This document shows, piece after piece, positions 1 to 64,000 of a stretch of 64,000 nt of DNA. Numbering within the stretch: the stretch's first letter is position 1; the number at the start of each line of letters is the position of its first letter. A program made the translations under genes and the position numbers. The notes under the pieces are model-generated. The model searched no databases. It saw only the letters and a list, made by a program, of their open reading frames with translations, and had not been told where the DNA came from. This DNA is from Dipteris shenzhenensis (taxonomy: Eukaryota): assembly GCA_047967505.1 (NCBI GenBank), contig CM106538.1, one strand, 5' to 3'.

Positions 1-480
1 GGTTAGCCGCGATCTGCTCCTTGGCAGCGACCTGCTGCCTAGGTTGTGCAGGTTTCCCTGCAACGCGTCGCCTCCCCTTGCCTGCTCGAGTTGCGCCTCC
101 TCTCAGCCCGTTTGGCTGCTGCAGGGGCGCCCTAGTGGTCGAGCCCCCCTTAGCCTGTTCGCGTTGCGCCCCCCCCTTCAGCCCGCTGTGCAGGTCGCGC
201 CCTGCTGTGCCTTCTTCAGGTCGCCCCTTCTGGCTGCCTTCTAGGACGCCCTTCAGGCCGTCAGTAGCTGCCGTCTGCCCCCTCCCTTGCACCTCAGGTT
301 GGGCTTCAGGGCCCTCTTCCAGGACTGTTCTGCGTGAGTTCCAGGGAGCTGTGTTCCTGGGCTGCTTCCAAGCATTGGCGGAGGTTTTTTTTGTTTCTGC
401 ATTGAGCGGTCTGTTGTCATTCCTCGCAGGCTGAAGTTGGGAGCATTCTTTAACCAGGGGGTTTTTTGGGATTCTAGTGG

Positions 481-2859
481 TTGGTTGCGAGTTCTTGGTG
501 GGTATTTTCAGCAGAGATAGCTCCTCCCCTCAGGACAGCGCAAGCTGAGACAATGGAGGACACTAATGCCACTCCTGTCGCCGAACCTGAGGTAGCGGAG
601 GAGGGTTTTCGTTTGACGCACATCATTGGCTTTCTCCCCGGTAGAGGCCAACAGTTACGTGATTGGGTGTACACCAGCATGGCCTCATTGGGTGTCTCAG
701 TTATAGTTTTTCGATTGCTTAGTAGAGGATACTTTTCTTTTGGCCTTCAATCCGCAGAGCAAGCTCAAAGAGTACTTATGAGCTCTCCGATTCAGTTTCA
801 GAGCAGAGTCATCCATTTGTGGCCTTGGCGAAAGCACTTCAGTACTACATCCCCGGGACCGCGTCAGGTCTCTTTTTGGATGCTTTTCCCTGGACTTCCT
901 GATGAGGTTAGCTCTTGTCGCAGAGCTGTGGAGCATATGGCTAGCGTGGCAGGTACAGTCATCCCATCAGGCGCTAGACTTTCCTATGCTCAGTCACTTG
1001 TTGGTACGGGTGTTACGAGGGTTAGACTCACTTCAGAGTTCCCCCCTCCTCGACCTTTGCCTACTTTGATTTCGTACTCCACGAGAGATGGGGTCCAGAT
1101 GCAGTAGAAGGTTTTGTACGAGGGGCTTCCTGATCAGTGTCTTTTCTGTCGGAAGAGAGGTCACTTTATTAGGGATTGCCCTAGTCGTAGGCCTCGTTCA
1201 GAGACTCCGGATCCTTCTCATCCTACGAGAGACCCAGAGCCTTCAGTTCAGCCTCCAGGGGTCTCTGAGCCTGCTTCGACTCATTTAGCAGAACGAGAGG
1301 AGACTCCTCTGGGTGGGCCTCCAGTGGAATCAGAGGACCTGGAGGTGCCTCCAGTGCAACAGCTTTCACAGAGAGCTCGGAGGAGACGGAGACAGAGGGA
1401 GAGCCAGTAGCACGAGCAGCCCTAGGTACGAGCTCACATATGGCAGAGTTGAGACTTATGTGCAGAAGAACTCGGAAAGGGATGCAGAGGACCATCCGCA
1501 GGCAGGTCTTAACACGATGCAGGAGACGGTCGCTCAAGGAGTCGAGTCACTTGTGCAGGAGACCCCGGAAAGGGGAGTTGTAGAGGACCATCCGCAGGCA
1601 GGTCTTGACACGTGCAGGAGACGGTAGTTCAGGGTGTCGAGTTACATGTGCAGGAGACCCCGGAAAGGGGAGATACAAGGGACCATCCACAGACAGGTCT
1701 TCTCACTGAGCAGGAGACAGTAGTTCAGGATTTGATGACACTAGACACCACTACCCCGGAGTCTCAGATATTGGTTACGGAGACAATTTTTCAGCAGGAG
1801 ACTGCTCAGGCTGCAGTTACGGTGATGGATGCCTCTCCCCAGCAGCCCGTCGAGAGAGTGGTATTTTATGACACAAGTCAGAGTCACGTCCCAGGATCTC
1901 ATGCGCCTGTACGAGGTTCCCTCGAGACCCCTTTCACAGCCCCGTCGCACAGTACCTTCCTTGTTGCTATGCGGAGCGTCCTTTTGGATACCCCTCCCAG
2001 CACAGCCTCGTCCTCGCAACTTTTTACTCCTGGTGTATCCAGATCTTTTGCGAGTGCGGTCACAGATTTTGCTCAGTACCCAGACAGGCGTGAGGATTGG
2101 GAGATCCCAGCAGATGAGATCGAGCGAGAGTTTCAGTCACCCATGCGGACAGGCACCTCATCGCAGATTCTTCCTCTCCCTCTCACCTATTCCAAGAGCA
2201 GAGTCAGGACGGCTCAGCCCTTTTCAGCTCTTCAGACTCCTAGACCTGACCCCAAGATGGTTGGCAGAGATCTGCCCGTTGAGTTTTGGCCCTTTTTGGC
2301 TCGAGGGGTTATCACAGACTCCCTCACTCGATTGGAACTTGTACCGGTGTTTTGCTGACGGTCAGAGGAGGTAGAGGAGTACTTGGGATTAGCTACTCTC
2401 TCCAGAGAGGGGCATGTTCTTCGTTTCTCCGGTGGTAGCTTTCGATCTCGGGGGAGCGAAAGCTGGTCAGCTGAGTTACTTGACAGTGAGATTGCTAGAC
2501 AGCTTATGAGCTTGACTCAGTTTTCATCGGTTCACCGTTTTGTCGGCTCGCAGATTCATTCTTGCCCTAGGACTCTTCGACCTGGCTTCGGTGGCAGGGC
2601 CTTTCTGTTTCTGTTCTTTGAGATTCAGGGAGACTTTGATTTGCCCAGGAGTGCTGGTTGGTTTGACTTTCAGCTCCTTGGTTCACGCCAGAGTACTATT
2701 CCCTTGGATGGAGCCATTTTACATGAGTTGGGACAGATTTGGAGTTTGATCAGAGACCGACTTTGGATTGAACCGTCAGAGAGAGTTTTATGCCGTTGCC
2801 ACTGGCACACCCTCACTTCCATCCGATGTCTAGGTTGTCCATCATATCTTGGAATGTGA
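481..2859 (+). pseudogene. L1 ORF1 (DUF4283-like N-terminal region, CX2CX4HX4C zinc knuckle, repeat linker, C-terminal domain), disrupted
   Basis: ORF pieces 481..1107, 1114..1410, part of 1313..1627, 1612..2358 and 2383..2859. Plant L1 ORF1-like text GYFSFGL...VIHLWPW...FWMLFPGLP; knuckle CLFCRKRGHFIRDC at about 1138-1179. First ATG at 553. Confidence 0.85.
1447..1732 (+). repeat. Three tandem copies of a ~93-96 bp coding repeat inside L1 ORF1
   Basis: Repeated GTGCAGGAGACCCCGGAAAGGGG..GGACCATCCGCAGGCAGGTCTT..GCAGGAGACGGT, translating as VQETPERG..DHPQAGL..QETVVQGVE. Confidence 0.9.
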
Positions 2860-5800
2860 GAGGATTGAACAGCCGCAGATTTATCTCAGATGCGGATGGT
2901 CGTAGATTGGGAGTTCCTAGATTGCAGTTGCTTAGGGACTCCCTTCGGTTTATTTCCTCAGGGTCCCCTCTAGACATTGTGCTTATCCAGGAGCATAAGC
3001 TCTCCCAAGACAGGATTGACAAATGCAGATCCTTACTCAGAGGACAGAGCCGGACTTATTGGAGCCCAACGGATGGCACGAGGGGAGGAGTTTGCATTTC
3101 AGTTTCAGCTAGGTGGGCCTCAGAGATCACCCAAGAGGGTACACTAGTGGAGAGCAGAGCATGCTATGTTATTCTTCATATTGAGAACATATCAGTTGGT
3201 GTTCTTAATGTGTATGCTCCCACGGATCCAGCTCACATACGTGCTTTTTGGAGACAGCTTAGAGAGTCCCTTCCTCAGGCAGACACCTGGATTGTTGGAG
3301 GTGACTTCAACATGGTTGAATTCACTGAAGACAAGTCGGGTCAGACAGAGGGTGGCCTTTCCGACAGGGAGAGAGTGGAGTGGGATAGTTTTGTTTTGCA
3401 TGTTGGACTTCATGATGCTGCTCGATTGGACGACTTTCGTCAATTGGCAAACAGTCTTCAGTTCTCTTGGTCTGGGGTTTTCCATGGCTCTCTTTCTTTG
3501 GTCAGACTTGACAGGTTTTATATTGGCCATTGGGGTCATGCCAGAGGAGGACAGATTGGGATCCGCCCGGGTTATGTTTTATCTGACCATGCTCCAGTCC
3601 TATTACAGATTCTTCCTACCTCTTGATTGGAGAGCACAGGCTCTGTCAGAGTTCCGGACTTTGTTTTTCAGGATACAGAGTTCGTGGAACAGTTGAGAGA
3701 GACTTGGTTGTCAGTGGACACTCCTGTGGATCAGGGCTGGTTGTTGTGGGTAGAGAGGGCTCTGGCTAGAGTCAGCATGGCCTGCCAGTTGAGGGCAAAA
3801 GAGGAGAAGGAAAAGCTCAAAATCAGAGATCGGAATGCAAGAGCAGAGGTATCCAGACATCAGAGATTGATTCAGAGTTTTCCTCATTCTCTTTTCATTA
3901 GAGGGCAGCTTTCGGAGGCTCAGGAGAGACTAGAGGAGATTCAGGGCAGGAGGGCCCAGTTTAGGTTTTACTCTCAGTAGACTTTCTGGATTCAGAAGGG
4001 GGATAGATGTTCTAGAGAATTCTTCAGGGCAGTGGGTCAAAGATACTCTTCGGACAGCCTTCGTAGACTTGTGGATGAGGCCAGGTCTCTTCAGACGGCG
4101 GACCCTCACCGTCTTGTTGAGATCACTTCTGATTTTTACCCCACTCTTTACACCGCCGATCCGGTCACCGAGGGGATGATCAGAGCCAGAGAGGAGATTT
4201 GGAGCCATGTCCCCCTCATGGTCTCAGACAGGATGAGTCATGTTTTGGATAGCCCACTATCACTCTTGGAGATCACGGATGCGTTACATGAGCTGCCCAG
4301 AGACAGATGCTCGGGGGAGGAAGGTTTGTCGCCACTTCTTTTTAGAGCTCTTTGGGATACGATTGGGCCTCATCTACTCTCAGCCTTTTCAGAGGCTCTT
4401 GATTCAGGATCTTTGGGCGAGACATTATGCACAGGTTTGATTTGTCTTATCCCGAAAGGGGGAGACAAGACAGTCCTTCGTAATTGGAGACCCATTACAC
4501 TTTTAGGGACAGCCTACAAGATCCTAGCAAAGACCTTGGCTCTTCGCCTAAAGCCTATGCTACCAGATATCATCAGAGCTGCTCAGACAGGATTTGTCCA
4601 AGATCGGAGTATCTTGGATAACATCTTCACTTTTTGGGAGGCCACTCACTGGGCGAAGGAGAGTCAGCAAGAGATTGCAGTTCTTCTCCTCGATTTTGAG
4701 AAGGCTTATGATAGGGTGGATTGGGGTTTCTTGGAGGGCACTATGAGGAGGCTAGGCTTCAGTGATAGATGGATTTCTTGGGTCTCCTCACTTTACTCCC
4801 ACTCCTCTAGCAGGATGGTGGTCTGTGGAGGCAGAGGACCGGCTTTTCAGCTATCCAAATCGGTACGATAGGGATGCCCGCTTGCACCTTACCTTTTCCT
4901 TTTCGTAGCGGAGGCTATGGGATACCTTATGCAAGTTACCAGTCATGGCACTTTTGGCCTCCATTTGCCTATCCGGCAGGAGCAGGAGCTTCTAGACACT
5001 GAGTTTGCTGACGACACGGCACTGACAGTCAGAGGAGATGCATTTAGTCTTGCTACTGCTGCGGATTCAATTGACAAGTTCTGCCTAGCCTCAGGAGGAC
5101 TTGTCAATTGGAACAAATCAAAAGGCATGTGGACAGGAGCTCAGCAGGATACCCCAGCATGGGGAGGAGACAGAGGCTTTGTATGGATTCCCAGAGGCAC
5201 CTCCACGAGATATCTAGGCTTTCAGGTTGGCATTGAGGTGTCCTCGACGCAACAGTTTGCCCCAGTTCTTGAGAGCATCCGGAGAAAGCTAGCCTATTGG
5301 AGCACGGCTAGACTTTCTTTGGCCGGAAGAGCGCTGGTACTCAACCAGGTTCTACTAGCGACTATGTGGTATGTTGCGTCATGTTGGTGCTTTCATGCTG
5401 ACTCGATCCGTCAGGTGAGGAGATTGCTCCGGAACTTCCTATGGAGTGGTGGTGACGGTTCTGTGGACACTAGGGCCAGGGTTTCATGGGATACTATCAC
5501 TTTACCCGCCTCGCAGGGTGGACTTGGAGTTCTTGATCCTGAGTTGCAGAGCAGAGCCCTTTTAGTCAAACTTCTTGTTAGAGGTTTGACTCCAGGAGAT
5601 CAGCCGTGGAAGTAGTTCCTACTGCATGGGGATAAACCAGTGTACCCCCAGAGCAGCAGGCCAGTGGGCAGGTAGAGGCAGTTGGATTTTCCTGACAGAC
5701 CAGCATTCTCAGCCTTCCTCACCACTTGTGAAAAGGCTTATACAGATATGGGATCATTTTAGACAACACCTCATCAGAGCAGTTCCCTCCTCCAGAGAGG

Positions 5801-7287
5801 AAATTGCCCGACAGCCACTATATCATAACCCCCTGGTTCGGTATCAGGGATCTTTCCCTGGTACAGAACTTAGGACTCCCTTGGCCAAATGGCATGCTCA
5901 GGGGGTTGTGACACTCGGAGATTGGTTCAGGGGAGGTGTGGGGATGTCAGAGGAGGAGATTAGAGAAAGACACGGGCCACTTGGACAGATTGCTGCCACT
6001 AGATTACTGATCATGAGAGCTATTCCTCAGGGGTGGAGGGATATGCTTACAGATTCAGCCTATGTCCATCCCATCCCTACTTGGTCAGGTTGTTTTAGTG
6101 CGGCTGGGCTGTGTTGGAGTTCGTTTAGGACCGGCACCGTTTACTTATTTCAAGACGGACTCCTCTCACAAATTGTATCCCACTCAGCCCTTGGATCGAC
6201 AGGAGCTCCTTTGGCAGAGAGTCAGGGTCATTGGTTGCCTTGGTAAGGAATGGGCCACAGATCCTTCAAGGTTGACCATTGCAGAGGATCCTAGATGGAG
6301 ACTTTGGATCTTTCAAGGTCGACCTCTTGTAGAGCTTGACTGGGACCCAGGTGAGTGGGCGTGGCCTGCACCGATGGCAGGTGCTCGTCCTCTTTCTTTT
6401 TTCCAGTACTCGATGAGGGCAGGTTACAGGCTTCAGCAGAGAGACTCTCATCATCTACCATCTGCCTCACAGCATTGGCATGCACAGGGACTTATTGCAG
6501 AGCTCTTCTAAGTTACTGGACTCACTTTTGGGACATCAGTAGAGCCAGGAAAGTCCCCTACTTCCTTTGGCTCACTATTCATAGGGGTATACCTGTGGGT
6601 ACTTGGCTTCAGCAGATGGGTAGACCCTCCTTGTGTATGCGTTGTCAGCTGGCAGAGGAATCTAGTAAGCATTGTTTATGGAGCTGCCCCAGCTCTAGAG
6701 TGGTTTGGACAGGTATCTTCAGGATGTTCTCATATGTTACATCCGAGTCCTTTCTGATGACATGGGGTGCTGCCCTATGGGGGAGAGAATTTGGAGCCTT
6801 TGCCCTCTATGAGTCACAGCCAGGAGACCAAGGTTTCTCCATGCAGTATCGCCAGAGACGGGGTCCCACAGATGTTAGCATCATGGAGCCGTAGGACTTA
6901 CTTTTGGTACCAGTACCAGCTCAGGATTCCAGGCCTACTTCACCTGCAGGGTCAGCCTGGGAGGTGATTTCTAGGATTACCCTATGGCGGATATGGTGTT
7001 CGCGATGTTCTTTTGTCCTTGGGGGTCATTTATGCACGGAGGCTGACACTCTTGCTTCTATTTTAGCGGAGATTATCTTCACTCTCAGGAGTCAGTGGGA
7101 GCGGTGTACAGGCACCTCTTTGGCAGCTCGTGGGAAACTTTTATCCTTCATGAGGACATGGGACTGCTCATTATTTTTTCATTTGACCCCTTTTGGGATG
7201 TCGTGGCATTTTAGACCACCTCCATGGCTTTTTAGCCACATTGTTGAGGCTAGGGATAGAGTACAATCTCTCCCACCTGTTGTATGA
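2826..7287 (+). pseudogene. L1 ORF2 (APE endonuclease, reverse transcriptase, C-terminal Cys motif), with stops and frameshifts
   Basis: Endonuclease motifs SWNVRGLN, LIQE, NVYAP, GGDFN, RLDRFY, SDH. RT motifs LIPKGG, NWRPITLL, LLLDFEKAYDRVDW, R*GCPLAP, FADD. Zinc motif CMRC..ESSKHCLWSC. Pieces 2790..3626, 3627..3980, 4032..4871, 4917..5615, 5626..6246, 6062..6511, 6355..6894 and 6904..7287. Confidence 0.95.
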
Positions 7288-7439
7288 TTCGTTTTGAATG
7301 GAATATATCACTTTTTCATTTAAAAACATCCAGAAGAGTTTCCCGAATCTGATAGAGGGAAACCGAAGCCGCAGCAAATGAGAAACATGAGTGATCAATA
7401 TTAGAGACCAACTCTGCCTTTCAGAGGCCAACATGTGAG

Positions 7440-7440
<1 letters not shown>

Positions 7441-7482
<42 letters not shown>
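7441..7482. repeat. (CA)n microsatellite
   Basis: Perfect CA run of about 21 units. Confidence 0.99.
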
Positions 7483-7483
<1 letters not shown>

Positions 7484-7895
7484 CAGTAAATCAGTGTGGA
7501 GATCCGAGTTTGGAACTCTCTTCATGCCTACGTTGCCTATTTGCTGAAAAGTCCATTTAAACATTACCTTAGGGATTACAAACAGGCCAGGGTTGTCTAG
7601 AATGGGATTGCTATAGAATTTTGAGTAGATTTGCTCCCTCCCTTTTCTTCGTCACGTGGGGCTCCGTGGCTGGGCTCTCTATTTGAGCCTCAGAGATGCC
7701 TAGCTCTCTTGGAAACTTTTTGGTTTGACATCATTTGGTTGGGTTATACTCTTTGGATGTTGTTCCATCCTCTCCTTACAGACCTGCACATGCCTCGATG
7801 GACACATTCTAGGGATCATATTGAGCATTTCAACTTGGCATATATGGAGATTGAAATGCACAAAGGTACTTGATGGCTCCCAGGTTCACCCTACT

Positions 7896-9551
7896 GAGTA
7901 AGTCAAAACACAAGCGAGCCCAGAGTTCGAGCGATGCTTGTGATGAACTTTTTATGAACCTATAGTAGCAATAGTATTTTACTAGAAATGGTTGAATCTA
8001 CATGACCATATTAGAGATTGTTATTACTTATTTTTCGTATGATTCTTGGCAACATACAAAGATAAAACCTACTACTGGGGATAACTCATAAGTCCATACA
8101 AGTCAGCAATGATTCAATGAATACCAAATGAAAACTTATTGGCAACATACAAAGATACAACCTACTACTGGGGATAACTCATAAGTCCATACAAGTCAGC
8201 AATGATTCAATGAATACCAAATGAAAACTTATTGGCAACATACAAAGAGAAAACCTATTATTTGATAAATAATAAATCCATGCAAGTTAGAAATCATTCA
8301 ATAGATACGAAAGGGGAAATGTTGCAATGTCTACACCTCAAGGTAGTCACTCAAAATTATGTAAGGTAGCACGTGAGTTGAACGGGTTTCTTTATTTTGT
8401 GGACTTACATACAAACAAAAATAGTCCCGTCCATGATATAGAAGCTCCTCCTATAAAAATCCTTCACAAAAAACTATTTGTAACAGGGATGTTTTTATTG
8501 AAGCTATGCTCATATATTAATATAAAATCTTGGCAAAACTTTTCAAGCTCCTTTTTTTTTGTTTAACAATATCAGTCGAATTTAGTACCTTTTAATATAT
8601 TTTCTTGTAAACTTTGAAGAAAAAAATGTAAATCCTGTTGGTGAAACTTTACTTTTTTTTACATAAAAGTTTCAAATCTTGGCGAATGTTTCCAACATTT
8701 ATTTTTATTAGGGCATACATACTTTCGATGCCAATATAAAATTTCAGATTCATAACGAAACTAACTTGAAAAAATCATCCATGATTTGTAGCTCGTCGAT
8801 TTTTACGCTACCCATATGATACGATCCATTTTGTACACAAAATGATAACATGAATAAAATGTTTGAACTATGGAGCTAATAAATTATTGATCACCTTATG
8901 ACCATGATGCTAACAAAATATGGATCACCTTCATATGTCCATGACCATGTATATACCTGTGGGAGGGAGGGAGAGAATCAAGGATCCGAACTCTATATGA
9001 GAAAAATTTAAGAAAATATAAGAGTTTGATAAGGTTTAGCTCTGATGAAACAAAGATAAGTACAAACTTTCTAAAGTTGTAGAATTTAGACACTCTAACA
9101 TGATAAATGGATTCATTCATATCATTTCGATCGTTTTGACTACAAACATGACCATATTTGGAGTTTGATTGACCAAGTTATGGCCCAAATAAAATTGGCA
9201 GAAGGAGCCTCCCAAGAGGCCGCGATATCTTGGGAGGCTCCTTCTCCCATTATCTTTTGCCTTGAAAAATGGAAATTTCACAAGAAAAACACATACTCTA
9301 ACCCCTTTCTTCGACCCCTCCTTCTTCCTTGATCCTTGCAAAAACATTGCAAAACATTTTTCAAAAATTGTTGTTTGTATGTAAGGCAATTGATTCCTCA
9401 CAATATCATCGGTAGTAGTACAACTGTAAAAGTAAGCAATGCATGCTACTTTTTGAACATAAATCATCACACTAGAATGTCAATTTTATGAAAGTCCTCG
9501 CTCGAACTGTCACCTCGCTCGAACGCAGTCGCTCGAATTCTGGTAATCCTC
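7896..9551. mobile_element. Non-autonomous Mutator-like (MULE) DNA transposon, 1656 bp
   Basis: Exact 9-bp direct repeat CACCCTACT at 7887-7895 and 9552-9560. Both ends read GAG inward and share degenerate inverted sequence (gttcgagcga, tgtgatga..ttatg..agtagca). AT-rich interior with no transposase; the interrupted L1 sequence resumes after the duplication. Confidence 0.75.
8046..8325. repeat. 93-bp tandem repeat, 3 copies (two near-identical, third degenerate)
   Basis: Unit TTGGCAACATACAAAGA...GAAAACTTA starts at 8046, 8139 and 8232. Confidence 0.95.
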
Positions 9552-10169
9552 CACCCTACTCACACTATGGCCAATTTAGACAGACATTGTACACACCTTT
9601 ATCGTCATTGGTGTCAAGTATGTAGGGTCTTTTAGGGCTAGCTTTGCAAGGAGGACTACTTTCCTTAGCAAGTGGAGAGGCTGTTCCTTCTTCTACAGGT
9701 AACTTAGAGCCTCGACATTGGATCTTTATCGAGATTTTTTGTTAAGTAGTGCTTGACCCTCACTAGTTTTTTCTATGCTATGCAAGGTATACTCCTGCCT
9801 TGAGCACTCTACTCTTGGAGCTGTTGTCATGCTTAATAGAAGTCTTTCTCATAGGAAAAGTTAAAAATGGCCAATGGTTTGATGAAGGAGTTCTCGAAGA
9901 CTAATAAAAAATTCTAGAGGCTTATTAAAAGGATGTATGGATGAGATCATTTTCTCCCTAAGCAAGAGGGCATGCTACAACATGCTTATGATCATGTGGA
10001 ATTGATACAGTGAATCTGCAGACTACCCTATCAACCATGTGAAAGATGTAAATGATTGACCAACTCAAAATAAATCTTTTAGTGCCATCACTAAGACATA
10101 GCCACATTGATGTCCACACCATCATCATTCCACAGCTGAATCACATTCAATATGAACCTTCTTAATGTC

Positions 10170-11445
10170 CCTAGGGTATCCACCTCTGACTTGCTATTTC
10201 CGTTTTGAGCCTCACACTCAAACTCGATCTGCCAGTATGAGGACTCTTGATGCTCTATATGCAAAGGAGGATCTTTCAGTGGCAGTTATGTAGATTTGGG
10301 ACTCCTACTTGCAAGATGGTTTGGATTCTCGTTCTACTTCGACAACAGCTCTCTCTAATGTTAGTGACTTTTATCTCTCCATTTCTAGGCCTAAGAGACA
10401 GGATATCCTTAGGAAGAAGGTTGCTATTCGTCAACAATTGGCAAACCTACTAAGGGAGAGCATAAAGGACCCTCAGATGCCTTTGTCTTTAAGAGCCTTG
10501 CTGTAGCAATGGCTCACCAACATTAGAGAGTAGATCTGAGCTTTTTATCATGCATGGGAGTCTTTCTAGATTCAGATGGGGGGAAGAATCAATGAATACT
10601 TTTTCTCTACTCTTGGTCCTAGAGATGGCAAAGAAACTGTTTCTCATTGACTCTTGGGGGATTTTGCAGTCAGATCCAGATGTGTCATGCATATTGCTCC
10701 AGATTTATATGCTTCCCTCCTTAGCACAGATCCTAATACAACTGATAGAGATAGTACCAGATTGAGGGCTTGGCAGACAGTCTCACTCTTTGTGAAATAG
10801 ATATTAGGATCTCTCCTAATACACTTTTACCAGCTCGAAATTCAGGACTTCTTTACTTGCCTTCATATGGTAAATGCTCAGGTTCAGGTGTTCTCCTTTC
10901 TTCATTTCCTTTTGGGAGTACATTTGTGATCATCTCACCTAGGCTCTGCAGAGCATATGAGACTTTGATGTTGTACCTGCTTCACCTAATGAGAGTCTCA
11001 TGCCATCCTTGTCTCTCAGTGCACACTTACACATGCATCAATGGACATTAGCTGGACATTGTAGCGAGCATCAGTGCTTGGCACATTTGGAGTTCTAGAT
11101 GCAAAGAGGCTATTGATGGCACCCAAGTCCACCAAGCTCATACCTTGGCCAGTATATATGTAGATAGTGTACATGCTCTAATGGCTATTTGGTTGAGGAT
11201 GCAAGGATCGTCTAGGTCTGCTTTGGCTAGGAGGCCAATTTTTCTTAGAGTGTGGAGAGGTTGTCCTTTCTTTTCTAAGGACATCGCAGGCATGATGTGG
11301 CATTTCCACTGTTGAGCCATTTGAGTGGTATTTTCCTAGGGGTTTTTCATGCTTCGCATGATGTATCTATGCCTTGAGTTTCTTCTCTTGGCTGTTTCTT
11401 TCATACTTAAAAAGAAGTCTATTTCACGCAAAAATAAAATAAAAG
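10170..11445 (+). mobile_element. Internally deleted L1 remnant (post-endonuclease linker joined to the 3' end) with A-rich tail
   Basis: 10309..10506 (RQDILRKKVAIRQQLANL) resembles 37600-37700; 11050-11330 resembles the family 3' end (tggcacatttggagttctagatgcaaagaggct); A-rich tail at 11409-11444. Confidence 0.7.
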
Positions 11446-11499
11446 TAGGAAACTTCTTTTCCGAGATTCTCAAATTGTATTTACCAATTGTTTTGACAG

Positions 11500-11591
11500 G
11501 GTATTGGGAAGTCTGCAAAAGCAAAAGAAGTTGAAATGGAGCAATACAGATTGGATATATCAAGACTAGCTGCAAATGAAGTCGAATTGAG
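11500..11591 (+). CDS. Host gene internal exon A (coiled-coil protein): GIGKSAKAKEVEMEQYRLDISRLAANEVEL(R)
   Basis: Acceptor ttgttttgacag, donor AG/gtaata; 92 nt, phase 0 to 2, joins exon B in frame. Confidence 0.85.
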
Positions 11592-11689
11592 GTAATACTC
11601 TTTGCAGAATCTGAAAAGCAAAACGCTTATCGGCTATGAAGTAATTTTTAATGCCTGTGCCTACTATCTGAATTTGTTTTCTATCCCAG

Positions 11690-11786
11690 AACAGAGAATG
11701 AGAGACTGAAGAAAGAATTGGATATAGCTCTTTCCAAAAAGGAAGCAGAAGTGTCAGCCTTGGAACAAGTTGAGCGCTATAAAGAG
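11690..11786 (+). CDS. Host gene internal exon B: TENERLKKELDIALSKKEAEVSALEQVERYKE
   Basis: Acceptor ttgttttctatcccag, donor GAG/gtaaca; 97 nt, phase 2 to 0. Confidence 0.88.
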
Positions 11787-11885
11787 GTAACAATTCAAAG
11801 AGCATGACAAATATGTTTGCCATTTGTAAGAGTCATCATGGTCCTTGTTTGTTTTGCTGATAGCAAAATTCTTTTTTCCTTTCAG

Positions 11886-11930
11886 GTCATTGCACGAGTC
11901 ACAGCTGACAACATGGTTTTCCTCATGAAG
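11886..11930 (+). CDS. Host gene internal exon C: VIARVTADNMVFLMK
   Basis: Strong acceptor ttcttttttcctttcag, weaker donor AAG/gtgttt; 45 nt, phase 0 to 0. Confidence 0.8.
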
Positions 11931-12198
11931 GTGTTTATGAATTGTATGCAAGAAACACCCATCACAATTGAGTATTTTCTGTGGAATGAGCTGCGAAAGT
12001 ATCTTGTAAAGATGCTATTACGTGCAAAAAATGACCCCACAGTCTGCTGATGAATGGGCTGCAGAAAATATTAGACATGAATCTAGATGGATATCTAGAA
12101 TTAGGAATGATCAAAGTCTCATGAAAGCACAAAACAAAAGTGTAATTTAGCCTCATCATAGCCACCCAGAGGAATACAGCCCATCAATCCGAACTTAC

Positions 12199-12682
12199 AA
12201 TGTGGAGACTTCTTGCCTCTGGCACACATTTGCCTCATCGCATCCAACTTTTCCAATACTTCCTGAAAATTAGAATACAGCATTTATAATAAGACACATT
12301 AAACATTTTAGACCGTTGCCACTCTTTAACAGTTCTTAACAAATGAGCTTATAGAAAGACAAAAGTAAAGGTTGCAAATAAGTACTTAATAGACCTCAAT
12401 CATTTTAGTGCAGCACATCCATGTGCATTTATATTGATAAGTTCATTCCTTTGAGCATACAAAATGTGTAAAATGTTATAGAGGAAGAAGGGCAGCAGGG
12501 GAATAGAAAGGCCTTGCGGCCAATGTTAAACCAATCTTACAGCAGAGCAACATATAGTGCACTGGAGTTATTGCAGAAGACATTGGCTAGGGGCAACCAT
12601 ACAGAGTGAGATCTACAATGCATTGGAGAAGAGACCCTATGGCGGATGGCCAATGGAGAAGCAAAACTGCAGGGAATTTTAT
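12199..12682 (-). ncRNA. Candidate antisense exons (12541-12682 and 12199-12262), probably non-coding
   Basis: Minus-strand acceptor ttgactattttatgcag (12683), donor gtaaga (12540), acceptor ctaattttcag (12263), donor gtaagt (12198), next acceptor ctaatattttctgcag (12059). Inferred from splice signals only. Confidence 0.35.
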
Positions 12683-13349
12683 CTGCATAAAATAGTCAAC
12701 GAAGATTACCAAAAGACTTTGTTTGATTGCTTATTGTGGCTGTATTGGCTCTCATTGGGATGGTCTCCGTCAGGAGGCATGACACGCATTCTAGATTTTT
12801 GTGGACTCGGATCTGATGCCTCTCTCAACAGGTCCTCCTCATTGCAATATGCTATTTCCTCCTCGCTACCTCACACTTTGCTAGAGACCTACGCGAGGAG
12901 GCTGAGCCAGTGAGACTTCACAATACGCAGCCCTATACACGGAATCTGGATTTCTCGAGCCATGGGGTAGTCCTCCTTGTTGGGTACACCAATATGAGCA
13001 TGGGCATACACCAGGTATCACTTTGGATTTTTGTGACATCTCTATTTTATTGCCAGATGTCGATCTAGATGAGGAAAGGATATCTTGAGTTTTTATAGAC
13101 AGGCGAGAGCCCCAATCAATCCTCTTGGACATGGGCATGATACATGATCTTGTCATTTATAATGGTTTGGATCAATGACCCTTCTCGGGTGGATTCACTT
13201 GTTTCCCACATGAGGTGGAGGGGGGATTGCAGTGTATTTGACTACCTCATGGGATCTCCTACCTTCACCTCGCATATCGTTGACTTCTCTGCCTCGCCGC
13301 CAACTCCAAGAGCTGATCATCTCTTCTCTCATTTTTGCATCCCCGTCTT

Positions 13350-14277
13350 TTTTTTTTCAAAGAAAAGGCGAATTCTATTAACGCTTGAGAAAAAACCATA
13401 CAAACAGCTTCCGAAAGCAGCTGCAGATGAAAAACAAAATGGTTGCTAGCTATAGGGAAGCCAGCCTGTTGTCTCACGGCTCATTGCCTAGAGAGATTGT
13501 GAAATGGGAGCTAACAACCATGGTGGTGGTCTATACATCTAGCAAATACCCTTTGTGGAAAGAGTGTAGAAAATTCATGCAGGCCAGGCCTTGCGGAAAC
13601 GCTCCAGCCTTTCGGGGTCGCTCTCGAACCTAGATTACCACGCTCCTAGATAGCGCACAGGGTGAAAATGATGTTCTGCCAAAGGGCTACTAGTATGGCC
13701 ATCGGGAGACTAACTCGCCTCCCATCACTCGACTGCACCGAGCGACCCAGGTGTTCCAAATAGTAATGCTGGAGACTGTCTCCTAAATGCTATACTCTGG
13801 TATGTGCAGTGGGCGTGATCGGCAGGCGGAGATGTGTCATGAATCTTGATCCGAGAGACTTGCTATCCATGTACCTTGTACATCGTGAGGCCGGATCAAT
13901 CGAGAAGACCTCCGTGAGCCAGGCTACCATCCCCCAGGTGAAATCCTTCATCCTCCTCTGCGTGCTAGCCACAATCGTAAGGGATGCCAACCATACTTGC
14001 TATGCTACCGGGCACCCCCCCATAGGCAGTGGGGAGTCATCTCTAGAACTCCTTTTGGACAACAAATGCATCTGCCATCTACCCACATCTACTCCAACCA
14101 GGGGTCAATGGGCAGACCCCCGCGAGTCATCAGCCAAAATAAATAGGAAATCTTGTGCGAGCATAAGCTCCTCCAAAGGCGAGGCCAAAACCGGAAAATA
14201 ACCTCTCTCAAGACGTCCTGCTCCAGCCAATGGTGCTCCCTCGAGGGCGTGCATGTTGCTGCCTTGAGCTGTAAGTA
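13350..14277 (-). mobile_element. 5'-truncated L1 with target-site duplication
   Basis: Poly-T at 13348-13357; ORF2 C-terminal remnant (FRKAWPA, as at 19350..19592); TSD ttttgcatcccc(c)gtctt at 13333-13349 and 14278-14295. Confidence 0.85.
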
Positions 14278-15035
14278 TTTTGCATCCCCCGTCTTATGAT
14301 ACACACCACAACACCGCCTACCCACACTATATATCATGGTACACACTTTAATCATAGCCTCTCCCATGAGTACTCTGCACACCTTTCCACTCTGCTCCTA
14401 GAAGATCCAACTGCTCTGATCATTAGCTCCCTCCGTGAGGCTGCCCTACACACCTTCACACACATATCCGCTCCACCCACCCATTGCCTCTTGGCTTGAT
14501 AGCCTGCAATAGGTGGTACGATGATGAGTGTAAAACTCTATGTTGTCAACAGAGATTCGAGACTAGTATCACCTTTTGAGTAAGGCACAAATGATACACA
14601 AGTGTCGTCGTCTAGTCCACCAAAATTAGCAGGCCTTCATTTGCTAGAATGAGGAGTTAATGGAGGTGTTGATAACTCATGCGGGGTGATATGTGACATT
14701 TTCTATTTCCATTTGCTAAGCATGTTCCCATACTTGGCAGCATGGGGAAGATATGTTACGATGAAGGGTGTTCTAATGTGTGAAGATGTAACCCCACTTC
14801 ACCATGGAGTCCAGAGGAAGATGGAGAGTTGAGGATTTATCTCAACATCATGTATTCTTACTGTGCATACTAACACAGAGAGTGCTAAAAAGGCACAAGC
14901 GTTGGAAACTAATATAGAGGGGTATGCATCATTCTTTTCAACTAATATAGTATATAGTTAGTCATTTTTGGTGTGTTTTCTAGTAGAGACCTCTCTCATC
15001 TCCACTCTTCTCCTCTCCCTCTTAATGTTTGTTCA

Positions 15036-15047
15036 TGGTATCAGAGC
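15036..15047 (+). other. LTR-retrotransposon primer-binding site (initiator tRNA-Met), after a probable LTR ending in CA at 15035
   Basis: TGGTATCAGAGC directly after ...gttca. Confidence 0.8.
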
Positions 15048-15379
15048 TCCCTTGAATTCCACTAAGGCATTGCAATCTTGTGAAAGTATGAGTGAGATTG
15101 AGATTGAGATAGTTCTTCGTTTGCCTTTTACGAGAGTTTCTTTGTTCCACTGAGAGATTTTCATTAATTTATTCAATCCGTTCGCTCTCTTCATGTATGG
15201 GAAAGAGAGATTGAGAGATAGTTCAATCCTATCCTATTGAGAGAAAGAAACGAAGAAATAAAGTTTATTAAAAGTCTTTTAAAGATATCTAGCTGTCCGT
15301 ATTCCTGCATTCCTCTTTATATCTCTCATCTTGCCTTAAACCTCTAAAGGCGGAATTTATCCCATTTGTATAGGCCTTT

Positions 15380-16250
15380 AAGATCACATAAGGTCCTTCC
15401 CTCATCCCTTTCGAGAAAGGTGGCATAGATTTTGTAGGGTCCATATCCCCTCCATCATTGTCTATGAAAATCTATATCTTAGTGGCTACAAATTACTACT
15501 ATAAGTGGTCAGAGGCAGTAGCTACCCATAAGAGTGTTGTGGTGAGTAGGCCAAATGCCTACTAGATCAAGTCATTTGCAAGTTCAAAGCCGGTAAGAAG
15601 ATCGCCATGGACCACTTCATGAATGACCTCATATAAGGAATGGTCAAGCAACTTTCCATTGTCCATTGAGCTACCACACCCTATAAGCCTACGGAAAATG
15701 GGTAGATGGAAAGCACCAACTATGTCCTAGGGGTCATCCTAAGAAACAAGAGGGTCTCACACTCAAAATTGGGATAAAAAAGATCCATAGATTGTGTGGG
15801 CATATAACCTTTACCTACAACAAGGCCACACAATTTTGTTGTTTTTCCTAGTCTATATTACAGAGTGCCATTAGGACAGCCTTAGAGCAAAACCTTGGGG
15901 AATGCAAGGCAACATATCACACATTTCTTCCCTAGATGAGCATAGGTGATGAGTCTACTTAAATGCTCTCACCATGAAGAAATAGCAAAAAAATATCATG
16001 ACAAAAGATTATCAATATCCAGCTCAAGGAAGGTGACCTAGTTCTCTGTTTTGATCCTTGACTCGGGCTGTTTGCCACTAAATTTCAAAGCCTCTAGCAA
16101 GTGCTGGTGCAAGTAGTCCATGTGGGATCAAACACCACCATTCGATTGAGATAGATAAGTGGGGAATTTCCCCACAACAACTAACTTAAACAAAAGTAAA
16201 ACTCTATTAGACACGATCCAAGCAACCCCCTAGTGCATGAACTTGAGAAT
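15380..16250 (+). pseudogene. Heavily decayed Ty3/gypsy integrase
   Basis: Recognisable PFE(KW)GIDFVG, VATNY..KW.EA and TTPYKP..NG..ESTN motif remnants with many frameshifts. Confidence 0.7.
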
Positions 16251-16329
16251 TGATACCCCCTCCCTCGACATGAGAGAATAGTATACTAAAGAAAACCTCA
16301 GCTTAACTAAAAGTTTGGATAGCAGGATC

Positions 16330-16900
16330 TGATAAATCTCGCCCCTTGAACGTGGGGCCATGACCTGTTACTATCTAAAGGGCACCCAAACTATGAACAA
16401 ATGTTTCTACCAAGAAATTGTCTACCGCTTTAGGGTTCGTCCCACTTGGTAACAAAATATGTAGCCACTATGATATACTTTTTCCATGACGGGAGTGTTG
16501 TAGATCGAGCCCCCACTTTTTGAAAGGGCCTAATCCACGAATGGGGTGTAGCGGGCCCCTTTTAACTCTTTTCCCCCAAATCCTGAGAGGTATGGCAAGT
16601 GGTACATCATTCCTGAATATCTCTATGGATATTAGGCCAAAAGTACCCTGCTGCAAAACATTCCGAGCTGTAACCTCGTGCAAAATGGCCACCATAGATA
16701 TTTTATGAGAGACTTCCATTATTTTTGTGCTTCTGCTTTCCCAATCACTTTTCATAGCACTGAGTCTTTTCCCATTCTATCTTATGTATCCCCCAACAGC
16801 CTATAAGGTCTTTCCCTCACAAGTAACTTTGTTATTCGTTTTTAGTCATCTTCTCAGCAGGTGATTGAGTGTCTTGTTGTGCACTTGCCAAGTTCCTTGC
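16330..16900 (-). pseudogene. Decayed Ty3/gypsy integrase N-terminal/core fragment, opposite orientation
   Basis: ORF 16468..16755: VTARNVLQQGTF...GPLHPIRGLGPFKKWGLDL. Confidence 0.75.
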
Positions 16901-17049
16901 ATGTGACATATTACCAGCAAAGAGTCCTCATAGATACAAGGCTTACGGACCCCTATTTCTTGGCTGTGTTTCAAGCCATGTATTGAGGACAAATACTCAG
17001 CTTCATTATCTGAGGCTACGGAGTTTTATTTCTTTCCCCTCCCCTGCAA

Positions 17050-18450
17050 TCTCATGACCATCAGGGACTGTACATGCAGGGTTAGGAGAAGGGGAGACCA
17101 CTAACTGCACATCTGCAAGCATGCCCCAGGTGGATCAGAACTGGCAGTATCTCAACATTGGGACTAAGGACCAACCTCAGCATCTGAAGGTAGCTAGTTG
17201 GGGTTGGGAGCATGATTGCCTTCTTGCTGCATTAACTGACTTTTTCCAAGAATATGTGGATGTCTTTTGGTTGGTCACACACATATTTAAAGGGAGTCCT
17301 GGCTGAGTTCATGGAGCACCGCATCTACTTATACCCAGATGCAGACCCAGTGATTAAAGGGTCATCCCGCATGAATCCCAACTATGGTAAGGCAGTCCAA
17401 GTTGATATCCAGAAAATGGAGCAAGCAGGCCAAATCTACCCAATGAACTACTCTGATTGGGTCAGTAGAATTGTAATTGTACCCAAGAGAGAGACATGCA
17501 AACTCCACGTGTGTGTTGACTATCGGAGTTTGAATACTGCCACAAGACGAGATCAGTTTCTGCTTCCCTTCATAGATAGGGTGCTAGAGGTAGTGGCGGC
17601 TGGTCATGCTCTGTACTTCTTCATGGATGGATATAGCGGGTACAACCAAGTAAGGGTTCAAGGGCAGGATCAATTAAAGACCACCTTTGTCACCCAGTAA
17701 GGAACATATGCCTATAGAATGATGCCCTTTGGTCTGTGTAATGCACTGGAAACATTTCAACATCTTGTCACCAAACTGTTCCAAGTGAATATTGGGAAGT
17801 TTCTTGAGGTATTCTTGGATGATTTCTCGGCTTTCAATGGTAAGAATGCCTCTCATGTCGACCCTGCTGTACAAACTGATTACATCAATAAGTCGAGATG
17901 AGTTTTTGACAAGTGCAGAGAAGTCCGGTTGGGCTTAAATCCTAACAAGTGCTTCTTCCTAGCACTGCGAGCGGTTCTCCTTAGCCACATTGTCTCGGCT
18001 GAAGGAATGACTACAGATCCAGCTAAGGTGGAGGTGATACTCACCTTGCCCATTCCCCGCACACCCAGAGAAGTGAAGTCCTTTTTGGGGCATGTGGGTT
18101 ATTACAGAAGGTTCATCCGGTTCTATGTTGACATCACAGTGGCATTGACAGAACTCCTCTATCAAGAAGAGTCTTGTCCATACCTCAGCAGCTAGCCTTC
18201 GACAATCTCAAGGACCGTATGGTGAAGGCATCCATTCTATGACAATCCAACTGGGATGTCATTTTTTCATGTACATGTGGATGCCAGTGAACTAGCCATT
18301 GGTGCAATATTAGCCCAACTTGACCCAGACCACAAATTAGACTTTTGCCAGCAGACAATTGAATGGAGCGGAACAAAACTACAACACTACAAAACGGGAG
18401 GGTGTAAGCATCGTGTATGCCATGACAAAGTACCAACATTATCTCTTGGG
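17050..18450 (+). pseudogene. Ty3/gypsy reverse transcriptase and RNase H remnant
   Basis: WVSRIVIVPK, CVDYRSLN, MDGYSGYNQ, KTTFVT, MPFGLCNA, FLDDF, KSFLGHVGYYRRFI, FHVHVDASELAIGAILAQ (ORFs 17254..17700, 17719..17901, 17929..18195, 18256..). Confidence 0.92.
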
Positions 18451-18469
18451 CAGTGTTGTACTTTTACTA

Positions 18470-18760
18470 GTCAGACCTTAGTCACGTGGGGTCATACCAT
18501 GGTCGAACCTTGTTCACACCTGGGTCATACCTTGTTCACATCTTGGTCACTGGAGCAACATGTCAAGGGTGATCAGACCTTGGTCACACCTGGGTCACAC
18601 CTGTTCACATCTTGGTTAGTGGTGCAACATGCCAAGATCGTTAGACCTTTGTCAAACCTGGGTCACACTTTGTTCACATCTTGGTCAGTGGAGTGACATG
18701 ACAAGGATGGATAGACCTTGGTCATACTTTAGTCACACCTAGTCACACTTCGGTCATTCA
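18470..18760. repeat. Degenerate tandem repeats of GGTCACAC/TGTTCACA motifs (higher-order unit about 68-70 bp)
   Basis: Recurrent gaccttggtcacacctgggtcacac..tgttcacatcttggtcagtgg. Confidence 0.8.
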
Positions 18761-19207
18761 GTACGGGACTAGAGTGATACATGAATAGGCCATGACTGGA
18801 GCATTACATGACTGGAGGAGTACATGTCTGGGCATGTCAAGCATGGACTGACCTTGGTCAAAGAAGATCCACCCTTGGTCAAAGTAAAGTACTGGAGCAC
18901 TGGATTGAAGCAGTAGTTAAGGGAGCCCAGGTGGTGCATATGGTGGTACACATAGAAGTTGTGCCACCGGTTGAGCTCGCCACCAACTAATGTCAGGTGC
19001 ACATACGTCAAGTAGTAACTAGGAGGGCACGACAGGTTACTCATCCAAATAGCAGACAACGATCCATTACGGGCTTCTTGCCTACACAGCCCAGTCCACC
19101 CGTTGGGTACAGCTTGATGTTCTATATGCCTATTATATTGTATTGGATTAGATTGTGTCCCCACATGGATTCCAGGATAGCTGTATATGATTTGATGGAC
19201 ATGTGTT

Positions 19208-19597
19208 TTTTTTCTTCAAAAAAAGGAACCTTCTATTAATGCTTGAAAGACTTCATACAAAACAGTAGCCTTGAAGGTGCTGAGTATGGAAAAACCGAGA
19301 AAAGCCTGAAAGAAAAAACCGCCTGTTCCCGAGAAACCCAGCTCAGTGCCTAGGGGATCTCTGGTACAGGGGCTAACAACCAAGTGGGGGGACTATACAA
19401 CCAGCGAATCCCTCGTGGAATAAAGATGTAGAAAAATCTTGCAGGCCAAGCCTTGCAAAAACGAGCACGCCTCTCGATAGTTGCTCTAGAGGCTGGAGTC
19501 CCACGCTCCCAGGTAGAGCGTAGAGTGTAGATGATATCCTGCCAGATGGCGACCAAGGTAGCCGAGGGTGGAACCGGATGCTCACCAATCACGAGAC
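19208..19597 (-). mobile_element. Short 5'-truncated L1 (about 390 bp) with a perfect 16-bp TSD
   Basis: TTGATGGACATGTGTT at 19192-19207 and 19598-19613; poly-T at the left; ORF 19350..19592 is the L1 ORF2 C-terminus (IWQDIIYTLRSTW...WLYSPPTWL). Confidence 0.92.
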
Positions 19598-19619
19598 TTG
19601 ATGGACATGTGTTATGATA

Positions 19620-20871
19620 TCATTAACTTTGTCTACACAATTTTCTAGCATGGGTTAGGATGCTCGCTTAGTAGCTGCACCCTTTTGCTCATTGTATTAG
19701 GTTTTTCTCTAGTCTCATAGACCCATCGGTCTTTAGCAAACTTTAATAAACTTTCTTTCTTTCTTTCTTTCATCCAACATGACTTCAATTCTATCCTCTC
19801 TTTCCCTACTGCTCTCCCATCCTCTTTAACCCCCACATCTTCTATGTTCTCACCCTTTCCCTTCTGCAACACTGAGGCCCTCCGCGTATGTAGTACCATC
19901 TGTGTACACATCCTCTATGGCTACACCAAGAGTGACTTCACCATTGTGGTCCTCTGCAAGAGGGGTCATCTCATCCTCTATAGCATCCACATTTATTACT
20001 GCTCCATTGGGAGCTTCACATGAGAGATAATTTCAGGCACATGCTGAACCATTGGCACCTCCTGCATCATTTGTGACAATCTTAACTGCTTCCTTTCCTT
20101 CTCTTTTGCTACCTTGAGAGCATCCTCATAAGTGACCAGCTCTTTACATTCAATCTTTATCCTAATCTCCGGCTTCAGACCAGCAACAAACCTATCCTTT
20201 TTTATGACTTTGGGAGGAACTTTAGGTAATAAGGCCCCCTGCCATTTATTCCACAACACAGTGAACTTACCGACATACTCATCCACTAATTGAGTCGGCT
20301 GTTGCTACAATAAACATAGCTCTCTCCAAATGCCATCAGGATCTCTAACACACATAAACCTGTCTAGGAAAGCTCTCCTCACCTCTGGATAAGTCGGGTT
20401 TCAGTGAGCACCCTAATCATCACGCATCCTTGCAGAGAAAGTTTGCAGCCAAGTTCTCGCTTCTCCCAACAGACAAAAGAATAGAATCTGAAGAAGGAAT
20501 TCTAGAGCATTCCTGTCTTTAATAAGAACTGTGAACTCCAAGCACTCAAAAAACCTCTCTGGGTCTTCATTGGGCAACCCGTGAAATCGAGGAAATTCAT
20601 GAGCCATCTCTCCTCTTGACTAACTTATCTCAAACACACTCCCAACCAAAAATACTACCCAACCTCTTCTGGGAAGAAAACAAAAATAATCACTCTACTG
20701 AAGAAAACTTACCCTGCATCTGACTGGCATTCTTCTTCCTAAGAGCAATCACTTTCAAAGCCTTTTGAACCTTAGCACGGAGACGTATCACCAGAAGTTC
20801 AACATCAAAACATCTATCTCTCCTATGTCCACACTCCCCACGTAACTCACAAATCACTCTCATGCGAGGCT
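19620..20871 (-). pseudogene. Ty3/gypsy gag remnant; its upstream sequence continues at 23413 onward, past the L1 insertion
   Basis: ORFs 20413..20607 (FPRFHGLPNEDPERFFECLE...LLGEARTW) and 19996..20286 (DEYVGKF..LW...KKDRFVAGLKPEIR) match retrotransposon gag capsid patterns. Confidence 0.8.
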
Positions 20872-20886
20872 TTGTCTTCATAGTTT

Positions 20887-23412
20887 TTTTTTTTGCAAAA
20901 AAGAGACTTCTATTAAGTAAGAAAGAAACTCGCTAGAGCAAGCTCTGTGCGGAAATACAACATGCTAAGCATGTAATAAAAAACACCTCAGAGCAATGAA
21001 GTAGAAAGAAACCAAGGCTGAGGTTGAAAATGCCAACTCAACCCTATAGAAATCTCAGCAAAGAAGGGAGAGTCTCTCCAATCGCTGAGAAAAGTAACTC
21101 TCCTGGAGGAGGCTGCTCGAGATGATCCCTGCATGGTCGCCCAACTGGCCATCAGAGTGTGTACCGTATCTGTCCAAGTAGTGGCCAAGATCTGAGAAGG
21201 GTGAACCTGAGAACCCTCCAAAGCCTCAGTGCATCTGGCTCTCCAAATGTGCCATGCAGCAATGCTAGCTAAGACCTCCCATGGAGAATCGACCAAGGAA
21301 TGAGCAGCCTTGAAGAGAGTGGCCAAAACATCCTCTAGAGAGCACGAATCCACAAGGTGTCGTCGGATATGAAGAGTCGAAGAGGAGTCAAGTCTCTCAA
21401 AAAAGACTTGGGGCCCTAAAAGAGTAAGCCAAGCCACTGATCCCTAGGTCATATAGAAAGGTAGGCGAACAAAACTGCTAAAAGTCTTGCAATCCCCTTC
21501 CATATGATTCTCGCCTGTTTGCAATCCCAAAGGCAGTGCTGTATTGTCTCCAAAGCAGAAAGGCAACGAGGGCAAGAAGGGTCAGCTCCGAACCTGGATC
21601 TCCAATGGTTTACTGCTATCCCACCATGAATAGAAAGCCAAAAGAAGAGAGTGATTTTTCTATTCTGGTGGGATTTCCAGAGCCTTTGCCAAAAAATTTT
21701 CTACAAGTCAGCTGAAATCTGAAAGTTCTCCCAATGATGAGCTCTGGTAGGCCTCCAACCCATATAGCTGAGCTGGAATTTTCTGGCATTACTAACCGTG
21801 TAACGAAAGAAGGGATGCCCTTCTCTCAGTGCCCTTCATCTATCCATTCCCATTCCCCAGGGTCCCACTACAGAAACTTGGGACACCTCCATAGAGCCAC
21901 AGCCTCCATGAGCCCAGGGCGATGAGAAGCGGGTTAGGATCCAAGTACTATTCTGAAAGAGAGCCATATCCATGAAGCCCACTATCCTGACGGGCTGAAA
22001 CGGTACCTCCAACAAGATATCGTCTGTGGATTTGGACAGCCTGCCCCCCGAAGAAACATCAAAGACTAAGGCATCCTCATGTGTGTCATGAAAAGCAATC
22101 ACTTGTAAAGGAACTCCTAGTCTGGAAAATGCCCCCATCCAGGTGGAGCAAGTAATAGGCATGTCATCTGCCTCCACCCAATCCAAGGGCAAGGCTGCAT
22201 CAATCTGTCGGACTCTCCCTGCACTCCCTCTGAGATTAAGAACCATCTGGGCCTATTGGTCTGCAAGAAGCTTCCTAAAGGCTTTCCATGCTTCCATAGT
22301 AGATGTAGGGCCCCTCTCCCATCTTGGCCACTGCATGTAAGGAGAAGCTCCAAGTGGTCTGCCATGCTCATCCAAAATCCTGTCATTCCACATGATAGGC
22401 TGCCTTTCAATCTCTTCACGGGTGGATGGGGGAATCCTGCGAAGAGTACTCCTGAAGCTGGCCCATGCTTTCAGGATAGCAACCATAAGAGGGGAAGGGG
22501 AAGAGGAAGAGGAAGATCTGAGGTGGGCTGTGGTGAAAACCCATCTGGTACTGTGTGTCCAATCCTCTCCTGAAGTGGGCGTGTGAGACTATATGCATTT
22601 GATAAAGAAATCCTTCCAAGGCTCTTGCCTTGGCATAAGTCCTCTCACAATGACCTTGCAGAGTAAAGCTCTGCACTGTAGATCCGGGTCGACGATATTC
22701 AAACCCCCTTCTCTTGTAGGAAGAATCAAGGTCTCCCAAGCCACCCTGGTTGTAACATCAGATGTGCCATCTAGACCACTCCATAAAAAGTTTCGTACAG
22801 GCCTCTTAAGCTGAGTGATACAATCCCTAGAGTGGCATCAACAAGAGCAAACAAACCAAGCTATGGCTAGAAGAACCTGGTTAACCACCACCACCCTGGA
22901 AGCCAAGTCAAGTTTGGCTGAGCTCCAGAAAAGGAGCTTTCTTCTGATGCTCTCCAACACCGGAGCAAACTGTTGTGAAGGAGAGATGCCCACCCCAACC
23001 TGGCAGCCCAAATATCTAACGGAGACGCCCCTCTATACCCAAGTGAAGCCAAAATCAATACCCCAATCCGGGGTGTCATCATTGCAAATCCAAAAACCAT
23101 TGGATTTATGCCAATCAATGTGTGCGCCTGCAGCTGTGCAAAATAAATCCAAGGCTGTCCGGAAGGAAGTGAGCGTCCTGGGGGAGGCATCCAAAAAAAC
23201 AGCCGTGTCATCTGCCAACTCACTATCTAGGAGCTCTTTTTCCCGGCGGATAGGAAGCCTCAGCCCATAAATATCAGCTTGAGATCTAATGTAGATACTC
23301 ATAGCTTCCGCCACAAACAGAAAAAGAAAAGGGGCAAGAGGACATCCCTGGTGGACTGATCTAGAAATCAGAAAAGGGGGAGGGCAGTAGCTCACGGGGA
23401 GAGGAGCAGCTC
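20887..23412 (-). mobile_element. L1 (second family), RT 3' half to poly-A, internally deleted, with 15-bp TSD
   Basis: Poly-T at 20884-20894; SVHQGCPLAPFLFLFVAE, LADDT and WHIWRARC motifs; TSD TTGTCTTCATAGTTT at 20872-20886 and 23413-23427. Confidence 0.92.
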
Positions 23413-24075
23413 TTGTCTTCATAGTTTCAATCCCTAACCACACAGAAATTCAAGCAACATTCCCTAGCCAATCTTCTGGGCCGTTCTGTCTTGAGTACCC
23501 AATCTCAATTCAAAACTCCTCCTGTCCCCAGCAGGATCGCCAAAAAGATGATAAGGAAAAAAATGGAGAAAGACAACCAAGAATTATGTACTTCACCACG
23601 TCAGATAGCGGGGGTGAAGGAGGGGGGCGGGGGGGCTGGCGGGTGGGAGAGAGGGAGGGCGGGGAAGGAGAGGTAGGGGGCAGCGGGGAGGGAGAGGTAG
23701 GGGGCAGCCGGGGGGGAGAGGAAGGGTGAGGGAGGGAGGAGGAAGGAGAGAGGGAGGGTGAGGGAGGAGGGAGAGGGGGCTGGCGAGAGGGGAGGTAGAG
23801 GAGGAGTAGTGAGGGGGGGGAGAGGGGGGGCAGCGAGGGAGAGGGGGAGGGCAGTAGCTCACCGGGAGAGGAGCAAATCCTGTCTTCATAGTTTCAATCC
23901 CTAACCACACAGAAATTCAAGCAACATTCCCTAGCCAATCTTCTGGGCCGTTCTGTCTTGAGTACCCAATCTCAATTCAAAACTACTCCTGTCCCCAGCA
24001 GGATCGCCAAAAAGATGATAAGAAAAAAAAAGGAGAAAGACAACCAGGACTTATGTACTTCACCACGTCAGATAG
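23377..24075. repeat. ~232-bp direct duplication (23377-23608 and 23844-24075) separated by a G/A-rich tract
   Basis: Near-identical gggagggcagtagctcac...cttcaccacgtcagatagc in both copies. Confidence 0.95.
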
Positions 24076-25590
24076 CTGAGACTTCATAGGGCTCGTAGAT
24101 GATGAGCTTATGCACCAGATTCTAGAGTATGTGTCTTTGTACTAGACACCAAGACAAACCCCCACAAAAACTGATTGAACATGGATCACACAAACTCAGA
24201 GAGAACCAAAAGACTACACAACCCGAAACATATAAACTTAGAACTGAACTTCCCCCCCAAAACTCAGAGAACAGTTAGCCTCAGAATACTATGAACCCAC
24301 AGCCCACACCCCTAAGCTTCCATCAAGAACAACAGCTCGTAATTCCCACAAAGCTGCAATAGTGCCACCTACAATCCTTCAAATGATCTAAACTAGACCA
24401 TGCATTCTCTCTGTCATGCCTGTGTGGTAGCCATGCTCAGCCAACTACAAACAGCTCGCTATCTCTGGAGGTCTCCAACGCCAAGGTCTTCTCAGCACAC
24501 ACAAGCTCACAAAACTCCTTGGTCAAAAGCGTCTCTACCCTCAGCCTTGAAACGATTGTGTGCCCTGAATACCAATCAGCTCATGTTCTCGCTGCAGCAC
24601 CTTCGTCGTCTATCTCCTTCACGTAAAGGTAGCCAACTCTACAGCTTCTCTTCCCTCACAAAGCACTCGGAACTCACGGCCCTCTCCAAACAAACTGTCC
24701 GTGAAGTAGCGACACCCTTTCACAAAAAAAACTCCAGCCATCGTCAGACTCCCTGTACAGGATCTTCGAGCTGCTTTCACCAAGCCACAGTATTCCTTTC
24801 CTCAGCCGGCATCCTTACGATTCCCACAAAGCAGTCATCTACCAAACCACTTCTGATAAACACCTCCAACAAGAGCCACGGCCTCTCAGTTCATGGAGCT
24901 CACAGACTTTCATCAAGGTTCACACACTACAATAGCTTCCTCCTCATGGAACACACACGTCGCCATGGTCTCCGGCTTTCCTGTAGAGACCCCCCCAGTG
25001 CAACGTAGATCCTTCCAGTGTCAACCCGATCAGCTCCCAGCCGCCATCTTCATGTAGCTCCACTCGTCAGCCAGAGCATCCCAATTCTCGATCACGTAGC
25101 CACCTTGCATGTGCACGTTCCCTTCCATATTTTCCAGCCACGTCATCATGTGGAATTTACCACTCCCATAAAAAAAATGCAAATACCCCCCAAGGCACAT
25201 TAAATGCACATTTTGGACCTTTGGTCACACAATTCCCACACACATTAGCATGCACATTAAGACTTGCATGCACCCCCATAAACCCACATGAAAAGCCCCT
25301 TGGCATGGGCACCAAAACATATCAAATTCCCGTAACATGCAAGACCGTGTTGACTCAGGAAAATATTAAAAAACCCTTCATGACTTAACTTTACATGACC
25401 CCAAAAACATTTCACTTGACCACACATTGGACACCCTTGGTCTGGAAGTTTGGTACAACCACATTGCATTTCATCATTTCCCATGAAGTCCCTGCAAAAC
25501 ATACTTTATTGTCTCAAAAAACTATACATCAGTCCATCGTGCTTGTGAAAGAAAAATCCACAAATGCCAAAAGCCCACACCTACCCTAGA

Positions 25591-26560
25591 TGTGTACAAC
25601 TATGTGCCTACCCATAGCTATATACAGTGGTCAACAACTTGATACAGGTTTTGTCCTATCAACGTTTCATATTGGGAGTTATCCCATATACATTTGGTAC
25701 TTAGTGTGTGTGTGCCTATCCTATAAAGGCATTGTACTTGTCACTTGTCAAATCACTCAACCCATTTAAATACAAGCTACTTTGGTCTACATGTGAGTAC
25801 TTGTTCATTGCTTTCATTTCCTTTCCATTTTATTTCCATTTCATTATGTTTGCTATCTTTCCTTTTTCGTTCCTAGTGTTAGCTTGCTTCTCTCCCTACC
25901 ACTATGTTCCTTCATGTGGTATCAGAGCCATGTTCCTAGCCTTGTCTCTCCTTCCCTTTCCAATAGGTTGAGGTGAGGGAGGCCAATGAAGCTACCCACC
26001 CACCATACCAGTTGCTCTGTTTCCTTTTCGTTCCTAGTGTTAGCTTGCATTTTGCATTTTTTGCATTCTGCATTGGTGTGGATGCTCGTTTTAGTAGCTT
26101 CAACCTCACAGTTTGTTTGTACCAGGATTTTCACAGTCTCATAGACCCATTGGTCTTCCGAAGACTTTAATAAACTTCCTTTCTTTCTTTCTCCCTACCA
26201 CTATGTTCGTTCACGGCCACTACCAAGATGACTGTACACAACCGTTCGGGGGGATCCTATTGTACACAATGCAACACAAACTACCACTACGCCAGAGATT
26301 GTCCCAATGGCAGAGGGGAACCAACATCTCAAGTCAACATGGTTGACGTAGTAGTGGTGAGGGAGGGTGACAAACCCCATTTGATTGGTGCAGTGTTGGG
26401 AGCTGTGACAAGGTCACAAACGAAAGGTGAAATAGTATGGATGACTCAACACCAACACCAGAGGCCTCATCACCGGCCAGTACCAACTCAATCAAGAGGT
26501 GTATCCGCACCTCTTTCCTCCAAGGTGGACAGTGGGTGCAGAAATGCATCACCCAGTTCA
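25591..26560 (+). mobile_element. LTR-retrotransposon remnant: probable LTR (about 25591-25914), PBS (25917-25928), gag zinc knuckle
   Basis: TG start, ...ttca then TGGTATCAGAGC; ORF 26228..26638 has YCTQCNTNYHYARDCP and AVTRSQTK. Confidence 0.7.
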
Positions 26561-27840
26561 AGTCACATGACAATAGATGTCAAACAACTGGTCACTGGTC
26601 GACCATGTCAACCAATGACAACCATGTCACTGGAGTGACGACCATGTCAACCAGTAAACGACCATGTCAACAATGACCACCATGTCAACCAATGACAACC
26701 ATGTCTACCAATGACGATCATGTCAACCAATGATAACCGTGTTAACCAGTGACAACCATAACCAGATGACAACTTGAGACAACCATGGCCACTTCTCACT
26801 TTTCTACAGAAGCAATCACATGTGACGACTGTCATCATTGCTGCATGACAACAGTGCACATGGTGGTGATAACAATGCACATTGTGGCGCAGAGGGAGAC
26901 TAGGAGTTAGAAGCGCTAGGAGACGCACATGGAGCAGTCAAACTAGCTAGAGGTGCACATGGAGGAATTAGACCAAAGGGGCTGCACATGGAGTACTTAG
27001 CCACCCACTTGGAAGAGGTTGGTAGTGGTAGGAGACATCAAGGACAAAATGGTGGAATGGCTAAGGAGACAGGAAGACAACCAATAGGAGCAAGGGAAGG
27101 AGATTTCCAACGAGAAGAAGCCAAACAGTTAAGAGGAGCTGATGAGAGGGGATTCAGGCATTCGAGCAGAGGGCATTTTGGCATTCGATCATTGAGCATG
27201 AGTGGAGAGAGCGAGGCTGGAGTCACGAACTCGCCTGGTGAATCTTTGGTGTATCTGCTATTGAGTGTATCTCCATTAAGTGTATTGGTCATTTCCATCT
27301 TATGTGCTATGCTCCCTTACATCTCTGTTTGCAGCTCTAGCACCCCTTCATTGTGTGTCCCCTTCCCTTCACTTTCCTTTAGTTGGTACGGAGGACCGTG
27401 GCTTGAGCTCATCCTTGTCCACGTTTAGGGATGGCTCTTGTGAGTGTGTTTCACTTTCGTGCTTATTATTGAAACCATTGTCCACTCGATACTCGTTTGC
27501 CCTGCACTTGCACCATCTCACAGGTACCACTGTCACTTTCACCACTGCGTGATCGATTGCACTAACGTTCATGAGGAAGACATTAGTAGTTCCGCCTCAA
27601 CATTCGTCGTGACACGCACTCTTTGCATCTCACACCAAGGGACTTACGCCTTCGGTAACACCTCCGACAATGATCGGACGTCCCCTCAGACAACGACAAG
27701 GCTTTTTCTAGGTGGCTTTTGATTCTCTGCTGGCTGCCAGCATTGCTACAGTCTAGTTATTTGGCACTTGGTTCCAACAGGATTGTTCTCACTCTTTTCA
27801 CCTTTGGGGATCGATCCGGTGTAGAGGAGAACAGACGGGT
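26560..27840 (+). mobile_element. LTR-like segment related to the LTRs at 50484 and 54823, starting with short GACCATGTCAACCA tandem repeats
   Basis: Shares ggtgcacatgga and ggtgg.atggcta.gga...caaccaatag.ag..aggga motifs with 50918-51025; repeats at 26565-26790. Boundaries approximate. Confidence 0.55.
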
Positions 27841-28068
27841 TACTTTACTCTTTATCAGATTCCCTGGTTGTCCTTAGGTTTGCCATTGACTTCTTGCCAC
27901 GATAAGAGCATACTTTCGACTGGTCATAGAGCTCCCCTATTTCCCTTTCTTGGCATTCTTGTAAGGAGAAAGAAATATCATACAGTCTGGAGATATGTGT
28001 ATTTCTTTCTTATTCCAGTAATATTTAGAAGACGCATTTGTAATATTTAATTGTTTTTTTGCTCTCAG

Positions 28069-28131
28069 TTGAAACAAAGTGAGCAAGCTTTACAAGCTGC
28101 CCAGGAGCAACAATGCAGTCTCACTAAGCAG
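28069..28131 (+). CDS. Host gene internal exon D: LKQSEQALQAAQEQQCSLTKQ
   Basis: Acceptor ttgtttttttgctctcag, donor CAG/gtaaga; 63 nt, phase 0 to 0. Confidence 0.9.
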
Positions 28132-28263
28132 GTAAGAAATTTGTGTGTGATATAGGCATGCAAACAGAGACCTTATCATCATGAGCTTAAACCTACCTCT
28201 AAGATAAGATTAATATCTTTGGTTTTCTCACTATTTGTATATGTGGAATAACTTTCAGTACAG

Positions 28264-28341
28264 CTGGAGATTGACAGATTAAAGTTCCTAGAAGAGATTT
28301 CCGCTGAGATTGAAGATACTGTGAAGGCAAGTTTGAGCAAG
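28264..28341 (+). CDS. Host gene internal exon E: LEIDRLKFLEEISAEIEDTVKASLSK
   Basis: Acceptor ctttcagtacag, donor AAG/gtatgg; 78 nt, phase 0 to 0. Confidence 0.85.
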
Positions 28342-28459
28342 GTATGGCCAGTCTGTTAATTGGTATTCATAGAAATGACTTATGCCATTGCATAGAACGT
28401 TTAAGTAAGTTATTATTATGCTCTTTCTTTGGGGAATTTTAATTCTTCTAGAGCCTCAG

Positions 28460-28584
28460 GCGGAAGCTTGTGAAACGGAGCTGCACAGTCTGCAAAAGGA
28501 TCATGAAAAGAAAAAGAAAGAATGGCAAGATAAGATCCAAGAAGCAAGAGAGAGCCTAAATCAAACCACTGCAATAAAACAAAG
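28460..28584 (+). CDS. Host gene internal exon F: AEACETELHSLQKDHEKKKKEWQDKIQEARESLNQTTAIKQ(R)
   Basis: Lies within ORF 28418..28663; acceptor cctcag. Donor most likely AG/gccagt (GC, phase 2); alternative GT donor after 28588. Confidence 0.8.
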
Positions 28585-29044
28585 GCCAGTTAGTCCATTC
28601 CTCAATCCCAGTTTACTTGGTGATTATTACGTCTTTCTGAATTATAGAAGGGATGAACGATAGAAAATGGACACTGGTATTATGATCACAAAGTTAAAAG
28701 ACAGATCGACATAATGTGTTGGTAATTTACTCCTAAGGCCTCACTCATTAGTACCTTGCAAGCACACATGGAATTGCTTCTTAACAAGAGCAAGCAGCTA
28801 TATTTGCAGCTTGAACTGTTCATCTTAGAAGAAAAGGCATGTGTACCTTGCTACTTTCTCTCTTCCTTTGTGATGTGTTGACAAATAGGGTAGCAGGTTT
28901 ACTCAGGGTTATATAAATCTCTGTTTTATCATTTGTGGAATAAATATTTGCCTCATTCTAGATATTGCCAATGAAATCACTATAGACTTGCAAAATATTC
29001 AAGTACAGCAATCTCTAATTTTTTGGTAAGTTTCAAACTCATAG

Positions 29045-29192
29045 ATTTAAAAAACAACGTTGCAGACTTAAAGAACTAGAAGATGAGAGACTACAAATTT
29101 TAGCGAGACTGGATGCAGAGAGCAAGAAAAAGGAGGATGCTGTGGCTGAGATTCATACACTTTATGATAATATGAATAAACTAAATGAGCAG
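29045..29192 (+). CDS. Host gene internal exon G: FKKQRCRLKELEDERLQILARLDAESKKKEDAVAEIHTLYDNMNKLNEQ
   Basis: Branch-like ctctaat at 29013-29019, acceptor ctcatag (alternative tgcag at 29065, same phase), donor CAG/gtaatg; open heptad-like frame. Confidence 0.82.
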
Positions 29193-30070
29193 GTAATGTA
29201 ACCCTAAATGATGCCATACCTTTAACTTCACAATTCAGAGCTTTTCAATTTGAGTTTGGTACCCTGTTTATAACTCACGCCTGGCTCTCTGTAGCAAAGT
29301 TTCAATAATCCTGCATTTGTATTTATTTATAAACCTATTTTGGCATCAACTCCGATTGAGTTTGAATGAACTATCTTGTATCATACTAGTGTTATGTAAA
29401 ATCATCCTTTTCAGCATCAAAGCATCTGATTCAATATACGAGTCCCTTTCTCCTTGACAAACGATGTTAGAATTAAGACTCCTGAGCTGATAAATTATTG
29501 TTTTTACTTGTTCGTTTGTTTTCTTTCGAGAAGGAAGATCCTGAAAAAGTCTTACTTTTTCTACTATTCACCTCCCTTTTTCTGGTTGCCTTCTTCTCAG
29601 CTTCTTTTTATTGTCCTCTAGTTATATAGAACTACAAGACCAAGGGCTTCATGTAATTTTCATAGCAGCTTCTCCTTAAAAAAAGGAGTTGTTCCTACAA
29701 TTGCAAAGGATTAAAAAATGTATGAATTAGTGAAACAGGGAGGCGGGGAAGGGTGGTAAGGCAATGAAAGAGGGGGGCGGGGTGTTGTAGAGATGTCTCT
29801 CTATTTCATCTTTTCACCTAGGAAATTTGTTGAATTTTTCCATTGAAAAATCAAGGAATCTTCAATTAGGTTTCTCTTATAGGTCAAGTTATGTGTATGG
29901 AATAAGTTGTCGAGAAGGGCCCTTATAATAGGTCGATGACAAGTACTGACAAGAAAATTAATGGAGGAATTACGTGAGTACCAATATGTCCCCATTCTAG
30001 ATTGATGATGAAGGGTCTTCCTCCTCCGTCTAAGATGCTCTGCAGTCACTACCTAGTACCTAGGCCCTTG

Positions 30071-33000
30071 TGTAGGACATTTTACAAACACATGAATATG
30101 TAGGACATAGAATAGTTTTCATTATTTTTCTATGTACTAGTGCCTGGGTATAAACACCAATGCATGTACTTTTATTTCCAACTAAGTACAAATGATTTCC
30201 TTCTCTCCTACGAGATAGGGCCCCCCAGTCGATGAAAACAAGCTATTAATTAATTAGTTGTGCGAGGCGGGAGGTGCAATGCCAGATTAACCTAAGGCAC
30301 TCCGGCGAATAATTTAGCGACAAACTATCTAGAAGGTTCAAAAAGGAAAATGCTTGAAAATGCGCGAAAGTCTAGACGTTTCGTGCTTGCCGCCTCAGCG
30401 AAGCATATATGAGGGGGAGAAGGAAGGAAGGGGGAGGCAGACTTGAGGGAGGGGGAGGGACAGAGGGAGAGGCTGAGTGGAGGGGAGAGGCTGCGAGAGG
30501 GAGGGCGGAGGGGAAGCTGAACCAGTGAGGCGAGGGGGAGAGGGAGAGGCTGGAAAGGGGGGAGGGAGAGGCTGGAAGTGAGGCGACGGGGAGAGAGTGG
30601 GGCTGAGAGGGAGAGGCGTGGAGGCTGAGAGGGAGAGGTTGGAGGGGGAAGGAGGGAGTGAGTAGAGGAGGAGTAGGGACGGAGCAGCAGAGTTAGGTTA
30701 ATGAGCCATTAATCGGAAATTGAGGGGCGCAAACTTCGGTTAATGCGTGAACATAAAACAAGCTTGATAAATTAATTGATAAGTGCGTAGGAGCGATTAG
30801 TTTAGTAGGAGTAGCGAATGTGCTGCACTCACCTCTCGCTCTTGCACCTACATTTAGTATCAGAGCATGTTGCTCTGTAGGGGTGGAGTGTATCGCCCAT
30901 GTCGCTTGTTGTTGCTGCGTAGATACTTGCTTGCGATTGGTGTTTGTTGCTTGGCTGCTTGTTGGAGATCGCTCGAATGGATGTTACTCTACAAGCGGGT
31001 CGCTTGAACTTCTATGCTGCGCTGAACTCTTGGAGCTAACGAGAGCTAAGCTCTCAAACTCCCTTGTTGCTTTGGATACTCATAGAGGCTGTGCCTCTTC
31101 CCCACAATGGTAACATGAAGCTTGCATAGAGATCAAGTGCTCAGACTTGTGCAAGTCATAATCTTGCCTTGGTCGTTACAGTCTGACTTGTTGCTTGTCT
31201 ACTTTGAAACCAGCCAGCTCATCTGCAACCCAAAACCATCTAGTTCGCCTTGCAAGCATCTCATCGGCAAAGCGACCTGTCTACCACAACTCATCTAAGA
31301 CTCGATCGAACCACTTACAGCTCGACTTGTTGCTTGTCCAGCTTGAAACTAGCTAGCTCGCCTGCAGCCCAAAATGATCTAGATTGCCTTGCAAGCATCT
31401 CTTTGGCGAAGCAACTCGTCTACAACAGCTCGTCTCAAATTCGAGTGAACCACTCACATGTCCATTACTAGTAGTTTGAAATCTGCCTTGCGAGCCTGTC
31501 TCCACGCTCGCATGTGCCTCAGGGGTAGCCTCAACTTGTTGTCATCCACAGCCAACATCACACACCAATCTGCCTCAACAAACCATAATAAGTAGGGCTG
31601 ACACATGGCAGGACTAACATGCATAGACACATAGCAGGGCTAACATGGGAGTGGCAGGGCTGCTGCGTGGCAGGTGATGCGACCTAATTGGGAGTAGTTA
31701 ACCTATCCTAAGTGAGGCTAGCTGACTCTAGCTATTCCAACTTAACTAGACTACAAAGAGTTGGTTTAGTTAGTTGGAAATCCACCCTTAGCAAAATTTC
31801 TAAGCATCCAATGTCATCTTGACTCTAGGAGTCATTCAAAGGTCATCTTTGAAGTAGACTTCTCGGCGTTCCTCTACTACGTCAGTATAATCAACGGCTA
31901 CGATCAGAGGACAAACATCCAATCAATGAGTCTTGACATTGAAGGTCATTAGCCTCGTGAGAAATAATTACAAAAACGCTCAATTGGCACCTATGTAAGT
32001 CTGTTGTACACTATCCAAAAGGATCGGAACTCCATTTTTAGGGTAGTTTTGGTATCCATCGCCAACCAAAACAGGTACTTTTGCCTCGTAGACATGTTGA
32101 GAAAATATGTTCAGCCTGTTGTACACAGAGGAAAAACAATCCCGAGATGACAAAAGGGTTCAAGATACCTTAACTTGGCAAGACCACCAAAAGGCTAAAT
32201 TGGGTCAAAGATGCATTAATGAGCATATTGATGCAAGCTCAAGTGAGCCTACATGTTTTGATGATGCCATGAGCAATTCATCATGGATGAATGCAATGGA
32301 ATCAGAAATGAGATTGATTTGGAAGAAAGACACGGGACCTTGTAGATCTTCCAATGGGAAGGTCCATGATTGGCACCAAATGGGTGTACATGATCAAATA
32401 CCATGCCAATGGTGAAGTGGAAAAGTATAAAGCAAGACTTGTAGCACTAGGCTATGATGAGTATAATATCATCCACTTATGAAAATGAGGATGATAATTT
32501 TGCCCTATTCTTGTAGAACATGCAAATTTGGCTGGATAGTTAAAAACTGTGTATCTATTGATACCATGCCTGTGGGGCGTGCTTTAGACCATACAAGGCA
32601 TTCTTGAGCTTGCATACTTTTTTGACCTGCCCATCAACAGCAAAACCAGGTGCCTGCTTCACATAGACCTTTTCTTTAAGGTCTCCATTCAAGAAAGTAC
32701 TTCCCATCCATCTGGTACACTGACCATCCATGAATTGCAGCAAGAGAAACAACACAACATATTGTCTACATTTTAGCAACGGGAGCAAATGTTTGCTCAT
32801 AGTCAACTCCTTCCTCTTGTGGGGCAATAATGAGCTGAAAATTTATGTGGTAAAACCAATGCTTTTCTCTCAGTTTGAGATGATTGCTGTTTGGTTTGGA
32901 GTTTGACAAAATCAACGAGGAATCTCCATTTCTGGATCCAAGTATGCCTTGAATATATTGCAGAAATTCAAAATGCAGGACAGCAAACCAATGTCCACTC

Positions 33001-33966
33001 CTACGGACATGGGGCTCAAACTTAGCAAAGATGATGATGCAAAAAAGTTTGATGGCACTCTTTACAGGAAGTTTGTGGGAAGTCTCATTTACCTCTTCTC
33101 TAGGAGGCTTGACATTGCATTGTCCCACTATTACACATTGGAATGCAGCCAGGAGAGTTCTCTGATGTGTGTGTGGCACTTTATCTTGTTGTTTGCATTA
33201 GGCTAGAGGGAATCATGTGGATATTCATGGGTTTAAAGATTTTTATTGGGCAGGGGACATTGATGACTGCAGATCTAATCTAGGTATAGTTAAGAAGCAG
33301 CCTCTCTTTCATCTAGCGAAGCTGGAGCAAATGCAGCTGAATGTACGTGATTAAGGAAGCTTTTGTAATGATTTACAGCATTCCCATGAGGGTGTCCCTA
33401 CTCCCATACACTGTGATAGCCATTCATGCAGCGCCATTGCACACAACCAGTGCTCCACACTCACATGAAATACATTGAAAATCACTATCACGGATTGTAT
33501 TGATGATGGTTCATTCAGCTGGTTTACTGTCCCATGGAGGATAATTTGGCGGTCATATTCACAAAAGCTCTCTTCGTAGAGTCATTCATATGCTTCAAAG
33601 ATGTCTTAAGCATGAGGGATGCCAGACAATGTCAATGGGGATTGTCACATGACATTGTTTTCTCTTCTACGTACTCCCCATAGGTTCCTATACCCTGTTG
33701 GGACAAATTTGTGCAACCATGGTGTTTAGGTACACTGTTACTTTTGAGATGTCTCCAAAGTACTTCACCCATGTCATTGAGTGGGGATTTCAAGGAATTT
33801 TACAAAGACATGGATATGTAGGACATAGGATACTTTTTCTTATTTTTCTATGGACTAGTGCTTGGGTATAAATACCAGTGCATGCATTTTTATTTCCAAC
33901 TAAGTACAATTAGGTCTTTGGTCTCATACGGATGTGTTGCACTCCCCTCTTGCTCTTGCACCCACA
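30071..33966 (+). mobile_element. Old, internally deleted Ty1/copia LTR retrotransposon with short (~180 bp) LTRs
   Basis: 5' LTR 30071-30852 (split by an insert), degenerate PBS tagtatcagagc 30855-30866, RT remnants (EPTCFDDAM, KYKARLVALGY, FAPVAKM, LYGLK.AP.AWY), RNase H remnant 33240-33620, PPT gagtgggga, 3' LTR about 33789-33966, TSD CCTTG at 30066-30070 and 33967-33971. Confidence 0.9.
30211..30814 (-). mobile_element. 604-bp non-coding insertion in the 5' LTR, possibly Helitron-like
   Basis: Absent from the 3' LTR (ctcata/cggatgtg versus ctccta[insert]cgaatgtg). No clear TIR. Minus strand starts CTACTCCTACTAAAC and ends GGGCCCTATCTCG before a T; purine-rich core. Confidence 0.45.
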
Positions 33967-36900
33967 CCTTGTGGAGCATAGCCTATCTTCCTTGGATTGC
34001 ACTTCTTCTTCTTCATACCTCGGTACCACACCTTTAGGGTAGACGACATGGAGACAAAACATCAGTTTCCAATGATGCTATGCTTTATGGGCTTTGGAAT
34101 ATGGACCCATTCTATCTTTCATCAGGGCTTGCTTCAAAACCATGTTGGAGTCCTCGCCCATAGTAGCCTCGGTCCTTGCGGACGATGGTACTCAGGGTGA
34201 TTGCAAAAATCCTAGAGTCTTTGCTTGAGGAGATTCTTCATGAGACCCTAGATGGTGGCGAGTTTAGAAAGAAGAAAGAAGGAAATAAAGTTTCATAAAG
34301 TCTTCGGAAGACCAATGGAGGGGTGGAGCTCAGCCGGTGCCAACCAGGTCCGGAATGTAGCTGTAGAAGACCCTTCCTTATGACCTGGTTGACGGTTGAC
34401 CTCATCATATTGGAGTGGGGAGAATAGCACATCAATGCTGTACTGGAAAGGAGGAAGTCTATGCATATGTAACCTTAGTCGCTCAAACCACCCCACTGTG
34501 TGCACATACCAGCATCTCTGGTCACCTCTCGCTGATAGCGCCATGGAGGAGGATAATGCTAACCATGGTAGTCTACTGCGTCCAGAAGTGCGATCTCCGT
34601 ATGACGTGAGACAGAAACCTTATGGAATCAGCTCGAGCCATGATGAAAATGGCCGGTCTTTCAAATTCCTATTGGGAGGAGGCAGTCTCTACAGCTCTAT
34701 AAAACTAGGTAATGACTTGAAAAGCCATATCAACCTGCAATGGTGAAGATCAAACTGAGCCTGAATGATCTGGTGAGGGATTGACGGCTTACTGCGAATC
34801 ATCCGTGATAGCATAAAAACCTGTAGTCGCTGCACACATGCCCACTCCGTATCTGACAAGTCTGGCCCCCAACAAGGGCTGCAATACATCTTTTCCGATC
34901 AAACCAAAGAGTCAAACAGTAGATATTTGGTGCGAGGGTCCTGAAAATGTGAACGGAAGCACTACCTCAGTCTGGCTAACAAGGCATACCCTCTGCTCAG
35001 GCGAGCTTGCATCGTCGGTTTCATGGTGAAATCTGAGGCCTCCCAGAGTATAGCCCCTCTAGAGAAAAAACGCACCCTCCCCTTCACCACCTCCCGCTGC
35101 CCCTTTGGCACAGCTAATGATCACCCTCACCATCCACCCTCCAATCATTCCATTTTTGCCCCCGTTCCCCGCAGCTCTGACTTTGACCCCCCTTGGCAGC
35201 ATCCACCTTGCCTAGGCCTTTTGCTCACTCTACCCTCCTTTGTCTCAATTCCATCCCGCCCCTTCACCAAGCCAAGGTACGGCTCCCATAGTGCCAGCAC
35301 ATAGGAGACTCCCACCCCCTTTTTTCTCGATCTTCGGGGCCAAGGCCTTGCCCAAGGGAGGCTTCACGTCGATAAAGTTTTGGCAGTTGGGACCCATTAT
35401 CTTGATGTCTCAGACGATAACCACATTGCACTTGGAGATGTTAGTCTTGATCTTGCAGCCTCGTAAAGGGGATTCTATTGGAGCAGTTGGAAGTACTTCC
35501 CATCCTTTCTGGGGCTTTAATTTTATAGCCGTAGGAGAGGAGCAATGGAACCCCTCCTCTTTGACTTTATGATGCAAGATCAGATGTTCTACGTGATAGA
35601 GTAGTAGTTGGGCCAATAGGGTAAGGGGCTTTGGATGAACCCATGGTCATACTGCCACCTTTCAACTCACGTTCTAAAGAAAGGGGTAATAAAAAAAGGA
35701 ATGCCTTGGTTGTTAAGGCAGTTTGAAGGGGAAAAAGGTAAGGGGGAAAAACAAGAGGAAGGGACATAGGGAGATGGAAAAGGGATAAAGGAGGGATGAA
35801 AGGATGAAACAAAAGGGGAGGGGGTCAGGGGAGGTAGCCTATTGGCACCCCAAAAGGCCTATGTCAAGGGGCAGCCTGAAGGGTTTAAAAAAAAAGGTAA
35901 AGGCAAAGGGAATGCCGCCACTCAAAGGTTGTGGGTACTAAAGGGGCTGGACAAGCCCTTGGCAGGCCACTGGAAACGACTACTAGGGCTGGGACATCTC
36001 TTAGGAGTGGCAAAACATGCTAAAAATCCCTTGCAGAGATGTGGGGGAGCCGAAATGCCCTGCAAGCAGCGCTGCAGAGGTGCAAACAACAGCCCAAGTC
36101 TCTTGCAAAAGGGGGGAAGTCCATGTGCACAGACAACCCCAAATGAGAGGTCAACAAGCCAAGAATTACAATGTTAACAGATCCGTAACTCAGGCTGATG
36201 AGGGGGAGAACACAAGTGAAAAGAGAGTCTGGCCAAGAAGGGTGGGCGAGGGGGAGGAGAGGGGGCAGAAAGGAGAGAAGGGGGGGGGGGGGGGCGGGGG
36301 GGCTTGGAGCAAGTAGAGCAGGACCAATCAAGAATGCTAGAGTCCAGATTGCAGGCAGGCAGGCAGGACCAGTCTCGTATTTGCAGGACCTATGGACAGT
36401 TTGCTAGAGATTGCCCTAAAAAGAAGAAAAGACACATGAAAGCTTCTGGCGCAGCCTCTACTCAACCACAACCTTCAGCACTGTCACTAGTTGTACGTCA
36501 GGCCTGCTCTTGACGCCCCTCTATGTGTTCCAGTTAGAGTGAGAAGGGTTTCAACACTACCACATACAGACCATGTGGGACCTCCACCTTCAGATCAAGG
36601 ACCCTCTCACACTCTGGACCCTGCACATTAGGCAAGACCACCACATACAGATTAGGCAGTATCTCCCACATCCCGGACCCTTCCACTCTTGGACCTTCGG
36701 ACATTCCAGTTTTGGTTGGGCTAGTGAGGCTCCTGTGGTTGCTACTGTTTTGGCAGCCAACCCAGATAAGGATCTTGCACAGGTTGTTCATACAGAGATT
36801 TCTCCTCAGGTTGCGATTAGAGCCTCTTCAGATCCAATCTTGGATAAGACCACTGTTGGCATTCTTGCATATCCTCCTCCTAACTATGCTCCTTTGTCCG

Positions 36901-37580
36901 ATCCGTCCTCTTCCTCTTTCTTTGATAGAGGAAAGAAGCTGGTCTTTGCCTCGTCACCCTCCCCGAATGTGGGGATTCTTCGCACACCGGTGCTAGTCTT
37001 GTTCCAGAGGAATTCGTTTTCAGCCTTGGAGGATTTTGGTGATGAGGAGTATGTTCCCTCTACTTTGGTCAGCCAGTGATTGGCATTCCCTTTGACAGAT
37101 CATTACCAGTAGACTCCTTTGGAAAGGAGCTGCTCTCCTAGGGCCCCATTATAGATTCAAGGGTCATTGGAGGTGACTTCAACATGGTTGAGTTGCCTTC
37201 AGACAAGAGAGGGGGCGGAGAGCGAGGCATTCACTCTTTGGACAGAGCAACATGGGATGCCTTCTTGTTTCGTTTCAGTGGCAGAGATGCTTGGTTTGAT
37301 GATGCTTTTCATAGTCAGCCTCAGTCTCTCTAGATTTCGTGGTCAAACAGGAGACAGAAGATGCCTATTCATGCATGGTTCGGTATGCATTGCCACATTG
37401 GTTTCTACTTCAGATCACTTTCTAGTGATTTTGATGATTTCGGAGTCTCATGCTAGAGGACGATCTACTAGTATTAGGATTCTAGAGGCCTTCTATGCAG
37501 AGGAGGACCTTACCGAGGTAGTTATGCAGATCTGGGTTTCACATATTCAAGGTGGAGTGCCATCTCCTTCACTTATGGCT

Positions 37581-38100
37581 ACAGCACTAATTGATATTAG
37601 TGACTTTTATCACTCGGTCACTGTTAACAGGAGATGGGAGATCCTAAGGTGTGAGGTTGGTATTTGCAAGCAGTTGGCAGCCTTGCAAAGGGAAGAGTAG
37701 AAACGGCTACGGATGCTTGAATTCAAGAGCGCCTTTCTACAGCCAAGGGCTCGACAATAGATATTAGCAGAGTATGCCTTTCATGCTTGTGAGTCATTCT
37801 GGACCCAAATGGGGGGTAGAGTCGATAAACACTTACAACACTAACTGATATTAGTGACTTTTATCACTAGGTTGCTGTTAACAGGAGATGGGAGATCCTA
37901 AGGTGTGAGGTTGGTATTCGCAAGCAGTTGGCAGCCTTGCAGAGGAAAGAGTAGAAACGGCCTACGGATGCTTGAATTCAAGAGCGCCTTTCTACGGCCA
38001 AGGGCTCGACAATAGATGTTGCTTGATCAGAGAGCAGATATGCCTTTCATGCCTGTGAGTCATTCTAGACCCAGATGGGGGGTAGAGTCGATAAACACTT
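37581..38100. repeat. Tandem duplication of about 255-265 bp inside the L1
   Basis: Copy 1 at 37581-37834 and copy 2 at 37835-38100, both aca.cactaa.tgatattagtgacttttatcact...gtagagtcgataaacactt. Confidence 0.92.
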
Positions 38101-38694
38101 TTTCTCTACTCTTGGCCTTAGACATAGTAGAGAGTGTCTTGTAGCTTATTGACTCAGGTTGGGTTTCACAGACACAGCCAGATACCATCCTGCGCATAGC
38201 TATATATTTTTATGCCTCCCTACTCACAACAGAACCTAACACTCAGGTTAGAGATGATGCTAGACATGCTATTTGGCAAAGCATTCGTGTGTTGGTGAAA
38301 CTTGACATGCGAGTTTCACTGGATGCGCCTTTAACCAATACCGAGTTCAGGACTGCACTATTGGCCCTTCCCAAGGGCAAGTGCCTAGGTTCAGACGGAC
38401 TTTTCTCCACCTTCTTTATCACATTTTGGGATATGATTGGGGATCACATTACCTAAACCGTGTAGGGGTGTGGGACTCGGGTAAGGTGCCTGGCTCACTT
38501 ACAGATGGTGTCATTCATCTCGTTCCAAAGGGGGGTAACAGAAATTTAGTGTCCCAGTGGAGGCCTATCACTCTCTTGGGCACTTGCTATAAGATCCTGG
38601 CCAAAGCAATTAGCTTGCACTGGTAGCCCACACTTCAGATTTTATTCATGATATGCAGAGTGGTTTTGATAATATTTTCTCATTTTGGGAAGCA

Positions 38695-39387
38695 TTAATG
38701 TTATACATGTATGTTCATAGGATATACATTTATGTTTCAAAAAAAACAGTTATATCTGCAGGTCTTCACATCTTAAGTCATCTAGATGATAATTCGCAAC
38801 TGACTCAGTTTGAGTCTGAGTCAATCGCATAATAGATGGATCCCTTGAAGTGGCATTCTTGATTGAAGTTCTGGCAATCTGAATTTTGAGAGGGAGGATG
38901 GAGAGGTACAAGGAGGATGGGAAGGTGAAAGAGGATGGATAGGTAGAAGGAGTCAGAGGAGGATGAGAGGTGGAAGGAGGATGGAGAGGTAAGAGAGGAG
39001 AGGTAGTGGAGGGATGGAGAGCTGAGAGCAGGCTGAGGATGGAGAGCAGCTGCCAGCCTGCAGGATGGAGAGCAGGTTGCAGCTTCTAGGGTGGAGAGTA
39101 GCCTGCAGGATGGAGGGATGGAGATGAGAGCAGGCTGCGGGTTCCAGGGTCTAGGAATCAAAGATGGAGAGGCTGAAGAGCAGCAGTACAGAGCAGCAGT
39201 ACGAGAGGCGGCAGAAATGGAGGACAGGAGGCGATGAATCGGCAAAAAACAGTTTAATCAAAAGATGGCCACACAACAACAACAACAAAAAGTGATTACG
39301 AAATGGCGTTTCGTTTCTAGAAGAAACATTGTTTGCATTTCTGCGTTTCCGTTTCCAGGCCAGAAATGGCCGTTTCTGGTAGCTATG
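38695..39387. mobile_element. Non-coding insertion splitting the L1 RT; right end resembles a DNA-transposon terminus with CGTTTC subterminal repeats
   Basis: L1 stops at FWEA (38694) and resumes at ILILDIEKAYD (39388). Insert has GGA-rich repeats and several cgtttc motifs at 39306-39376, ending ggtagctatg. No matching left terminus seen. Confidence 0.55.
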
Positions 39388-42177
39388 CATTCTAATCTTG
39401 GATATTGAGAAAGCTTATGACAGAGTAGATTGGGGTTTTTTGGAGGGCACCCTTTTTCGTTTTGGTATTACAAATGTATGGATAAGAGGGGTTGCCTCCT
39501 TATATAGATCAGCCCACAGCCAGGTGCTTAATGGTGGAGCAAGGGGAAGAGCTTTCAGATTTCTAGATCAGTCCGCCAGGGATGCCCTCTTGCCCCCTTT
39601 CTCTATTTGTTCGTGGCTGAAGCTATGAGTATCCACATTAGATCTCGAGCGATCCCTCTCCACTGACACTCACATCTTTCAGGACAGCCTTGGATTTTTT
39701 TAACACAGCTGTGGGTGCACATATCAACTGGCACAAATCCAATGGCTTTTGGATTAGTGACGAGGACACTTTGGATTGGAGTAGCGACATTGGATTTACT
39801 TGGATTTAGAGGGGTGTCTCTGTAAGATATTTGGGTTGCCAGGTCGGTTTGGGCACCTCTCCATCACAGCAATTTTCTCTGGTGTTGGAGAGCATAAGGA
39901 GAAAGCTTCTCTTCTGGGGCTCTACCTACCTTGATCTTTCGTCCAGAGTAGTCGTGGTTAGCCAGGTCCTATTAGCCATTGCTTGGTTTGCTTGCTCTTG
40001 CTGGTGCCGTTCCAGGGATTGTATCACTCAATTGAGGAGACCGATTAGGAACTTCTATGGTGTGGACAGCACACAGGATGTTACAGCCAGGGTGGTGTGG
40101 GAGACTTTGTTCTTCCCCACTTCGGAAGGGGCTCTTAATATTATAGACCCTGATTTGTGGTGCAGGGTCTTGCTCTGTAAGATGGTTGTGAGGGGACTTA
40201 TGCCTAGGCAGGAGCCTTGGAAGTATTTCTTTATTCATAGCAAACAGTCTTGCACACATTCGTCAAAAGGAGACTGGATGGGTAGTATCAGATGGATCTT
40301 CACTTCAACCCGTCTCAGATTGCCTTACTCCCCTCTCATGGCTGCAATCTTGAAAGCATGGGCCAGCTTCAGGAGTACTCTTCAAAGGATTTCCCCCGTC
40401 CTCTTGTGAAGAGATCGATGTCATGTGGAATGGTTATATTTTGGACGAGCATGGCAAGCCACTTGGTGCTTCACATTACATGCAATGGTCTAGTTGGGAG
40501 AGGGGACCTACCTCCACTGTCGGATCCTAGAAAGCTCTTTTAAAAAGGTTCCAGATTGCCAAGATTCTCAGTTCTTTTGCCTCTTCCCCTTTCTTCATGA
40601 CTTGGGGGTCAGTTGTGCTTGGCTTTCTCTTTCGCGGCCTCAAGTCTTTTTTGAGAGACATGACTCATCATGGGCCTTGGCGATCAAACAACACTTGATT
40701 GAGTCATAATCTTTGGATGATATTCCAACTGTACCCTTTAGGAATGTGCATGCTTCTATGGACACCTCCCGGGAGATCCTGGCGAGCATTTTAATGTAGC
40801 ATTCTTGGAGAGCCAGAAGCACAGAGGCTTTGGATGGGACTCAGGTTCACCCTGCTTGCACTCTAGCCAGTATATGGATAGACACTATACATACACTGAT
40901 GGCTACCTGGATGAGTATGCAAGGATCCTCTTGGGCAGCCACTGCTAGGAGGGTTATTTTCATCAGGGAATGGAGGGGCTCCCCCTTCTTCTTTGAGAAT
41001 TCCATAGGGTTGAGATGGCACTCTCAGCCACAACCTTGGTTATTTTCTACCTCATTTTGAGGGTTTGTTTTTCATCGTTATTTTCTACCTCATTTTAAGG
41101 GTTTTTTTTTCATGCACAACAAGATGCTTTTTTTTCATGCACAGCATGATGTCTGTTTTTTGCACAAAAAACCTTAAGATTGCAATAGCGGCAAAGCTCG
41201 GAGTATACAAAAGAATAGGCATCTTCACTTTAATTTGCTTAAAAAATTGACATTCTTAAACTTACATAGCATTACATCAATAACAGAGAGGCTTACAACA
41301 ACTGCACACCACAGTTTGATACGCCAAATCTTGTAGCAACTAAAATATGGCTCCATGAGACAAGTCAACTGGTTCAGATCAAAACACAATTGCCCAGAAG
41401 AGCCTTCATAGCTACACATTCAACATGGGTTGGCATTCCTGAATCTTACCTTCTTGATCTAGAATCAGGGTTTGAAATGGTTCAAACCTGGCTCTGGATC
41501 AAGTGGTGGCTGTATAGTCAACAATTTTGGCACAACCAAAGGAACAAATGTCAACCATGAGCTCAAATTCACTCTTGGGTAGCCAAGGCTAGCACATGAC
41601 CATTGAGAGAGCACACAACGGAAATGAGAATCTGGGATATAAGAATGATAAAAATGGAAGAAGTTCAATAAAGGAGACAAGATCTGTACAGGGAGGCAAC
41701 GAGAGAGAAGCTGCCTTTCGAATGTGAATGGCATAGGTTTTTTAAATAAGGCCAAGAGCAATGCCCATGGTAGAAATACATAATGCATATCATGAAAAAC
41801 AAAATACCACGAGTGGGCAAACAACGTGCTCATCAAGAAGAGCTAGTAAAGCACCAAGGTTGACGGTGGAAATGCCACCTCAAAGCTATGGTGTACTCTG
41901 AGAAAAAAGGGGAGCCACTCCACTCTCTAAGGAAAATAGTCCTCTTGGTAGAGGCCGCTCGGGAAGACCCCTACATGCCCAACCAAATGACCATCAAAGT
42001 GTGTGTAGTGTCTATTGACATACTAGCCTATGTGTGAGAAGGGTGGACCAGGGAGCCATCAAGAACCTTTGTGCATGTGTACCTCCAAATATGCCACATT
42101 GAAATGCTTGCTAAAATCTCCCAAAAAGTATCTAGTGAGGCATACGTAGGTCTGTAAGGAGAAAGGGGCATCATCCA

Positions 42178-42910
42178 TGTTAGATATCAATGCTCCACTC
42201 TCGTGTAACTACGCGGGAACCAGCTAACTCTACTTGTAAGCCCCCCATATGAGGAGAAGGCATTGGAGTAGCTGGGTTATCCGGTAGGTCTTGGTTTGGA
42301 CATCAGATGGGGGCCATGTGTGGCCTAATGGCTGGACGGCTTCAGATAGAGTTGGCACACTGCCAACTAGGCTACATGCAAGTGCGGGAAGGCATCCCAT
42401 GACTGACCACACTGAGGGTAGACGGAGCATTTCTCCGGGCAGCCCACTCTCGAGTTGCGGGGCCCATTTGGAGCCCCAGAGGATCCCGGATGGCTGTGGG
42501 CCGAACGACAACTGTAGGCCAATTGCTCTATTCAGCGCCACGGTTCTATCGCGTGGTCGGTGGCCTATTTCGGGACCGACCTCCAGTCGGCCGGTTTGGG
42601 CGGACTGGGTCGGTCTCCCAATTTAGTCTAACCGACTACGGCTGGTGGCTATATAAGAGCAAGCCCATGAAGCTCATAATCACCACTGGCTACAGCAACC
42701 CTGATTCCTTAGCATCTAGCCTTCGTCCTCTATTGTTTTCAACACGCCATCGAAGCTTCCCACATAGGAGCACACGGCTGGGAGGCAGTGCCATCTATTG
42801 TATCAGTTTTACAGTAATCAAATTTTTGATTCTCCATACTATCTACTTTTCTCTCTTGCATATGAGATCCTGTTATCTGTTGAGCACAGACGTTGTATTG
42901 TTTTCTTACA
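42178..42910 (+). repeat. 5' LTR of the copia element (733 bp)
   Basis: TG...CA termini; TATA-like ctatataag at about 42649-42657; matches 46990-47729. Confidence 0.97.
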
Positions 42911-42980
42911 TGGTATCAGAGCTTGGGCTCTAGGAAGAAGATTTGGTAGTGTGTTTCTGTTTGCGAGTAGATTATGAGAG

Positions 42981-45900
42981 ATGGCCTAGCCCGCAAGACT
43001 GCGAATCCCATCGTTGGGCGAAAGCGGAAAGTTGGACGGCACTGACTATCCACTCTGGAAGTTCAAGATGAAGACCATCCTAAGCGCATACAAGCTTTGG
43101 GATACTGCTACTGGGGTGGACTTGAAGCCGGTTGCGAGACCAAATCCAGCCAATGCATCACAACAGATAGTACCAATTGCGGATGAGATTCTCGCGTGGA
43201 CAAGAAGAAATGCAGATGCACTGTGTTCTATTGTCTGCAGTGAAGTGATTCTGTCATGGCGTTAATTCAACATGTCACCACAGCGGAGGAGGCATGGACG
43301 GTCTTGAAAAATCAGTACGAGACCACGAATCAGACGCAGATTCAAAATCTAGAGACTCAACTCGCGAACGAGAAACTGTCTGAGTCTGAAGCGACAGAGA
43401 AGTTCATCACTAGGGTGAAGAATCTACGCGATCAGATGACTGCGATTGGCATCACCATCACCAGCGAGAATCTAGCACGAAGGTGCATACGGATTCTCCC
43501 ACCAAAGTACGACGGTCTTGTTAGCGCGCAGAACAGAAATCCATCCCTCAACTTTGAGGATTTCAACGCAATGCTTCTGGAGGAGGAGATGCGTCAAAAG
43601 ACAAGGACTGGAAAAGATTCGGCTTTCTATGCTGGATCAAAGAAAGATAAGGGTAAGGACTCTGGTAACCCATCTTCTTTGTGATAAAAAGAGAAAGAAG
43701 AAGATCAAGTGCTTCTATTGCAATAAGGCAGGGCACAAGCAGAATGAGTGCCGGAAGAAGATTATAGATGAGAAGAACGGAGTAAAGAAAGAGTCCAGCA
43801 ACAGCGCACAGGCAGTACCAGTAGAGTTGTTCGTAGCAATTAAGGAGATTTGTATGGAGGCAGTTCATGTACCTGTAGATGAACCTATTGACAGTGGTGC
43901 ATCGCGCCACATGACCAGTCGGAGGGATTTGTATACCTCTCTACATCCAGTAGGGAATAACATCCTGGTAGCAGTCGGCAATGATGCAAAATGTCCAGCA
44001 AAAGGAAAAGGTATGATAGCTCTCAAGTCAGATGGAGCTGTAAAATAGTTGTCCGATGTTCTTTATGTGCCAGATATCAAGAGGAACTTGTCCGTTTCTG
44101 CGATCACGGATCGGGACCTCAAAGTTCACTTCGATAAGAATGGCGCACAGATTTTGAATCTTCAAGGGGAGGTCATTGGTAAAGGTACACGGCACAACAA
44201 CATCTACGAACTCTCAGCTTTTAGTGCTCGAGCTGATGTGAGCAACACTAAGCTGTGGCATGAAAGGTTTGGTCATCTAAACCTTAGTTCTTTAAAGAAG
44301 ATGCATAAAAGTGGAATGATTGCAGACCTACCAGAAATTACAAATCTGCCCGATGTATGTGAAGCTTGCATGATGGGGGCAAGCAGCATCGGTAGCCCTT
44401 TCCTAAAGAGGCCAGCAGGGCAAAGGCTCCTCTAGGGTTCGTTCACACGTAACTCTACAGAAAGATGGAGACGGAAGCTTTGGGTGGTTCCTACTACTTC
44501 ATGACGCTGATCGACGACTACAGTAGAAGGATATGGATATACTTCTTGAAGACTAAAGATGAGGCTCTTAGTAAGTTCAAAGAATGGCATGTAATGGTCG
44601 AGAAAGAAATGGGGAGGAAGGTGAAGAAGTTGAGATCAGACAAAGGTGGAGAGTTCACATCAAGTGAATTCGAAAGTTACTGCAAAAGTCACGGAATTAA
44701 GAGGCAGAAACCCCGGCCACATACAACACAGCAAAATGGAGTAGCAGAGCGCAAGATGCACGTCATCTGCGAAATGGGCAGGAGTATGATGAAAGGGAAA
44801 GATTCGCCAAAGTCTTTCTAGGCTGAAGCATGTAACACGGCAATTTACATTCTGAATCGTAGCTACACGAAGGCTGTGAACGGAATGACTCCACTGCAGG
44901 CCTTTTCTAGTAAGAAACCTTCAGCTGCACATTTTAGAGTTTTTGGATGTGACTGTTTTGTGCATGTCCCTGATGCTAACAGGACCAAATGGGAACCGAA
45001 GAGCCGGAACTGTATTTTCTTGGGCTACAGTGAAGAGGCGAAGGATTACTGTCTCTATAATCCTGTTACCAAGAAGGTAATAGTAAGTTGCGATGTGGTC
45101 TTCTCAAAACAACCGCATCAATTGGAGGAGGATGCTTCCTTCCCAGACAACTAGGACCAGGATATCCATCCAGTACAACCACCAACAGCAGACCGAACTC
45201 CCCCAACGATGCTTGGGAGGATTCAAGATAAAGAAGAGGAAGAAGAGCTTGTAGAACCACAATGGCAACGGCCATTCCTGAAGTGGGTAAAGCAGCTTTT
45301 GGACGGCAGAGAAACTCCAGCCATTGAGGAGGAACCATCCGAACACCGCCGGTCCAAGAGATTAGAGGAGCAAAGAAGGGCGCAGGAACACTTGGTCAAC
45401 TATGCTTTGATGATAGAGGTGATCCGTGCTGAAAAACCCAAGTGTCTTGAAGAGGTACAGGGTGATGATAGGTGGATGGAGGCTATGCAGTCGGAGTATG
45501 GCTCCATAATGAAGAATAACACTTGGGACCTTGTGGATCGACCACCAAAATGCAAGGTCATCGGTACCAAGTGGGTGTACAAGACCAAGTACAAGTCCGA
45601 CGGCACGTTGGATAAGCACAAGGCTCGGCTCGTGGCAAAAGGATTCGCACAGGTACGTGGTTTTGATTATCAGGATACTTTTGCTTCCACAGCTCGACTA
45701 ACCACAATTCGTAGTGTTTTCGCTTTAGCAGCACAAGAAAGTTGGCCCGTGTTTCAGATGGATGTAAAATCTGCCTTTCTGAATAGAGATCTCAAGGAGG
45801 AGGTATACGTGGAACAACCACCAGGTTTTGTGATCTCGGATTCAGAAGGTAAAGTCTGTAAACTGAAGAAGGCACTTTACGGGCTGAAACAGGTCCCACG

Positions 45901-46959
45901 AGCGTGGTACCAGCAGATTGATGCCTACTTTCTGCAAAACGGGTTCAGGAGGAGCCCATCTAATGCAAATTTGTATAACTACAGAGAAGGAGGCATGTGT
46001 ATGATCGTGGTTCTTTACGTGGACGACCTTGTCATAACAGGGAACCATGAAGAGAAGATCTCGCAAACAAAGCATTTGCTAGGAAGAGAGTTTGAAATGA
46101 TAGACCTCGGACTCATGCATTTCTATTTGGGGATTGAAGTTTGGCAAGAGCCAAAACAGATCTTCATCTCACAGCTGAAGTATGTTGGAGAGATACTGAA
46201 GGCATTTGGCATGGCTGAGTGCAAGACAGTTGGCACCCCTATGGAGGTTGACGTGAAGCTCTCAAACGAGGATTCATCACCACTGGTGGACGAAGCGAAG
46301 TACAAAATACTTGTGGGCAGCTTGATTTACTTGTGCAACACGCGGCCCGACATCAGCTTTGCGACTGGTGTACTAAGCAGGTTTTCCAATAAGCCCCGGG
46401 AGAACAATGTTGGAGGGCAGGGATGTGGGTGCTGAAATACATCAAAGGCACACTTGATTATGGCATCACCTATACCAAGGGCAACATCTTGATCGGATTC
46501 TATGACTCGGATTGGGCAGGAGACGTGGATAGCAGGAGATCAGTGACAGGTTACTATTTCTCACTTGGATTTGGAGCTGTGTCATGGGTCAGCAAGAAGC
46601 AACCCACAGTTGCTCTTTCTTCTACTGAGGTTGAGTACAAATCAGCATGTTTTGCTTCTTGTGAGGCAGTGTGGTTGAGGAGGATTTTAGGGGACATGGG
46701 TGCAGAGCAGAACAAGCCAATGCAGTTATCATGTGACAATCAGAGTTGCATGGCGATTGCAAAGAACCCTGTGTTTCAGGCTCGCACAAAACACATTGAG
46801 ATTCAATATCACTTTGTACGCGAGCTCATCATGGATGGAGAGGTCGAGTTGGTGTACTGTTCGACTACAGAGAATGCTGCGGACATCTTCACGAAGGCTC
46901 TTGGAAGAGACTTGCTGGAGAGGCATCTTCATCGACTTGGCATTGGGCCGAAAAAGTAA
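42981..46959 (+). pseudogene. copia gag-pol (gag, zinc knuckle, protease, integrase, RT, RNase H) with stops and frameshifts
   Basis: LDGTDYPLWKFKM; CFYCNKAGHKQNEC; IDSGASRHMT; LWHERFGH..CEACM; IDDYSR, LRSDKGGEF, QQNGVAERK; KARLVAKGF, QMDVKSAFL, LYVDD; DSDWAGD, VALSSTEVEY, KHIEIQYHFVRE, ADIFTKAL. Integrase-before-RT order is diagnostic for copia. Confidence 0.97.
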
Positions 46960-46989
46960 GTTCACTTGCGGGTGGACATTGAGGGGGGG

Positions 46990-47729
46990 TGTTAGATATC
47001 AATGCTCCACTCTTGTGTGTAACTACGCGTGTGTAACTACGCGAGAACCAGCTAACTCTACTTGTAAGCCCCCCATATGAGGAGAAGGCATTTGAGTAGC
47101 TCGGTTATCCGGTAGGTCCTGGTTTGGACTCTAGATGGGGGCCATGTGTGGCCTGATGGCTGGATGGCTTCAAATAGAGTTGGCACACTGCCAACTAGGC
47201 TACATGCAAGTGCGGGAAGGCATCCCATGACTGACCGCACTGAAGGTAGATGGAGCATTTCTCAGGGCAGCCCACTCTCGGGTTGCGAGGCCCGTTTGGA
47301 GCCCCAGATGATCCCGGTTGGCTGTGGGCCGAACGACAACTGTAGGCCAATTGCTCTATTCAGCGCCACAGTTCTATCGCGTGGTCGGTGGCCTCCGACC
47401 TCCAGTTGGCTGGTTTGGGCGGACTGGGTCGGTCTCCCAATTGAGTCTAACCGATTATGACTGGTGGCTATCTAAGAGTAAGCCCGTGAAGCCCATAATC
47501 ACCACTGGCTATAGCAACCCTGATTCCTTAGCATCCAGCCTCCGTCCTCTAGTGTTTCCAGCACGCCATCGAAGCTTCTCACACAGGAGCATATGGCTGG
47601 GAGGCAGCGCCATCTATTGTATCAGTTTTACAGTAATCAAATTTTTGATTCTCCATACTATCTACTTTTCTCTCTTGCATATGAGATCTTGTTATCTGTT
47701 GAGCACAGACGTTGTATTGTTTTCTTACA
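46990..47729 (+). repeat. 3' LTR of the copia element (740 bp)
   Basis: Follows the PPT; carries a short duplication (gtgtaactacgc) and a small deletion relative to the 5' LTR. Confidence 0.97.
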
Positions 47730-50559
47730 ATCCAAACTCAACTAAGTGTCGTCAAATCAAAAGAGTCCAACACGAGTCATGCCTATCATAAAGATCTAAG
47801 GCCCTGAAAAGGAGAGCCAAGCATCGGGACACATGTCATGAAGAAGGGGGAGCGAAAAAAGGTACTCATAAGTCTAGCAACCCCCTTCCAAGATTAACCC
47901 ACCTATATGCAATCTCATAAGTGGAAAGGCAACAAGTGTACGTAGGGTTGATCCAAACCTAGACGTCCATAGGTTCACTGCAATCCCTCCATGATAAAAA
48001 GCCAAAAGAAATAGTGAATTTTCTATTCTTGAGGGACTTCTAGAGTCTTCTCCAAAAAGATTTGTGCAACACTGTAGAAATCTAAATTCTCCTGACAATG
48101 AGGAGCTTTTTCAACCCCCTAAGATTGAGCTGAAATGTCTTGGCATTGTTAACCATGTAGCAAAAGAAAGGGAGGCTCTTCTCATGGTTCCCTCCATCAA
48201 ACCACTCCCACTCTCACTCCCTAGGGTCCTACTGCAAATACTTTATGGGGACACATCCATAAAGCCAAATCCTCCATGAATCCAAGGAAATGAGATCGGG
48301 TTTTGGCCTAGCCACCAAGCTAAAGTCAAGAAACACTACTCCACATGATCCAAAACCCTAGACTGAACATAAAAATGAAAGCATCCCCATTTGAACCTCA
48401 TTAAAGCCCTATGATCTGGAGTGGGATATTTGATCTCGTAAAACCCCAAAGCCATGTAGAGCAATCATAAGGCCTGCCATTTGTGAAAACCCAATTGAAG
48501 GGTAGGGCTGCCTCAATATGCTCAATTCTCCTTTCACATCCTTTACCAACTCAAGCTTATGATCATCCGAAAGGTTTTTGAAATCATTCCAAGAACCCAA
48601 GAGGAAGCGGCTCCTCTCTTCCATATACAATGTAACCAGAGTGCCAAGAGGTTTGCCATGATCATCAAGTATGTTGTCAATCCACATAAAAGATTGCCTA
48701 TCAATCTCTTTTTAAGAGGAGAGATGTATTCTTCGAAGTTTTAAGAATGGCAACCATAAGAGGGGAGGAAGAAACCCTAAGATGCGCTAGTTTTGACCAT
48801 CCAATCCCCACCCAAGAAGGGAGAGCAAGAGGGTATGTAATGAAGGAAGAAATCTTTTGAAGGCCCTTGTCTTCGCAAAAGCCCCCTGACCACAACCTTG
48901 CAAAGCATGGCGCTACACTATGAATCTAGTTCAATGATATTGATGCTCCTTTCTTCGATGGTGGGAAGAATCAAAGTCTCCCATGGCTTTGGTATCTATT
49001 GAACCATTAAGCCTACTCTAGAAGAAATTAACTATCAGCCTTTTGAGCTAAAAGATGCATTCTCTAGATTGGCACCAACAAAGAACTGAACCAGGCCGTG
49101 GCGTGCAATACTTCAAGGTTAACAACTACCATTGAGAGGTCACGTCTAGTTGAGATCTAAAGGAGGAGTTTTCTCATGATACTCTCCAACACAGAGCAAA
49201 CTTCTGCAAAGGAGAGACACCAACGCTGACTTGGCAACCCAAATACCTGACAAAGACACCTCTCTAAATCCAAGTGAAACAAAAATCAGTTCCCCAATCT
49301 CGGGCATCCTTGTTGCTAATCCAAAATCCATTCGATTTATTTTCCAATTGATATGTGCACCTATTGTAGAACAGATTAGATCCATGGCTGCCCTAAAAGA
49401 TCGAAGAGTCTGGGGAGTGGCATCCAAAAAATAGTAGTGTCATCAGTAAGTCAGTGCTCATCATCTAAGGCCTCCTAAGGGGAAGTCTCAGCCCAAAAAT
49501 GTCAGCCTGAGATCTCATAAAGACGCTTATGGATTCAACCACGAAGAAATACAGGGAAGTGGCAAGAGGGCATCCCTAGCAGACTGATCTGAAAATCTGA
49601 AATCTCTCCCCTCTATCCCCTCTGCTAAGCACCCGGTTGTGCTGATCTATACAATGAGGAGACCCCTCTGATCCAATTATTAGAAAAGCCAAAGTGTAGA
49701 AGGGTACCCTCCAAGAAACCCCAATCCACTCTGTCATAGGATTTCTCAAAATCCGAGAGTAGAATGGCAAACCCCTGACCACTTTGCATAGCCCAATCCG
49801 AAGCTTCCCAAAAGGTAATTTATTTATAAAAAGTGCTTCAGCCATGCATAAAACCTATCTGCGTATTATGAATAAGATCTAGAAGAAAAGGTTGCAATTG
49901 CAAACTGATATTTTTTTGCCAAGATCTTATAGAAAGTTCCCAAAGGAATGATTGGCCTATATTAAGAAACCAAATTTCTGCACCCCCCCTTTGGGATAAG
50001 ATGAATGAGACCCTTTGTAAGTAAATTAGGGACAACATCAGAGTCCCAAACGCTGAGGTAACATGATCCCCAATCATGTCCCAAAAAAAATGGAGGAATG
50101 TGTCAACCTATTTGAGCCTCGACACTTGCCCTTGTGAAGGGGAAAAATTATGGTCCTAAATTCTAGATTGGTAAAAGGTGCATCAAGTTAACTCATATCT
50201 GGTTTCACCAATTTTGGAATAGCATGCTAAACCCTATGTCTTAGCAGGCATGTCAGGATATGCAGAAAGAAGGGAGATGTAAAAATTAGAAACAATACAT
50301 AAGATGACATCAAGCTATGACTGTAAAACCTTGTTAGAGTCGATAAGTTGAGAAACACTTTTTCTACCATGTCTCGGGCCAAGAGTATAGAAGGATTGTT
50401 TATTCAATCTTCTTCCCATTTGAGCCCAAAATGACTCACGTACATGAAAGGCATACTCTTCTCGGTGATCCAAAAGAAGGTTTTGTTATAAAGAGAATGA
50501 TAGTGGCGGGGAATTGTTGTACAGAGATCATGTAGGACCAGCTATGTCTAGTCATTTAG

Positions 50560-50775
50560 TGAGGGGATGGCATGGTCACAAGGATGACAAGAGTCAGGGG
50601 ATGACATGGTCACAAGGATGACACAAGTCAGGAGATGACAGTCACAAGGATGACACAAGTCATGGGGATGACATAGTCACAAGGATGACACAAGTCATGG
50701 CAATGACAGGATGACACAAGTCATGGAGAGGACATGGTCACCGGGATGGCATAGTCACATGGGGACATAGTCATC
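50560..50775. repeat. ~31-32 bp tandem repeats inside the gypsy LTR (second array at 54895-55080)
   Basis: GATGACATGGTCACAAGGATGACACAAGTCA repeated 4-6 times in each LTR. Confidence 0.9.
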
Positions 50776-52777
50776 AGGAGGAGATATCACCCAAGCATGC
50801 GTCAAGGGTCTTCATGTCGCGCAGTCATGCTCTGCCAACCTCTGTAGACCTGACTCATTGGTGGCATAGATGTTTCATTTGGCGGTGCCTTGTCAGATAC
50901 AGGGTGGCTGCAGAGGCGGTGCACATGGAAGTAGTTACAACGCACTGACTTGGCACAAGCTGGCCGTGAGACTCAGCGGTGGGATGGCTAAGGATGAGGG
51001 AACAACCAATAGCAGGGAGGGAGGGGATTCCCTATCCGAAAGGCGAGGGTGAAGAGTGGAGATGAGGGGGATGGGGATTCTTCCAGCATTGTACTGGGAT
51101 TGAGAGTGAGAAGGAGAGAGGCTAGAGCTACGAGCTCGTCTATTGCATTGTTATGGTGTATTGCTACTGTGGATGAGTAATCTCTGATCTCTGTTTCGGA
51201 GAGAGTGTATGAGGATCCCTTCATTCTATGATACACACTTGCTTGTGTTATGCTCTTGTCTACCGCTTTCTCCATTATCTGTCATTAGCGTTTACAACTC
51301 GCAACACAATAATGGTATGCTCATGCACTCACTAGCACATGCTCCTTGTCTATTAACATGGTGGAACTCAGTTCTCCAGATCATGATGACCAGCCTCCAA
51401 GTGAGAAGGACTAGCAAGCAGCAAGCCCTACTACATCTTTGATGCCTGGTCTAGGTGAGCTCACCTAGCACACAATGCCCTTTGGTCTCTGCAACAATCC
51501 TCACATGTATCAACGGATGGTTTGTGCAACTATAGCGGAGGTTGATGCTAAGATCACCCACGTCGCCAGAGCCGATGAGCAAGAAGGTCAAAGGTTGACA
51601 CATGACATGTGCAGCACCAACCCTCAAGAGCTAGGTCCAATGTTGATACATGACATGGGAAGCACCAACCATCAGGGAGGCCATTTCACAATCACTGCAA
51701 AAGAGCAGGTACAATGGAGATCAATGACAGTGATGCAGATGACCTAGAGAGTACTCGTTGGGTGGATGATTATTCAGATTAATCTGATCGAGAAGCCGAG
51801 CTTGACAACAACATGACTAGTGTCGAGCTGAGACCAATGGTGTGGCCACTACCTCCTCCAAGGACACAAAGCCAAAACCAAGAGCAAGGAGAGCACCTAC
51901 AGGAAGTAGTTCACATACGCACTGGAGTCAAAGCTTTCTCGAGTACTGGGTAGACACACCTTGCACCTGAAGATGAAGATGTTAGGGATCTTACCTTGCT
52001 TGAACTATACCTTTCTGAAGCAGATCTCAATACGATAGAAGATGTTCCCGGAACCACGTATGAGGTGGAAGGCGGTCGAAGCAGATATCCACAAAATGGA
52101 ACAAGTCGGGTTAATATATCGCGTGGACTACTCTGAGTGGGTCAGTGGAATTGTAATCATGCCCAAAAGGGAGACACGCAAGCTTCAGGTCTGTGTGGAC
52201 TATCGCCTTCACTGATAGGGTGCTGGAGGCAGTGGCTGGTCATGCTCTGTACTCCTTCATGCATGGGTACAGTGGGTACAACCAAATTCGGGTCCGAGAA
52301 CAAGATCAGTTAAAGACCACCTTTATCACCCAATGGGGAATGTATGCCTATAGGATGATGCCTTTTTGGTCTCTATGATGCCCTGGCAACATTTCAGCGA
52401 CTCGCCAACAAATTCTTCCGACAGAACATTGGAAGGTTTCTTGAGGTATTCTTGGACGATTTTTTGGTTTTCAATGGTAAAAACGCCTCTCACCTCGACT
52501 TCTGTGCAAACTGATCACATCAATAAGTTGAGATGGGTATTTGACGAGTGCAGGGAAGCCCATTTGTGCTTGAATCCTGACATGCTTTTCTTAGCATTGC
52601 GATGGGTTCTCTTAGGTTACATTGTGTCGGTCAAGGGTATGACCACTGACCCAACTAAGGTGGAGGTGATTCTGACCTTGCCCATTCCTCGCACACCCCG
52701 TGAGCTCAAGTCCTTTTTGGGACATGTGGGTTATGATCGCAGATTCATCCGGTCTATGCCGACATAGCAGTAGCAAT

Positions 52778-53160
52778 CACCTTCTCTCTCTTCTGTTCAC
52801 AACTCCCTTCTCTTGCACAACTCCCTTCTCTCTCCCGGTGCACAACTACCTTCTCTCCCTTATGCACAACCACATTCTCCCCTGGTGCACAACCACTGTT
52901 TCTCTCCTGGCACATAGCCACCTTCTCTCTCCTATGCACAAGCCCCTTCTCTCTTCTGGTGCAAAGGACCTTCTCTCTCCTGATGGTGCAAAAGACCTCT
53001 CTGCTAATGCAAAACGCCCTTCTCTCTCCTGGTGTGCAAAAGGACCTCTCTCTCCTAGTGGTGCAAAAGACCTTCTCTCTCCTAATGCCGAAGACCCTTC
53101 TCTCTCTTGAAGGACCTTCTCTCTCTCCTAGTGGTGGAAAACAACCTTGTCTCTCCTAGT
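52778..53160. repeat. Degenerate ~22-24 bp tandem array (CCTTCTCTCTCC..GGTGCA)
   Basis: About 16 imperfect units between the RT remnant and the extra ORF. Confidence 0.85.
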
Positions 53161-53198
53161 GTGCGGGGGCTCCGTCTATTCACCCTCTCCTGCCCCAC

Positions 53199-54313
53199 GA
53201 TGAGTGGCACCTCGGGATGCACCCAACGATGATGAGCATCCCTCTAGACTCCGGGTGGTATTCAAGACAATTCTCGATCCATCTCTCCATCTTTTATCGG
53301 TCCTATCTATAGGGAATATTGAGGCACTCGTCCTCACAGAGTTTGATGGTATTGATTTTCCTCTAGTGGACATTTCCTTGTGCACAACTTTTGTTCGTAG
53401 TTATGACATGTCCTTTGACACCTTCGAGTTTATGGGTCCATTGCACATTCTCACTCCAACTCTGGTGTCTACTTATTTTAGTCTTCCCACACTTGATATT
53501 CAGCCTGCCTATGGTGAGTCTCCAATCCTGACATCCTTTCTCATGGGTTGTAAGTGGCATAGATGAGGAGAAGATTGCCGACAAGTAGTGGAAGGAAAGA
53601 GAAGAGAGGAGGTACTGGCAAGGTATTTCTTTGCACGTTTATATTCAGCGCCTGCCATTTCTTTATCGCATGTCCTTCAATGACAAGTATGCTTAGGCTC
53701 AAACGTTGCATTTACATCAGTGAATCATGGATGACACCTTTGCCCAGTTAGGGGCTACTGTTTTAATGAAATAGAATACACAAATGCTCTTGTGCCAGAA
53801 GCAACATCTGAAACTCAAAATGGAAAAAGAAGCACGCGTTCAGGAGCAACAATACAACGAACAACTCTAGGGCAAGGAGAGAGCCTAGAACACGGAGATG
53901 GACAAGCTGAAAGTAAAACATGAACTAGCAGTGCATCAGAGGGGCTCTCAACTCTAGAAAGAGATAGGCTGGCAAAAGACCTACATGTACTTCAAGCCAA
54001 CCATGACTGCCTAGCCACTTTACATTCTGTAGCAGAGCGGAGAATAGTTGAGTTGGAGTCTCAGCTTGAGACTCAAGAGCAGGGCCTCAAGGAGATCCCG
54101 GGGCAGCACTCTGCATTACAAGATACGCATGCCACATTCAATGCAGAGCTACTATCCCTACAGGCAGAGCATACTACTTTACAGTCCGAGTGTGACTTGT
54201 ACAGATCGAAATATCACCGATACAAGGGGAAATATGAGAATCTCTGGAATGTGATGGACACCATTGAGAAAGAGAATGATCAAGTGTTTGGAGTCCCTAT
54301 AGCACCATCTTAG
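53199..54313 (+). pseudogene. Extra ORF of the gypsy element (globular N-terminal part plus coiled-coil C-terminus), disrupted
   Basis: ORFs 53204..53566 and 54053..54313 (ESQLETQEQGLKE...LQSECDLYRSKYHRYKGKYENL), lying between pol and the PPT. Confidence 0.6.
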
Positions 54314-57198
54314 GGTAGGGATGAATAGTGGCATATGTTTAAGCAGGAGGATTTTTAATATAGTTAGCTTGTTTGCCTCCTCATTATGGCATCTCTTGTT
54401 AGCATGTTGGCTTCTCCGCTGGTTTTGGTATTGGGTTACTTTGGTTCCATTTTCAGCTCAAGCAATTTGTACATAGTCAACCTTCTCTAGGTGATTTTCT
54501 TGGATTTCATCACACTTTTGTAATGTCAGGAGGTCTTTTTGTACCAATGGCTTCTATGAAATAGATTTTGTTAACTGATCAGCAAATTCTTGTCACCCGT
54601 GTTTTAATAAAGTTTTCGGTGGGTTTTCTTTCAGCTCTATTCTTGTGAAACACAATGGATCTGGATTTGTGATACATTTGTAAGTTGGATGACTCTGATA
54701 TGTTTTCGATAGGACTTTCTGCTTCACCTATGTTGATTCGTGTATTTAGCAAAGGCATTCTTCCTACACATCTTTCAACATGACCTATTGACCGGGACAG
54801 TGAATGACAGTGGCGGGGGAATTGTTATATAGAGAATGATAGTGGCGGGGTTTATAGAGATCATGCAGGAACAACTATGTCCAGTCACTTAGTGAGGGGA
54901 TGACATGGTCACAAGGATGGCACAAGTCAAGGGATGACATGGTCACAAGGATGACACAAGTCATGGTGATGACATGGTCACAATGACACAAGTCATGGCG
55001 ATGACATGGTCACAGGATGACACAAGTCATCGAGAGGACATGGTCATCTGGATGGCATAGTCACATGGGGACCTAGTCATAAGAAGGAGATATCACCCAA
55101 GCATGCGTCAAGGGTCTTCATGTCACGCAGTCTTGCTCTGCCAACCTCTGCAGACTTGACTCATTAGTGGCATAGATGTTTCATTTGGCGTGCATTGTCA
55201 GATACAAGGTGGCTGCAGGTGGTGCACATGGAAGTAGTTACAATGCATTGAAAGCTGGCCATGAGACTCAGCGGCGGGATGGCTATGGATGAGGGGACAG
55301 CCAATAGGAGGGAGGGTAGGGATTGCCCATCCGAAAGGTGAGGGTGAAGAGGGGAGATGAAGGGGATGGAGATTCATTCATTATTGTATGAGGATTGAGA
55401 GTGAGAAGGATAGAGACTAGAGCTACGAGCTTGCCTATTACATTGTTATGGTGTATTGCAACTGTGGATGAGTGATCTCCGATTTCTGTTTTGGAGAGAC
55501 TAGTGTATGTGAATCCCTTGATTCTATGATATGCACTTGCTCGCGTTATGCTCATCTATTGCTTTCTCTGTTATTTGTCATTAGCATTGTTCCTTCTTAT
55601 CTCCTTCCTGGGTTTGTTCTTCTTGTTCTAGCACTCAACACACCGTAGCACCTTCAACTAGTGTTGTGCCATAGGTTCAGCGATCAAGAAGTGTAGTGCA
55701 GCTGAGGTAGAGTTGTGTCATAGGTCTACGCATCATCCACTTCATGCTTCTCACATCAGTGGCCTTAGGCCTCTGGTAACATCTCCGGAAGTGAGCGGAC
55801 CTCCCCCTCAGACACGTGTTGATAAGCCCTTGCTACTAAGAGCAAGGTGCTTTTGAATCTAAGCATCCATAGACTGCTTCTGTTCTTCTCTCTATAGGCT
55901 GCTAATTGCTGACGAAGGCCAACCTCTCGTTTGAAAATCTCATGTCTCTTTGTACTGGCAATAAAATGTTTAAAAACACTAATACCAAAGAGGTTTGCTG
56001 CCACAATTGAAGGAGAAGGCACTCCGCCTTGCATATGAGAGACCAAAATGTGCAACACTACCTTAGTGAGGCCTCCTCTCTGCATACAAAGCATCCAAGA
56101 TCTTGATATAGGCAAAACATGCTCTCATCAAGGGAGGCTCAGAAACCATCAAAACTATCAAAAAGTGATCTGAGGTGGAGCCCCTAGTGAAATGCAAATA
56201 GAGCCACCTTGATCTAATGCTATCAACATAAAATCTAGCAATCGACACATACATGGTCATTTAATGTCTCCTATTTGACCACAAGGATAGAAGCATCGTT
56301 TATCTAAGAATCTCTATCACTGAATTGGAAAAAGAAAAGCATCCAAAAAGAGAATGAATGCCTCATTCCCTCCCCCCTTTTTGATATGAAGGTAACTCCA
56401 CAATGTTGAAGTCACCTCCAATAATCGATACCCAAGAAAGAAGTTCCTTTTAGAAAAGGACATGTTTGCCTTTGTTGTTGCGGGGGTAAAGGGAAGACCA
56501 ACCTTATGTCCATCAATAAGAAGAAAAATCCACGGTGCTTTAGGGTGTGTGATGATGCCTTGGCTGACCACAAGGGTGAGAAAAATGATGCTCCTTGAAG
56601 AGAGCTTCACATTGATATAAGTTTCGTCCAAATCGGACCATCCAGCGAAAAGTTATGAGAAAAATACTGATAGGGGGTCAAAGTGTCATGAAAAACACCT
56701 ACTCCTTCTACTGGTGCCGACTTGGGAGAATACTACCTCCATGCTTAGACTTCATCAACGATCCAAGTCCCATAGAGGTTGCCTAGGAGGGAAGAAAGAG
56801 CCCCCTCTTGTGACTTGGGAAATAGATAAACCATGTATGCGCAATGAGCAATCGAATAGACAACACTTCTGAGTACTTTGGAAGAGAAAGCAATGGAAAA
56901 AGGAAAGAGACACTCAAGACAGAGAACCTGAAGTGACCTTCATTACTACTAGAGTGAGACTCCACTCCAATGCAACTCAAACACAAGGTTGAGGAATAGG
57001 TTTCATATGTACAAGAGGGAGCGAAAGCTCCAAGACTACTCATAGAGAGAGAATGAACTAGAGAGAGATGGACTCAAGAGTCTACATAAGATAATATCTA
57101 CAAGAGGGAGAGAAGGCTCATGGAAGAGGCTTGAGGAGACTAGAGCTACAGCAACATGAGGCCTAATGGTGGAAGAGATGATGAACAAGGGAGAGGAG

Positions 57199-59096
57199 TG
57201 TGGGGGTTAAAGGTCACTGTGCCTTTACCGTGGTTATGTACAATACTCAAACACATATATAAATGAATGAAAAAGAAGATTAGGGTGGTCACTGCACCCA
57301 CCAAAACTTGTGTGGCTCTCTGTTTCTCTCTCTCTCTCTTTCGTTCTTGCTTCCGTTGAGAGCACTCTCAACTGGTATCAGAGCCCGGGTGATCTAGCTG
57401 AGCGTGTGTGAATGCCTAAAAGCTCAGCAACTCTGTGGGAGGAAGGAGAAGCTCTGTGGGAAGCTTTGTGGGTGACTTTACTTGCATCCAAGTATGCAGA
57501 GACCTTGGAGGAACCTTTAGAAAAGTCACTTTGGTTTTGCGAAGTGGTTTTGAGAGCCTATTAAGTGTTTTCAAAGAAAAAGTCGTTTTTTGAGCTTTTC
57601 CCTGTTCCATTCGATGAGAGAGACTCTGTATTGACTTGTAGAGGGAACTATTGCTTGCTTTTGGTGTCCACTTCACTTCAGGAGCTTGGAAACACCTTCA
57701 TTCTTGAATCTGGAATCATTTCATTGGATTTCTGACTCACTGTGTCAGTTTCTGCGTTTTTCTGCCCGAGTGTTAGGACTCAAGTTTGGAGCAACCATTT
57801 GCAGATCTTTCAGTTCCGATGGACTCAGTAGGTCCTAAAACTTCTATGTTGCTCATCATTCACACTCCGGTGGAGTTTACAAACAGCTCTATTTCCAAAA
57901 AAGTTTTTCAGTCCATGTGTTGGACCCAGTGATTGAGACCACGGTTTCCACAACCGTTTGTCCCATTGCGTTCCGAATGCCCAAAGACCCCTACCTATCA
58001 GTTCTTACGCGATTTGGTGGAGGATTTTCAGAGTTATAGATCTCTGTGTATTCGATTTCGTCTCTCTGTTATGCATTTTTCATTCTAAGGTTTTGAAAGC
58101 TTAGATTTATGCCACATGGCAGTGGATAAGTGTTGACTCCCATTTCTTACTCATCAGTTGGGATTTTGGAGTTCCGGCAAAAGAGAGATATTTACAGATT
58201 TTCTCACTGAGTCCGATTATGCAATGGCGCCCATGTTTTGAGGCATCTCAGGTTCTATTTTCAGTAGCGGTCATTACCATGGGACCATGATTTCTTGAGC
58301 ATACCTTATGCAGATCACTCTGGTTGTAGTTTGAGCAGTGTGCACTCATTCGTGGTGTGCATTGGGTTGCAGTGGATGATTTATAGGCCATTTGGATGCA
58401 TTGTGATCCTTATTGGATGCGCTGATAGGCCCAGATTGCCTTGTGGGATGCTATTTTTATGGACGCTTTGCACATGGATGCTATTTTATACCGAGGGATA
58501 GCTTTGACACATTGTAGGTGATGCACTGATCGTGCTATGCTCTCTTGGATGAGATATTATTAATGCATATACCAGTGGACGGTGTTTATGCTTGAGTCAT
58601 TTGAAGTTTGATGCTTTCATTTGGTCCCAGGGTTTTAGAAGGAGTGAAATCAATCACTGCCTCTACACTAAAAGGGCTAAGGATAATAGCCTGATAATCT
58701 TGGCACTATATGTGGATGATATGCTATTGCCTAGCAAGAATGCTTATGAGCTAGATGCATTAAAGGCCAAGTTGCATGAGGCCTTTGATATGAAGGATTT
58801 GGGACTTGCAAGTCATATTCTTGGTATGTGCATCACGCGTGATCGGAGTAGGAAACTCCTTTGGCTTTCACAAAAAGAGTATGTTACAAAAGTATTGCAG
58901 TGTTTCAATATGGAGGAGGGGAAGGCAGTGAGTACTCGATTGCCTCCATATGTGAAACTGAGTCATACAGATAGTCCCAAATCAAATGAGGAAAGGGCCA
59001 TGATGGCCAAGGTTCCTTATGCATCAGCAGTTGGGAGTCTTATGTATGTTATGATAGCTATTAGACCAGACATTGCATTTGCAATGGGAGTTGTTT
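57199..59096 (+). mobile_element. Truncated Ty1/copia element: short LTR (57199-57370), PBS (57373-57384), leader, RT fragment
   Basis: TG...CA 172-bp segment then acTGGTATCAGAGC; ORF 58592..~59096 has LIILALYVDDMLL, FDMKDLG, KVPYASAVGSLMY..RPDIAFA. Confidence 0.85.
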
Positions 59097-60259
59097 GGTA
59101 TCAAAACGGGCCTTGTGCCTTTTTTGAGAAGCTTCCAAGTTTTGTAAATCTTGTAATCTGCATTCATCCAAGGCTTCTAGCTGTACCAAGCGTTGAGCAT
59201 AGGCATCCTCCTATCTTTCTTTTCTTACAACAGCAGTGCGAAGACTATGTATGTCCAATTCAATGGGCAAAATGGCTTCTAGTCCATACACTACTTGCAA
59301 TGGTGTAAACCCAATAGCTAGCTTGTGTGTGGTTCTATAAGCCCATAAAACTTCTGCTAAATGCCTATCCCAATGCCTGTCTTGGTGTCTACAAGCTTTC
59401 CCATTGAATTGCACAACAATCCATTTGTTTTCTCTGCCAAGCCATTACATTGGGGATAGTATGGCATGGACATGCTATGATTTATCTTTAGCTTATGCAC
59501 CACATCATCAATTAGTTCATTTCTAAAAGAGGTTTCTCCATCAGTGAGAATTTCCAAAGGACAACCAAAGTGTGAACAAATTTGATCAAAGAGAAATTTT
59601 GCAACTATTCTTACCTTGCTATTGACTGTGGCCTTGGCCTCTGCCCACCGAGTTGCATAATTTGTGGCCACTAATAAATAATGCTTGCCTTGAGATAAGC
59701 GAGGTATTGGTCCCAAAAAGTCCAAACCCCACCTCTCAAATGGTCCATATGCTGGAATAAGCTTCAAGGGCCCAGGAATCAACTGTCGCCTTCCAAACTT
59801 TTGGCATACTTTACAACTTTGACACCATTCATATACATCCTTATGGAGGCATGGCCAAAAGTAATCTGCATTAAGAAATCTCCTAGCTGTGCTTGCTGAA
59901 GCAAAATGACTGGAGCATTCATGAGACATTTCTAGGATTCTCCTAGTCTCCATGGGATGGACCACCCAACGGACTTGCCTTCCTTATCAATCTCTGATTT
60001 TGTTGTGGAGTTAACCCTCGAGGAAACATGCCTTCTTCCACATGTTGCTGAACATCTTGCAGTTCTGGCCATCCAGTGTCTACCAAAGAAACCACCCCCC
60101 AATCTTGTACTATAAGTGAGGGAGTGGTCCCACAAAGTCCAAACCCCACCTCTCAAATGGTCCATATGCTGGAATAGGCTTCAAGGGCCCATGAATCAAC
60201 TGTCGCCTTCCAAACTTTTGGCATTCTTTACAACTTTGACACCATTCATGTACATCCTT
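59097..60259 (-). pseudogene. Ty3/gypsy integrase (zinc-binding and catalytic core), inverted relative to the copia fragment
   Basis: ORF 59357..59965: SH..H...YFWP..CKVCQ, GPFERWGLDFLGP, VATNYATRWAEA, LTDG, YPQCNGLAE; ORF 59211..59414: LWAYRTT..TP..VYG. Confidence 0.92.
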
Positions 60260-60997
60260 CGAAAGCTCCAAGACTACTCATAGAGAGAGAATAAACTAGA
60301 GAGAGATGGACTCAAGAGTCTACATAAGAGAATATCTACAAGAGGGAGAGAAGGCTCATGGAAGAGGCTTGAGGAGACTAGAGCTACAGCAACATGAGGC
60401 CTAATGGTGGAAGAGATGATGAACAAGGGAGAGGAGGGCTCCTTTTATAGAGATTTTATCACCCTCCTTCAATCACATAAGCCTGTATGTCACCATCCAT
60501 GTCCTTTTTGGCTACTCTTGCCATGTGTCCCATAAAAAGATGCTCAAGACTCTTAAAATATTGAGAAAGTCAAGAGTCGAGCCCATAGGGACCCTCTCTT
60601 TTCTATATGTTCACATCCTCCTTATTCCACATAGGAGAAGGATTCCTCTTGACTCCACACTCCTCCACATGCCTTCCACACACTTGGCATGTGGCCTCTC
60701 TTATATTATTGGAACACATGGACATGAGCCCACCTCTTTATATGACTCACTCTTCCTATTTTCTAAAAACCCCATAATATCCCATACACAAAGAACTCTC
60801 ATCCCATACCAAGGTATTTATCATTCATACACATGGTATTTACAATGATCCATTCCACTCATCCTCTCAATCCCATACAATATCTTAGAAAATAGAAATA
60901 AGTGAGAGCCGCTAGGCTATCACTTGATACTCAAACTCTTATCAAACATAGAAGAAAACAATACCGATGCCAAATAAAAAATATCAATTTTTTGTGT

Positions 60998-61266
60998 CAC
61001 AGTGTGAGTGTGGGTGAGTATGGACGAGTGTGCATGAAAGTAAGCTTGAGTGTGAGTGAGGATGGGTGAAGTGAGAGGTTGAGATTGAGTGAAAGGGAAA
61101 GTGTGAGTGTGAAGAAGTAGGATGGTGTAAGGCTGATGTGTTAGAAAGTGAGTCTAGGAAAGGGGGGCATGCATGTGAGTGAAAGTCTGTGTCTGTGTGA
61201 GAGAGAACTGAGAGAGGCGGACTGTGAACAAGTACGTGTGTGTATGTGTGTGTGTGTGTGTGTGTG
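60998..61266. repeat. GT-rich low-complexity tract (GTGAGT-like) ending in (TG)n
   Basis: Repeated gtgagt; TG run at about 61236-61265. Confidence 0.85.
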
Positions 61267-61299
61267 AGGTGGGGGGAGTTGTGTAGAGTGATGCTTGGG

Positions 61300-62252
61300 G
61301 TTTTTCCTTTGGTCAACTCCTGGCACAAATTCTTCTTTGTCTCTACCTCTACAATGCATTGGAAAGGTGTTCGATGCTCCCCTTGCATTGCAAGAACCTA
61401 GGCACTCTTACTTTATTTCATCCAAAGGGATACAGTTGGTGGATGATGCCATACATCTAGATGGTACATTGATCTCTTTTCCACTGGCAGTCAGACAACA
61501 TGGTTCAGGGTAGCATTATAGACAGTTTTAGCATTCTCTTTCGTAGATGCTTCAATCTTTCCTGCCAGTACTGAAATTAGAGCTCTCTTATCGTCTCACA
61601 AATTGGGCTCTGAATTTCCAAGATTCAGGCACTCATCCTTTGCTATTGGCTAATATAACAGTGGCCAGTTTGTATAGGATTTTGATGCTTCCACCTTGGA
61701 TTTTAGATACCGAAAATCAGATTTGGTCTATGGATCGTCGTGCCAAGCGGTTCGCAAAAGATTGAGAAAACTTTAGAGCTGTGAATTACCTCCTCGCCGA
61801 GGACATATTGCTCCTACTGTCTATCACAAATCTCGGGCTCCTAGGGAATCCTTAATTCATCTCTTTTGGCACTGCTAATCACTTGTGACTTTCTACTTCT
61901 TCTACAGTAGCATCTCTGAGCCAAATTCCCTACTGCTTCCTTTGGCAAGCTCTTCTAGGTAATTGGCATTTATCCATCAAGGCCTGTCATCTTTTTTTCA
62001 CAGGGGTTTGATATTGGGGCTTCTGGACTCTATGGAAGGATAAAAATCATAGTGTCTTTGGAGATTCCACTTCTTCCAAGTTTTCCTATTTTCGGATGTC
62101 ACTAAGGCAATTTTTTTATAATTGCCTCAGTACTCGTTACATAGATTCCTCTCTCTACTTGTCTTATATTGAAATCTTCTGATACTTTGTAAGGGCAAGT
62201 TCCCTCTTTGGAATTGCTTCTTGTAATGTAAACAAATGTGGATTTAAAAAAA
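61300..62252 (+). mobile_element. Decayed L1 3' remnant
   Basis: zf-RVT-like ESLIHLFWHC at about 61847-61876, LWTLWKDKN at 62021-62047, A-rich end at 62246-62255. Confidence 0.5.
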
Positions 62253-62255
62253 GAA

Positions 62256-62275
62256 GTGTGTGTGTGTGTGTGTGT

Positions 62276-62341
<66 letters not shown>
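62256..62341. repeat. Compound microsatellite (GT)n(GA)n
   Basis: Directly visible. Confidence 0.98.
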
Positions 62342-63560
62342 TGTATTAATGCCTTTCGGAGGCCTTATGAGTCTATGAGACAAGGTACAATCATAAAAAC
62401 TAACTCATACAAGCCATGATGGGATGAGGCAAAGTGCTTGCGAAGGCCCTTGCTAGGTACTATAATCAAAGCACAAAACTAGGCCCTTGCTAGGTACTAT
62501 AATCAAAGCACAAAACTAGTACTCAAAATACAAAAACTTGAAATTCCTGAGATGACAAGAGATGTGATCGAGTGTCATCTATGATCTTGGTGCCATGGAA
62601 GATCTCCCAGGTGCAAAGTTATTGCATACCTCCCTCTATCGAGTTGTCTCTCGCTGTGGAATGGGGGGTGTAGTCTCCGACATTATACATCTGATGAACC
62701 ATTTTGAGAGTGACACCTCGACTCTGGTGGTTCCCTCTAAGTAGAGGTGGGATGGCCTAGACCTCCTTTATGCTTGCTTTGGTCAGCATATGCATCATCC
62801 ATGGTCTCTCTATCTTTGGCTTCATAGCTCCATGTTGTCTCTTCTCGTTGATCCACTATGCCCTCATATCAGCTAGCTCCTCCTCTACTCCACTACGTTT
62901 TGGGGTTGACTCAAATGCGTAGAAATCTGTGACATGCCACTATGCTCGATTAGACTCTATCACCTGTGGTAATGTCACCCCCTTTTGTTTGATCTATCTC
63001 AATAGGGTCTCTCGATGTTGCCACATCTCAATCATATAGAGACCAATGCAAACCTAATCATGAAGGTGGATCATGCAAGAGAGTGGCCCAAAACCATGTC
63101 CCTTCGGAAAGAGACAATGGTATTGTCCACGGATCTCATAATAGACTAGGCAAGTGCATAGAAAATGCTCCTTTGTCTCCACCTCCTCAAATATGCGTAA
63201 TCTATAGATTTGTTGCTCTCTAGGTGTGCAAATGGTGTGCAAATGGCTATCCTCAGCTAGTGGGATGAGACCCACATCTGTCCAATGGCTATCCTCAATG
63301 GATGTGAGACTCATCTTTCCTCTAGGTACAAGGATCTCCATCCTTTGATACTATCAAAAAGTGGTCGTGATAGAACAAGATCTTGGTGGGGAACTCCTAG
63401 TCCAACCCCCCCTCCCAAAGTCAGTGACATATCGACCTAGAGTAGATCCAATGTATGATGCGGTTGAGCTCATCTGTGGGAGCAAGGGGAACGGGGCATC
63501 CAAGTTGTACTAGAAGGGGGGGGTCGATCCATTTGAATGTCTTGGATGATAAACAATTTG
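62256..63560 (-). mobile_element. 3' end of an RTE-like LINE whose tail is probably the microsatellite
   Basis: ORF 63054..63341: VETKEHFLCTCLVYYEIRGQYHCLF (C-terminal Cys/His motif of non-LTR ORF2); on the minus strand the sequence ends ...ggcattaatacat followed by (CT)n(CA)n. Confidence 0.6.
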
Positions 63561-63609
63561 GATACGTGTGCGTACCAAACCGTGCTAATCCGTCACGTGA
63601 AAACAGTCA

Positions 63610-64000
63610 CCACCTCCCTTGCCCTCCCTCGCCCTCCCTCGCCCCCCCCGCTGCTCTCCCCCTCCCTGTTGCCCCCTTCTCCTCTGCCCTCCCTCTCCCC
63701 CGCCAGCCCACCCGCCCCCTTCTCCTCCCCCGCCCCCTCCCTCCCCCACGCTCTCCCCCCCCCCGCTACTCTCCCCCCCAAGGTGACCCCCCCCGGAAAA
63801 AAAAAAAGTAAATTAAAAAAATTAAAAAACCTCCTCCCTCTCCCTCCCTGCCCCCTTCCTTCCTATCTCAGCTCCCCACGCCTCCCCCTCAGCCTACCTC
63901 TGTCTCCCCTCTCTCCTCCCCTCTCTTTCTCCTTCTTCCTGCCCCTCTCTTTTCCTTCCCTTCCCCTCTCTCCTACCCTCTCTTTCTCCTTCTTCTTGCG
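63610..64000. repeat. Polypyrimidine/polypurine low-complexity tract, runs off the window
   Basis: Almost purely C/T on the + strand, with one A-rich interruption at 63797-63829. Confidence 0.9.

Follow-up and report, generated by a model that had tools for sequence, protein, structure and literature searches.

The locus discussed here can be compared with described systems, among them two sorts. One is the plant gene with very long introns. The accessible text of PMC9477723 gives 17,745 introns over 10 kb for Ceratopteris, and that of PMC9023351 puts the mean intron length of Cycas at about 30.8 kb. The other is BLD10/CEP135, which the accessible text of Koshimizu et al. (bioRxiv 10.1101/2021.07.25.453666) presents as a divergent basal-body coiled-coil protein of spermatozoid plants. 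The same text refers to 31 candidate groups in Supplementary Table S1.

The window (the whole 64-kb stretch of DNA that was analysed) contains seven exons that are the real spliced middle part of a coiled-coil gene. The initial annotation had proposed a hidden host gene, and the proposal is supported: the exons match one family in colinear order, and public contigs show splicing at two of the six junctions. We argue the best explanation, and a very probable one, is the mid-part of one nuclear coiled-coil gene with a repeat-enlarged intron, belonging to an uncharacterised family. It would be the middle of an ordinary protein-coding gene on the plus strand of a large-genome land plant, probably a fern or some other euphyllophyte whose sperm swim. 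Seven internal exons would be joined by removal of a 16.1-kb intron and five short ones.

Exons and splice sites

The segments first described are 92, 97, 45, 63, 78, 125 and 148 nt long (648 nt in total, with exon 7 from 29045). Spliced, they give 216 aa in one stop-free frame, and the remaining two frames are stop-rich. The acceptor is AG at all seven exons, and the donor is GT at six of the seven and GC at one (after 28584). The full exon set is free of stops and frameshifts. The frame and six segments stand as originally given. The start of exon 7 most likely does not, since 29066 fits the relatives without the 7-residue gap that 29045 needs. The revised features are listed here, with relatives cited by the P-numbers explained in the next section. 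X1 and X2 are two public runs from two studies and two organisms, tissue unspecified.

11500..11591, plus strand: exon 1 (internal), 92 nt, AG acceptor and GT donor, 53% identity to residues 171-200 of P0011 (30 aa)
11592..11689, plus strand: intron 1, 98 nt, GT..AG, contig joint in X1 (n=1) and X2 (n=1)
11690..11786, plus strand: exon 2, 97 nt, profile E 1.6e-10, positions 183-222, tblastn matches to P0005, P0008, P0009 and P0011
11787..11885, plus strand: intron 2, 99 nt, GT..AG, from splice contexts, relatives continuous across the point
11886..11930, plus strand: exon 3, 45 nt, 15 aa, profile E 5.2e-7, with the best-conserved family motif inside
11931..28068, plus strand: intron 3, 16,138 nt, GT..AG, GC 0.46, repeat-rich
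28069..28131, plus strand: exon 4, 63 nt, profile E 3.5e-5, positions 232-257, matches to P0005, P0008 and P0013
28132..28263, plus strand: intron 4, 132 nt, GT..AG, from splice contexts, relatives continuous across the point
28264..28341, plus strand: exon 5, 78 nt, profile E 7.3e-11, 86% identity over 29 aa to P0004
28342..28459, plus strand: intron 5, 118 nt, GT..AG, contig joint in X1 (n=1) and X2 (n=1)
28460..28584, plus strand: exon 6, 125 nt, profile E 2.9e-13, 63-65% identity to P0004 and P0008
28585..29065, plus strand: intron 6 as revised, 481 nt, GC..AG, donor AAG/gccagt, acceptor ttgcag/
29066..29192, plus strand: exon 7 as revised, 127 nt, profile E 1.8e-11, gapless against P0005/P0004 only with 29066

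With exon 7 starting at 29045, the alignments to P0005 and P0004 each need a gap of 7 residues. Starting it at 29066 (acceptor 29064-65) gives 128 of 196 residues identical to P0005 with one gap, and 76 of 111 identical to P0004 with none. Because the 7-residue gap disappears, the homology makes 29066 the most likely start. The product is then 209 aa, and intron 6 would therefore be 481 nt with a GC donor. The cut after 28584 combined with 29066 is the only one that preserves the frame and fits the relatives, and the split codon across intron 6 reads as Arg, the same as in the relatives. The 28584/29066 junction is thus a prediction from homology.

Contigs of both runs reach into intron 6. Record 16 of X2 goes from the exon 5/6 joint straight through the GC donor to 28769 (185 nt of intron 6), and record 8 of X1 covers 28588-28765, inside the intron. 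Read through past 28584, the frame stops at about 28661, so a truncated form may be made. The GC donor would be a weak one and intron 6 would sometimes be retained.

Contigs in X1 and X2 (one each per joint) have GT..AG joints at 11591/11690 ('skips 98') and 28341/28460 ('skips 118'), which covers introns 1 and 5. In the X1 contig with the first of these joints the shorter side is exactly 92 letters, the length of exon 1. Spliced contigs about 97-99% alike are present in both runs. It must be said that whether the runs are RNA or DNA is a guess ('RNA?', 'DNA?'). Should they be DNA, a retrocopy would be the source of the joints, which would still point to splicing at these sites, though not at this locus.

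The protein family

An exhaustive protein search with a 49-aa query from exon 7 found five proteins at E<=0.001 (P0002-P0006), of which the single named one is from a fern. Among these five, P0005 from Adiantum nelumboides (450 aa) is continuous over the two exon clusters. A family profile of 459 positions was made from alignment A1 and run against the window's six-frame open stretches, 3533 in all. Six of them, those with exons 2-7, are matched in colinear order over positions 183-371, with E from 2.9e-13 to 3.5e-5. These matches are far beyond chance; the best unrelated stretch in the window has E 0.17. The exon 1 match is weak (E 0.69, positions 158-183) and also colinear. The protein has roughly 450 aa, of which the window encodes about residues 169-372.

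The named relatives are as follows.

P0008: Adiantum capillus-veneris GOP47_0015935, 456 aa, 'hypothetical protein'
P0005 and P0007: Adiantum nelumboides L7F22_060668 and L7F22_062009, 'hypothetical proteins'
P0009 and P0010: Ceratopteris richardii KP509_24G027500, 'hypothetical proteins'
Liverwort homologues: Calypogeia fissa, Riccia sorocarpa, Riccia fluitans and Marchantia polymorpha AXG93_48s1140
Lycophyte homologues: Selaginella SELMODRAFT_416485 and SELMODRAFT_431556

The fern proteins are colinear with the whole 209-aa piece at 57-66% identity and have the motif VERYKEV.ARVTADNMVFLMKLKQSE in common with it. Identity is 66% to P0008 (over 205 aa, one gap, E 1e-75), 57% to P0010 (Ceratopteris), 72% to P0011 and 68% to P0004. 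The signature VERYKEV.A.VTADNMVFLMKLKQSE occurs in P0008 and P0012-P0014. The window carries it on exons 2-4, the exon 3 part being the same as in the ferns, and P0005 and P0008 have the exon 3 motif VTADNMVFLMK unchanged. Liverwort and lycophyte homologues also have the central motif, but they are far more diverged. Their identity to the window peptide is 31-42% (38-42% for three liverwort proteins, 34-39% for two Selaginella proteins). The liverworts have extra residues before the exon 7 equivalent, and several liverwort and lycophyte gene models are visibly mis-spliced. The ferns share with these homologues a C-terminal motif, QLETQ...LMKKKEE.EW (QLETQ..N..LMKKKEE.EW).

In the tree the window groups with ferns against Selaginella (97/95). 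It is sister to P0004 and four Adiantum/Ceratopteris proteins, and so lies outside the group that they form. By sequence, then, the window gene is a member of an uncharacterised land-plant coiled-coil family. No described function was found for the fern relatives, and no paper was found that uses their locus tags.

Intron positions provide another line of reasoning. Where isoforms or mis-annotations reveal them, the fern positions are the same as in the window. P0009 lacks exactly the 15 residues of exon 3 relative to P0010, the other Ceratopteris form. In P0007 an insert follows directly on the end of exon 7. Read-through inserts are present in P0015, P0016 and P0017 at the exon 3/4 point, where the Selaginella and Marchantia models are mis-read. 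On these alignments the intron positions that can be read are shared.

One gene or several

No contig shown from X1 or X2 joins the two exon clusters. One could therefore propose that the clusters are different genes or transcripts, or that the whole is a chance run of open frames. However, all seven exons match one protein family in the same order on one strand, and they follow the order of the relatives with no overlap or gap. The full-length relatives P0005, P0007, P0008, P0010 and P0012-P0014 hold both parts contiguously. Since these seven proteins are continuous across the point of the 16,138-nt intron, both clusters belong to one gene, and the 11930/28069 junction is predicted on that homology. 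For the initial annotation, clusters matching different proteins would have counted against the gene; a single family was found for both. Profile E-values down to 2.9e-13 among 3533 stretches speak against chance frames. We regard separate genes or chance as highly improbable, and as refuted in so far as homology can refute them.

A stranded fragment or pseudogene is another scenario, in which the middle was retained and the first and last exons were lost or moved by repeat insertions. The first ~157 and last ~88 profile positions (1-157 and 372-459, which include the N-terminal helices and the C-terminal motif) are unmatched by tblastn and profile search anywhere in the 64 kb, in agreement with the original observation that the window shows no start or stop exon. 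The window has only the gene's middle, unlike the full-length fern proteins. Retroelements also flank both sides (LINE-like at 0.5-5.6 kb, Copia-like at 43.5-46.4 kb). Yet none of the seven exons has a stop or frameshift, the splice signals are intact, and the best-conserved motif is retained letter for letter. The 97-99% alike spliced contigs in two runs argue against decay too. Introns over 10 kb are common in comparable genomes, going by the accessible text of PMC9477723 and PMC9023351. A fragment is improbable in our view, and the one gene would be complete beyond the window edges.

Content of intron 3

The initial annotation described this intron as packed with nested retroelements. Its 16,138 nt are repeat-rich and hold four retroelement remnants, all below cut-off, along with dispersed repeats. 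Calling the content nested retroelements claims more than the sequence offers. Of 26 ORFs of at least 100 aa in the intron, 23 were scanned against Pfam; the four retroelement domains found among them all score under the curated cut-offs. The features are these.

14089..14397, minus strand: zf-RVT-like remnant, Pfam zf-RVT E 0.031, 15.3 bits (cut-off 27.5)
17567..18144, no strand given: dispersed repeat copy, 80.6% identity over 581 nt to window 52206-52775
18226..18696, plus strand: RT-RNase H-like remnant, Pfam RT_RNaseH_2 E 2.3e-4, 21.6 bits (cut-off 29.8)
19996..20304, minus strand: Ty3 capsid-like remnant, Pfam Ty3_capsid E 2.2e-4, 21.1 bits (cut-off 29.1)
20971..23374, no strand given: dispersed repeat copies, 72-88% identical pieces at 39.6-41.1 kb and 47.9-49.6 kb
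23033-23449, minus strand: RVT_1-like ORF, RVT_1 E 9.5e-5, 22.6 bits (cut-off 29.6)

No direct repeat pair of LTR size was found in intron 3. The longest pair measures 235 nt, with a spacing of 467 nt. A second is 71 nt, 6.4 kb apart, and blastn extends it to 132 nt at 79.5%. Insertions of retroelements and other repeats, now decayed, would have enlarged the intron.

Structure of the protein

The 209-aa piece contains no proline and two glycines. Its heptad periodicity is z = 3.4, and 4 of 1000 shuffles are as high. The predicted model of the Adiantum relative P0008 is a single unbroken helix from 181 to 455 (mean pLDDT 75.8, above 90 over most of 221-410). These three results bear out the coiled-coil protein that was first proposed. 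Pairing of the rod into a coiled coil is our inference. The encoded piece would be the end of a disordered linker followed by the first ~190 residues of a long heptad helix, the coiled-coil rod.

None of 13 family proteins is above the Pfam cut-off. A PDB profile search gives no family match (only tropomyosin at E 0.01), and Foldseek gives no match at E<=0.001. Two language-model look-ups (P0005 and P0013) return scattered, inconsistent coiled-coil families. The second entry for P0005 is SDCCAG8/CCCAP (PF15964), a centrosomal coiled-coil protein, with a score of 0.94 and 135 of 256 features in common. We reject it. None of the 13 proteins matches it in Pfam at E<=1, 135 is well under the 170 common features typical of true family matches, and it is absent among the rows shown for P0013.

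Possible function

The taxon list consists of 12 matches, 11 named and one unlabelled, from a search of proteins of 247-788 aa that took the 8000 candidates with the most shared words. In this word- and length-limited search all 11 named relatives are from ferns, Selaginella and liverworts, each of them 'hypothetical' or 'unnamed', and no moss, hornwort, alga, Ginkgo or cycad is among the 12. Ferns, Selaginella and liverworts are plants with swimming sperm. Because all 11 named relatives come from such plants, a putative role in the sperm apparatus is a reasonable lead, resting circumstantially on the taxon list. A structural scaffold in the flagellar or cytoskeletal apparatus of the spermatid is our guess for the protein, and a tentative one. 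It is possible, though doubtful, that the family is a streptophyte-specific structural coiled coil in the locomotory apparatus of the spermatozoid, in its basal bodies, multilayered structure or spline. The matching history, retention wherever sperm swim and loss with flagella in most seed plants, is equally speculative.

The same gene structure would serve a general cellular coiled-coil scaffold (cytoskeletal, nuclear or membrane-tether) with no link to sperm. The apparent restriction to spore plants would then reflect lineage loss of the usual kind among seed plants, or come from the limits of the search. We give this scaffold about an even chance. No known ciliary or centriolar family is matched in Pfam (13 proteins), the PDB profile search or Foldseek, the look-ups were inconsistent, the taxon list is from one word-limited search, and the transcript is in contigs of two runs of unspecified tissue. 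Against it, all 11 named matches are in swimming-sperm plants and none is in the angiosperms, which have been sequenced very heavily. Nor did the exhaustive exon 7 search return a protein with a seed-plant name, the one named protein among its five being a fern's.

Comparison with known systems

At the very least, this gene is a worked example of how ORF lists miss such genes, which are recoverable by eye or homology. Long-intron genes of ferns and cycads are like it in having short exons and one intron over 10 kb with retroelement debris. A 16-kb intron is typical for large fern-like genomes, and the structure is routine, with thousands of fern and cycad genes alike. The gene structure is thus ordinary; the orphan family is mildly interesting. 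Its wider interest is that a conserved protein of ~450 aa, nearly all helical, is without a Pfam model or a solved relative. If an exhaustive search bears out the distribution and the gene is antheridium-specific, the protein would become a candidate for a component of the spermatozoid apparatus of plants. If the sperm-apparatus reading is true, it would be one of few molecular handles on structures of essentially unknown composition. The window family matches no Pfam family. It and BLD10/CEP135 are alike by description, as far as the accessible text on BLD10/CEP135 goes: each is a long, fast-evolving coiled coil in plants that make spermatozoids.

One gene across a 16-kb intron

The gene is taken here as the following features, with exon 7 in its revised form.

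11500-11591 (+), exon 1
11690-11786 (+), exon 2
11886-11930 (+), exon 3
11931-28068, intron 3, parting exons 1-3 from exons 4-7
28069-28131 (+), exon 4
28264-28341 (+), exon 5
28460-28584 (+), exon 6
29066-29192 (+), exon 7

The initial annotation joined both exon clusters into one coiled-coil gene, and we considered whether they match different proteins. They do not. A word-indexed protein search gave one chance match for exon 7 (E 0.37, among 38 candidates) and none for exon 6 among 8 candidates. When the 49 residues of exon 7 were searched exhaustively with phmmer, 5 proteins came up at E<=0.001. One of these is P0005, a 450-aa hypothetical protein of Adiantum nelumboides, in which counterparts of all seven exons follow one another without interruption; it is continuous (...VTADNMVFLMKLKQSE...) over the point of the window's 16-kb intron. 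P0005 in turn matched 12 proteins at E<=0.001 when 8000 candidates were scored: 3 from Adiantum, 2 from Ceratopteris, 2 each from Riccia and Selaginella, 1 each from Calypogeia and Marchantia, and 1 unlabelled. Those that have a name are all called "hypothetical", "uncharacterized" or "unnamed".

A profile was made from ten members of the family (alignment A1, 459 positions) and compared with all 3533 six-frame stretches of at least 10 codons in the whole window. The stretches of exons 2-7 all match it, with E from 2.9e-13 to 3.5e-5, and these are strictly ordered along the profile (positions 183-222, 221-236, 232-257, 253-283, 282-323 and 327-371). Exon 1 has a weak but colinear match (E 0.69, positions 158-183); the top unrelated stretch among the 3533 has E 0.17. 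Searches by tblastn with the relatives agree with this picture. Since both methods give ordered matches to a single family, we conclude that the two exon clusters are parts of one gene.

Exon boundaries

As first proposed, the segments are 92, 97, 45, 63, 78, 125 and 148 nt long and splice into 648 nt, or 216 residues. One frame is without stops and the other two are full of them. All seven acceptors are AG and six of seven donors are GT, with a GC donor after 28584. Introns 1, 2, 4 and 5 are 98, 99, 132 and 118 nt long with a GC content of 0.33-0.36. Intron 3 is 16,138 nt long with a GC content of 0.46, and the exons have 0.40. This gene structure is ordinary for such a genome.

The gene is real and was called almost exactly, with one acceptor off by 21 nt. 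Starting exon 7 at 29045 leaves a 7-residue gap in the alignments with P0005 (128/203 identical) and with the relative P0004 (76/118). The next acceptor, ttgcag at 29064-65, moves the start to 29066 and removes that gap, giving 128/196 identical residues with 1 gap against P0005 and 76/111 with none against P0004. The codon split over 28584/29066 is then Arg, matching P0004's KQRLKELEEER. We take 29066 as the most likely start. A GT 4 nt further downstream, at 28589, was rejected as an alternative donor because the frame shifts into a stop with either acceptor. With the revised start the product is 209 aa long, with 66% identity to P0008 of A. capillus-veneris, 57% to P0010 of Ceratopteris, 72% to P0011 (78 aa) and 68% to P0004 (111 aa). 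Identity to three liverwort proteins is 38-42%, and to Selaginella 34-39%.

Gene models of the relatives break where the window has its introns. P0007 of Adiantum has a foreign insert exactly where exon 7 ends, read-through inserts sit precisely at the exon 3/4 point in the models from Selaginella and Marchantia, and the matches to P0011 and P0003 end in Val, as from reading into a GT donor. Ceratopteris P0010 has all 15 exon 3 residues, and P0009 is without precisely these. In so far as these models show them, the intron positions are conserved. P0009 and P0010 carry the same locus tag, and the skipped 15-residue exon holds the family's most conserved motif. Their difference suggests either regulated skipping of the 45-nt exon or an annotation miss.

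Spliced contigs and intron 6

Contigs from two public sequencing runs, of different organisms and from different studies, were compared with 11400-29300. X1 has a share of 0.26 of 28.0-29.25 kb and its kind was guessed as RNA; X2 has a share of 0.14 and was guessed as DNA. Two further runs, X5 and X6, match this region with only one short repeat piece each. One contig each in X1 and X2 has a 98-nt GT..AG skip at 11591/11690, which is exactly intron 1, and one each has a 118-nt GT..AG skip at 28341/28460, exactly intron 5. The shorter side of the X1 contig at 11591/11690 is 92 letters, matching exon 1 in length. Of the 15 joints listed (of 21), the remaining 13 fall in the repeat-rich part at 13.5-25.9 kb and are without GT..AG ends. 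Several intron bins have no contig cover. The predicted splicing therefore has support from both runs at introns 1 and 5, while the junctions 11786/11886, 11930/28069, 28131/28264 and 28584/29045-29066 are not among the 15 listed. We do not count the unlisted junctions, the uncovered bins or the X5 and X6 pieces as evidence. Should a run be DNA after all, its joints would come from a retrocopy. Even a retrocopy would still imply splicing at the intron 1 and 5 sites.

Contigs of both runs contain intron 6 sequence from its opening 185 nt (28585-28769). X2 record 16 (439 nt) has intron 5 spliced out but continues past the GC donor as far as 28769; X1 record 8 (178 nt, 2 differences) covers 28588-28765. 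Intron 6, whose donor (AAG/gccagt) is weak, thus appears to be retained at least some of the time. Read through, the frame reaches a stop near 28661, and a truncated product without the conserved C-terminus is possible. The two contigs end no more than 4 nt apart, and there is neither a donor nor an AATAAA where they end (about 28765-28769). Intron retention, an alternative 3' end and a sequence difference between species are all possible reasons for this pattern.

Missing ends and flanking elements

Neither the profile nor tblastn matches profile positions 1-157 or 372-459 anywhere in the window. Unless this is a gene fragment, its flanking introns must therefore exceed 11.5 kb on the upstream side and 34.8 kb on the downstream side. 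The open frames, the kept motif, the intact splice signals and the spliced contigs speak for a live gene.

Two open stretches were rejected as missing exons. The first, upstream of exon 1, is partly charged and helical-looking, and matches neither Pfam nor the family profile. The second is a coiled-coil stretch with a profile E of 0.17 and a gapped identity of about 22%; its Pfam match to SHE3 (E 2.7e-5, 24.4 bits) is below the cut-off of 30.

10294-10503 (+), 70-aa open stretch
53924-54310 (+), 129-aa open coiled-coil stretch

The flanks also hold transposable elements. A decayed LINE-like element lies upstream of the first visible exon, and a Copia-type element is placed where the gene would have its next intron. 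Further on, a Copia fragment directly adjoins a Ty3/Gypsy-type integrase on the other strand, and it is likely that one element was inserted beside or into the other (58553-59983).

478-5615 (+), LINE-like element
478-1107 (+), its DUF4283, E 2.1e-9
2772-3626 (+), its endonuclease, E 2.2e-11
3981-4871 and 4872-5615 (+), its reverse transcriptase, in two frames
43476-46435 (+), Copia-type element
43476-44048 (+), its zinc knuckle and Pol beta-barrel
45155-46435 (+), its RVT_2, a strong match, E 8.4e-81
58553-59308 (+), Copia RVT_2 fragment
59357-59983 (-), Ty3/Gypsy-type integrase

The protein and its distribution

The 209 aa contain no proline and 2 glycines, and E, K, L, A and Q make up 59%. 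The hydrophobic residues have a 3.5-residue periodicity (z = 3.4; 4 of 1000 shuffles were as high). An AlphaFold2 model of P0008, built with A1, has helices at 36-62 and 79-149, a disordered part at 150-180 and an unbroken helix at 181-455. Its mean pLDDT is 75.8, with values above 90 over most of 221-410, and the window's exons correspond to about residues 169-372. Among 13 proteins of the family, none has a Pfam match that reaches the cut-off. The best PDB sequence and profile matches, flagellin (E 0.056) and tropomyosin (E 0.01), are coiled-coil noise, and Foldseek against the PDB gives no match at E<=0.001. Language-model look-ups returned SDCCAG8, CCDC171, HMMR, TPR and SCLT1. We discount these as generic coiled-coil families that were inconsistent with one another.

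A tree of 10 sequences separates the window and the ferns from Selaginella (97/95) and places the window outside P0004 and the four Adiantum and Ceratopteris proteins. This suggests a host in another fern lineage or in another euphyllophyte with swimming sperm. All 11 named relatives from the P0005 search are from plants with flagellate sperm, and mosses, hornworts, Ginkgo and cycads are not among its matches; the search covered proteins of 247-788 aa and scored the 8000 candidates sharing most words. The initial annotation had guessed at a centriolar, flagellar or cytoskeletal protein if the host has motile sperm, and this distribution fits, although the support is thin. We regard a role in the spermatid apparatus as a tentative idea, and give about even chances to an unrelated cellular scaffold. 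Koshimizu et al. describe a screen that looked for families confined to spermatozoid-bearing plants and gave 31 groups (bioRxiv 10.1101/2021.07.25.453666). We found no publication on the family, and none naming any of the five family locus tags searched. The locus adds a new member to a family that is annotated but unstudied, an orphan whose taxonomic pattern is suggestive but unproven.

Content of the long intron

The initial annotation described intron 3 as packed with nested retroelements. It has 26 open reading frames of at least 100 aa, and 23 of these were scanned against Pfam (the others are 23391-23729 on the plus strand and 23510-23893 and 23593-23916 on the minus strand). Retroelement domains turn up in four of the 23, none of them reaching the curated cut-off.

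Retroelement domains in intron 3, all below Pfam cut-off
14089-14397 (-), zf-RVT, E 0.031
18226-18696 (+), RT_RNaseH_2, E 2.3e-4
19996-20304 (-), Ty3_capsid, E 2.2e-4
23033-23449 (-), RVT_1, E 9.5e-5

A repeat search found no LTR-sized pair and no inverted repeat. The segment 17567-18144 recurs at 52.2-52.8 kb, and 20971-23374 recurs at 39.6-41.1 and 47.9-49.6 kb, with 72-88% identity. Contigs that are 85-95% alike stack up in large numbers over 15.0-15.6 and 19.2-26.3 kb. With weak domains and recurring pieces, the intron is better described as rich in old, decayed repeats, and the nested retroelements are not borne out. It also contains these repeats.

18507-18756, tandem array, 69-nt unit x 3.6
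23375-23609 and 23842-24076, two 235-nt direct repeats, 96% alike
23645-23851, purine-rich GGGAGG-type low-complexity tract between the direct repeats, with related G-rich sequence at 63.6-63.8 kb
26600-26759, tandem array, 19/57-nt unit x 8.3/2.8

An intron of this size has company. In Ceratopteris 17,745 introns exceed 10 kb, and transposon insertion into introns is given as the cause of its long genes (PMC9477723). Introns average about 30.8 kb in Cycas, which has kept flagellar genes (PMC9023351). Going by these accounts, transposon-filled introns above 10 kb, like the one in the window, are commonplace in ferns and cycads.
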